Shown here: positions 1 to 43,891 of the stretch, piece by piece
Layout of the letters: every line of letters begins with the position of its first letter
Position numbering within the stretch: the stretch's first letter is position 1
DNA from: Deltaproteobacteria bacterium
GTDB taxonomy: Bacteria; Calditrichota; Calditrichia; RBG-13-44-9; J075
Length of the DNA: 43,891 nucleotides
Assembly (NCBI GenBank): GCA_011526015.1
Contig: WYBG01000418.1
Location: 1 to 43,891 of the forward strand
Direction of reading: 5' to 3'
Position numbers and translations under genes: made by a program
Notes under the pieces: model-generated
What the model was told of the DNA's origin: nothing
The model's input: only the letters and a program-made list of their open reading frames with translations
Database searches by the model: none

Positions 1-3
1 GCG

Positions 4-120
4 GTTTTAAAAGTTGCCACAAAGGCTCTAAGACTTGAGGGTTCACTAAAAAATGTTTAAAATTCTTGGTGAAACTTTGTGATTTAGTGGCTTCGTGGCC
101 AAAGTTTGGACTTTTAAAAC
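4..120. repeat. AT-rich module closed by an 11-bp inverted repeat (GTTTTAAAAGT 4-14 / ACTTTTAAAAC 110-120), with an inner 8-bp stem (72-79 / 100-107)
   Basis: Read directly. The region is far more AT-rich than the rest of the window. The element may be truncated by the window edge. Confidence 0.5.
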
Positions 121-159
121 AGATTCTTAGACTATTTGCCAGCAATTTCAGGCCAAACT

Positions 160-308
160 CGTTCCCATCCCGGCGTTCCGGGATGGGAACGGAATAATTC
201 CCGAAACTCTGTTTCGCTTGCCGGGAAACAAGCCGGCATTCTACGCAATTCACGCTCTCGAAACAAAGTTTCGAGTATTCGTGCGTTCCCAAACAGAGTT
301 TGGGAACG
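160..308. repeat. Cluster of five consecutive short perfect hairpins
   Basis: Stems: 160-173/178-191 (14 bp, cGTTCCCATCCCGG..CCGGGATGGGAACg); 202-207/211-216 (CGAAAC/GTTTCG); 219-224/233-238 (TGCCGG/CCGGCA); 257-264/268-275 (CTCGAAAC/GTTTCGAG); 284-294/298-308 (cGTTCCCAAAC/GTTTGGGAACg). The first and last share GTTCCCA...TGGGAAC. Confidence 0.75.
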
Positions 309-474
309 AGATTGGTAGCCGAATGTTCACCGTAATCGCTTGGGTTTACGCCTATGCGGCCATCCGGGAGGACAGGGGCTTCGTCGTGAGTTCAGCCGAA
401 CGGTGGGTGCTGCGGTTTCTTGCCAGGCTCAACCTCGGGAGTTTTCCCGGGGCTGTACCCCTTGACCCACCCCT

Positions 475-505
475 TAATTACCAATTGCCAATTACCAAAT
501 TGGGC
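475..505. repeat. CAATTG-type heptamer word array immediately downstream of the protease stop
   Basis: ttaatta ccaattg ccaatta ccaaatt ggg. This is the same word as the 10-unit array at 21023-21092. Confidence 0.6.
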
Positions 506-531
506 TGCTACATTAAATTTTTCCAACCCCC

Positions 532-3500
532 TTACCGGATCACCATAAACTTGCCCTTTTTTTCCTCTCCGTTGAACCGCGCCACGTAAATATACACCCC
601 GCTGCCGACCAGGTCGCCAACGCGGGTGCGTAAATCCCAGGCCACTCCGCCGCTTCCCGAGGTCTCTTCCAACCGCTGCAAGAACTGCCCGGATGCGCTG
701 AAAATGAAAATTTCACAGCCTTTTGGCAAATTCGCAAACATCAGATCATTATGGGCAGCCTGGCCCTTGTAAGGATTGGGATAAACCAGCACTTCCGCCA
801 GGCTTTCCGTGCTGAGGATGATCGCCAGGCGGTTGGCCCTGGTGTTATCGAGCAGAAAACCGCCCGCGTCTTTCAGGTTTTTTACGGTAAGGTAGTAGGG
901 AACCCCTAAGCTGCCCAAACGGGTGTCGCTGCTGACGGAGAGATGCACCACCCCGGCGTCGCTGCTGTCAAGCTGCGCCAGGATGATTTTCCCATCCGGC
1001 TCCAGAAAATAATTTTCCGGGTTCTGCGCGGAAGCGGTTTCCAACTCCCGGCTGAATTTCAGGCGCAGGTAGTGCTTGCCGGAGTAGCTCACGGATTGGA
1101 GATAAAAGGGTTCGCCCGCGGGCAGGTATTCAAACGAAACCAGCAGGGGCTGGCCGGGCAGCGGGGTATGTTGAAGATCGCTGAGGCCGGCCATTTCCAG
1201 GTGGTTCGCCCGGGAAGAAAATTCTTCCAAAAAAGAGAGCAGCACTTCCCGGCGGTTCTCCCCACGAATGGCGCTGGCGGGGTGTATATTTTCGTTCGAG
1301 CCGCTCAACAGGCGATAATTTTCCGTTGTAAAAGCCGCGTCAGACATCGCCTCGTTGAAGCGCAAGCGCACCTGGCGGGCGGAAAGCGCTTCCGCACCCA
1401 GGAGAACCGGCGGCGTGTTGGGCTGCGCCGATACGGGGCTGCTGAAACCGCTTTCCGGTTCCGGGAAGCTGAAATCCACCCGGGTAACGGTGTAAGTGTA
1501 GAGCGTATCGGGATGTACCAGGGAATCCGTGAACGCCGGGGATTGGGTGGAGTCGCGCAGCGTTAAAGCGCCGGACAGGCCGGTTTTGCGATAAATTTTG
1601 TAGTAATTCGCTGCGGGACTTTCCCGCCAGTCCAGGCGAATCGTGGCCGTATCCAACGGCACGGCCTGAAGCTGAAGCGGCGGAGAGGGGCGATTCTGAT
1701 CGGGGTTGGCTTCGAAGCGGAGGATTCCCGCATCGCTATTCATCAGAACCTCCGGCAGGCCGTTGCGGTCGAAATCCTCCGCCAGCGCCAGGTTGCTGTT
1801 GAGGCCCTCGCGATACCAGGCCACGGAGAATTCACCCTGGTCGAATTGCAGCACGTAAGCGTTCGGGAAGGGGGTGAAAATGATTTCGCTGCGCCCGTCG
1901 CCGTCCAAATCCGCCGCGCTAAGCCCGTTGTGGATTCCCGGCTGCACCGTTACCCCGTGCACGTTCTGCTGCCCGATCATTTCAAAGGTGTTGTTTCCGG
2001 CGGATTTCCACGCCGTCAGCGCCCAGAATTTGCTATTGACGTTGGATTCCCGCAGCACCTCCGGCAGGTTGCGCACCGCGCTGAGCAGCTCCTTCTGCCC
2101 GTCCCCGTCCAGGTCCGCGGCTTGCAGCAGGCTGTTGCCGCCCCGCCCGGGCAGCCGGGTTGACCATATAAATTGATACTGGCCGGTTGCATCTTCTTCA
2201 TAGATATAGAGATCGCCGTCGGTATCCTCCACGGCGATTTCCCGCAGGCCGTCGCCGTCGAAATCTTCCACCACCGCCCAGGGCACCCCGAACTGGTTAT
2301 TGCCGGGGGTGACCTCACCGGGCAGCATTTGCCGCAAGGTAAGCTGGTGCGCCGCGCTAACGTCAAAAATGCGCCAGCGCCCGAAATTGAGGGCCAGCAA
2401 CTCCGGTTCGGGATCATTATCCAGGTTGATCAGGCGGCTGGCCCAAAAATTGGCGGTATCCTGCCAGACCACGGCGTTGGGAAACTCCCCCGGCGCGTTG
2501 CCCCCCAACAGCAGAGACCTGGCCCCGTAGCCGCCCAACAGTTCCAGCCCCCCGGCGGGGTGAATTTTGGCGGCCTCGCGGGGGATCAGGGGAAAATCGG
2601 TCAGCTGCCGCGTCGCCCACTGGCCGTCGAGATATTCCCAGGCTTGCAGGGGGCCGAATTTGCTCCCATCGATCAATTCCGAGATCACGAACTCCCGGCG
2701 CTGGTTTTCATTGAAATCCGTGCCGAAGGGCATGAAAAAGCCGCTTACCGGCAGTTGCTCTTTTTCGGATAACAGGGTTTGCGGCGGGAGGGCCTCGGGA
2801 AGATTCAAGGGGTAGTATTGCCCCTCGTTGTCATAAATCGCCTCCAGGCCCGCGGAATTGCGCAGGTGCAGGTAAAACTCGATGGCGCCGCTAATGTCTT
2901 CCTGGGAGAGGATGAAATTGTGCTCGTCCTGAAAATATTGGGAGATTTTGGAAAAGAAAGGTTGCGTATTGCGTATTGCGTATTCCGTATGGAGGATTGG
3001 CTGAGAGTGTTGGGAGCTTTTCGATAAAGTAAATGTACGCTCGCCGGCGCGGCGGTAAAAGAGGGTGGCGACGGTGGGGTCGTCGGTTTGAAAGCGGACC
3101 AGGAAGCCGTTTTGCGGGCCGATCAGCATCGCCGTGCTATGGAGCTGGCTGGGAACCGGGGGCGTGTGGTCGATAGCAAAGATAGTTTTATAGACCATGT
3201 CGCTCAACCCGTGCTGTTTGAGGCGCAACTCCAGGGTGTAGGTGGTGTCGGGCAGGGCGGCAAGATTCCAAACCGTTAGAGTATCTTGCAGCGCCTGCAC
3301 GCCGAAGACTTCCGTGATGGGGGTCCAGTGGAAGGGATTCTCGCCGGTTCCGTAGGCCAGGGCGTAAGAAATCAGCCGGGGACCAAAAACCGTTCCGGTG
3401 ACGGCGATCTCATCCGCCGCAGTGCCGCTGCCGGTGGCCGGCGCGGTAATCTCCGCGTAGCCCTGCTCTCCGATGGTCAGGCTGCGTTGCAAATCCACCA

Positions 3501-4818
3501 GTCCGTGCCCGTAAAAAGGATCCCACCCGAAGTAGCCTAAATCGCGGCAGCCGGCGTAGAGCGCCCCTTTGGCCTGCTCGGGAGCGTAAGCGGGATAATA
3601 GGAAATGATCAGCGCCAGCGCCGCGCAGACTACCGGCGCGGAAAAAGAGGTGCCGTTGTTGATCCCATAGGCATCGCCGATCTGGGTGGAAAACACCTCC
3701 ACGCCCGGCGCGACCAGGTTGATCTTGCTGCCGTAGTTGGAAAATCCCGCCAGTTTGTTGGCGGAATCCGTGGCCCCCACGGAGATAGTTTCATCGAACG
3801 CCGCGGGATAGTTTAGGGAAGCGTTGCCGCTGTTCCCGGCGGAGGCGACGAAAATCACCCCCTGGCCGACCCCGTACTGGATGGCGTCGCGCAGCAGGTA
3901 GGAGAAAGCGTTATCCCCGAAGCTCATGTTTACCACTTTGCAGCCGTTGTCGATGGCGTAGAGGATCGCTTCCGCCACGTCGTCTTCCTCTAAGAAACCG
4001 GAGGCGGTGCCGGCGCGCAGGATCATCACCCGCGCTCCCGGCGCCGCCCCGCTAATGCCGATGGCGTTATTCTGCCGCGCGGCGATGATGCCCGCCACCG
4101 GGGTGCCGTGCCCGCTGCCGAATTCATCCATGGGATCGTTATCCGGCTCCAAATAATCGCCCTGGTCGGGAAAATTGGGCGCGTCGGTGAAGTCCCAGCC
4201 GATTACGTCATCGATGTAGCCGTTGCCGTCGTCGTCGATGCCGTTGAGGTCCAGGGAGTCGAGAACGCCGTTGTCGTTGAGGTCTTCCGCCGAATTGATC
4301 CACAACTGCCCTTGCAAATCTTCATGGCGGTAGTCAACGCCGGTGTCGATCACTCCCACGATGACCGAGGCCTGCCCCGCTTCGATATCCCAGGCCGCCG
4401 GGGCGTTGACGTTGCGCAAATACCATTGCTCGGAAAAGAGCGGGTCGTTGATCTCCGCAGAGACGCGATAGGCGCGGTTGGGTTCGGCATAGACCACTCC
4501 CGGCAGGGCGCTTAATTTTTGAATAACGGTTTCCGCCTCGGCGGGGGAATCGAACCGCCAGCGCTGTACGTTTTGCAGCGCCTCCGGCAGAGCGGCGCGG
4601 CGGGGAGCATCGAACAGGGTGGAGACATTTTTCGGAGGGTGTTGATCCAAAACTTGCTGAAGATTGGCCTCGCTGCTGAAATAGGGTTGCGGAGAGCCTT
4701 TTTGCGCCGGCGCGACGGAGATTTGGGGGGCAAGGCGCACGATGAGCTCTTGCGCCGGTAACCACCCGCTGCACGGGAGCAGGAGGGAAACAATCATCAA
4801 ACGGATATTGGCGTTCAA
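532..4818 (-). CDS. Secreted subtilisin-like (S8) serine protease with FG-GAP/VCBS-type repeats, FN3/Ig-like modules and a T9SS C-terminal sorting domain
   Basis: Catalytic triad contexts VGVIDTGVD, GHGTPVAGIIA and NGTSFSAPVV. Four DxDGDG-type repeats (DFDGDGLREIAV, ADLDGDGQKELL, ADLDGDGRSEIIF, EDFDRNGLPEV). C-terminus VYPNPYKG...SGVYIYVARF...KFMVIR. The ORF opens at 4845 (TTG), but I prefer the TTG at 4818, which lies 7 nt after AAGGAG (4826-4831) and gives the signal peptide MNANIRLMIVSLLLPCSGWLPAQE. Confidence 0.9.
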   Translation of the reverse strand: MNANIRLMIVSLLLPCSGWLPAQELIVRLAPQISVAPAQKGSPQPYFSSEANLQQVLDQHPPKNVSTLFDAPRRAALPEALQNVQRWRFDSPAEAETVIQKLSALPGVVYAEPNRAYRVSAEINDPLFSEQWYLRNVNAPAAWDIEAGQASVIVGVIDTGVDYRHEDLQGQLWINSAEDLNDNGVLDSLDLNGIDDDGNGYIDDVIGWDFTDAPNFPDQGDYLEPDNDPMDEFGSGHGTPVAGIIAARQNNAIGISGAAPGARVMILRAGTASGFLEEDDVAEAILYAIDNGCKVVNMSFGDNAFSYLLRDAIQYGVGQGVIFVASAGNSGNASLNYPAAFDETISVGATDSANKLAGFSNYGSKINLVAPGVEVFSTQIGDAYGINNGTSFSAPVVCAALALIISYYPAYAPEQAKGALYAGCRDLGYFGWDPFYGHGLVDLQRSLTIGEQGYAEITAPATGSGTAADEIAVTGTVFGPRLISYALAYGTGENPFHWTPITEVFGVQALQDTLTVWNLAALPDTTYTLELRLKQHGLSDMVYKTIFAIDHTPPVPSQLHSTAMLIGPQNGFLVRFQTDDPTVATLFYRRAGERTFTLSKSSQHSQPILHTEYAIRNTQPFFSKISQYFQDEHNFILSQEDISGAIEFYLHLRNSAGLEAIYDNEGQYYPLNLPEALPPQTLLSEKEQLPVSGFFMPFGTDFNENQRREFVISELIDGSKFGPLQAWEYLDGQWATRQLTDFPLIPREAAKIHPAGGLELLGGYGARSLLLGGNAPGEFPNAVVWQDTANFWASRLINLDNDPEPELLALNFGRWRIFDVSAAHQLTLRQMLPGEVTPGNNQFGVPWAVVEDFDGDGLREIAVEDTDGDLYIYEEDATGQYQFIWSTRLPGRGGNSLLQAADLDGDGQKELLSAVRNLPEVLRESNVNSKFWALTAWKSAGNNTFEMIGQQNVHGVTVQPGIHNGLSAADLDGDGRSEIIFTPFPNAYVLQFDQGEFSVAWYREGLNSNLALAEDFDRNGLPEVLMNSDAGILRFEANPDQNRPSPPLQLQAVPLDTATIRLDWRESPAANYYKIYRKTGLSGALTLRDSTQSPAFTDSLVHPDTLYTYTVTRVDFSFPEPESGFSSPVSAQPNTPPVLLGAEALSARQVRLRFNEAMSDAAFTTENYRLLSGSNENIHPASAIRGENRREVLLSFLEEFSSRANHLEMAGLSDLQHTPLPGQPLLVSFEYLPAGEPFYLQSVSYSGKHYLRLKFSRELETASAQNPENYFLEPDGKIILAQLDSSDAGVVHLSVSSDTRLGSLGVPYYLTVKNLKDAGGFLLDNTRANRLAIILSTESLAEVLVYPNPYKGQAAHNDLMFANLPKGCEIFIFSASGQFLQRLEETSGSGGVAWDLRTRVGDLVGSGVYIYVARFNGEEKKGKFMVIR
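2964..2991. repeat. GCGTATT heptamer x3 (+ CCGTATG) embedded in frame in the protease CDS
   Basis: gcgtatt gcgtatt gcgtatt ccgtatg encodes HTEYAIRNTQ on the minus strand. 17 nt (2973-2989) are identical to 21896-21912. By my alignment a further 19-nt stretch, gtattgcgtattgcgtatt, recurs in the intergenic array at 38565-38583. Confidence 0.8.
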
Positions 4819-4836
4819 CCACGTTCTCCTTGTATA

Positions 4837-4869
4837 AGACCTCAAAGGTTTTGAAAACCTTTGAGGTCT
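4837..4869 (-). promoter_or_regulatory. 33-nt perfect palindrome in the protease 5' leader
   Basis: AGACCTCAAAGGTTTT g AAAACCTTTGAGGTCT lies between the predicted promoter and the AAGGAG ribosome-binding site. It would contain the alternative TTG start at 4845. Confidence 0.7.
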
Positions 4870-4928
4870 GTGGGCCAGGCCACGTAGATAGTCGGCTCCA
4901 TGTCTCGCAACATAAGCCCGGCTTTGCC

Positions 4929-4957
4929 AATATAATGCCGGGAAGGTCCGGCTGCAA
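4929..4957 (-). promoter_or_regulatory. Candidate sigma70-type promoter of the S8 protease gene
   Basis: The minus strand reads TTGCAG-17 nt-TATATT, about 100 nt upstream of the start codon. Confidence 0.45.
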
Positions 4958-5089
4958 AGCGGCAGTGAGATTGGGCAGCAAAAAAAGACTATGGGCTCGA
5001 GGTGTAGTTTTTCTGTTTGCGAAAATCGGGATGAAAGAGTACCTTCTTTAAAAGTTTTATCTCAGTTTTAACCAACGAGGAAAAAACCT

Positions 5090-5347
5090 ATGCAAAAGAG
5101 TCTCTTCTTTTTGGTTTGTTTTGCTATCTTAGCTTAATCGTGTGGCGAGCGAAGCAAACCCAGCGGGCTTTTTTCGGTCAGAGTAAACGACAAAACTGGT
5201 TATATAGATCGAACGGGGAAAATAATCATCGATCCGCGGTTTGATGCTGCCTTGAGCTTTTCCGAAGGGCTGGCAGGGGTAGAGATTGGCGGCAAGTGGG
5301 GCTATATCGATAAGGCGGGGAAGTATGTGTGGAATCCCACGGATTAG
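5090..5347 (+). pseudogene. WG-repeat lipoprotein gene interrupted by an in-frame TAA at codon 16
   Basis: GAGG RBS, then ATG at 5090. Translation: MQKSLFFLVCFAILA-TAA(5135-5137)-SCGERSKPSGLFSVRVNDKTGYIDRTGKIIIDPRFDAALSFSEGLAGVEIGGKWGYIDKAGKYVWNPTD-stop. KWGYID/TGYID are WG-repeat signatures. The stop sits inside the lipobox (LA-x-SC). Confidence 0.55.
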
Positions 5348-5428
5348 GTAAATGGGCAGCGAAATCAGATAAAGAGTAAACCAGTGTGAAAACGGTCCTG
5401 GTGATTAATACTGGCGCAGGTTTCATAA

Positions 5429-5713
5429 ATGTCAATCATCCGAAAAATTCGCCAGAAGATACTTGATCGGGATTACTATCTATCTTCCCATGCGGAAGAC
5501 GAGATGCTAAACGATAACCTGGGACGGAATGACGTTGAAAGAGTTATTCTAACCGGCAAGATAAATCGCAAATTAACCGGTGATATTAGTGGCACGAGAT
5601 ACCGAATTGAAGGCTCGGCAAGGGATGGAAGAAAGGTGTATGTAATCTGCCGGCATAGAGAAGATGGCAGCCTTATCATCATAACCGTATATACCGTATC
5701 GGAGGAAATATGA
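5429..5713 (+). CDS. DUF4258-family protein (putative toxin of a type II TA pair)
   Basis: 94 aa. The motif SSHAEDEMLNDNLGRNDVERVILTG and overall size fit DUF4258. Its stop overlaps the next start (ATGA at 5710-5713). Confidence 0.7.
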   Translation: MSIIRKIRQKILDRDYYLSSHAEDEMLNDNLGRNDVERVILTGKINRKLTGDISGTRYRIEGSARDGRKVYVICRHREDGSLIIITVYTVSEEI

Positions 5714-5931
5714 TTTGTGAATTCTGCGGCGGGCAAACCGCAAAGAAGAAAGTAAAACGGCACCATTGGCTTCATGGCAAATTATACATCATTGAAAACG
5801 TGGAAGCCGAAATTTGTTCTCAGTGCGGGGAGCGATATTTTCACGCAAAAACCCTCGATGAGATAGACCGCCTGTTAACCAGCACGCATGAAGTTAAAGA
5901 AAGAATCGAAGTGGAAGTGGTGAGCTTGTAA
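5710..5931 (+). CDS. YgiT/MqsA-type zinc-finger protein (putative antitoxin, no HTH domain)
   Basis: 73 aa with CEFCGG...CSQCGE (CxxC-N..-CxxC) and IIENVEAEIC, as in the MqsA N-terminal zinc-ribbon. Translationally coupled to the upstream ORF. Confidence 0.7.
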   Translation: MICEFCGGQTAKKKVKRHHWLHGKLYIIENVEAEICSQCGERYFHAKTLDEIDRLLTSTHEVKERIEVEVVSL

Positions 5932-5970
5932 CCAAAGGGAAATTCTCTGCACCACAATAGAGGTTGAGCC

Positions 5971-6084
5971 ATGTCAGCAAACCTTACCGCAGAAGTCTTT
6001 CAAGATGAAATTGCGATTTCATTTCTCTCAGCCCTGAAGAATACCTTTTGGCCAGAAGTCGCTTATATCAAGAAAAAAGGCTAA
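5971..6084 (+). CDS. Hypothetical 37-aa ORF (MSANLTAEVFQDEIAISFLSALKNTFWPEVAYIKKKG)
   Basis: ATG preceded by AGAGG, in the AT-rich islet after the TA pair. I recognise no family. It could be a gene remnant. Confidence 0.2.
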   Translation: MSANLTAEVFQDEIAISFLSALKNTFWPEVAYIKKKG

Positions 6085-6240
6085 AATAACGCGAAAAAAT
6101 TTTTTTCATACCTGCGTGAAACACTTATATGGCAAATGTTTCACAGGTATTCTTCAGGGCTGCCTTTCTCTTTCCCGTCTTGGAGATTATCGCCGGATTC
6201 TTTACATTCTCCCCTGCTAACAAACATATGGAGGCTCTTC

Positions 6241-7419
6241 ATGTTAGTCAAAGAAAAGGTCAATCAAGCTAAAGGCATTTTAAAAGAGTTCGGGGTGGAT
6301 TGCTGGCTTACCTTCGTGCGCGAGAGCGGGATCACCCCCGATCCTTCCCTGTCTTTCCTGGTCACGTCGGACGTCACCTGGCACTCCGCCTTTATCATTG
6401 CCGCTTCCGGGGAGACCCGCGCCATCGTCGGGCAGTACGATAAGAAAACGATTGAGGATCTGGGCGCATACGATGCGGTCATCGCCTACGTGCAGAGCAT
6501 CAAAGAACCGTTTCTGAGTTACCTGAAACAGCTCAACCCCAACAAAATCGCGGTCAATTTCTCCAAAGGCAGCGAAATCGCCGACGGGCTGACGCACGGG
6601 ATGTATTTGATCCTGCAAGACCTGCTATCTGAGGCCGGGATGCAAGAGCGGCTGATCTCCTCGGAAAAGATCGTCTCCGCCCTGCGCCAGCGCAAAACCG
6701 CCGCGGAACTGGAGCGCATGAAGGGGGCGATCCGCTTCACCGAGCAGGTCTTCGGCGAAGTCGCCGGGTTCATCAAACCGGGAAGAAGCGAGAAGGAAAT
6801 CGCCGCGTTTATGATAAACCTGATGAAGCAGGCCGGGCTGGCCTCCGCCTGGGACGTGAATATGTGTCCGGCCGTGTTTACCGGCCCGGATACCGCCGGT
6901 GCCCACTATGGCCCCACGGATCGCAAGGTTGAAAAGGGGCAGGTGCTGAACATGGATTTTGGGGTGAAATACCAGGATTACTGTTCGGACTTGCAGCGCA
7001 CCTTTTACATCCTGCAGGATGGTGAAACGGAAGCCCCGCCGGAGGTAAAAAAAGGGTTCGACGCCATCTTGAATTCCATTGAATCCGCCCGCAAAGCCTT
7101 AAAACCGGGCGTTCAAGGATATGAGGTTGATGCGGTGGCGCGGAACATCATCGTAAACGCCGGTTATGAAGAATTTCCCCACGGACTGGGACACCAGGTC
7201 GGCCGTTTTGCGCACGACGGAACCGCCCTGTTAGGCCCCAGGTGGGAAAAATACGCCAACAAGCCCTTCGAGAAAATCGAAGAAGGGATGGTTTTTACCA
7301 TCGAGCCGCGCCTGACCGTGCCCGGCCGCGGGGTGGTGACCATCGAAGAGATGGTGGTGGTGACCAAGAGCGGGGCGGAGTATCTTTCCCATCCCCAACA
7401 GGAACTGATTTTGATTTGA
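6241..7419 (+). CDS. M24-family Xaa-Pro peptidase (aminopeptidase P / prolidase type)
   Basis: Pita-bread motifs DFGVKYQDYCSD, HGLGHQVG, FTIEP and TIEEMVVVT. I place the start at ATG 6241 (GGAGG 6 nt upstream) rather than at the ORF opening at 6136. Confidence 0.85.
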   Translation: MLVKEKVNQAKGILKEFGVDCWLTFVRESGITPDPSLSFLVTSDVTWHSAFIIAASGETRAIVGQYDKKTIEDLGAYDAVIAYVQSIKEPFLSYLKQLNPNKIAVNFSKGSEIADGLTHGMYLILQDLLSEAGMQERLISSEKIVSALRQRKTAAELERMKGAIRFTEQVFGEVAGFIKPGRSEKEIAAFMINLMKQAGLASAWDVNMCPAVFTGPDTAGAHYGPTDRKVEKGQVLNMDFGVKYQDYCSDLQRTFYILQDGETEAPPEVKKGFDAILNSIESARKALKPGVQGYEVDAVARNIIVNAGYEEFPHGLGHQVGRFAHDGTALLGPRWEKYANKPFEKIEEGMVFTIEPRLTVPGRGVVTIEEMVVVTKSGAEYLSHPQQELILI

Positions 7420-7474
7420 GCGCAAGATGTAGTTCCCAACATTCTGGGATCATTTATGGCAGAATGATTGATTG

Positions 7475-7523
7475 GCAGAATAATCTTCCCCTCGCACACC
7501 GGAATGCCGGATAATTATTCTGC
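7475..7523 (+). repeat. 10-bp inverted repeat downstream of the peptidase gene (possible terminator)
   Basis: GCAGAATAAT (7475-7484) / ATTATTCTGC (7514-7523). The loop contains CCGGaatgCCGG. There is no U-tract. Confidence 0.4.
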
Positions 7524-7631
7524 GGCCGGCCTTCCGGGATGGGGGCTACTGTTTCAACTTCGGTCAAATCTTATCTTGCCATAATAACAGTCTGGCAATA
7601 AAAACGCATAAGCGAGGAATGGAAACCGGGC

Positions 7632-8561
7632 ATGGAAATCATGCGTACGGTATTGCTGTGGGCTTCGGAAAATCAATGGATGCGCCGCAACGTTCCGCGT
7701 CTGGGTTTTGTGCGCAAGGCGCTGAAGCGGTTCATGCCCGGCGAAGACGTGGCCGAGACCATCGAGGCGGCCAAATCCTTGCGGGATAGAGACATTACCA
7801 CCATTTTCACCCACCTGGGAGAAAATATTGCGGATCTATCCGCAGCCGGGGAGGCCGCCAAGCATTACCTGGTGCTGCTGGATTGGATCGCGGCGGAAAA
7901 ACTGCCCACGGAAATCTCCCTTAAGCTTACCCAGATCGGTTTCGATCTCTCCGAAGAGCAGACCTACCGGAACTTCAGCGCCATTGCTGCCCGTGCGGCG
8001 AGTATGGGCAATACCGTGTGGATCGACATGGAAGGAAGCGCCTACACCCAGAGGACCATCGACTTTTATCGCCGGGCAAAAAGGGCACATGCCAACGTGG
8101 GCTTGTGCTTGCAAGCCTATTTATACCGCACCGAACAGGATATCGCCGATCTGCTCCCCCTCTCCCCCGCCATCCGGCTGGTAAAGGGCGCGTATCGGGA
8201 GCCGAAGGAGATTGCTTTCGAAAAAAAGAGCCAGGTGGATCAAAATTACCTGAAACTTTCCAAACAGCTATTGCGAGCCTCCCGGGAGGGCAAGGTTAGA
8301 ACGGTGCTGGGCACTCATGACCTCAACATCATTGCGGAGTTGGAGGAATTTGCCGCCCGGGAGGGGATCGGCCGCCAGCGCCTGGAATTTCACCTGCTCT
8401 ACGGGATCAAAACCGCGGAGCAGCGCCGCCTCGCCAAAGCGGGCTACCGGGTGGGGGTGCTGATCAGTTACGGCGAATTCTGGTATCCCTGGTACATGCG
8501 CCGCCTGGCCGAGCGCCCGGCCAATTTGATGTTCGTGTTGAAAAATGTGTTTCCCGGGTGA
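7632..8561 (+). CDS. Monofunctional proline dehydrogenase (PRODH family)
   Basis: 309 aa with PRODH barrel signatures IRLVKGAY, LGTHD and FHLLYGI. There is no P5CDH domain. Confidence 0.85.
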   Translation: MEIMRTVLLWASENQWMRRNVPRLGFVRKALKRFMPGEDVAETIEAAKSLRDRDITTIFTHLGENIADLSAAGEAAKHYLVLLDWIAAEKLPTEISLKLTQIGFDLSEEQTYRNFSAIAARAASMGNTVWIDMEGSAYTQRTIDFYRRAKRAHANVGLCLQAYLYRTEQDIADLLPLSPAIRLVKGAYREPKEIAFEKKSQVDQNYLKLSKQLLRASREGKVRTVLGTHDLNIIAELEEFAAREGIGRQRLEFHLLYGIKTAEQRRLAKAGYRVGVLISYGEFWYPWYMRRLAERPANLMFVLKNVFPG

Positions 8562-8696
8562 ATGGCCCGGTGAACCGGAGAATCGGCGAACCGGCGATGG
8601 CTGAATCATAAAAGGGTATGGTTTTCACCGGTAGCCTCCCCGTTTCCCCGGTTCTTCCCTTCTCCACTTCAATTCATTATGTAAAGAGAGAAACCC

Positions 8697-9593
8697 ATGT
8701 TTAAGGGAATTTTTCCCCCCATCGCCACCCCGTTCGTCAATGATGAGGTGGCCTACGATAAATTAGCGGAAAACCTGGCCCGCTGGAATCAAACCGGGCT
8801 GAGCGGCTACGTGGTGCTCGGTTCCAACGGCGAGAGCGTTTATTTAACCCGAGATGAGAAGCTGAAACTCATTGAAGCCGCCCGAAAGCATATCTCTGAT
8901 GATAAAGCCCTCATCGCCGGCAGCGGCTCCGACTCCATCCGGGAAACCGTCTCCCTCACCAACGAAGCTGCTGAACTCGGCGCAAACGCGGCGCTGATCC
9001 TCACTCCTTCCTTCTACAAAGGCCAGATGAAGCACGAGGCCTTTCTCACCTACTTCAGGGCGGTGGCGGATCAATCCCGAATCCCTCTCCTCATCTACCA
9101 GGTGCCCAAGTTTACCGGGGTGAGCATCGAAGCGGAGACCGTGGCGAAGTTAGCGGAGCATCCCAATATCATCGGGTTAAAAAGCAGTTCGGAGGATTTG
9201 GCCTACTTAGGAGAGGTGATTCGCCAGACCCCGGCAGATTTTCTGACCTTCGTGGGAACCGGCTCGGTGCTCTACGCGGGATTGTGCTTAGGCGCGGCGG
9301 GGGGCATCCTGGCGCTGGCAAATGTGGCTCCCGGGGAGTGCGTGCGCATTCAGGAGCTTTTTGAGCAGGGCAAACACCGGGAAGCGCGGGAGCTGCAGCT
9401 GCGCCTGCTGGCGGTGAACCGGGCAATCACCGCCCAATACGGCGTTCCCGGCCTGAAGGCGGCGATGGACCTGGCCGGTTATTTCGGCGGGGAGCCGCGC
9501 GCGCCGTTGAAGTACCCGGGCGAGAAAGAGGTAGAAAACCTCAAATCGCTTTTGCGAAGCGCCGGGCTGCCTGGCAATTCTCATCCGGCATGA
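8697..9593 (+). CDS. DHDPS/NAL-family aldolase, closest in my recollection to HOGA1-type 4-hydroxy-2-oxoglutarate aldolase
   Basis: GIFPPIATPF, VLGSNGE, LIAGSGS, Schiff-base lysine context PNIIGLKSS, GGILALANV and YGVPGLKAAMDLAGYFGGEPRAPL parallel remembered human HOGA1 segments ([64 protein letters not shown]). Confidence 0.75.
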   Translation: MFKGIFPPIATPFVNDEVAYDKLAENLARWNQTGLSGYVVLGSNGESVYLTRDEKLKLIEAARKHISDDKALIAGSGSDSIRETVSLTNEAAELGANAALILTPSFYKGQMKHEAFLTYFRAVADQSRIPLLIYQVPKFTGVSIEAETVAKLAEHPNIIGLKSSSEDLAYLGEVIRQTPADFLTFVGTGSVLYAGLCLGAAGGILALANVAPGECVRIQELFEQGKHREARELQLRLLAVNRAITAQYGVPGLKAAMDLAGYFGGEPRAPLKYPGEKEVENLKSLLRSAGLPGNSHPA

Positions 9594-9600
9594 TGGAGGG

Positions 9601-9682
9601 GATACCGGATTACAGATGCCAGATACCGGATGCCGCGGATTGTTTGAGTTTATCCGGGATCCGGGATCAGGCATCCGGGATC
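9601..9682. repeat. ACCGGAT/ATCCGGG word inverted repeat between convergent genes
   Basis: GATACCGGATGCC (9622-9634) pairs with GGCATCCGGGATC (9670-9682) with 1 mismatch. The right arm encodes the last residues (LIPDA) and stop of the PP2C gene. Confidence 0.5.
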
Positions 9683-12309
9683 AGTTCTACCGATGCCTCC
9701 CGCAGTCGCTGCACGATCATCACGGTATGGTCATCCACCCGGGGATGCCCGGCATAGAAGGATTGCAGGTCCTTCTCTAAGAGGGTTTTTATTTCCTCCG
9801 CCGGGCGGGTTCGCAATTGATCCAATTGCTGTTCCAGGCGGCTTTCATCGTATAATTCCCGGTTTTCCGCAGCGCCATCTGCAGGAGCTGCCAGGGGGCG
9901 GCTGGCCTCCACCATGCCGTCGGTGTAGAGCGCCAGGGTATCGCCGGGCTTAAAACGAATCTGCATCGGCTTTAAATTCTGCTCGAAAATCTGCTGCCGG
10001 GCAGTCAGACCGATCCCGATCCCTTTGGTCTCCAAATAGCGTATTTTTTGAGCTGAATCTTCAGAAATAAACAGCGGATGGGTATGTCCCGCCCGCACGA
10101 AAGTGAATTCATGCCTTTCAATATCTAACATTCCCACGATAGCGGTGACGAAAATCTGCCGGTCCACCATCGCGGCGGTAAAATATTCGTTCAGGCGGAG
10201 GCAAATCTCTCGCGGCTCTGCGGTGAACTGGCGGGAGAAACGGATCAGGCTCATACACTGGGCCATGTAAAACGCTGCGGAAGAGCCTTTGCCGGATACA
10301 TCGCCGATGGTGAGCAAAAAACGTTTGGGTTCCCCGGAATCGCCGGCCGGGAGCGGAAATGCGTCATAAAAATCGCCCCCCACCTCCGTGGCGGTATGCA
10401 GAGACGCGGCAATGCGGTAGCCGGGTATCTTTGGCAACTCCCGGGGCAGCAGGCTCAACTGCACGTTGCGGGCGTTTTGCAGCTCGAATTGCAACCGCTC
10501 TTTTTCCCGCGCCTCCGAAATGGTCTGCTTGAGCCGCACCCCCATTTCGTTGAAGTGCTCCGCCAGCTCGACGAATTCATCCTCCCCCTCGAATTTGATC
10601 TTGTAATCCAGGTTGCCGCCGGAAATCTCCTGGATGCCCTGTTTCAGTTGTTTGAACTTCTGCACGATGATCTTGTTGATGCGGGAACCGAATTTGACCA
10701 TCCGCCGGATCACAAAACCGTTCAAGAGCAGGTACACCAGGGCCATGACCAGAAGGATCGGTCCCAGGCCGGACCAAAGCTTCCAGGAGGTCACGTCCAG
10801 AACTACGTCAAATGCAAAAAAGCTGTCCGAACCGGCGCCCACACCCCGGAAGGGCAAAAACACCCTGCCGAGGGTAAAGCCGGTAATCTCCTGCGCGCCT
10901 ACTCTGATAGTCACCCGGTCGCTGTCCGCCCCGGCCGTTGCTTCCATCGCTACCACAAGGGTTGCCGAGGATTGTTTGGGAAGGATCGCAAAGGGAAAAA
11001 GGCGCACGTCGCGGTCCTGCTCCCAAAAGCTCAGGCGGTAAGCAAATGCGGCCCATCTTTCCGGTTCAAAAGAGTGGGCGGAAAGGGCGTTCCCGGCCAA
11101 AACCCGCAAATCTGCCAGTATTTCTTTCATGAACAACGAGTCCACCGGGACCAGGTGGATATAACTGCTGTCGCCGGAGGCGCGCCGGGAGAAAAGAAAA
11201 TTATCCGCTTCCGCGGCGTCCCCTTGTCCTCCCGTCTCCTCGCGGGGAATCCCGATTATGCAGCGGGCCGGGAGGGATTTCCAGTTGCGCAGCGGCTGGT
11301 ATCCCGGCGGCGCAATCGCAACCGGGTCGCCGATCACCGAAAACCGATGATAGCTGAGCGTTTGCGCGTTCTCGCCTTTTTCAAGCCGTTCAAGCTTCTC
11401 CAGCAGCAGGTTGGAGAGATTTTGCGCCTGCCAGGCGGACAGGAAGAAGTAAAAAATCAACACCAGGGCAAAAAATTGCACCAGCTGGGGAAAAGTGGAC
11501 TGAAACAGGCTGGAAATGTAGAGCTTTCTCGACAGGCTGGCATGGTTATACACCAGCACCACCGGAATCTTGATCAACAGGGCGATGAGGTACCATTTGA
11601 ACAGCAGAAATAAAAATTGCGGAGCGGAAGACCACATCCAGGCGCTTTCTCCCGGGGTTGTTCCCGGCTGTCGCAGGGGATTCAGCCCGCTGGAAACTTC
11701 CAACAGCAGAAAAACAGCGACGAGATATATCCAGGATTCCAGGTAGGTCAGCTCTTCCAGCCAGGCGGTGCGGCGCAGGAGCAGGAAGAGCAGCAGGATT
11801 TGGAAAATCCACAGCCAGACGTCCTCGCTGCCGTTCCAGTAAAAGTAGAAGCCGTACCCCAGTACCGCGAACAGAAGAACCACGGCTTGTTTCCAATTGC
11901 TGTTCTGGTAGAGCAGGGCGCTGAAAATCAGCAGCAACCCTCCCAGGAGCGTGAACTGCACTAAGTGAGCGAAAATACCCGGCCCGGAGAAATCCCGGGA
12001 GGGGATTGCCACGCTCAACAGGATTTTTTCCAGGAGAAAGAGCAGAAAGAACAGGACCAGCAGGGCTTCCGGGAGGGGATTGATGCGCCGGTCGATCTCT
12101 CCTAAGAATTTGAGCAGGAAAAAAAGATTGACCAGCAGCGCCGGCGGCGCGGGGATGAGAAAATCCCGGAAACTCAACCCCACAAAGAATAACGAGACCA
12201 GCCAGCCGCTGCCATAAAGAATCAGTTGCGGCGACCAGGTTTCCCGGTTTTGCAGGGTTTTGATGAAGGCGTCGAGGCGCCGGGGAAAACGGTATTTGTT
12301 TTCTGCCAA
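9667..12309 (-). CDS. Multi-pass membrane sensor with HAMP domain and PP2C/SpoIIE-type serine phosphatase domain
   Basis: About 10 N-terminal TM segments. HAMP-like LKQGIQEISGGNLDYKIKFEGEDEFVELAEHFNEM. PP2C motifs EVGGDFYDAF, GDVSGKGSSAAFYM and YTDGMVE. TTG start 6 nt after AAGGAG. Confidence 0.85.
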   Translation of the reverse strand: MAENKYRFPRRLDAFIKTLQNRETWSPQLILYGSGWLVSLFFVGLSFRDFLIPAPPALLVNLFFLLKFLGEIDRRINPLPEALLVLFFLLFLLEKILLSVAIPSRDFSGPGIFAHLVQFTLLGGLLLIFSALLYQNSNWKQAVVLLFAVLGYGFYFYWNGSEDVWLWIFQILLLFLLLRRTAWLEELTYLESWIYLVAVFLLLEVSSGLNPLRQPGTTPGESAWMWSSAPQFLFLLFKWYLIALLIKIPVVLVYNHASLSRKLYISSLFQSTFPQLVQFFALVLIFYFFLSAWQAQNLSNLLLEKLERLEKGENAQTLSYHRFSVIGDPVAIAPPGYQPLRNWKSLPARCIIGIPREETGGQGDAAEADNFLFSRRASGDSSYIHLVPVDSLFMKEILADLRVLAGNALSAHSFEPERWAAFAYRLSFWEQDRDVRLFPFAILPKQSSATLVVAMEATAGADSDRVTIRVGAQEITGFTLGRVFLPFRGVGAGSDSFFAFDVVLDVTSWKLWSGLGPILLVMALVYLLLNGFVIRRMVKFGSRINKIIVQKFKQLKQGIQEISGGNLDYKIKFEGEDEFVELAEHFNEMGVRLKQTISEAREKERLQFELQNARNVQLSLLPRELPKIPGYRIAASLHTATEVGGDFYDAFPLPAGDSGEPKRFLLTIGDVSGKGSSAAFYMAQCMSLIRFSRQFTAEPREICLRLNEYFTAAMVDRQIFVTAIVGMLDIERHEFTFVRAGHTHPLFISEDSAQKIRYLETKGIGIGLTARQQIFEQNLKPMQIRFKPGDTLALYTDGMVEASRPLAAPADGAAENRELYDESRLEQQLDQLRTRPAEEIKTLLEKDLQSFYAGHPRVDDHTVMIVQRLREASVELIPDA

Positions 12310-12480
12310 GTTGGTCTCCTTGCCTACGGCACCCTAATTTACGGTTTGCATATTAAAATACAATTAACCGGGGTAAAATTTTACCGGATTTCCGCGCTTC
12401 AGGGCGGGAAAAACTCAATTCCTGCCGGCTGAAGCCGGGTAACCGGATTACTTCTACATCCGCACGGTTCATCCCTACTG

Positions 12481-12506
12481 TTCGACAAGCATCCCTGCTT
12501 GTCGAA
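12481..12506. other. Perfect 11-bp stem / 4-nt loop hairpin in the divergent intergenic region
   Basis: TTCGACAAGCA tccc TGCTTGTCGAA. A 14-bp palindrome GGTAAAATTTTACC lies at 12372-12385. Confidence 0.6.
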
Positions 12507-12541
12507 GTGTTCGCCCCGCACCCGTCGATTACACGCGACGC

Positions 12542-12570
12542 TTGAAAATGATAGTTGCAGGGGCTATATT
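12542..12570 (+). promoter_or_regulatory. Candidate sigma70-type promoter of the MFS gene
   Basis: TTGAAA-17 nt-TATATT, 43 nt upstream of ATG 12613. Confidence 0.5.
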
Positions 12571-12612
12571 GACGTTTTCTGGCGATCAACTAAAATTCGG
12601 AAAGGTTCTCAC

Positions 12613-13935
12613 ATGGCAAATTCCCCCGCTCCCGCCCCGCAGGGCGCTTTTCATCCCTCCACCCGGCTCTACCGCTTTACGGTACTCTTTTTTGTCGCCT
12701 TGCTGACCTTCGGCAGTTACTTTGCTTACGACATCATCGGCGCGATTGCGCCCACCCTGGTAGAAGAACTGGGCGCCGCCCGGGGCACCATCGGCACCAT
12801 ATACACCGCTTACAGCGTGGCGGCGATTCTCTCCGTGCTGATCGGCGGGGTATTGATCGACTACCTGGGAACCCGGATGGCCAGCATGATTTTTTCTATC
12901 CTGGTATTTATCGGCGCGGCGTTGGTGGCCTTTGCCGACAGCCTGCCGGTTTTGTTTGCCGGGCGATTTATTTTCGGCGGCGGATCGGAGCCGTTAGTGG
13001 TAGCGCAGAGCGCCATTTTAGCGCGCTGGTTCAAAGGGAAGGAATTGGCGCTTTCTTTCGGGATCGCCCTGACGGTCAGCCGCCTGGGCACTTTGTTCAG
13101 CTTCAATACCGGGGAATTGATCGCCAAACATTTCGGAGGGTATCGCTACGCCTTGATCGCGGCGATGCTCTTCTGCGCCGTTTCCCTGGCCGCAAACGTG
13201 GTATATGTGCTCCTGGACCGCCGCGGCGAGAGGATGCTGCGGTTGAAGGACGAGGGAGGGGAAGGGAAAATCGTCTTCAAAGACGTCAAGGAATTCAAAC
13301 TCAGTTTCTGGCACATTGCCATGCTCTGCGTGTTGTTTTATTCCGCGATATTCCCCTTTACCGCGCTTTCTACCGATTTCTTCGCGGATAAGTGGGGCGT
13401 CGCCCGGGTGGCGGATACCAGCGGAGGATTTTTCACCCAGGTATTCGGCAGTTTTCTGCACATGTTCAGCACCGCGGGAGGGATTTCTTCCATCATCATC
13501 TTTGCCTCCATGGTCTGCGCTCCCTTTGCCGGCCATTTCGTGGATAAAATCGGCAAGCGCGCCAGCCTGATGATCATCGGCTCCATCATTATGATTCCCT
13601 GTTATTTAATGATGGGGCTGACCGATATTTACCCCGCTTATCCCATGATCGCCTTAGGCGCAGCCTTTGTGCTGGTTCCCGCGGCGATGTGGCCATCGGT
13701 GCCCCTGATCGTGCGCAAAGAGGCGGTCGGAACTGCATTCGGGATCATTACCTTCATCCAGAACATCGGGCTGGCCCTATTCCCGGCTCTGAACGGCTGG
13801 CTGCGGGATACCACTCACAGCTACACCGCCAGCATGATCATGTTCTCCAGCCTGGGACTGTTCGCGCTGATTTTTGCCTTGCTGCTGAAACGCTCCGACG
13901 CCCGGGAGGGCGGGCTGCTGGAACGGGGACGATGA
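12613..13935 (+). CDS. MFS transporter
   Basis: About 12 hydrophobic helices, with an MFS loop motif around IDYLGTRMA. Start placed at MANSPAPAP (ATG 12613) rather than at the ORF opening 12499. Confidence 0.8.
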   Translation: MANSPAPAPQGAFHPSTRLYRFTVLFFVALLTFGSYFAYDIIGAIAPTLVEELGAARGTIGTIYTAYSVAAILSVLIGGVLIDYLGTRMASMIFSILVFIGAALVAFADSLPVLFAGRFIFGGGSEPLVVAQSAILARWFKGKELALSFGIALTVSRLGTLFSFNTGELIAKHFGGYRYALIAAMLFCAVSLAANVVYVLLDRRGERMLRLKDEGGEGKIVFKDVKEFKLSFWHIAMLCVLFYSAIFPFTALSTDFFADKWGVARVADTSGGFFTQVFGSFLHMFSTAGGISSIIIFASMVCAPFAGHFVDKIGKRASLMIIGSIIMIPCYLMMGLTDIYPAYPMIALGAAFVLVPAAMWPSVPLIVRKEAVGTAFGIITFIQNIGLALFPALNGWLRDTTHSYTASMIMFSSLGLFALIFALLLKRSDAREGGLLERGR

Positions 13936-13947
13936 TTCTGCTGCGGC

Positions 13948-13967
13948 GACGAACCGGGGTGTTCGTC
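13948..13967. terminator. Short hairpin between the convergent MFS and monooxygenase genes
   Basis: GACGAAC cggggt GTTCGTC (7-bp stem). Confidence 0.35.
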
Positions 13968-13975
13968 TTACCTGC

Positions 13976-14968
13976 TTACGGCATCTGCGCTTTAACCCGC
14001 CGGTACTCCTCCACCATGTTCTCGATGATTTCCGCCACCGGCAGAATCCCCTCGATCAATCCCACGCCCTGCCCCGCGGAGAACACGGTTTTGTAGGAGA
14101 CTTTGGATTTGTCATCCGCTAACAGGCTGCGGGCAGCGCGGGAAAGGGCGATCCAGCGCCGGACGCGCTTGCTGCGGGAGAGAATCTCTTCTCCCAAGCT
14201 GGTCTCCAGACCCACCGCTTCCAATTCTTTGGTGCGAATGAAATTTCCCGGAAAACCGTCCACTTTCGCGGTGTTGACAATGTCTTCCGGGCGGGAACTG
14301 AGAATGGCGCGTTTGTATTCCTCGCTCACCTCCGCCTCCGCGGAGGCGATGAAGCGGGTCCCAACGTACGCCGCCGCCGCGCCTAAGCTGAAGGCCGCGG
14401 CCATTCCCGCTCCATCTACAATGCTGCCCGAAGCGGCCACGGGCAGTTTCACCTGCCGCACTAAGTAGGGAATCAAGGCGAAGGGGGAAATCTCCCCGGC
14501 ATGCCCCCCGGCCCCGCAGCCCACCGCGATCAGCCCGTCCGCTCCCAAATCCGCCGCTTTTTTGGCGTGTTCCAGCCCGATAACGTCACAATAAACCCTG
14601 GTTCCGGCCTGGTGGGCCAGGCGGATTACTTCCTTCGGGCTGCCCAGGGAGGTAATGATCAGGGGAACTTTTTCCTCCAGGGCGATCTCCAGGTGCCGCT
14701 GCTGGTACTTGTTGGATTTCTGCACGATGATGTTGATCCCGAAGGGCTTGCCGGTGAGAGATTTGATCTCTTTGATCGCTTCGTGATAGCGTTCTACCGG
14801 GCGGTAGTTCAAGGCCGGAAAAGTGCCCATCGCGCCGGCCTCGCAGACGCTGACGACCATTTTCACGCTGCTGACCAGAAACATCGGGGCGCAAATGATG
14901 GGGTACTTCAGGTTGAATTGCTCGCTAAAGGCGGTGCGAATGGCAATCGTGTCGGTTTTGGCGCTCAT
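13976..14968 (-). CDS. Nitronate monooxygenase / FabK-like FMN oxidoreductase (NMO family)
   Basis: PIICAPMFLVSS, GINIIV, GADGLIAVGCGAGGH and YVGTRFIAS are typical of the 2-nitropropane dioxygenase/NMO TIM barrel. Confidence 0.8.
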   Translation of the reverse strand: MSAKTDTIAIRTAFSEQFNLKYPIICAPMFLVSSVKMVVSVCEAGAMGTFPALNYRPVERYHEAIKEIKSLTGKPFGINIIVQKSNKYQQRHLEIALEEKVPLIITSLGSPKEVIRLAHQAGTRVYCDVIGLEHAKKAADLGADGLIAVGCGAGGHAGEISPFALIPYLVRQVKLPVAASGSIVDGAGMAAAFSLGAAAAYVGTRFIASAEAEVSEEYKRAILSSRPEDIVNTAKVDGFPGNFIRTKELEAVGLETSLGEEILSRSKRVRRWIALSRAARSLLADDKSKVSYKTVFSAGQGVGLIEGILPVAEIIENMVEEYRRVKAQMP

Positions 14969-15477
14969 GAGCTGGTTTCCTCCTCGCTTTTCTTCTTCAG
15001 GGACAGAACCAAGGTGAATTTGGCGACCGGCTCCTCTCCCAACAGCGCCGGTACGGTCGCGACGATCTCCACCGGCATTTCCACCCGCTCGCCGGAGGCG
15101 ACGGCCGCCTTTACCAGGTCGGCGATTTCCCGCCCCTGGACGCAGGTGAAATGCACGTCGCCTTCGGCGCGTTTCAGAAAATCCGCGTGCAGGCTTTTGA
15201 AGATCAGGGAAACCGGCTCCCCGCTCTCGCGAATGCGCTGCATGGCCAGGAATCCCCCGGCCAGGTCCGCCCCAATCGCCAGCGCCCCGAAATACATGGA
15301 TTTCAGATGGTTTTTAGTGCGCCGGCGCAGGGGAATTTTGACCGTCACCGCTTCGGCGCTCAAATCCATCACCGAGGGGCGCACGTAAAAAAGCAGGGGA
15401 ATTTTGGCGGCTCCGAAATAGCGAAGAAACAGGGTCGCCAGGGCGCGTTGGGATAATACTGCTGCTAAAAGGTTCAT
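14965..15477 (-). CDS. DUF4442-type hotdog-fold (thioesterase-like) protein
   Basis: IPLLFYVRPSVMDL...IPLRRRTKNHLKSMYFGALAIGADLAGG matches my memory of DUF4442. ATG at 15477 is preceded by GGGAG. Its stop overlaps the downstream start (ATGA at 14965-14968). Confidence 0.65.
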   Translation of the reverse strand: MNLLAAVLSQRALATLFLRYFGAAKIPLLFYVRPSVMDLSAEAVTVKIPLRRRTKNHLKSMYFGALAIGADLAGGFLAMQRIRESGEPVSLIFKSLHADFLKRAEGDVHFTCVQGREIADLVKAAVASGERVEMPVEIVATVPALLGEEPVAKFTLVLSLKKKSEEETSS

Positions 15478-15818
15478 GGTTTCAAGCTCCCATTTTTTCG
15501 ACGCGCTTAATTTCGCCAAACCGGGGCAGATAAACAATGAATTTGCATCGTTGATTCTTTGACCGGTCTCCGGTATCTCCTTTTGTTCTTTCGGAAATTT
15601 GATATTCTTTCGGATTTCCGATTATCCTTCTTTTCAAAATGGCGCCACCTGCTTTACGGCGTCTTATTACAATCTCCCGGAAAAACAAACCTTTACTGAT
15701 AAATTCAAAAAAAATTTTCCCCCGGCGATCTTCCTGGCATTGCGATTGTATAAGTGAGTAACAACGAGGGGGATGGGAGTTAAATCGTCGATGACTCATT
15801 TACATGGAGGAGCTAAAA

Positions 15819-17057
15819 ATGGTTAAAATCCTGAACCTTTTATTGGCCTGCTTTACGCTTTTGTCTTGCATTAAAGATCCCCAATCGATCAGCGCCAATC
15901 CCGGCGCTCCCCCGCCCCGGGAGTTAACCAAGAGCGAGCAACAGTTGGTGCAATCGGATAACCGCTTCGGGTTGAAGCTGTTCAAAAAAGTGGTGGAGCA
16001 GGAGGACGGCAATCAGAATATTTTTATCTCCCCGCTCAGCGTGTCCATGGCCCTAGGGATGACCTACAACGGCTCCGCGGGAACCACCCGGGAAGCCATG
16101 GAAAACACCCTGGAGCTTTCCGGCCTGACCGTGCAGGAGATCAACGAATCCTACCGGAGCTTGATCGAACTGCTCACCCGCCTGGATCCCAAAGTAGCGA
16201 TGAATATTGCCAATTCCATCTGGCATCGCCGGGAATTGGCGGTGAAGCCGGAATTCATCAGCCTGAATCGTACCTATTTCAACGCGGAGGTGAACGGGCT
16301 TGATTTTAACGATCCCAACGCTCCCGGGGTGATCAACGCCTGGGTGAACCGCAGCACCAGCGGCAGAATCCCGCAGATCGTTGCCAGCATCGACCCCCTG
16401 GATGTAATGTTCCTGATCAATGCGATCTATTTCAAGGGGGCGTGGACCTATAAATTCGATCCCGCGAATACCGAAGACGACTTGTTCATCCTTCCCAACG
16501 GGTCCCAGGTATCCTGCAAAATGATGGCGCAGGAGAGCGAATTCGGCCACTTTACTGCTGCCGACTTCCAGGCCGTCGAATTGCCTTACGCCAACGGGTA
16601 TTTCAGCATGGTAATCCTGCTTCCTAACCCCGGCAAAAGTGTGGATAGCTTGATTGCGGCATTCAGCCAGGCGAATTGGAATGAATGGATGAGCGGTCTT
16701 GCCAAACGTAAAATCCGGTTGCAGATGCCCAGGTTTTCACTCGGTTATAAAATCACCCTCAATGCCGCCCTCGAATCCCTGGGGATGGGAATCGCTTTCG
16801 ATCCCATGCAGGCGAATTTCAGCGAAATAGCAAACATGGGGTCAGGGAATTTATATATCAGCAATGTGCTTCATAAATCCTTTGTAGAGGTTAACGAAGA
16901 GGGCACCGAAGCGGCGGCGGCCACCTCGGTAACCATAACCGTGACCAGCCTGCCGCCGCTCTTCCGGGTGGACCGCCCGTTCGTCTTTATCATCCGGGAA
17001 AAACATTCCGGAACCCTGCTGTTCATGGGCAAAATTGTCGAGCCGGTATGGGAGTAA
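15819..17057 (+). CDS. Serpin-family serine protease inhibitor, lipoprotein
   Basis: Serpin body with hinge/reactive-centre loop EEGTEAAAATSVTITVTSLPP followed by FRVDRPFVFIIRE. Lipobox LLSC. Start placed at ATG 15819 (GGAGGAG upstream) instead of 15804. Confidence 0.85.
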   Translation: MVKILNLLLACFTLLSCIKDPQSISANPGAPPPRELTKSEQQLVQSDNRFGLKLFKKVVEQEDGNQNIFISPLSVSMALGMTYNGSAGTTREAMENTLELSGLTVQEINESYRSLIELLTRLDPKVAMNIANSIWHRRELAVKPEFISLNRTYFNAEVNGLDFNDPNAPGVINAWVNRSTSGRIPQIVASIDPLDVMFLINAIYFKGAWTYKFDPANTEDDLFILPNGSQVSCKMMAQESEFGHFTAADFQAVELPYANGYFSMVILLPNPGKSVDSLIAAFSQANWNEWMSGLAKRKIRLQMPRFSLGYKITLNAALESLGMGIAFDPMQANFSEIANMGSGNLYISNVLHKSFVEVNEEGTEAAAATSVTITVTSLPPLFRVDRPFVFIIREKHSGTLLFMGKIVEPVWE

Positions 17058-17253
17058 CCGGGAAAAATTGACATAAATCATATTTAAGGCTGACCGTGAT
17101 CATGGTTTATTAACCCGGGGAGAGGTATATTGGGGAAGTGGGAGGCGATTTATGGTTTTCGATTTTCGATTGGTGATTGGGAGCTTCGGCGTAGATTTCG
17201 GTATTTCCTTTATCATAGATTGATTCAACACGATAACCAAAAGGAGAAACCGC

Positions 17254-17772
17254 ATGAAAAAGCAACTCTACGCCTTTATTGCGGGAATCTGTTTCTTTGG
17301 CGGGCTTCTTTCCGCCGAAACCCTTCAACAAGCCTACCAGGAAGCCCTGCCGGGATTGGGGTATGAGCGCCTGATTTACCTCACCCCCGGGGAGATTTAC
17401 ACCGGCGGGCTGGCCATCGCCGATGAGAAAATCGGCATCAAAGGCCAGGGAGCGATCCTCGATCTGCAAGGGGGAATGATCTCCGCAGCCGGCAGCGCGG
17501 TAATCGATCTCGACGGCTGCGTGGTCATCAACGGTTCCAGGGGGCTGAACCTGGAAGGAAAGGCCAACAGCCTGGTAACCCACTGCACCTTTTATGGAAA
17601 CCAGTACGGTATTTACGCTTTCACCATCGGCATTGTGGAGGTTATGAACACCATCCTGGCGAACAGCACTACCTACGGTTTTGCCTGCGACGAAAATACC
17701 ACCTGCATCCTGCACTATCTCGATGCGTATCAGAACGCCGGGGGCAATTACATGGCCTGGTGCGAAAGCTGA
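17254..17772 (+). CDS. N-terminal part (signal peptide + right-handed beta-helix) of a split T9SS-secreted protein; ends at in-frame TGA
   Basis: AAGGAG RBS and signal peptide MKKQLYAFIAGICFFGGLLSA. Beta-helix-like repeats. Terminates ...NYMAWCES-TGA (17770-17772). Confidence 0.7.
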   Translation: MKKQLYAFIAGICFFGGLLSAETLQQAYQEALPGLGYERLIYLTPGEIYTGGLAIADEKIGIKGQGAILDLQGGMISAAGSAVIDLDGCVVINGSRGLNLEGKANSLVTHCTFYGNQYGIYAFTIGIVEVMNTILANSTTYGFACDENTTCILHYLDAYQNAGGNYMAWCES

Positions 17773-17916
17773 GGAGGCGGATCATTTCAGGCGTTTACGC
17801 CGCAGCCTGGTACAGGCTGTCTGACCCAAAATCCCCAATTTGTAAATCCGGCGCAAAAGAATTTTTCCATCCAAACCACTTCTCCCTGCGGACACTCCGG
17901 CTGCGAGGGCTATCAC

Positions 17917-19188
17917 ATGGGCGCCATCCCCTGCGAGGACATTCCCGCCGCACCGCCCTATTTTTCCATCAACGCCGGCAGCGCCTCCGGCGAAATATTG
18001 CTGCGCTGGATCAATCCTGCCAAAACCTTCCAGGGAAATCCGCTGGACTCCTTAAGCGCAGTGCACATCTGGCGCAACGATACCTTGATCACCGAGATAA
18101 CCGATTTTACCGGCGCGGATACCCTGGAATTTTCCGATCAGCTGCCGCAGCCGGATTATTACCGCTACACCATTCGCGCCGTCGATTCCGCGGGCTCGAA
18201 AGGATGCCGCCTCTACGGCATCGAATCCTGGCAGGGCGGGCCGATCAACGGCATCGTCATCTGGGAACTGGATAAAACCCCCATTACCGGCTCTGCTTTC
18301 CACTCCCTGCTGCGCTCGGCTGAATATTCCGCTCCCATTTACGTGAGCCGCAGCGCGGTACGCTACCCACTGGAATCCGCTCTCGACCTGGTAATCGTTT
18401 GCCTGGGCATTTTTCCCAACAACCACGTGCTGGCAGACGAGGAAGCCCAGCTTCTAAAGAATTACCTGGATGCCGGCGGCAATGTCTATATGGAAGGCGG
18501 CGATACCTGGTATTTCGACACCCAAACCGTGGTGCATCCTTACTTCAAGATCAACGCCACCGCGGACGGTTCAAACGATCTTTCCATGGTGGACGGGCAA
18601 CCGGGCACTCCCTACCAGGAGATGAGTTTTACCTACACCGGAGAAAACTCCTGGATGGACCACATCGAAGCCACCCCTCAAAGCCAGCGCATTCTCAAGA
18701 ATCACACACTTGGAACGGGCGTCGGGGTCGCCTGTGTCGGCAACGAGTATAAAACCATCGGAACCGCGTTCGAGTTTGGCGGGCTGGTGGATGGGGCCTC
18801 CCCTTCGACTAAAAAAGACCTGCTGATGGCCATGCTGGAATTTTTTGGCATCCAGATTACCGCCATCACGCCGCCGATTGCGGGGAACGTTCCTTCGGAG
18901 TTCCAGTTGAAACCTAACTTTCCCAATCCCTTCAACAGCAGCACCGCGTTCACGTTCGGGCTGCCGGGCAGGGGCGAGGTGGAATTCACAATCTATGACC
19001 TTGCCGGGCGAAAAGTATTTCAGGAAAACCTGGGCGAGCGGGAAGCCGGCTGGCACGTTTTCCGCTGGAACGGGCAGGCTAACCGCGGCGCTGCCATTGC
19101 CAGCGGCATCTATTTCTACCGCTTTGCCTACCGGGATTTGCGTAACCGGGTTATTTTGCAAAGCGGAAAACTGCACCTGGTGCGGTAG
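17917..19188 (+). CDS. C-terminal part (FN3-like, unknown domain, T9SS C-terminal sorting domain) of the same split gene
   Basis: Same frame as 17254. The frame stays open from 17773 (EAGSFQAFTPQPGTGCLTQNPQFVNPAQKNFSIQTTSPC, a typical beta-helix C-cap). There is no signal peptide of its own. The CTD reads FPNPFNSSTAFTFGLP...IYDLAGRKV...SGIYFYRF. Confidence 0.7.
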   Translation: MGAIPCEDIPAAPPYFSINAGSASGEILLRWINPAKTFQGNPLDSLSAVHIWRNDTLITEITDFTGADTLEFSDQLPQPDYYRYTIRAVDSAGSKGCRLYGIESWQGGPINGIVIWELDKTPITGSAFHSLLRSAEYSAPIYVSRSAVRYPLESALDLVIVCLGIFPNNHVLADEEAQLLKNYLDAGGNVYMEGGDTWYFDTQTVVHPYFKINATADGSNDLSMVDGQPGTPYQEMSFTYTGENSWMDHIEATPQSQRILKNHTLGTGVGVACVGNEYKTIGTAFEFGGLVDGASPSTKKDLLMAMLEFFGIQITAITPPIAGNVPSEFQLKPNFPNPFNSSTAFTFGLPGRGEVEFTIYDLAGRKVFQENLGEREAGWHVFRWNGQANRGAAIASGIYFYRFAYRDLRNRVILQSGKLHLVR

Positions 19189-19224
19189 CGAATACCGCCG
19201 TTTTCTTTAATCATTATAGAAAAT

Positions 19225-19262
19225 CTCCCGGGGGCTTGAAGCCTCCGGGAGGTTTGATATTT
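19225..19262 (+). terminator. Rho-independent terminator after the T9SS gene
   Basis: CTCCCGGGGGC ttgaa GCCTCCGGGAG (11 bp, one G-U) followed by GTTTGATATTT. Confidence 0.65.
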
Positions 19263-19296
19263 ACTCCCTATCCACCCTCAAGCTGCCAACGAAACT

Positions 19297-19701
19297 ATGC
19301 CTCCCAGCCCCCTCACGATAACCCGCTCCTTTGTGGCAATGATCAATGCCCGCAACGCCGAAGGCCTCCGGGATTTGATGGCCGAGAACCACCTGTTTAC
19401 GGACAGTCTCGGGCAAACCGTGGAAGGCCAGGAAGCGATGTATGCCGCCTGGAAAGCCTATTTCCGGATGGCGCCGGATTACGAAATCGTTTGTGAGAAG
19501 ATGCTTTGCGCCGGCAACACCGTGGTGATTTTAGGGAGAGCCAGGGGAACCTGCGCGCCCGGGGGCAGTCTTTCCCCGGCCAATCACTGGGACGTTCCCG
19601 CGGCCTGGAAAGCGGTGATCCGCAAAAACCGGGTGGCGCAATGGCAGGTCTATGCCGACAACGAGCCGGTGCGAAGAATACTTGCGGCGGCAAAATTTTA
19701 A
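19297..19701 (+). CDS. NTF2/SnoaL-like fold protein
   Basis: 134 aa. The pattern ITRSFVAMINARNAEGLRDLMAENHLF...WKAVIRKNRVAQWQVYADN is typical of SnoaL-like/ketosteroid-isomerase-like proteins. Confidence 0.6.
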   Translation: MPPSPLTITRSFVAMINARNAEGLRDLMAENHLFTDSLGQTVEGQEAMYAAWKAYFRMAPDYEIVCEKMLCAGNTVVILGRARGTCAPGGSLSPANHWDVPAAWKAVIRKNRVAQWQVYADNEPVRRILAAAKF

Positions 19702-19740
19702 AATCTCGTTTCATCCACAGCCGGAATGGTTAAATTTCAG

Positions 19741-19868
19741 GGCTATAGGGGCGCAGAGCGCATAGGGCAGAGCGCCACACAATGAAATATCTTACCCCTT
19801 GCACCACGCACTATGCTCTTTGCGCCATGCTCTTTGCGCTATGCGCTCTGCTCTCTGCGCCATGCGCG
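19741..19868. repeat. GCAGAGCG/CATAGGG word inverted repeat with heptamer-phased right arm
   Basis: Perfect 13-bp stem GCAGAGCGCATAG (19753-19765) / CTATGCGCTCTGC (19839-19851). Right arm 19808-19868 reads gcactat gctcttt gcgccat gctcttt gcgctat gcgctct gctctct gcgccat gcgcg. Shares GCGCATAGGGCAGAG with 24583-24597. Confidence 0.85.
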
Positions 19869-19902
19869 TTACGAACGGTTAACACAAACACGGGTAGGTG
19901 AC

Positions 19903-21018
19903 ATGAAACGATTTCGGATGAAACTTGCGGCCCTCCTGGGGTTCGCTTTGCTGTGGTTCAGCGGCTGCGATACCAACCCCCCGGCGATGTACCGGGTGGA
20001 TTTACAAAATACCGGCTTTTATAAAAACCAGCGCCCGCTTGAAAAATTCAACCGCGCCAAGTGGCAATATCCCGCGTCCGATCATTTCTTTTCCTCCCCA
20101 CTGGTAGTGGGAAAGCGAATCTATGTCGGCAACGCCAACGGCCGCCTCTATTCGTTCGATTTAGAGGGAAATAAAAAATGGGAATTTCAAATCCCCGGCG
20201 GCATCTATTCCACCCCTGCCATTGCAAAAGGGGTTGCCTACGTCGGAAACCAGGACGGGGGGTTGTTCGCCGTTAACCTGAAGAATGGAAAAGAGAAGTG
20301 GCGCTCGACGCTGGAGGCCCGTATCTATGCTTCTCCGGTGGAGCTGGACGGGGTGGTTTATTTCGGCAGCCTGGGCGGGGTGTTCTTCGCCGTTGACGCG
20401 GAAAGCGGAAAGGAAAAATGGCGCTACACCGCCGCGGATAAAATCTATTCATCTCCCGCCATCAAAGACGGGGTAGCCTATTTCGGATGCAGTTCCGGCG
20501 AATTGTATGCTCTGAACCTGAGCGACGGTTCGGAAAAATGGAAACAGAAAATCCGCGAAAGCAGCATAGTTAGCGAAGGTATCCTTTCTTCCCCGGCAAT
20601 CGCGGATACGTTCATCTATTTCGGGACCATGAACGGTTTTTTTGTCGCCTTGCACAGCGAAACCGGCAAATTGATTTGGGAGTACCAGCTTCCCCAGCCG
20701 GTAACTTCCTCGCCGGGAGTGAACGCGAAAATGGTCTATTTTGGGTGCTGGGACAGCTCGTTTTACGCCCTGGACCGCTTCAGCGGAAAACTGCGCTGGG
20801 AGTTTGAAACCCGCGACCAGGTATTAGGCTCTCCCGCCATTGCCGGCGATTACGTCTATTTCGGCAGCCGCGACGGCAATCTCTACGCTTTAGACGCTTT
20901 GGGCGGCACGGAACGATGGCGATTTACTACGGACTTGAGCATCGCCGCCACGCCGGCAATCCATAACGGCATCGTTTATATCGGGGGGCAAAACCGCATT
21001 TTTTACGCACTGGAATAG
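19903..21018 (+). CDS. PQQ-like beta-propeller repeat lipoprotein (BamB-like fold)
   Basis: Repeated SSP.v..g.vYfGs.dG.lyAld..tGkekW units. Lipobox WFSGC. Start placed at ATG 19903, because the longer ORF from 19813 is translated from the repeat array. Confidence 0.8.
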   Translation: MKRFRMKLAALLGFALLWFSGCDTNPPAMYRVDLQNTGFYKNQRPLEKFNRAKWQYPASDHFFSSPLVVGKRIYVGNANGRLYSFDLEGNKKWEFQIPGGIYSTPAIAKGVAYVGNQDGGLFAVNLKNGKEKWRSTLEARIYASPVELDGVVYFGSLGGVFFAVDAESGKEKWRYTAADKIYSSPAIKDGVAYFGCSSGELYALNLSDGSEKWKQKIRESSIVSEGILSSPAIADTFIYFGTMNGFFVALHSETGKLIWEYQLPQPVTSSPGVNAKMVYFGCWDSSFYALDRFSGKLRWEFETRDQVLGSPAIAGDYVYFGSRDGNLYALDALGGTERWRFTTDLSIAATPAIHNGIVYIGGQNRIFYALE

Positions 21019-21022
21019 CGAG

Positions 21023-21092
21023 GCCAATTGGCAATTCTCAATTACAATTAGCAATTAGCAATTGGCAATTGGCAATTGGCAATTGCTAATTA
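21023..21092. repeat. Ten-unit GCAATTG heptamer array between convergent genes
   Basis: gccaatt ggcaatt ctcaatt acaatta gcaatta gcaattg gcaattg gcaattg gcaattg ctaatta. CAATTG is self-complementary, so the array self-pairs in many registers. Confidence 0.85.
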
Positions 21093-21105
21093 TTTAAAGC
21101 CAACT

Positions 21106-21765
21106 TCATCCCTCGAATTGATGGCGAATGATTTTGGCTTCTTTCATAAATACCACGTCTTCGCCGATGTTGGTAGAGAGATCCGCCACCCGTTCCAGGT
21201 TCCGGGCGATACGCACCGCGGCAAAGCCTTGCTCCATTTGTTCCGGATTGTTGCGGAGCACTTCGATGGTATCCAGTACGATTTTGCGATAAAGATCATC
21301 TACCAAAGAGTCCTGGGCGCATACTTTTCGCGCCAGATCCGAGTCCTGGTGGATAAAGGCGCTCACCGCGTCATGGAGCATTTTGCAGGAAAGCTCGCTC
21401 ATCTGGAAAAGCTCGTCAAGGGCTTGAACATAGGGCTTTTCTCCCCACTCTATAACCGTCTGGGCGATATTGACAGCGTGGTCGCCGATCCGCTCCAGGT
21501 CGCTGTTCATCTTTAATCCCGCAACGATAAACCGCAGATCGATGGCCACCGGCTGCTGCAAGGCCAGCAGCGCCAGAATCTGATCTTCAATCGCTACTTC
21601 TTTGCGGTCGATTTCCTCATCCAGGTCGATTACCTGCTGCGCCAGTTGGGGGTCCCTTTTTTCCAGCGCCCGCATGGCCTGCCGGATGCTATGCTCCGCT
21701 TCGTTCGCCAGAAATATCAAATCTTTTTTAATACTCTCTAAGAGCTGGATAAACTTTTCTTTCAT
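21106..21765 (-). CDS. phoU: Phosphate signalling complex protein PhoU
   Basis: Two PhoU repeats (DxxIDxxE... and ERIGDHAVNIA / ERVADLSTNIGEDVVF). ATG at 21765; the ORF track opens 2 codons earlier at a TTG. Confidence 0.9.
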   Translation of the reverse strand: MKEKFIQLLESIKKDLIFLANEAEHSIRQAMRALEKRDPQLAQQVIDLDEEIDRKEVAIEDQILALLALQQPVAIDLRFIVAGLKMNSDLERIGDHAVNIAQTVIEWGEKPYVQALDELFQMSELSCKMLHDAVSAFIHQDSDLARKVCAQDSLVDDLYRKIVLDTIEVLRNNPEQMEQGFAAVRIARNLERVADLSTNIGEDVVFMKEAKIIRHQFEG

Positions 21766-21837
21766 CGGCAAATTCCCGTAAAAAGTGGTGGTTATCGGGG
21801 ATACGTGATGCGTAACTCGTAACCGTTCTTACTCATT

Positions 21838-21956
21838 ACGTATTGCGTATTACGCATTACGTTTTACGCATTACGTTTTACGCATTACGTTTTAGGTATT
21901 GCGTATTCCGTAGTTCGTAGTTCGTAGTTCGTATTACGCAATACGGAATACGCACT
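21838..21956. repeat. Seventeen consecutive 7-nt units (NCGNNNT word family) between pstB and phoU
   Basis: Includes 3 perfect copies of TACGCATTACGTTT (21851-21892), 3 of CGTAGTT (21909-21929), and a 13-bp stem 21900-21912 / 21942-21954 (tGCGTATTCCGTA / TACGGAATACGCa). Confidence 0.9.
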
Positions 21957-21962
21957 CCGGGC

Positions 21963-22805
21963 TTATCCGAAGCGCCCGGTAATATAATCCTCGGTCATTT
22001 TCTCTTTGGGATTGGTAAAAATCTTTTTGGTGGTGTCGAATTCCACCATTTCGCCTAACATCATAAAGGCGGTGTAGTCGGAAATCCGTCCCGCCTGCTG
22101 CATATTGTGGGTGACGATGACGATGGTGTATTCTTCTTTCAACTCGTTGATGGTTTCTTCGATTTTGCCGGTGGAAATTGGGTCCAACGCCGAGGCCGGC
22201 TCGTCCATCAGGATGATATCCGGCTTGTTGGCCAGGGTGCGGGCAATGCACAAGCGCTGTTGCTGGCCGCCGGAGAGGTCCAGCGCGGAGGCCTGCAAGC
22301 GATCTTTTATTTCTTTCCAGAGATCCGCCTGTTTCAAGGAAGATTCCACCATCTCTTCCAGTTCGGATTTATTGGTAATTCCGTTTACCCGGGGACCAAA
22401 CGCCACGTTTTCCCAAACGCTCATGGGAAAAGGGTTGGATTTCTGGAATACCATGCCCACCTTTTTGCGCAATTCTTCCAGGCGGATCCCGTTTTTATAA
22501 ATATCCTCTCCCTCGATGAGCACTTTTCCTTTCAGAAAAGAACCGGGAATAAGGTCGTTCATGCGGTTGAAGCAGCGCAGCAGGGTGGATTTTCCGCAGC
22601 CGGAGGGGCCGATAAAGGCGGTCACTTTCCGGTAGGGAATGCGAATATTAACCTTTTTCAACGCATGGGACTCCGCCGAATAATAAAAATCCAGGTCTGT
22701 CGTCTCAATAACGATTTTTTCCCCGGCCAGGGCGAAAAATTCAGCGGGAATTTCCGGATGAGCGGTGTCGGCCATCATCTCCATATCCTTTTGAAGCATT
22801 TCCAT
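21963..22805 (-). CDS. pstB: Phosphate ABC transporter ATP-binding protein PstB
   Basis: Walker [10 protein letters not shown], signature LSGGQQQRL, Walker B ILMDEP, and PstB-specific RCFNRMNDL. Confidence 0.95.
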
Positions 22806-22833
22806 GTTGGTTCTACCTGTAATTCCGAATTTT

Positions 22834-22910
22834 ACGCAATACGTGATGCGTATTTCGTATTACGTATTGCGTATTATGTTTTACGCAATACGCATTACGC
22901 AATACGCAAT
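22834..22910. repeat. Eleven 7-nt units of the ACGCAAT/CGTATTG family between pstA and pstB
   Basis: TACGCAATACG occurs at 22833-43, 22882-92 and 22896-906. Its complement CGTATTGCGTA at 22863-73 can pair with either neighbour. The last unit ends on the pstA stop codon. Confidence 0.9.
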
Positions 22911-24565
22911 TAAAATGTCGATCCTCTGTATTTCTTTCGCAACCGGTTTCTAAAGTAGATTGCCACCAGGTTTAGCAGCACCACGATCACGATTAACAAG
23001 AGCGCGGTGGTGTACACCATCGGTTTGGCGGCTTCCACGTTGGGCGACTGGAATCCCACATCGTAAATGTGAAATCCCAGGTGCATGAATTTTCGATCCA
23101 GGTGCAGGAACGGGAAGGAGCCGTCGATGGCCAGGGTGGGGGCGAGTTTAACTACCCCGGTGATCATCAGCGGGGCTACCTCGCCGGCCCCGCGGCTGAT
23201 GGCCAGGATCAACCCGGTTAGAATCCCGGGCAGGGCGTTGGGTAACACCACCTTGCGGATCATCTGCCAGCGGGTGGCGCCCAGGGCTAACGCTCCTTCT
23301 TTGTTGGCGCGCGGCACCGCCAGCAGTCCTTCTTCCGTGGCCACCACCACCACCGGCAGGGTCAGCAGCGCCAGGGTCAGGGAAGCCCACAGGATTCCCC
23401 CGGTTCCGAAAGTGGGCTCGGGCAATTTGTCGCTGAAAAAGAACTGGTCGATGGAGCCGCCCACGGCGTAGATGAAAAATCCCAATCCGAATACCCCGAA
23501 GACAATCGAGGGAACCCCGGCAAGGTTGTTTACCGAGAGGCGGATGAATCGGATCATGGTACCCTGCCTGGCGTATTCGTTCAGGTAGATCGCCGCCATC
23601 ACCCCGAAGGGAACCACGGCAATGGACATCAGCAGCACCATCACCACGGTGCCGAAGATTGCCGGGAACACCCCGCCCTCGGTGTTGGATTCCCGGGGCT
23701 CATCGGCCACGAATTCCCATAATTTCCCCGCGTAGATCCACGCTTTTGCGGGGCCGCTCATCATGTTCGGCTGGAAAAAACGCACGATTTCCGAGAAGTA
23801 AATCTCTTTCTCCGCCCCTTCCGCAGTGGCCACTGTCAAAATGATGGAACGGTTTTGGAGGGTGAGCCTCTCGAGTTCCTGGTTCAATATCCCGTATTCA
23901 TCGGCGATGGATTGTTCTTGCTTTGTGGCTTCTTCTTGTAATTCGGCCAGTTTTTGCTGGCCTTTTTCGGTTTTCGCCTGCGGGGAAAGTTGCAGCAGGG
24001 TAATTTCGCGCTGCAAGTTCGCCAGCGGCTGCATCAAATTATTCAGATCTTCCTGGGTATTTTCGATGCGCTCCCGGGTTGCAATAGCCAGCCGGTGCGC
24101 TTCCTGCGCTTTTTCGATTAATATTTCGCCAGGCTGCTCAAACCGCTCATCCCCGATCTGCACCAGGCGGATAAACCCGAAAAATTTTCCGTATTCCCGG
24201 CGCTCGATGGTCACCGCTTCCGTGGGATCGCTTTCTTCCGAGACCTGCGCCCGGGTCAGCCAGATAAAATCCCTCCCGTAAAGGTCGCGATTTCCGATCT
24301 TGAGTTGGAACTGTTCTTCTTTGTGTTCCTTGCCCTCGGCGTCCACCCGGTACACGGTTTTTGATTCCCACATTTCCCCCAGGTAAGCGCTATCGTTTTG
24401 TAATTTCACCAGCACGGTATCCCGGGGCCAGAAGAAGGATAACCCCCGGGTCAAGATCACCAGAATGATCCAAACCACCATCCCCAGGGAGATTACTAAC
24501 CCCAGGCTGGCCGCAAAAATATAAGAATCACCCTTTTGTTTAAAATAACTGATTCTACGTTCCAT
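22910..24565 (-). CDS. pstA: Phosphate ABC transporter permease PstA, long form with about 250-aa extracytoplasmic coiled-coil insertion
   Basis: C-terminal permease core with EGALALGATRWQMIRKVVLP...RGAGEVAPL. One N-terminal TM, then a heptad-rich segment (LNNLMQPLANLQREITLLQ...LAELQEEATKQEQ). Confidence 0.9.
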   Translation of the reverse strand: MERRISYFKQKGDSYIFAASLGLVISLGMVVWIILVILTRGLSFFWPRDTVLVKLQNDSAYLGEMWESKTVYRVDAEGKEHKEEQFQLKIGNRDLYGRDFIWLTRAQVSEESDPTEAVTIERREYGKFFGFIRLVQIGDERFEQPGEILIEKAQEAHRLAIATRERIENTQEDLNNLMQPLANLQREITLLQLSPQAKTEKGQQKLAELQEEATKQEQSIADEYGILNQELERLTLQNRSIILTVATAEGAEKEIYFSEIVRFFQPNMMSGPAKAWIYAGKLWEFVADEPRESNTEGGVFPAIFGTVVMVLLMSIAVVPFGVMAAIYLNEYARQGTMIRFIRLSVNNLAGVPSIVFGVFGLGFFIYAVGGSIDQFFFSDKLPEPTFGTGGILWASLTLALLTLPVVVVATEEGLLAVPRANKEGALALGATRWQMIRKVVLPNALPGILTGLILAISRGAGEVAPLMITGVVKLAPTLAIDGSFPFLHLDRKFMHLGFHIYDVGFQSPNVEAAKPMVYTTALLLIVIVVLLNLVAIYFRNRLRKKYRGSTF

Positions 24566-24582
24566 ATCTTTTCCTTCGCATG

Positions 24583-24716
24583 GCGCATAGGGCAGAGAGC
24601 ATAGTGCAACGGGTATGGCATATCGAACCCATGTGGAGATGTGTCACCATAATTTTATTGCGCTGCTCTGCCCTGGGCGCTATGCTCTATGCGCTATGCA
24701 CTCTGCGCTTTGCGCC
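24583..24716. repeat. GCGCATAGGGCAGAG word inverted repeat between pstC and pstA
   Basis: Left arm 24583-24600 pairs imperfectly with 24662-24680. Right arm 24677-24716 reads gcgctat gctctat gcgctat gcactct gcgcttt gcgcc and ends on the pstC stop codon. Confidence 0.8.
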
Positions 24717-26938
24717 TAAAATCGGGCATATTTTTTCCGCAGTCTTTCCCCGATCAGGGAAGAGAGCGTATTCAGAACAAAGGTGAAAATAAACAATAAC
24801 AAGGCGGTCAGGAACAGCACCCGGTAGAGGGTTCCGCCGACCGGCGCTTCCGGGATTTCCACCGCGATGCAGGCGCTCATGGCCCGGAAACCGTTAAAAG
24901 GATTGAGATCGATGATGGGGGTGTTGCCGGTGGCCATTAACACGATCATGGTCTCGCCGACCGCCCGGCCCAGCCCTAACATAATCGCTGCAAAAATGCC
25001 CCCGGACGCGGCGGGAATCACCACCCGGCGCACGGTTTGCCAGCGCGAGGCCCCCAGCGCCAGCGAGGCCGAGGTCAACGATTTGGGCACATTGGAGAGG
25101 GCGTCTTCCGAAACCGTGAAGATAATCGGGATGACCGCAAACCCCAGGGCGAATCCCACCACAAAACTGTTCCGGGTTTCGTAGGTAACTCCCCAGGTGG
25201 TATAGAGCCACTGCTGGAAATTCCCCCCGAACAAGAAGTTTTCCACCGGGTGCCCCAGGCTTAGGGATGCTTGCAAAGCGATCAGGATGACCGGGATGAT
25301 AAAGAGAACTTCAAAGCCGGGACGGATTTTCATCCGGTAACTTTCCGGAACCGCGCGCCAGGCCGCCACCCCGGCCAGGAAAAAGAGCGGCAGAAAAATC
25401 AAAAGCACGAAGGTGCTCATCAGGTATTCTTCGAACAAGGTTGAAAAATACAATCCCGCCAGGAAACCGATTACCACGCTGGGCAACGCCGCCATAATCT
25501 CCACGGTCGGTTTCACGATCCGGGAGAGGCGGAACGGTGCAAACTGCGACACATAGATTGCCGCTAACAGGGCGATGGGAATCGAGAACAACAGGGCATA
25601 GAGGGTTCCCTTCAGGGTTCCGAAGATCAGGGGAATCAAGCTGAGCTTGGATTCGAATTCATCGCTGCCGCCGGTGGACTGCCAGACGAATTCCGGCCCC
25701 GGGTAACCTTCGTACCACACTTTGCCGAAGAGAGACTTCACCGTGCTTTCCGGATGAGGATTATCCAGCCGGAACAGGGTGAAGCGTTTTTGGGCGTCCA
25801 CGAACAGAAGACCGTCGGATTTGGGAGCGAAGGCGCCGGCGGCGATGGGAAAATCCGGGCGGGGAAATTGAACTTCTGTTTTCCCGGTGGTGGAATAGTG
25901 CAGTTGCGCGGCGCCTTCACCGTCAATAGTCAAGAAATCGCGGTTACGCGCGGAATGATAGATATGCGCCACGGCGGCGGAGTGGCTGCGGAAGCTGTGA
26001 ATCTGCCGGAATTTCATAAGATTGGACGGGGTGCGCACCGGGAACCACACCTCTACCGCCCCCGCCCCGGTTCCGATGGCCACGGCCTGGTCGCCCAACA
26101 GGTAGCTGAGGGCGGTTACCGGGCTGTTGGAAATGCTCCATTCATCCCGCAGAGCCACTTTTTCAAAATCTTTCAGGCCGAACCAGCGCATCACCCCGTC
26201 TGCGGCCGCCACCACCAGGTTTTCCCCGTGATTGCTGATGGTCAGGGCGGTCACGGAGGATTCCCCCGGGTATTGCGATAGCGGGTGGAGGTAATCCACT
26301 TCTTCATCGGCGTCGTAACTGCGCACCCATAACGCTCCCTGGTGATCGACCCAGGCATAAAACCGCGAGCCGTCTTCATTCCGGCTGAAGGCCAATTTTT
26401 CTACGTGATTCGGCAGGGTATCCCCGCCGGCGGGAATCTGCCACACTTCTTTTACCGAGAGCGAGGGGATAACCACCCGGCCCTCCCCGGAATAATCCAG
26501 CTGGAATCGCACTTCCGCGGTAATGATCCGCCCGGAATCGGTGCCGGCGGCAAACAGATCCGAAGCCAGGCTGCCCTTTGCGGCGCAGAGGATTTTTTCG
26601 TTCCCGGAAAGCGGCAATTGCGCTTGCGACACCGGTTCCGTTCCGGCGACTTTGTAAAATTGTATATATCCCGATTCGTCGAGAATATAGAATATCTCCT
26701 GGTAGGGATCGATGCCAACCACCAGCGCCTTTGCGGGGCCCCGGCTCGCCGGGAAGGTAAACAGCGTTTCGATGGCGGCGTTTTTTGCCAGGGGCAGGCT
26801 CTGGTAGGCCAGAAACAGCAGGATCGCAGCAATGCTGACAATGATGCCGTAGCCGCCGAAAGTAATCAAGCGCCGCGCCCAGCGGTCCGCCCGGATGACT
26901 TTTTGATAATGTTTTGGCTTCGTCTCTTTTTGTAACAT
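24716..26938 (-). CDS. pstC: Phosphate ABC transporter permease PstC, long form with about 400-aa N-terminal extracytoplasmic domain
   Basis: Permease core with SASLALGASRWQTVRRVVIP...GRAVGETMIV. One N-terminal TM, then a large beta-rich domain. ATG 26938 (GTG at 26941 is also possible). Confidence 0.9.
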   Translation of the reverse strand: MLQKETKPKHYQKVIRADRWARRLITFGGYGIIVSIAAILLFLAYQSLPLAKNAAIETLFTFPASRGPAKALVVGIDPYQEIFYILDESGYIQFYKVAGTEPVSQAQLPLSGNEKILCAAKGSLASDLFAAGTDSGRIITAEVRFQLDYSGEGRVVIPSLSVKEVWQIPAGGDTLPNHVEKLAFSRNEDGSRFYAWVDHQGALWVRSYDADEEVDYLHPLSQYPGESSVTALTISNHGENLVVAAADGVMRWFGLKDFEKVALRDEWSISNSPVTALSYLLGDQAVAIGTGAGAVEVWFPVRTPSNLMKFRQIHSFRSHSAAVAHIYHSARNRDFLTIDGEGAAQLHYSTTGKTEVQFPRPDFPIAAGAFAPKSDGLLFVDAQKRFTLFRLDNPHPESTVKSLFGKVWYEGYPGPEFVWQSTGGSDEFESKLSLIPLIFGTLKGTLYALLFSIPIALLAAIYVSQFAPFRLSRIVKPTVEIMAALPSVVIGFLAGLYFSTLFEEYLMSTFVLLIFLPLFFLAGVAAWRAVPESYRMKIRPGFEVLFIIPVILIALQASLSLGHPVENFLFGGNFQQWLYTTWGVTYETRNSFVVGFALGFAVIPIIFTVSEDALSNVPKSLTSASLALGASRWQTVRRVVIPAASGGIFAAIMLGLGRAVGETMIVLMATGNTPIIDLNPFNGFRAMSACIAVEIPEAPVGGTLYRVLFLTALLLFIFTFVLNTLSSLIGERLRKKYARF

Positions 26939-26985
26939 CACATAATTCTTTTTTGAAAATGGAAATACCGGAACGCCGGAATGTT

Positions 26986-27049
26986 AGATTGATGGATTGA
27001 TGGATGGTTAAATTGCTATCCAACCATTTAACCATCCATCCATCAATCC
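26986..27049. repeat. GATTGATG/CATCCATC word hairpin between pstS and pstC
   Basis: Perfect 15-bp stem GATGGATGGTTAAAT (26999-27013) / ATTTAACCATCCATC (27026-27040) with a 12-nt loop. The arms extend with a bulge to 26986 and 27049. Confidence 0.9.
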
Positions 27050-27064
27050 ACTACTCCATTTTTA

Positions 27065-28048
27065 TTAGTCCAACTGCTTCAATTCTTCCATCACGATTTC
27101 GTACGGCAGCGGCAGGTAGCCGTCTTTCACCACCACTTCCTGGCCTTCGTAGCTGAAAACGAACTTCAGGAATTCTTTGACCAGGGGATCCAGCGGTTTG
27201 CCGGGCGCCTTCACGATATAGACGTAGAGGTAGCGGGAGAGCAGGTATTTCTCGCTGGTTACATTTTGGTAACTCCCGTCGAAGCATTCCCCGCCCTTTT
27301 TCTCCGACAGCGCCAGGGCCTTCACGCCGGAGGTCTGGTAGCCGATCCCGCTGTAGCCGATGGCAAACTTGTCTTCCGTTACCCCTTGCACCACCGAGGC
27401 GGAGCCGGGCTGCTCTTTCACGCTGTCTTTGTAATCGCCCTTGTCCAGCGCGTGATCTTTGAAAAATCCGTAAGTGCCGCTGGCGGAGTTACGGCCATAG
27501 ATGCGCATGGGTTGATTTTGCCATTCACCTTTCAGCCCCAAATCGCCCCAGGTAACGATGTCCGTGGCGAACCCTCTTTTACGGGTCTTGGAGAAAATTG
27601 CGTCCACTTCTTCCATGGAGAGGCACTGCAGGGGATTGTCTTTGTGCACAAACACCGCCAGCGCGTCTAAGGAAGACCGGAGAGCAGTGGGTTTAAACCC
27701 ATATTTTTGCTCGATGGCGTCGATTTCCTTGGACTTCATGGCTCGCGACATGGGCCCGAACTGCGCAGTACCTTCGATGAGCGCCGGGGGCGCGGTGGAG
27801 GACCCTTTGCCCTCAATCTGGATATTCACCAGGGGATAATGCTTGCGAAATCCTTCCAGCCAGAGGGCCATCAGGTTGTTCATGGTGTCGGAGCCGATGC
27901 TGTTGGCGTTCCCGCTAATGCTGGTTGCCTTTTTATAACGGGGAATCCGTTCATCCACCTTAACGTTCTGCGCCATTACCGCCTGGGCGAAAAATCCCAG
28001 AACGATCCAGATAAACAGCATTTTTTTACCGAATGCTACATTCTTCAT
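27065..28048 (-). CDS. pstS: Phosphate ABC transporter substrate-binding protein PstS
   Basis: PBP fold with GSDTMNNL, GKGSSTAPPALIEG and SASGTYGFF. Start at ATG 28048 (AAGGAG 5 nt upstream) gives the signal peptide MKNVAFGKKMLFIWIVLGFFAQAVMA. Confidence 0.9.
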   Translation of the reverse strand: MKNVAFGKKMLFIWIVLGFFAQAVMAQNVKVDERIPRYKKATSISGNANSIGSDTMNNLMALWLEGFRKHYPLVNIQIEGKGSSTAPPALIEGTAQFGPMSRAMKSKEIDAIEQKYGFKPTALRSSLDALAVFVHKDNPLQCLSMEEVDAIFSKTRKRGFATDIVTWGDLGLKGEWQNQPMRIYGRNSASGTYGFFKDHALDKGDYKDSVKEQPGSASVVQGVTEDKFAIGYSGIGYQTSGVKALALSEKKGGECFDGSYQNVTSEKYLLSRYLYVYIVKAPGKPLDPLVKEFLKFVFSYEGQEVVVKDGYLPLPYEIVMEELKQLD

Positions 28049-28181
28049 ACAATCTCCTTTTAATCGTGTAACATCAGGGTTCATTCCCTGAATTAAAAAG
28101 CAGAACTTAATTCCTCAATGTTACAGATCCGTTTCAATTCGGTTAATAGCCTTGTTAATCTTTGGAATCCTGACCTCTTCT

Positions 28182-28216
28182 CCTTCAATCATCAATCTTC
28201 AATTTTCAATTTCTCA
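28182..28216. repeat. Five-unit TCNTCAA heptamer array between porin and pstS
   Basis: ccttcaa tcatcaa tcttcaa ttttcaa tttctca. The last unit contains the porin stop codon. The related word CCTTCAATC recurs at 39595-39652. Confidence 0.75.
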
Positions 28217-29377
28217 CAGGTTCACGGTAATCTGCGAGCGCACCCGCAAAATATTGTCCGTGTTTTCATTGCTTGGCTCCACATATTCCCCGTTTATCTG
28301 TAAGCGGGTTTTTTTACCAAAATAAAAGGCCGGGCCCAGCCGTACTGTCAGCCGATCTGCAAAAATCTCGAAATCTGTATCGAGGTAGCTAACCCCGGCG
28401 GCGAATTCAAGGCCATCAAGCCCGCCCAGGCTTGTGCTGGCGCTTTTTAATTTGGTTTTCCAACGCCCGGTGATGTCAAATCCCGTAAAATCTACATCAT
28501 CTTTGGTATTCAAATAATTTTGGGTAATGGTGCCAAAGGCAACCCCGGCTTCAACGTCCACTCCCATGGGGAGATAGATACCCAGGTCCGGCGCAATAAC
28601 GCTATTTTGGCCCCGGGTATTCTTGACCCCGGTTTTATTGCCCAGGCTATCGAAAACGGCGATTTCGTTGCCGATGTAATTAACCGCTGCGGAGATGCCG
28701 AGCTGAAGTTGCTTGCCGGGATTGAAATCGATCCGCCCGGCCAGCATCTTTCCATTGTTGACATTGTTTACTCTTACTCCGTTTACGGTAAGAGTGGATT
28801 CCTTCCGCCTGGCCAACTCATGAATACCCTCGCCGGCGCCATTATTATAGTTGATGGCAAAGGAAAGCTGTTTGGTCACATTACCGCCGAATTCCGCGCC
28901 CACCTGGCGGGCGGAGAGAAGCATCAGCACTAAAAAGTCTGCCACGGGGCTGCGTTCCACTAACAGCAATTCCCCGGAAGAGCGGATAAATTCCTCCCGC
29001 CACACCGGAACTTTGAATTGCCCGCCCCGGAGATTGTAATTCTCAAACAATTTGATTTTACCGAACGCGTCTTTTAAGACCGGGCTGTTATCCCTCACAT
29101 CGAATTCTACCCGGGCAGAGACAAACGAGGTGAGCTTCGCGTCGGTGCGCAGCCGTACCCGCCGCATCCGGAATCCGTAATTGGTGACTGTTCCATCGGA
29201 CTCGAACTGGTCGGTGTACAAATGCTGAAGTTGCACCCGCCCCGTAATAGAGATACTTTCCGAATTTGCCGCTTTCACCTCCTGCTTCGGCTCTTTTTTC
29301 TCCTCCTGGGCCAATCCGGATTGGCCTACCATCAGCAAAACCGCCGCTGCCGCCGCCGTTAACATTCTCCGTTTCAT
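28214..29377 (-). CDS. Phosphate-selective porin O/P family outer-membrane protein
   Basis: Signal peptide MKRRMLTAAAAAVLLMVGQSGLA, alternating beta-strand pattern, C-terminal aromatic-rich strand. First gene of the pst operon. GGAGGA RBS. Confidence 0.75.
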   Translation of the reverse strand: MKRRMLTAAAAAVLLMVGQSGLAQEEKKEPKQEVKAANSESISITGRVQLQHLYTDQFESDGTVTNYGFRMRRVRLRTDAKLTSFVSARVEFDVRDNSPVLKDAFGKIKLFENYNLRGGQFKVPVWREEFIRSSGELLLVERSPVADFLVLMLLSARQVGAEFGGNVTKQLSFAINYNNGAGEGIHELARRKESTLTVNGVRVNNVNNGKMLAGRIDFNPGKQLQLGISAAVNYIGNEIAVFDSLGNKTGVKNTRGQNSVIAPDLGIYLPMGVDVEAGVAFGTITQNYLNTKDDVDFTGFDITGRWKTKLKSASTSLGGLDGLEFAAGVSYLDTDFEIFADRLTVRLGPAFYFGKKTRLQINGEYVEPSNENTDNILRVRSQITVNL

Positions 29378-29403
29378 AAGTTTCCTCCAATGACTGTTGT
29401 GAT

Positions 29404-29431
29404 GGTGAATTAATCGGTGAATCTTTTCACC
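29404..29431 (-). promoter_or_regulatory. Direct/inverted GGTGAAT repeats upstream of the porin-pst operon (candidate regulator site)
   Basis: GGTGAAT (29404-10) n5 GGTGAAT (29416-22), and GGTGAA tctt TTCACC (29416-31). TGTTACA also occurs twice, 31 nt apart (29436-42, 29467-73). Confidence 0.3.
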
Positions 29432-29532
29432 CTTTTGTTACAGGGGTTGCCAGTTTACCGAGGAAGTGTTACAATTCAATTGCAGGATCGTGTCATTTTT
29501 GTTTTAATCATAAATAACCCTTGAGAATTGCG

Positions 29533-31338
29533 ATGAATCGCTATAAAATTAGCCTAAAAAGGGTGAGCGACCCCGGAATCATGATGCGCCTTTTTCGCAA
29601 TGCGAGTAAAGCTTTTTCCCGTTCCCGTTCCCGCCCCCGCCCCATGGGAGGGCGCGGACGCGCTCTCTTGCTGGCGCTGGCGGTTTTGAGCGTACCATCT
29701 TTTCCCCATCCTCAAAATGATCCTTCCGGAAGCGGCGGGGCGAGCATCATCACTGCCGATTCCATCGAACAACATACCAGGGCCCTGGGGCACGATTCTT
29801 TGCAAGGGCGCGCCACCGGTTCCCCGGGAGAGCGAAAAGCGGCGGAGTACCTGGCCAGGCGCCTGTCTTTTCCGGGGCTAAAGCCCCTGGGCGACCAACA
29901 CTCCTACTTCCAGGCGATTCCCATGCACGGCAGCATTCCCACCGCGGAGTGCGAGTTGCGCCTGTTCTCCCGCCAGGCGATTTCCCGCGATGCAGTTTCC
30001 CGCGTTACCGTCTATGATTTCAAATTGGGTGAGGAATACCTGCTTTACCGCACCGGGGCGCAAACTTTCATCCCCAACCCGGTTCCGCTGGTGTTCGTGG
30101 GGTATGGCATTATTGCGCCGGAATTTGATTATAACGATTACCAGTCTCTAGACGTGGAAGGGAAAATCGTGGTTTTCCTATCCGGGGAGCCCGGCTCCGC
30201 GAATCCGGAATATTTTGGCGGCGGCGACCCCACGATTTACGCCTCCCCGGAAGCCAAGCAGCGCCTGGCGGTATCGCGGGGGGCCCTGGGAAGCATCCTG
30301 ATTCCGGCGCCGGAGGAGCAGCGCGGGGGATATTGGGCGCGAATGCAGAAGGAATTTTCTTTCGAGGACGTGCAACTGGCTTACGGGACCGCGGGAAACC
30401 TGAGCGTGTTGATCAAGCCTGACGCTGCACGAAAACTTTTCCAAGATGCGCCCCACTCGCTGGACGAAGTATGGGAAATGCACCGCCGGCAACGGATACA
30501 CAGTTTTGCCCTGGAGGCGGCGCTTTCTTTCAAGGGAGAGTTTATCCAGCGTGAGTTTATCGCTTATAATGTTCTGGCCGGCCTGGAGGGGCGCGACCCG
30601 CAACTGAAAGATTCTTACCTGATCCTTACCGCCCATTATGACCACTTAGGCATCGGGCCGGCGGTAGATGGGGATTCTATCTACAACGGGGTATTCGATA
30701 ACGCCGCAGGGGTTGCCGCGCTGCTGGAGATCGCCCGCGCCTTTGCCGCCCTGCCGCAGCCCCCCGAACGCTCGCTGATCTTTTTATTCGTGACCGGGGA
30801 AGAAAAGGGATTGTTAGGTTCCCGGTATTACTTAGATCACCCGGCAGTTCCGTTATATAAAACCGTCGCTAATTTGAATATTGACGGGCTGGCAATGTTC
30901 GAGAACTTCAGCAGCGTGATCGGCATTGGGGCGGAGCTCTCCACCCTGGGCAAAACCCTGGCGCGGGCGGCCGGGCAAACCGGGCTGCGGATTTCAGAGC
31001 TTCCCCCGGAATTTGCCACCACGGAATCCTTCGCCCGCTCCGACCAGGTGGCGTTTGCCGGGGCAGGTATCCCCTCCATCCTGGTAATGGACGGCATCGA
31101 CTACCCCGGCGCTTCCCGGGAAGAGGGGCTGAAACGCCTGATCTTCTGGAACGACACCGTTTATCACACTCCTTTTGATGATCTCCGCCAACCGATGAAT
31201 TTTGCAGCCGCGGAACAACACGCCCGCTTTTTATTTGAATTTATCCATACCCTGGCGGAAGATGATTCGGAGCCGGAGTGGCATCCCGATGCGCCGTACC
31301 GGCATATCCGGCTGCGCAACCGGGCGGAAAAACGTTAA
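29533..31338 (+). CDS. M28-family aminopeptidase with PA domain
   Basis: Zinc-ligand contexts HYDHLG, DNAAGVAALLEIAR, FVTGEEKGLLGSRYY and YHTPFDD. The start is uncertain (TTG 29521, ATG 29533, 29581 or 29644). A signal-like segment GRALLLALAVLSVPS is present. Confidence 0.8.
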   Translation: MNRYKISLKRVSDPGIMMRLFRNASKAFSRSRSRPRPMGGRGRALLLALAVLSVPSFPHPQNDPSGSGGASIITADSIEQHTRALGHDSLQGRATGSPGERKAAEYLARRLSFPGLKPLGDQHSYFQAIPMHGSIPTAECELRLFSRQAISRDAVSRVTVYDFKLGEEYLLYRTGAQTFIPNPVPLVFVGYGIIAPEFDYNDYQSLDVEGKIVVFLSGEPGSANPEYFGGGDPTIYASPEAKQRLAVSRGALGSILIPAPEEQRGGYWARMQKEFSFEDVQLAYGTAGNLSVLIKPDAARKLFQDAPHSLDEVWEMHRRQRIHSFALEAALSFKGEFIQREFIAYNVLAGLEGRDPQLKDSYLILTAHYDHLGIGPAVDGDSIYNGVFDNAAGVAALLEIARAFAALPQPPERSLIFLFVTGEEKGLLGSRYYLDHPAVPLYKTVANLNIDGLAMFENFSSVIGIGAELSTLGKTLARAAGQTGLRISELPPEFATTESFARSDQVAFAGAGIPSILVMDGIDYPGASREEGLKRLIFWNDTVYHTPFDDLRQPMNFAAAEQHARFLFEFIHTLAEDDSEPEWHPDAPYRHIRLRNRAEKR

Positions 31339-31364
31339 AAGAGTGTTAAGGTGTTCAGGTTGTC

Positions 31365-31474
31365 CTATCACCTGACATTTGAGAATGGTCAATGATGTGA
31401 ATCGGAGAGTGGGAGAAACGGAGAATGGGAGATGCAAGTCTCCGTTTCTCCCGCTCCCCCATTCTCCGTTTCTC
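31365..31474 (+). repeat. 110-nt element, copy 1 (5' of the second pstS), with two mutually exclusive strong hairpins
   Basis: About 90% identical to 32355-32464. Fold A pairs 31407-31424 with 31439-31456 (18 bp, one G-U). Fold B pairs 31413-31429 with 31458-31474 (17 bp, perfect). Confidence 0.9.
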
Positions 31475-31495
31475 TTTGCGTAGCAGAGAATGTGA

Positions 31496-32341
31496 ATGAA
31501 CCGAGGTTTCTGGAAAACTTATTTGCTGTTTTTGCTTTCGCTGTTCATCCTTTGTGGCTGCGCCGGTTTGCGGTCGAAGGCCCCGGCAACCGTCAGGGTG
31601 AAGGGGTCCGATACCATGCTGCTGTTGAACCGGATGTGGGCGGGAGAATTTATGAAAACGCACCCGGGAATTTCGATTCAGGTGGAGGGCGGGGGAACCG
31701 CCACCGGCGTGCAGGCTTTAATCGAAAGCAAGGCGGATATTTGTGCGGCGTCCCGCCCGCTCCATCCCGAAGAAGCCGGCGCCCTGGCCCAACGCCACCG
31801 CACCATTGGGTTCTCATTCCTGGTCGCCAAAGACGCCCTGAGCATTTTTCTACACCCCCAAAACCCCGTAAAAGACCTTACCCTGAAGCAAGTTAAAGAG
31901 ATATTTACCGGAAAGATAACCAACTGGGCGGAAGTGGGGGGATTGGACCAGGAGATTCTGGCGCTCATCCGATCGCACGATTCCGGAACCTATCTCTATT
32001 TTAAGGAGCACATGCTGGAAGGCGAGTCCTATGCCGCTTCCGCGCACACTGTGCCGACCACGGCAGATATCGCCGCGATCATCGCTCGCACCCCGAACGC
32101 GATCGGCTATGGCGGCATTGCCTATGGCGCCAATGTAACACTGGCAAGGATCAACGGAATCCCCGCCACCGCGGAAACGATCCGCTATAACCTCTATCCC
32201 TACACCCGCTATTTATATCTTTATACCGTCAATAAACCGGCCGGGGCGGTGAAAGAATATGTCGATTGGATATTAAGCCCGGAAGGGCAGCAGGTGGTGC
32301 AGAGCGCGGGTTACCTGCCCCTGTGGGAGACGTTCGAATAG
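31496..32341 (+). CDS. Second PstS-family phosphate-binding lipoprotein
   Basis: Lipobox ILCGC. VRVKGSDTML, VEGGGTATGVQALIESKADICAASRP and SGTYLYF match the PstS/PBP-like-2 fold. Confidence 0.85.
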   Translation: MNRGFWKTYLLFLLSLFILCGCAGLRSKAPATVRVKGSDTMLLLNRMWAGEFMKTHPGISIQVEGGGTATGVQALIESKADICAASRPLHPEEAGALAQRHRTIGFSFLVAKDALSIFLHPQNPVKDLTLKQVKEIFTGKITNWAEVGGLDQEILALIRSHDSGTYLYFKEHMLEGESYAASAHTVPTTADIAAIIARTPNAIGYGGIAYGANVTLARINGIPATAETIRYNLYPYTRYLYLYTVNKPAGAVKEYVDWILSPEGQQVVQSAGYLPLWETFE

Positions 32342-32354
32342 CATAAGCCGTGTG

Positions 32355-32464
32355 CTATCACCTGACAGTTGACAATTGTCAATGCTGTGAACCGGAGAGT
32401 GGGAGAAACGGAGAATGGGAGATGCAAGTCTCCGTTTCTCCGCCTCCCCCGCTCTCCGTTTCAC
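32355..32464 (+). repeat. 110-nt element, copy 2 (3' of the second pstS)
   Basis: Same order and orientation as copy 1. 13-bp stem 32402-32414 / 32429-32441. Contains a perfect 14-bp palindrome TTGACAATTGTCAA (32369-32382) that is degenerate in copy 1. Confidence 0.9.
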
Positions 32465-32485
32465 CTTTTCAAATTACGCGGCTGC

Positions 32486-33685
32486 CTACTGCTTGATAGC
32501 CGCCTGCAATCCCATGACCGCCATAAACCACCAGAAAATATTATTTTCCAGATCGGTGTAATAACACTGGAAGAATCCTGCAATCAAAATACCGGCAACC
32601 GCTAAAATACTGCCGAGTACAAGAGCTTTATCCGCAGCCGCGGAAATCCGCCGATAGGCGCGAAACGCGATGTAAAACCAGGCGCTCCATACCGCCAGCC
32701 AGGCCAGCAGCCCCAAAAGCCCGCTGCCGACCGCCATATTCAGGGCATCATTATGGGCGTGGGTGGCGGTGTCATAAAACCCGGGCACTTTATACAGCGG
32801 AAACATTGTAGTGAACATTCCGGGGCCGATTCCCCAAACCGGGTGGCCGGCGATCATCGCCGCGGAGGTTTTCCACAAATTCAGCCGGGTCTCGTTCTGG
32901 GCAAGGTCGAAAATGCTCAAAAACCGCTCCTGGAAGACCGGCGCAGCCAGCGCCAGCACAACGGCGATGACAATGAGCGCCGCGCCGGCAATGGCAAAAA
33001 GCCGCCGGTTGACCAGCCAGGTTCCCAATCCTAACACCAAAACCGCTGCAATCCAGGTGCTGCGGCCAAAGGTGGCAATCACGCTGGCGAAAATCAGCCC
33101 TGCGGCCAGCAGGTACAGCGCCCGCCGCCTCGGTTCCTTCTCGAAGAGCAACAGGGCGAAGGCCAGGCAAAAAGCCATCAACTGATTGCCCGCAAAGGTG
33201 AGGTAGAAATTATACCCCCCGTTGGCGCGGTAAAAATCCCCGTGAGGGGTCAAAGTCGTGCCGCGAAAGATATCTATCCCCCCAAAAAACTGAAAAAGCG
33301 CATAGATCGACACTGCGGAAGCGGAAAAAAGCAGCGCCTGCGCCACCCTGCGCCGCCCCTCTACCGAGAGCGCCAGCATGGCCAGCAGCGGGATGGCAAA
33401 GGCCGGCCAGTCGGTATTCAAAAACGCTTGCAGGGAAGGCCCCGGCGCGGCGCTGAACAGGGCGCTGAGGGCCTGGAGAAGCAGGTATATTGCCAATATG
33501 ATAAAGAAGGGATGCCGGTAATCGCGCAGCCGGCGCCGCCGGATTGCTGCAAACGCGCCGTAAGCCGCCAGCAGCCCCAGGGCGATTTGCATCGCCGCCA
33601 GGGACCAGGGAAGCGCCAGCGCCCAGAGGGAAAACAGGAAGATCGCGATGCGATCCGTTGGTTCCTCGTTCAAATATTTTTCCAT
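32486..33685 (-). CDS. O-antigen ligase (Wzy_C) family membrane protein
   Basis: About 10-12 TM helices, with the loop GRSTWIAAVL...THAHNDALN typical of O-antigen ligase-like proteins. Confidence 0.75.
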   Translation of the reverse strand: MEKYLNEEPTDRIAIFLFSLWALALPWSLAAMQIALGLLAAYGAFAAIRRRRLRDYRHPFFIILAIYLLLQALSALFSAAPGPSLQAFLNTDWPAFAIPLLAMLALSVEGRRRVAQALLFSASAVSIYALFQFFGGIDIFRGTTLTPHGDFYRANGGYNFYLTFAGNQLMAFCLAFALLLFEKEPRRRALYLLAAGLIFASVIATFGRSTWIAAVLVLGLGTWLVNRRLFAIAGAALIVIAVVLALAAPVFQERFLSIFDLAQNETRLNLWKTSAAMIAGHPVWGIGPGMFTTMFPLYKVPGFYDTATHAHNDALNMAVGSGLLGLLAWLAVWSAWFYIAFRAYRRISAAADKALVLGSILAVAGILIAGFFQCYYTDLENNIFWWFMAVMGLQAAIKQ

Positions 33686-33717
33686 AGTCGAAGAAATGGC
33701 TGTAGCGCCATCACGGC

Positions 33718-34791
33718 TCAGGTGGTTTTCTGCCGCGGAGCGGGAACCCGGTCGAAGGATTTCAGGCGCCGCACCAGGAATTCATTTAACTGCTGATCGG
33801 TAACTTTTTCCAGGCAATTCCCATTCGGGCATTTGCGGATATTGCACTCAGCGCAGGGCGTTACCGGGGGCAGCAGCACCCATTCCAACTGGTGATAAGG
33901 CCCCCAGCGGCGGGGAGAGCAGGGCCCCGCGGGGCAGTAAAACCCCCCTACCGGCACGTTCAAAGCGTTGGCGATGTGCAAGGGGCCGGTGCTGCTGGAG
34001 AGAAACAGCGCTGCGCCGCCGATGAGGCTCATCAGTTGCTCGATGTCGAAACGCCCGGCCGCGGGAATGACCCGGGGAGAATCGAATGCCCCGGCAATCG
34101 CCGCAGCCAGCTCCGATTCCTGCGCCGCGCCGGTAATCAGGATCGAGAATGCGGTATTCTCCAGGAAAAACCGCACGATCCGGCGATATTGCTCCACGCT
34201 GAGATTCGGCGCGGAGCCGCCGTTGCCGGGGTGCAGAATGATAAAATCTCCTGCGATATTCATTTCCTTCAGTCGCTGCATTCGCCATTCCTGCATTTCC
34301 GGGGAAATTTCAAACTCGAAGCGAACGTTCTCCGGCAACTGCGGGATGAGAGAATTGAGCAGGGTTAGATTGTGCTCCAATTCATGCTTTTTTCCGCGCT
34401 TGCGGTGCTCGTAGATGCGCCGGTTCAGGAAAAAAGAGTACCAGCGGTAACCGGCCCCGATGCGCAAAGGGATATTCGCCAGCCGCAGGGCTGCCGCCAG
34501 GGCCGGGCGGGGATAGAATAATATGGCTGCGTCGAACTTGCCGGCGCGAAGTTCTGCGATCAATTTCAGGTGGCCTCGCCAGCCGCGGTGGCGGTCTTCC
34601 GGCTCGTACACCATGATGTCGTCGATGTGGCGGTGGTGCTGCAGCAGAGGCCGGGTATAGGAGCGGGCCAGGAAGGTAACGTGCAGGCCGGGAAAGTGCT
34701 CGCGCAGGATAGAAGCCGCCGGGGTGGTGAGGATTACGTCGCCGATCCGGTCGGTGCGGATTAGCAGGATGCGCTCGAGGGGATGTTTCAT
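33718..34791 (-). CDS. Glycosyltransferase family 9 (LPS heptosyltransferase-like)
   Basis: ILLIRTDRIGDVILTTPA N-terminus and ...STGPLHIANALNVP... are typical of GT9. Confidence 0.8.
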   Translation of the reverse strand: MKHPLERILLIRTDRIGDVILTTPAASILREHFPGLHVTFLARSYTRPLLQHHRHIDDIMVYEPEDRHRGWRGHLKLIAELRAGKFDAAILFYPRPALAAALRLANIPLRIGAGYRWYSFFLNRRIYEHRKRGKKHELEHNLTLLNSLIPQLPENVRFEFEISPEMQEWRMQRLKEMNIAGDFIILHPGNGGSAPNLSVEQYRRIVRFFLENTAFSILITGAAQESELAAAIAGAFDSPRVIPAAGRFDIEQLMSLIGGAALFLSSSTGPLHIANALNVPVGGFYCPAGPCSPRRWGPYHQLEWVLLPPVTPCAECNIRKCPNGNCLEKVTDQQLNEFLVRRLKSFDRVPAPRQKTT

Positions 34792-34902
34792 GTTCCGGCG
34801 TCTAATGGTTTGGCCGCTTTTATTTCAAAACCGGCAATGAATCTAACCGAATTTTGAAGTTGCTCCAACTAACAAATAAATTTGCTTTGAATATTTCAGA
34901 TT

Positions 34903-34930
34903 TTGCCGATTACGTTATTTTGGGTATATT
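34903..34930 (+). promoter_or_regulatory. Candidate promoter of the GT2 gene
   Basis: TTGCCG-16 nt-TATATT, 29 nt upstream of ATG 34959. Confidence 0.35.
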
Positions 34931-34958
34931 GCATCTTTTGATACCGGGACCCTGGGCA

Positions 34959-35717
34959 ATGATGAAAATTTCGGTCGTAATTATCACCTATAACGAAGAA
35001 AAGAACATCGAACGCTGCCTGCGCTCGGTTCAAAACGTGGCCGATGAGATTGTGGTGGTGGATTCCTTCAGCACCGACCACACCCGGGAGATTTGCGAAA
35101 AATTCGGCGCGAAAATTTTCCAACGCAAATGGCAGGGCTATTCCCACACCAAAAATTTCGGCAACGAAATGGCCAGCTACGACCAGGTGCTTTCCATCGA
35201 TGCGGACGAGGCGCTTACCCCGGAACTGGAGGCTTCCATTCTAAAGCTGAAAGCCAAATCCACCGGGGGAATCTACAGTTTCAACCGTCTCACCAATTAC
35301 TGCGGGCAGTGGGTTCGCCATTGCGGATGGTACCCGGACGTAAAAATCCGCCTGTTCAACCGCACCGTGGCCCGCTGGGAAGGCGAATACGTGCACGAAA
35401 AACTCGCCTTCGAAAAATCCTTTGCCGTCCACCATCTGAAGGGCGATTTGCTGCATTTTTCATTTGCCTCGTTGGGGGATCACCTTCAGCGGGTAAACCG
35501 CTACAGCGATCTCGCGGCGCGGGAGATGCTGGAGCGGAAAACCGGCCGGCTGGTATTGAAAATGATCCTAAGCCCTCTTGCCAAATTTATCAAAAGCTAT
35601 TTCTTCAAAAGAGGGTTCCAGGATGGTTTCCACGGCCTGTGCGTTTGCACCATCTCCGCTTTCGATGTTTTCATCCGCTACGCCAAGGCCATCCAGATGC
35701 AGCGGGAAAGGCAGTAG
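34959..35717 (+). CDS. Glycosyltransferase family 2
   Basis: ISVVIITYNEEKNIERCL, VVDSFSTD and SIDADE (DxD) are GT2 signatures. Start at ATG 34959/34962 rather than at the ORF opening 34854. Confidence 0.85.
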   Translation: MMKISVVIITYNEEKNIERCLRSVQNVADEIVVVDSFSTDHTREICEKFGAKIFQRKWQGYSHTKNFGNEMASYDQVLSIDADEALTPELEASILKLKAKSTGGIYSFNRLTNYCGQWVRHCGWYPDVKIRLFNRTVARWEGEYVHEKLAFEKSFAVHHLKGDLLHFSFASLGDHLQRVNRYSDLAAREMLERKTGRLVLKMILSPLAKFIKSYFFKRGFQDGFHGLCVCTISAFDVFIRYAKAIQMQRERQ

Positions 35718-35826
35718 GCAGGGGCAGGAGCAGGAGCAGGTAAGGTAAATTGTTTACTGCCCACTGTGCCCCCCTGCTCCTGCCTACTGCCCCTGCCACC
35801 TGCCCCCGCTCCTGCCACCTGCCCCT
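35710..35826. repeat. GCAGG/CCTGC word inverted repeat spanning both convergent gene ends
   Basis: GGCAGTAGGCAGG(ggcagg)AGCAGG (35710-35740) pairs with CCTGCTCCTGCCTACTGCC (35773-35791). The left arm contains the GT2 stop. The right arm encodes the GT4 tail GAGGRSGGRWQGQ. Confidence 0.85.
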
Positions 35827-36965
35827 GTCTTTCCTAACACTTCCCGGTAAACTTCCAGGGTTTTTTCCGCAAATACCGGGTAACTGTATTTCGCCTCCGC
35901 GATTGCCCGCGCCTTCCGACCCATCTCCGCCCGCAGGGAGGGATTTTCTACCAGCCTCAAAATCTTCTCTGCCAGGGCCGCCGCCTCCCCGGCCGGGAAC
36001 ACGAACCCGTTCTCGCCTTCGGCAACGATTTCCGGCAGCACGTTGACGTCGCTGGCTACCTGGGGTTTTCCCATGGCCATGTATTCCACGGAAATCCGGC
36101 AAATCACCTCCGAGCCGTTGGAAGCCACGACCCCGACGTCTAAGCAGTGGATCAGGTCGCGCACGTCCAGATCTTCCCGGCGATCTAAGAAAATGACCCG
36201 GTCATAGATCCCCAAATCCCGGGAAAGCTGTTGCAATTGCCCGTGGGTGACGTTACAAGTCTCCCCGCTGACCAAAAAGCGGGTTTGGGGAGCGCGCTCC
36301 GCTACCAGCGCCGCCGCCCGCAAAAAGGTGTGATGGTCTTTTACCGGATCGAGGCGAGCAATGATGCCAACGAGGACCTCCGCCTCGCCGATCCCGAATT
36401 CCCTGCGAACCGGTCCATTTTTATAGCCCGGTTGAAAAAAATCGGTATCTATCGCGCTATAAATGACTGCGCTCTTGTTCTCGAAAATCGGCCAGACTGC
36501 CTGGTAGCGCTGGTAGCTGGCCTTGCAGCTAAAGATCAAAAAATCCATTCCCTGCCGGTGCAGCCATTTATTGGTGGGATTATTCTTGGGCGGGCGCACG
36601 TCGCTGACGGTGCGGATCACCGGAAAGGGATTGCGGGAGAATTTTTTGGCCAACACCGCAAAAAAACCGTCCTCCGGGCGGTGGGCGTTGACCAGGGCAA
36701 TCTCCCGTTGTTTGAGGAACCGTTTCAGGCTGGTTACATTGCGAATCGCGACGCCGGGATGGAACGATTCTAAGTTGATGGCGGTGAAAACCGGCAGGCC
36801 GACTTCTGATGCTTTTAGCAAGGGCGGGCTATCCCCCCGGCCCCCCACAACGCTGAAATGCCCGGCGCGGTTGAGGGCTTCCGCCAGGCTGACCCCGTAG
36901 TAGGCGCTGGCATTCCACCAGCGCACCGATACCAGTTGGAGAGTTTCGATACGATTCTGTTTCAT
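35784..36965 (-). CDS. Glycosyltransferase family 4 (GT-B fold)
   Basis: C-terminal EGENGFVFP (E-x7-E region) and GT-B architecture. Start placed at ATG 36965 (MKQNRIETLQLVS); the ORF opens at 36989, inside the adjacent repeat. Confidence 0.8.
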   Translation of the reverse strand: MKQNRIETLQLVSVRWWNASAYYGVSLAEALNRAGHFSVVGGRGDSPPLLKASEVGLPVFTAINLESFHPGVAIRNVTSLKRFLKQREIALVNAHRPEDGFFAVLAKKFSRNPFPVIRTVSDVRPPKNNPTNKWLHRQGMDFLIFSCKASYQRYQAVWPIFENKSAVIYSAIDTDFFQPGYKNGPVRREFGIGEAEVLVGIIARLDPVKDHHTFLRAAALVAERAPQTRFLVSGETCNVTHGQLQQLSRDLGIYDRVIFLDRREDLDVRDLIHCLDVGVVASNGSEVICRISVEYMAMGKPQVASDVNVLPEIVAEGENGFVFPAGEAAALAEKILRLVENPSLRAEMGRKARAIAEAKYSYPVFAEKTLEVYREVLGKTGAGGRSGGRWQGQ

Positions 36966-36985
36966 GCGCGTTATACTGCGTAAGG

Positions 36986-37046
36986 GCATAATAGGGTATA
37001 GGGCTTTGTCTCCTTATACCTTATACCTTACACCCTATACCCTGCA
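36986..37046. repeat. GGTATAGGG/CCTTATA word hairpin between rsmB and the GT4 gene
   Basis: Perfect 11-bp stem AGGGTATAGGG (36993-37003) / CCCTATACCCT (37033-37043). Right arm reads ccttata ccttata ccttaca ccctata ccctgca. Confidence 0.85.
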
Positions 37047-37051
37047 CTGTT

Positions 37052-38473
37052 TCACCGCGCTATTTTCCGCAGCCGCGCTGCAAAGGAGCCGTCCATCTTG
37101 TGGCGATGGGGAAAAGTGCGCACATAATTTTTGTGCCAGAGGTATTTTTCCGGAATCTCCCCGGTTAAATCTTCTAATACAAAGTCCGCATGTTGCTGCA
37201 AAAATTGTTCGATCACCTGCTCATTTTCTTCCGGCTCGATGGTGCAGGTGCTATAAACAAGCTTTCCGTCCACCCGGAGCGCCTCCGCGGCGGCGGCCAG
37301 TAATTGCAATTGCAGGCGGTGCATGTTTTCGATGTCCTGCAGGGTGCGCTTCCATTTCAAATCCACCCGTTTGGAGAGCACTCCCAGGCCGGAACAGGGA
37401 GCGTCCAGCAAAATTTTATCGAATTTTTGGGCGGTAGGAAGCTGGGTGGCGTCCGCCGCCGCCACAAAAGCGATCCGCGCGCCCAGGCGCTGCAAATTAT
37501 CATGCAACTGCCCGGCGCGGTTATGGTGTCGGTCTAAGGCCAGCAGCAGCCCCTGGTTGTGCATCATATCCACGATGTAACCGGATTTTCCCCCCGGAGC
37601 GGCGCACATATCCAGCACCTTCTCTCCCGGGCGCGGCTGCAGCAGCCGTACCGGAATGCCGGTGCTGACGTCCTGCACCGATACCCATCCCTTGCGCAAA
37701 AAATCCAGTTTGCGGAAATCGGAAAAGCTGTCGATGCGAATGAATTCCGGAAAATCCGGGTGGGTTTGATAGGGAATGTTGTGCTCCTGCAAGACCTTGT
37801 ACAACATCCCGGAGTCCGCGTGAAGAAAATTCAACCGGGCATAAAGGGTGGGGCGGTCGTTGTTGGACTCGCAGAGGTGCAGGGTTTCATCCACCCCCCA
37901 TTGCTCTATCCAGCGCTGCACCAGCCAGTTGGGGTGGGAATAACGCACGCACAGGCGCGGCACGTAATCCAGCTGCATCTCCACGTATTCCAACTTTTTC
38001 TGCTGGCGCAGGAAATTGCGCAGGATGGCGTTCACCAGGTTGGCGGTTTTCTGGTTATAGCGGGTTTTGGCGATCTCCACTGCCTCGTTGAGCACCGCAT
38101 AGGGAGGAATGCGGTCCAAATACATCAACTGGTAGGCGGCGGAGCGCAAATTGCTTTTCACGTCCGGGATCAGGTTTTCGTATTCTCCCACGTACAATTG
38201 GCTCAAATACCAATCTAAGCGGTATTGCCAGCGCAGCGCCCCGTTCACCACCTCGGTGATGAGGTTGCGATCTTCCTCCTCGAATTCGTCGATCTCCCGT
38301 TCCAGCAGCTTATCGGTAAAAGCCTGGCGGGTTTCCACCCGGGTGAGAATCTCGATGATCTTGGTGCGGGCGTTGATCTGGGAAGGATATTTTTCTTTGG
38401 GCGATAACGCATCATCTCCATCATCGCCGGGCGGTAGCGAGGTTTCCGGGTTGGAATCTTTCAAATCGTTCAT
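37052..38473 (-). CDS. rsmB: 16S rRNA (cytosine967-C5)-methyltransferase RsmB/Sun
   Basis: N-terminal NusB-like domain. SAM motif VLDMCAAPGGKS. Catalytic cysteines in DAPCSGLG and VYSTCT. Confidence 0.9.
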   Translation of the reverse strand: MNDLKDSNPETSLPPGDDGDDALSPKEKYPSQINARTKIIEILTRVETRQAFTDKLLEREIDEFEEEDRNLITEVVNGALRWQYRLDWYLSQLYVGEYENLIPDVKSNLRSAAYQLMYLDRIPPYAVLNEAVEIAKTRYNQKTANLVNAILRNFLRQQKKLEYVEMQLDYVPRLCVRYSHPNWLVQRWIEQWGVDETLHLCESNNDRPTLYARLNFLHADSGMLYKVLQEHNIPYQTHPDFPEFIRIDSFSDFRKLDFLRKGWVSVQDVSTGIPVRLLQPRPGEKVLDMCAAPGGKSGYIVDMMHNQGLLLALDRHHNRAGQLHDNLQRLGARIAFVAAADATQLPTAQKFDKILLDAPCSGLGVLSKRVDLKWKRTLQDIENMHRLQLQLLAAAAEALRVDGKLVYSTCTIEPEENEQVIEQFLQQHADFVLEDLTGEIPEKYLWHKNYVRTFPHRHKMDGSFAARLRKIAR

Positions 38474-38543
38474 GGTTGAAACGGCCCTGTTAATATAGTG
38501 AATGGCTCCATTTATGATAAAACGTGGTCCGTGATTCGTAACT

Positions 38544-38673
38544 CGTAATGCGTAACTGGTAATGAGTATTGCGTATTGCGTATTTCGTATTTCGTATTTC
38601 GTATTTCGTATTTCGTTACGTTTTACGCATTACGCTTCACGTTTTACATTTTACATTTTACGTATTACGCTTC
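38544..38673. repeat. CGTATT/ACGCATT heptamer arrays between usp and rsmB
   Basis: 12-bp stem CGTAATGCGTAA (38544-55) / TTACGCATTACG (38623-34). CGTATTT x5 lies at 38579-38613 within a 7-nt phased run from about 38565. Eight ACNNTTN units at 38618-38673 run across the usp stop codon and its last 4 codons (KRNT). Confidence 0.9.
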
Positions 38674-39551
38674 ACCGTCAATACCGGGCAGGTTGCCTGG
38701 CGAACCACCTTTTCCGCGGTGCTGCCCATCAGCAGATATTCCATGCCGGTCGATCCGTGAGAGGAAATTACCAGCAAGTCGATGGGGTTTTTTTGGGCAT
38801 AATCGACGATTTCCTGGTGCGCAAGCCCCTTTTTGACCACGTAATCTTCCACCAAATCCGGTTCCAGGCTGTCAGCGACAAATTCCTCCAGGTTTTCCCG
38901 CACGATGCGCGGCAAATTACGATCAATATCGAAAATCGTTTCCTCCCCTTCGCTATAGAAAGAGGGATAGATGTCCTGCTCGATGACATGGAACAGGATT
39001 ACCTTTGCGTTACAGGCGCGGGAAATTTCCGCCGCGGCTTCCAGGGCGGAACGGGAAGGAATCGAAAAATCAACCGGCACCAGAACCCGCGAGATGGAGG
39101 AATTATTAAACGAGCGGTGAACCGTAAGCACCGGGATGGGAGACATGCGCACCATCCGTTCCGTCACCCTTCCCTGTAAGAACCGCTTCAGGCCGCCGCG
39201 CCCGTGGGTTCCGATCACCAGCAGGTCGAAGCGGTTTTGCCCCAGGAATTCCAGCAACGCATCTGCCGGATTGAATCCCCGCAGGAGCACGAAATCTACC
39301 CCGGGCGGATCGCCGCCGGCCCTGTCCAGGTAGGGTTGAGCCTGCCGGCGAATCTTAGCTTCCTCTTTGCGGGCCCAGCCTTCATAATCCGCAGGTTGAA
39401 TGGTTTCGTCGGACTCTTCTTCAAAGGGTTCGATAACGTGCGCCAGGGTGAGCCTGGCCCGGCACTGCTTACCAAACCCAAAAGCGAATTCTACCGCAGT
39501 TGCCGAGAATTCGCTGAAGTCTGCCGCCACCAGGATGTGTCCGTAGTCCAT
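38658..39551 (-). CDS. Tandem-domain universal stress protein (UspA family)
   Basis: Two Usp domains, each ending in a G-x2-G-x9-G(S/T)-like segment (IGTHGRGGLKRFLQGRVTERMV; ISSHGSTGMEYLLMGSTAEKVV). Confidence 0.85.
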   Translation of the reverse strand: MDYGHILVAADFSEFSATAVEFAFGFGKQCRARLTLAHVIEPFEEESDETIQPADYEGWARKEEAKIRRQAQPYLDRAGGDPPGVDFVLLRGFNPADALLEFLGQNRFDLLVIGTHGRGGLKRFLQGRVTERMVRMSPIPVLTVHRSFNNSSISRVLVPVDFSIPSRSALEAAAEISRACNAKVILFHVIEQDIYPSFYSEGEETIFDIDRNLPRIVRENLEEFVADSLEPDLVEDYVVKKGLAHQEIVDYAQKNPIDLLVISSHGSTGMEYLLMGSTAEKVVRQATCPVLTVKRNT

Positions 39552-39747
39552 CGCTTACATTCAGTTAATGATTCGGCAAAATTAAACTCCAATGGCCTTC
39601 AATCAAACAAAAATAAAAACTCAAAATGAACCGGATGACAGGCCCTTCAATCTTTGAATTTTCATTCACCCGGCGCCCGGTTCCGACTTCCGGAGCTCGA
39701 TTCCAGGTGCTCGATCAATAATTCTTCGCCGTGCAGCAACTCCCCCC

Positions 39748-39776
39748 TTGACAATTTCACGGTAGTTGAGTATTTT
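39748..39776 (+). promoter_or_regulatory. Candidate sigma70-type promoter of the OPT transporter gene
   Basis: TTGACA-17 nt-TATTTT, about 70 nt upstream of ATG 39847, which is preceded by AAGGAG. Confidence 0.55.
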
Positions 39777-39846
39777 GGCCTCTAATTTGGAGCGGCATTC
39801 CTGATGATCAAATTTCCCTGTCAAACATTAGCAAAAGGAGACGAGT

Positions 39847-41880
39847 ATGGCAGAAATCAAGACCACGGGAGGTGAGCACCCCCGGTACAAACCCTACGTT
39901 CCCGCGGAATCATCCATGGCAGAATTCACCATTCGCGCCCTGATTATCGGCCTGGTGATGGCGGTGATCTTAGGGGCGGCGAATGCGTACCTGGGTTTGA
40001 AAGCAGGAATGACCATTGCGGCAACCTACCCGGCCGCGGTGATCGGAATGGCCGTTTTGCGGCTCGTGAAAGGCTCCATCCTGGAAGAAAATTTTGCCCG
40101 AACCGTCGGCTCCATCGGTGAATCGGTGGCCGCGGGGGCGATTTTTACCATTCCGGCGTTCCTTATCGCCGGGGTGTGGACCGAATTTGCCACCACCCAG
40201 CGCTACCTGGAGGCCACCGCCATCATGCTGGTGGGCGGGATCATCGGGATCCTCTTCGTTACCATTCTCCGGCGGGTGATGGTAGAAGACGTCGAGCTGC
40301 CCTATCCCGAATCCGTGGCCGCTTCGGAAATTCACAAGGCCGGAAGGGCCGGCGGCAGCGGGGCCATGTACCTGTTTGGCGCCGGGCTGTTGGGCGCGCT
40401 CATCCAGGCGTTGAAACAATTGAACCTGTTTGCCGCCAGTTGGGAAAAATTCATTCCATTTTCCAAATCGGCGATTGATTTGCGCACCGGCGGCGCTACC
40501 GTGCAGGGCAGCGGCGGCGCTTTGATTTCCACCCCGGGAGTCAGCCCGGCTTATATCGGGGTCGGTTATATCATCGGTCCCCGCCTGGCCTCGCTCAACT
40601 TCAGCGGAGGGCTGATCAGTTGGGGATTATTCGTTCCCCTGCTGCTGTACTTTTTAGGCCCTGATTTTGAGGTGGGAATGGAAGGCGGCGTCTCGGAACA
40701 CCATTGGATCGATCAGGCCAACGGGGTGTGGCGTTTCATCGTTCGCCCGATTGCCATTGGCGGGATGTTGATGAGCGCGGTTTATACCCTCTGGCGGATG
40801 CGCAAAAACCTGATCGGCGGCCTTACGCGCTCGGTCAGCGACGTGAAAAAAGCCGCCGCCGGGGTGGGCGAAACCAACCGGATCGAAAAAGACATTAACT
40901 TCAAATGGGTATTAACCGGGATCATCATTTCCGCGGTTTTGACGTTCTTCCTCTATAATTATTTCAGCGGCGATATTAGCGCAGCCCTGGTCGCTACCCT
41001 GGTGATGATTGTGGCAGGGTTCTTTTTTGCCGCGGTATCCGGCTACCTGGTGGGCTTGATCGGCTCCAGCAATAATCCCATCAGCGGCCTCACCCTTTCC
41101 ACCCTCATCGTGGCCGCGCTGCTGATGGTCGCCCTGGGCCAGAAAGGCGCCGCCGGAATTGCGGCGGTGTTAGGCGTGGCCGGGGTGATCTGCGTTTCCG
41201 CGGCCGTGGCCGGGGAAATGCTGCAAGACTTGAAGGTCGGGCACATTCTCGGCGGCACTCCCTGGAAAATGCAGGTAGGCGATATCTTTGGCGTGCTCCT
41301 TTCCGCTGCGGTCATGTTCTTTCCCCTGGTGATTTTGCACCAGGGAGATATTAACACCGGCGGCACCGGTTTCGGGGGCAAAAACCTTCCCGCTCCCCAG
41401 GCCAGCTTGATGGCGCTGGTGTCGCAAGGAATCGTGGGCGGGGAAATGGCCTGGCCGCTCATTATCGTCGGTATTTTGATGGCCATCGCGTTTATCCTGG
41501 TGCAAATCAAAAGCCCCATGCTGGTGTGCGTGGGGATGTACCTGCCCCTGGAAACCACCTTCGCGATCTTCATCGGCGGGGTGATTCGCGGCATCGTGGA
41601 TAAAATGGTCGAAAGAAGGAAATTCAACGCCGCCCAGAAAGCCCGGGTGGAAAACAACGGGGTGCTGCTGGCCTCGGGCTTGATCGCCGGGGAGGCCCTG
41701 GTGGGGCTGGTCTTTGCCTGGCTGGCCTTCTCTGAAAAGCCCATCCCGCAAATTCTCGAGCATTCTTCCTTCATTACCAGCCTGTTCGTGTTCCTGTTGA
41801 TCGGCCTGGTGCTTACCATGATCCCGGTGCGCAACGCCGGCAAGCCCGATGAACCGGCGCCGCCCAGCGCAATGATGTAA
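39847..41880 (+). CDS. OPT-family oligopeptide transporter
   Basis: 677 aa, about 16 TM. N-terminal EFTIRALIIGLVMAVILGAANAYLGLKAGMT and SNNPISGLTLSTL are typical of bacterial OPT proteins. Confidence 0.85.
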   Translation: MAEIKTTGGEHPRYKPYVPAESSMAEFTIRALIIGLVMAVILGAANAYLGLKAGMTIAATYPAAVIGMAVLRLVKGSILEENFARTVGSIGESVAAGAIFTIPAFLIAGVWTEFATTQRYLEATAIMLVGGIIGILFVTILRRVMVEDVELPYPESVAASEIHKAGRAGGSGAMYLFGAGLLGALIQALKQLNLFAASWEKFIPFSKSAIDLRTGGATVQGSGGALISTPGVSPAYIGVGYIIGPRLASLNFSGGLISWGLFVPLLLYFLGPDFEVGMEGGVSEHHWIDQANGVWRFIVRPIAIGGMLMSAVYTLWRMRKNLIGGLTRSVSDVKKAAAGVGETNRIEKDINFKWVLTGIIISAVLTFFLYNYFSGDISAALVATLVMIVAGFFFAAVSGYLVGLIGSSNNPISGLTLSTLIVAALLMVALGQKGAAGIAAVLGVAGVICVSAAVAGEMLQDLKVGHILGGTPWKMQVGDIFGVLLSAAVMFFPLVILHQGDINTGGTGFGGKNLPAPQASLMALVSQGIVGGEMAWPLIIVGILMAIAFILVQIKSPMLVCVGMYLPLETTFAIFIGGVIRGIVDKMVERRKFNAAQKARVENNGVLLASGLIAGEALVGLVFAWLAFSEKPIPQILEHSSFITSLFVFLLIGLVLTMIPVRNAGKPDEPAPPSAMM

Positions 41881-41922
41881 GGCGGACAAGGTAGAAGGAT
41901 ATAGGAATAAGGAAAAAGAAAG

Positions 41923-41968
41923 GGTATGAGGTCGGGGCGAGTTTTATCCGGCCTCATACCGTTTTTTT
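41923..41968 (+). terminator. Rho-independent terminator of the OPT gene
   Basis: 13-bp stem GGTATGAGGTCGG (41923-35) / CCGGCCTCATACC (41948-60), one G-U, followed by GTTTTTTT. Confidence 0.85.
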
Positions 41969-41971
41969 AAA

Positions 41972-42160
41972 TAACTGATGTTACGCGGTTTCTCCAAATT
42001 AGCCACAGAAACCACAGAGAACCCAGAGTTCTTATCTTACAGAAGGCCGGCATCACATTTTCGTTTATAAATGTGTTGCCAAGCCAGTAAACATTTGATT
42101 TTCTCTGTGCGCTCTGTGCCCTCTGCGGCTAAATTTTTCTGGCCTGCGTAACATCAGTTA
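41972..42160. repeat. 189-bp element with 15-bp perfect terminal inverted repeats and about 56-nt imperfect arms (MITE-like or giant word hairpin)
   Basis: TAACTGATGTTACGC (41972-86) / GCGTAACATCAGTTA (42146-60). The arms contain 9-nt phased CACAGAG / CTCTGTG words. The core holds three segments that can pair alternatively: CACATTT (42054-60), AAATGTG (42069-75) and ACATTT (42091-96). Confidence 0.8.
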
Positions 42161-42176
42161 AATAACCGCTCATTCA

Positions 42177-42551
42177 ATGTTGACTTCGCGAGAGATGAGA
42201 AAAAAGAACACTCCGGCCGTCAATCTCCTGGATTTAAAACCGCTACGCAATCTCCTGCACTGGGAAACCGGGGAGAACGGGTTGATCGTGCTCCTGGTTC
42301 CCAAATTCCAAAACCGCTATCTCGTCAAATGGCTGATGCCCCGCCTGGCAAAGCCCAATTTCCGGGTTAAGCTGGATGCCTACGGCAGTTTTGTTTGGAG
42401 CCAGTGCGACGGGAATACCACGGTAGCGGAGATGGCGGAGCGGATGCGGGAAAAATTCGGCGAAAAAGCGGAACCGCTGTACGACCGGATTGCCCGGTTC
42501 CTTCAAAGGCTGGAGCGTGAAGATTTCCTGCGCTTGAATGCGAAGCCGTAG
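42177..42551 (+). CDS. PqqD-family (RRE-type) protein
   Basis: FVWSQCDGNTTVAEMAERMREKFGE...LYDRIARFLQRLEREDFLRL resembles the PqqD winged-helix. An alternative start is ATG 42195. Confidence 0.6.
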   Translation: MLTSREMRKKNTPAVNLLDLKPLRNLLHWETGENGLIVLLVPKFQNRYLVKWLMPRLAKPNFRVKLDAYGSFVWSQCDGNTTVAEMAERMREKFGEKAEPLYDRIARFLQRLEREDFLRLNAKP

Positions 42552-42665
42552 CAACAGGGCTGCCGACGCCGGTGGCGAGGTAAAGGATTCTTCGCCGCCG
42601 GACAGACGCCCCTCCGATCGTTTCATTAAAACGCCCCTCTCCCCTCCCCATTTCTTTAAAATCTC

Positions 42666-42694
42666 TTGAAGTTCTCCCCTTCACCGCCTATATT
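42666..42694 (+). promoter_or_regulatory. Candidate sigma70-type promoter of the MTH1187-like gene
   Basis: TTGAAG-17 nt-TATATT. The -10 element overlaps the inverted repeat ATTCAC agc GTGAAT (42692-42706). Confidence 0.5.
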
Positions 42695-42743
42695 CACAGC
42701 GTGAATTTATGTTCACTAACTTAAACGGAGGAGGCTTCAGGCC

Positions 42744-43046
42744 ATGAAAGTCATTGCCGATGTTTCGCTGGTGCCATTAGGAGTGGGGATTTCGCTTTCC
42801 AAATACATTGCCGCGTGCGAGCGGGTCTTTCGGGAGGCAGGGCTGAAAATCAACCTTCACGCGTACGGAACCAACGTAGAGGGCGAGTGGGAAGCTGTGA
42901 TGGCGGCGATCAAACGCTGCCACGAGGTGGTGCACGAGATGGGCGCGCCGCGCATCTCCACCAACATCCGCCTGGGGACCCGCACCGACCGGCAGCAGAG
43001 TATGGAAGACAAGGTGCAAAGCGTGCGGGAGAAGTTAGGAGAATGA
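42744..43046 (+). CDS. MTH1187/YkoF-like (UPF0045, thiamine-binding-type) small protein
   Basis: 100 aa. MKVIADVSLVPLGVG.S.SKYIA and HAYGTNVEGEW...V are characteristic of the family. GGAGGAGG RBS. Confidence 0.7.
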   Translation: MKVIADVSLVPLGVGISLSKYIAACERVFREAGLKINLHAYGTNVEGEWEAVMAAIKRCHEVVHEMGAPRISTNIRLGTRTDRQQSMEDKVQSVREKLGE

Positions 43047-43063
43047 TTGCGGGCGGCAGGTTC

Positions 43064-43134
43064 GGATTGTTGGAGTAATGGATTAGTGGAGTGGTGGAGC
43101 ACTGGATCACTGGATTATTGGAGCGATGGGTTAT
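43064..43134 (+). repeat. Octamer-phased GGA array (eight GGA motifs exactly 8 nt apart)
   Basis: (c)ggattgt tggagtaa tggattag tggagtgg tggagcac tggatcac tggattat tggagcga tgggttat. GGA occurs at 43064, 72, 80, 88, 96, 104, 112 and 120. There is no complementary arm nearby. Confidence 0.8.
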
Positions 43135-43304
43135 TCGTGAGTCGGATTTTGAATTTTGATGCCCGGCGCCCGGCACCGGAAGCCGGAATTTCATATTATC
43201 TTCGTGCCCGGCGTTCCGGCAAATGCTATATTGCGCCCCTTCCGATTGGGGAAGCGTTTTGAACGGCAACGAGGTGGATAAAAGCAAATCAAATAAAAAC
43301 CGCT

Positions 43305-43891
<587 letters not shown>

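Follow-up and report, generated by a model that had tools for sequence, protein, structure and literature searches.

The window, by which we mean the whole 43,891-nt stretch analysed (contig WYBG01000418.1), has a set of minus-strand genes at 21106-29377, namely phoU, pstB, two permease genes, pstS1 and one for a phosphate-selective porin. Divergent from these pst genes, a gene for an M28-family peptidase and a second pstS gene (pstS2) lie on the plus strand, and a Wzy_C gene and LPS glycosyltransferase genes converge on pstS2. Two direct repeats bracket pstS2, one of them (copy 1) in the spacer that separates it from the M28 gene and the other (copy 2) in the gap between pstS2 and the Wzy gene (Table 1).

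Table 1. Features at the M28-pstS2 locus. TIR, terminal inverted repeat; L067 and L136, orthologous loci in two related MAGs; L062, a strain contig.
Feature	Position	Strand	Remarks
Promoter-like site TTGCCA-17-TACAAT with TG, upstream of the M28 gene	29447..29475	+	10/12 consensus matches, sigma-70-like
M28-family peptidase gene, first in the M28-pstS pair	29521..31338	+	Pfam PF04389, E = 1.3e-39
Ancestral spacer with GTGTTAA/GGTGTTC heptamer-like repeats, outside the element	31340..31360	+	Aligns in L067 and L136 up to 31360/31364
Copy 1, probable MITE-like element without right TIR	31361..31473	+	Loose ends at 31357-31361 and 31472; absent from L067 and L136
Copy 1 left TIR, TGTCCTATCACCTGACATTTGAGAAT	31361..31386	+	1 mismatch to the family TIR
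Copy 1 hairpin core	31397..31474	+	Arms of four 8-nt units; loop TGCAAG at 31433-31438
pstS2, PstS-family phosphate-binding lipoprotein gene, second in the pair	31496..32341	+	TIGR02136, 221 bits (cut-off 206.6); PF12849; lipoprotein-like N-terminus
Copy 2, probable MITE-like element cut within the right subterminal region, ending in ...CCTTTTCAAATT, without right TIR	32351..32475	+	Absent from L067, L136 and L062
Copy 2 left TIR, TGTGCTATCACCTGACAGTTGACAAT	32351..32376	+	3 mismatches to the family TIR
Perfect 14-bp palindrome TTGACAATTGTCAA, across inner TIR and subterminal region	32369..32382	+	In copy 2
Copy 2 hairpin core, one long imperfect hairpin	32387..32464	+	Loop TGCAAG at 32423-32428
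O-antigen ligase-like (Wzy_C) gene, convergent to pstS2	32486..33685	-	Wzy stop faces pstS2 stop; copy 2 fills the gap between them

We collected 80 loci with an M28 orthologue, which cover Calditrichota, KSB1, Ignavibacteria, Melioribacteraceae, Bacteroidota and a few others (FCB group). A pstS-like gene lies on the same strand, at most 400 nt downstream of the M28 orthologue, in 75 of them, and two of the five loci without such a gene reach a contig edge. This distribution indicates that M28-pstS is an old and conserved two-gene unit, and it contradicts the original prediction that pstS2 is an accessory gene or cassette. The promoter-like site upstream of the M28 gene is a candidate promoter for the M28-pstS2 operon, and a consensus scan found no sigma-70-like promoter inside copy 1 or copy 2. 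In locus L067, the pstS2 frame opens with a GTG start codon only 12 nt past the M28 stop codon. Given this short gap, the presence of a promoter-like site only upstream of M28 and the conservation of the gene pair, transcription of pstS2 most likely passes through copy 1, as had been proposed. Depths of contigs assembled from RNA-labelled public runs are similar for the two genes and compatible with read-through (12.9 for M28 vs 10.4 for pstS2 in X26; 5.9-7.7 vs 8.6 in X25), and such contigs enter the hairpin from both sides and break inside the repeat, although contigs can neither tell read-through from DNA carry-over nor reveal 3' ends or joints.

The direct repeats extend from 31361 to 31477 and from 32351 to 32467 (117 nt each, 90% identity, gap-free), and blastn aligns them over 108 nt at 91.7% identity. 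Direct repeats of about 90% identity had been predicted and are real, with a true left edge located 4 nt to the left of the start points first proposed (31365 and 32355). The predicted distances are likewise correct, as these start points lie 27 and 14 nt past the stop codons of M28 (31338) and pstS2 (32341), and 21 nt separate the end of copy 1 from the pstS2 ATG (31496). Each copy consists of a module of ~26-36 nt, with TGT(C/G)CTATCACCTGACA at its start, followed by an imperfect hairpin of ~78 nt with a TGCAAG loop. The hairpin arms are made of four 8-nt units, which read GGAGAnnn on the 5' side and the complement (nnnTCTCC) on the 3' side, and a period of 8/16 is detected. Predicted folding energies are -70.5 kcal/mol for copy 1 (z = -8.0 vs shuffled sequence) and -71.3 kcal/mol for copy 2 (z = -9.7), and copy 2 folds alike on both strands (-71.3 and -71.6 kcal/mol). 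Allowing up to two mismatches, the module is found nowhere else in the window (two matches in total).

Outside the window, an exact 22-mer from the hairpin arm retrieved one near-identical copy, located in another gene context in an uncultured Calditrichaceae MAG (locus L006), with the reverse complement of the module on the opposite side of the hairpin. Scans with the module pattern yielded six loci at first, and then 18 loci in four Calditrichaceae MAGs (of 29 loci overall), the remaining matches being at chance level. The many Bacteroidota matches to an 18-nt TIR pattern were rejected as fortuitous, as they fall in coding sequence (an LDYHLTFE motif in an apparent murE, and other genes), and the single metagenome match (L066) is a chance match of the same kind. 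In the related Calditrichaceae MAGs, the only genomes in which the family was found, this module forms a 26-nt terminal inverted repeat (TIR), TGTACTATCACCTGACATTTGAGAAT. Both TIRs are present in ten copies from related MAGs, and in an eleventh copy (L152) the right TIR is degenerate, lying outside a 7-mismatch scan, and was found by eye. Nine full-length copies exhibit 0-4 TIR mismatches at both ends, and the left TIR of L047 exhibits six. Full-length elements measure 159-263 nt, which is too short to encode a transposase. The 10-mers flanking these elements are identical at all 10 positions in five cases (L025, L147, L161, L169, and L152) and at nine positions in two others (L012 and L024); the flanks of L153 show an 11-nt match, and those of L047, L035, and L163 are degraded (4-6 of 10 positions). 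We interpret the matching flanks as 10-bp target-site duplications (TSDs). Other functions of the TIR module were considered and discarded: it contains no 11-nt-spaced direct repeat, as a Pho box would, and a scan for sigma-70 promoters was empty. An outward -35/-10 pair can be seen by eye in the canonical TIR, but the two window copies differ from it at the final -10 base, and this reading was dropped as unsupported.

The full-length copies fold at -60 to -145 kcal/mol, and their TIRs enclose at least four unrelated types of hairpin core. The GGAGA-octamer type is common to the window copies, L006, and L047, and one core under the same TIRs is built of TTGCGTA heptamers typical of the lineage. 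Assembled TIR-bearing copies number 3-9 per relative MAG. All 15 family members examined are intergenic, the family lies beside unrelated genes, and the host gap includes a gene 3' end for nine of the 11 members whose gap could be classified. With MITEs these elements share a length below ~500 bp, TIRs (~4-30 bp in MITEs), TSDs (judged on the full-length relatives, as the window copies have the left TIR only), multiple copies without an inner transposase and, according to the predicted folds, a stable stem-loop transcript. They are not AT-rich, unlike typical MITEs (AT-richness not being obligatory), and their cores are G+C-rich (GGAGA/CTCC arms, or GGGAAGGGGAGGG). None of the family loci examined holds a TIR pair enclosing a transposase; the sole candidates for an autonomous partner are two contig-end fragments (L168 and L159), in which a TIR variant at the contig end is followed by non-hairpin sequence and a 93-aa ORF without Pfam match. 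Rfam returned no match at gathering thresholds for the window and six relative loci, and a permissive E-value brought up only generic miRNA-precursor hairpins, far below their cut-offs. As far as we searched the literature and Rfam, this family is absent from earlier descriptions and would represent a new MITE family in Calditrichaceae.

The history of the two window sites can be followed in related genomes. The M28-pstS2-Wzy gene order is kept in loci L067 (MAG CAZFVV01, 94-98% nucleotide identity) and L136 (MAG JABWBP01, 88-93%), and both copies are absent from both loci. At the site of copy 1, homology with L067/L136 extends to 31360/31364 and is regained at 31474 in L136 but only at 31536 in L067, because L067 also lacks the start of pstS2. 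The M28-pstS2 spacer of L136 consists of 105 nt of other sequence. At the site of copy 2, homology ends at 32350 and resumes at 32483/32494. The pre-insertion spacer is partly replaced, rather than cleanly interrupted, at both sites, and for this reason no TSD can be read at the window copies (113 nt for copy 1 and 125 nt for copy 2). We also looked for a degenerate right TIR after either copy and rejected it, the sequence that follows being ancestral (L136-homologous) or the coding end of Wzy.

Three observations bear on how the two copies arose. Copy 2 shares 75 of 77 hairpin positions with the unlinked L006 copy, vs 71 of 77 with copy 1, and is 97.9% identical to the L006 copy over 94 nt. 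The relatives have neither copy. Finally, the strain contig L062 carries the 3' half of copy 1 and pstS2 without any nucleotide difference, but a different sequence replaces copy 2. Taken together, these points argue for separate acquisitions, and copies 1 and 2 thus appear to be independent insertions of different family members, made after the split from these close relatives, and not products of a local duplication. The perfect palindrome of copy 2, which had been noticed in the original prediction, is indeed present, but it cannot be regarded as a special gain of this copy. Most family members already carry AATTGTCAA at the position occupied by AATGGTCAA in copy 1. A related TIR variant has TTTGACAATTGT, and the TTGACAATTGT of copy 2 also occurs in a TIR variant in L035. 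The palindrome is best viewed, from these comparisons, as a feature of the family that one or two substitutions have perfected.

The source organism, an uncultured wastewater Calditrichaceae bacterium, is abundant in many bioreactor and sludge metagenomes. In Logan assemblies, pstS2 is found on contigs of ~950-970 nt whose ends fall inside the two repeats, as expected of a repeat family, and the family accounts for the assembly breaks around this gene. Summed contig depth reaches 15-17x the flanking single-copy depth over the TIR and ~56x over the hairpin core, and the ratios for TIR and core are equal in two unrelated metagenomes. In ten contigs, the sequence becomes unique exactly at 31357-31361, and 11 contigs follow the right-TIR consensus past 31472. 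These data suggest that the source genome contains ~15 copies with a TIR, the majority of which have a complete right side, although other community members could add depth. The predicted repetition of the element throughout the genome is thus borne out by contig depth. That two of ~15 copies should lie within 1 kb, given a genome size of several Mb, is a little surprising if insertion is random.

Several known systems resemble the Calditrichaceae element. A close parallel is QMITE2 of Coxiella burnetii, which has direct repeats of 7-9 bp, TIRs of 23-29 bp and a core of 113-145 nt for a total of ~190 nt, is transcribed as one very stable stem-loop, lies mostly in 3' untranslated regions, and includes many copies that are truncated, lack a TIR and hence look REP-like (PMC10969869). 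The architecture is near-identical, a likeness of layout and not a claim of sequence relationship; the host belongs to another phylum, and the Calditrichaceae element has 10-bp TSDs and several unrelated core types. Correia/NEMIS elements of Neisseria and ERIC elements of enterobacteria also form RNA hairpins, Correia being cut by RNase III and ERIC altering mRNA decay via RNase E (PMC10969869). They are likewise small palindromic TIR elements co-transcribed with neighbouring genes; however, they duplicate a TA target, carry promoters or IHF sites, and are unrelated in sequence. The Geobacter uraniireducens MITE Chunjie (~235 bp, TIRs and direct repeats, many partial copies) has one copy in a phosphate-uptake operon (PMC10969869), which it disrupts, whereas coding regions are intact at the pstS2 locus. 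REP/BIME and REPIN elements are similar in being imperfect palindromes gathered after gene ends and between cistrons, where they stabilise upstream mRNA or attenuate downstream expression. REPs measure 20-40 nt, are associated with RAYT genes and lack both TIRs and TSDs (PMC3116915), in contrast with the 26-nt TIRs and 10-bp TSDs found here. Finally, the TAACTGA heptamer arrays of Beggiatoaceae, cyanobacteria, and Bacteroidetes are exclusively intergenic, variable among close relatives and of unknown origin (PMC4679880). These arrays mostly precede start codons at a short distance and do not form hairpin arms, whereas the arrays of the window form both arms of hairpins located after stop codons.

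Such periodic arrays are not limited to the two copies. Tandem arrays of period 7 or 8 occur in 13 of the 19 window gaps that include a gene 3' end vs one of the seven divergent gaps (Fisher p = 0.026), and most of them form the two arms of a long hairpin. Orthologous gaps in L067 and L136 also contain such hairpins, with different repeat units. Array density is 0.36-0.41 per kb in the window genome, L067, and L136 and 0.28 in a further Calditrichia MAG; among the remaining 76 FCB loci, taken around the M28 gene, most have ~0-0.1 per kb and four reach 0.15-0.26. As a test for selection at the RNA level, we compared folding on the two strands for the 3' hairpins of the window and found no consistent bias (seven favour the sense strand and five the antisense strand). 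In this clade, a long hairpin armed with 7-8-nt repeats follows most genes, including every cistron of the pst operon, and hairpins at the same position are swapped for other repeat units between genomes that are 88-95% identical. One could imagine that the lineage has a system of its own for actively making or spreading periodic-arm hairpins at the 3' ends of genes, with the TIR element as one vehicle, and either a REP-like role at mRNA 3' ends or arrays bound by a protein that reads a 7-8-nt period; we give this idea little credence at present.

The original prediction had centred on copy 1 as a two-state hairpin, and a dedicated cis-regulatory RNA, that is, a terminator/antiterminator or slipping-stem switch controlling M28-to-pstS2 read-through, perhaps in response to phosphate, would fit its position in an operon spacer 21 nt before a start codon and the empty promoter scan inside copy 1. 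The alternative pairings exist on paper: GAGAAACGGAGA (31413-31424) can be forced to pair with TCTCCGTTTCTC at either 31439-31450 or 31463-31474, giving helices of 18 and 19 pairs. The energies tell against a switch. For 31384-31480, the optimal structure is one nested hairpin at -44.6 kcal/mol; forcing the proximal helix gives -43.0 kcal/mol (pair probability 0.13), and forcing the distal helix gives -37.7 kcal/mol, 6.9 above the optimum, with a pair probability of ~0. In this model, the populated registers are predicted to be a single long hairpin slid along its 8/16-nt periodic arms, with no switch. The tail of copy 1, UCUUUGCG, contains no U-tract. The two alternative helices therefore stand as possible pairings, but their reading as terminator and antiterminator does not. 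A riboregulator would be expected to adopt two comparable structures with a terminator and to be conserved with the gene it regulates, and we found neither, the spacers of L067 and L136 being devoid of the element. Nor can the element be considered as dedicated to pstS2, since it is absent from the orthologous sites of these two relatives and ~15 copies of the family lie beside unrelated genes. Adding the lack of any Rfam family above threshold, we regard a cis-regulatory RNA as highly improbable.

A local segmental duplication, in which the element was copied with a pstS2 cassette and the direct repeats mediate gene gain and loss, scarcely fares better. It would explain why exactly one gene lies between the repeats and why one strain variant (L062) differs downstream of pstS2, but pstS2 stood beside M28 before either copy, as the conserved pair attests, and an unlinked copy from another genome resembles copy 2 more closely than copy 1 does. 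As for the recombinational loss of the cassette that had been envisaged, no joined form without pstS2 was present among the contigs of four runs, in which a rare variant would escape detection. It is also unlikely, if less so, that the element is not a DDE-type MITE but REP/REPIN-like, owing its spread to a RAYT (IS200/IS605-type) enzyme or to 3' hairpins recombining with each other. The long hairpins at gene 3' ends, the failure to find a transposase and the periodic hairpins that occupy most 3' gaps of the genome and are replaced between relatives all speak for it, and truncated MITEs are known to resemble REPs (PMC10969869). Against it, the combination of 26-nt TIRs and regular 10-bp target duplications is a signature of DDE transposition, and the 78-nt hairpin exceeds the REP unit. 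To our knowledge, REP/REPIN elements make no target duplications. A somewhat better chance, though still a poor one, may be given to domestication as bidirectional terminators, the hairpin and the CCTTTTCAAATT tail being selected to end M28, pstS2 and convergent Wzy transcription. The genes on either side of copy 2 converge, its two strands fold with equal stability, and the pneumococcal SPRITE elements are terminator-like MITEs (PMC10969869). However, there is no T run after copy 1 and a run of only four T after copy 2, the relatives do without the element at either site, and a strong stop at copy 1 would silence pstS2, for which the scan revealed no promoter of its own.

We therefore consider it probable that the two repeats are independently inserted members of a lineage-specific family of MITE-like, that is, non-autonomous transposable, elements, a rather commonplace form of selfish DNA. 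The full-length element would be a non-coding unit of ~160-260 nt with 26-nt TIRs, a 10-bp TSD and a long-hairpin core, and the window copies would belong to the subfamily with four GGAGAnnn arm units of 8 nt. As both of them lack one TIR and a TSD, transposition into these two sites is deduced from the family and not directly seen. Copy 1 would have landed in the spacer of the ancient M28 peptidase-pstS operon and copy 2 between the convergent pstS2 and Wzy genes and, having lost their right TIR, both are probably immobile now. If the operon is transcribed from upstream of M28, copy 1 would be present in the mRNA as an imperfect hairpin of ~35 bp, and both the pstS2 message and the convergent Wzy message would carry the same hairpin, from copy 2, at their 3' ends. 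A passive effect of these intercistronic and 3' hairpins is what our analysis makes most likely, any particular RNA effect being considerably less certain than the nature of the element: they may act as a partial block to transcription, as a barrier to 3' exonucleases or as a substrate of RNase III/E, in line with the effects documented for ERIC, Correia and REP elements (PMC10969869), and could in this way shift the M28:pstS2 expression ratio without any phosphate sensing.

Recognition of this family removes a false lead, as the alternative helices beside pstS2 would result from the periodic arms of a mobile hairpin element and would not be a phosphate-responsive RNA switch. With their clear TIRs and 10-bp TSDs, its members may serve as strain markers in wastewater metagenomes. 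Two points are of wider interest: the pairing of an M28 peptidase with PstS, which is deeply conserved across the FCB group, and the fast turnover of repeat-armed hairpins after genes, which appears as a habit specific to this clade.

In the window, tandem arrays with a unit of 7-8 nt occupy the majority of the gaps located after a stop codon (13 of 19), vs 1 of the 7 divergent gaps. A long hairpin is usual, both of its arms being such arrays, and within the pst operon all of the spacers between cistrons carry an array. In relatives at 88-95% identity, the corresponding gaps hold hairpins too, but these are made of other repeat units. The presence of arrays in gaps is largely limited to the Calditrichaceae clade of the window. 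As the long hairpin located 3' of pstS1 is followed by a small one, the long hairpins may not themselves have the role of terminators. The small hairpin, with its T-rich tail, resembles a conventional intrinsic terminator.

Features in the window and in loci retrieved from other genomes (L numbers)
Feature	Locus and positions	Strand	Remarks
7-8-nt tandem arrays	window 476-498, 8567-8597, 9613-9682, 19800-19867, 21025-21085, 21829-21954, 22832-22910, 24577-24715, 26985-27050, 28183-28210, 35718-35783, 37012-37041, 38536-38669, 43064-43129
Long GATTGATG-type hairpin, then small CCGG-CGTT-CCGG hairpin with T-rich tail	window 26942-27064	minus	3' of pstS1
pst permease gene 1	window 24716-26941		741 aa, unusually long
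pst permease gene 2	window 22910-24565		551 aa, unusually long
Low-G+C stretch, 1290 nt	window 4846-6135		between divergent genes; G+C 0.44 vs ~0.55
GGAGA-type array or hairpin with 22-mer GGGAGAAACGGAGAATGGGAGA	L001 5300-5560; L002 1101-1342; L004 5013-5254; L007 1-242; L003; L005
Full-length element	L152 1361-1575		TIRs as in window family; exact 10-bp TSD GGTGAATCAC
Shared 213-nt element	L147 3066-3278; L161 7330-7542		same site and TSD CCATTCAACC; two different MAGs
Contig end starting with TIR variant TGTACTATCACCTGACATATTGGAAT	L168 1-432; L159 899-1079	L168: reverse	two contig ends, one Calditrichaceae MAG

The longer pst permease has an N-terminal extension of ~450 aa before BPD_transp_1, with weak beta-propeller/WD40-like matches. 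The low-G+C stretch contains no ORF of at least 150 aa and has no match in Rfam.

Of 80 loci (L067-L146; window pair 29521-32341) ranging over Calditrichota, KSB1, Ignavibacteria and Bacteroidota, 75 have a PstS-family gene immediately after the gene of an M28-family peptidase. M28-PstS is thus a deeply conserved gene pair, for which no description of a functional link was found in the literature. In the closest relative (L067, 9792-9860), the spacer is only 12 nt long and pstS2 has a GTG start. The N-terminus of its product differs as well (MFRWSQECKIYF...), which would fit a deletion that took the ancestral spacer and start codon.

MAGs of Stahlbacteria, Acidobacteriota, Nitrospirae, Desulfobacteraceae and Armatimonadota also contain the exact 22-mer, located within GGAGA-type octamer arrays or hairpins; a random 22-mer would give ~0.07 hits by chance. 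Its presence there may reflect either horizontal spread or convergence between arrays of low complexity.

Elements with terminal inverted repeats (TIRs) and target-site duplications (TSDs), the family to which the window's two truncated copies belong, are also found elsewhere. The core of the L152 element consists of arms of TTGCGTA/TACGCAA heptamers; the same heptamer family fills several gaps of the window. Since two different MAGs (L147 and L161) share one element at one site with one TSD, some insertions are older than the split of these two lineages. The window's two copies are younger. At L168 and L159, the TIR variant runs on into sequence without a hairpin, and L168 carries a basic ORF of ~93 aa (with a possible A-run frameshift) that has no match in Pfam. 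These contig ends may be the termini of the autonomous element.
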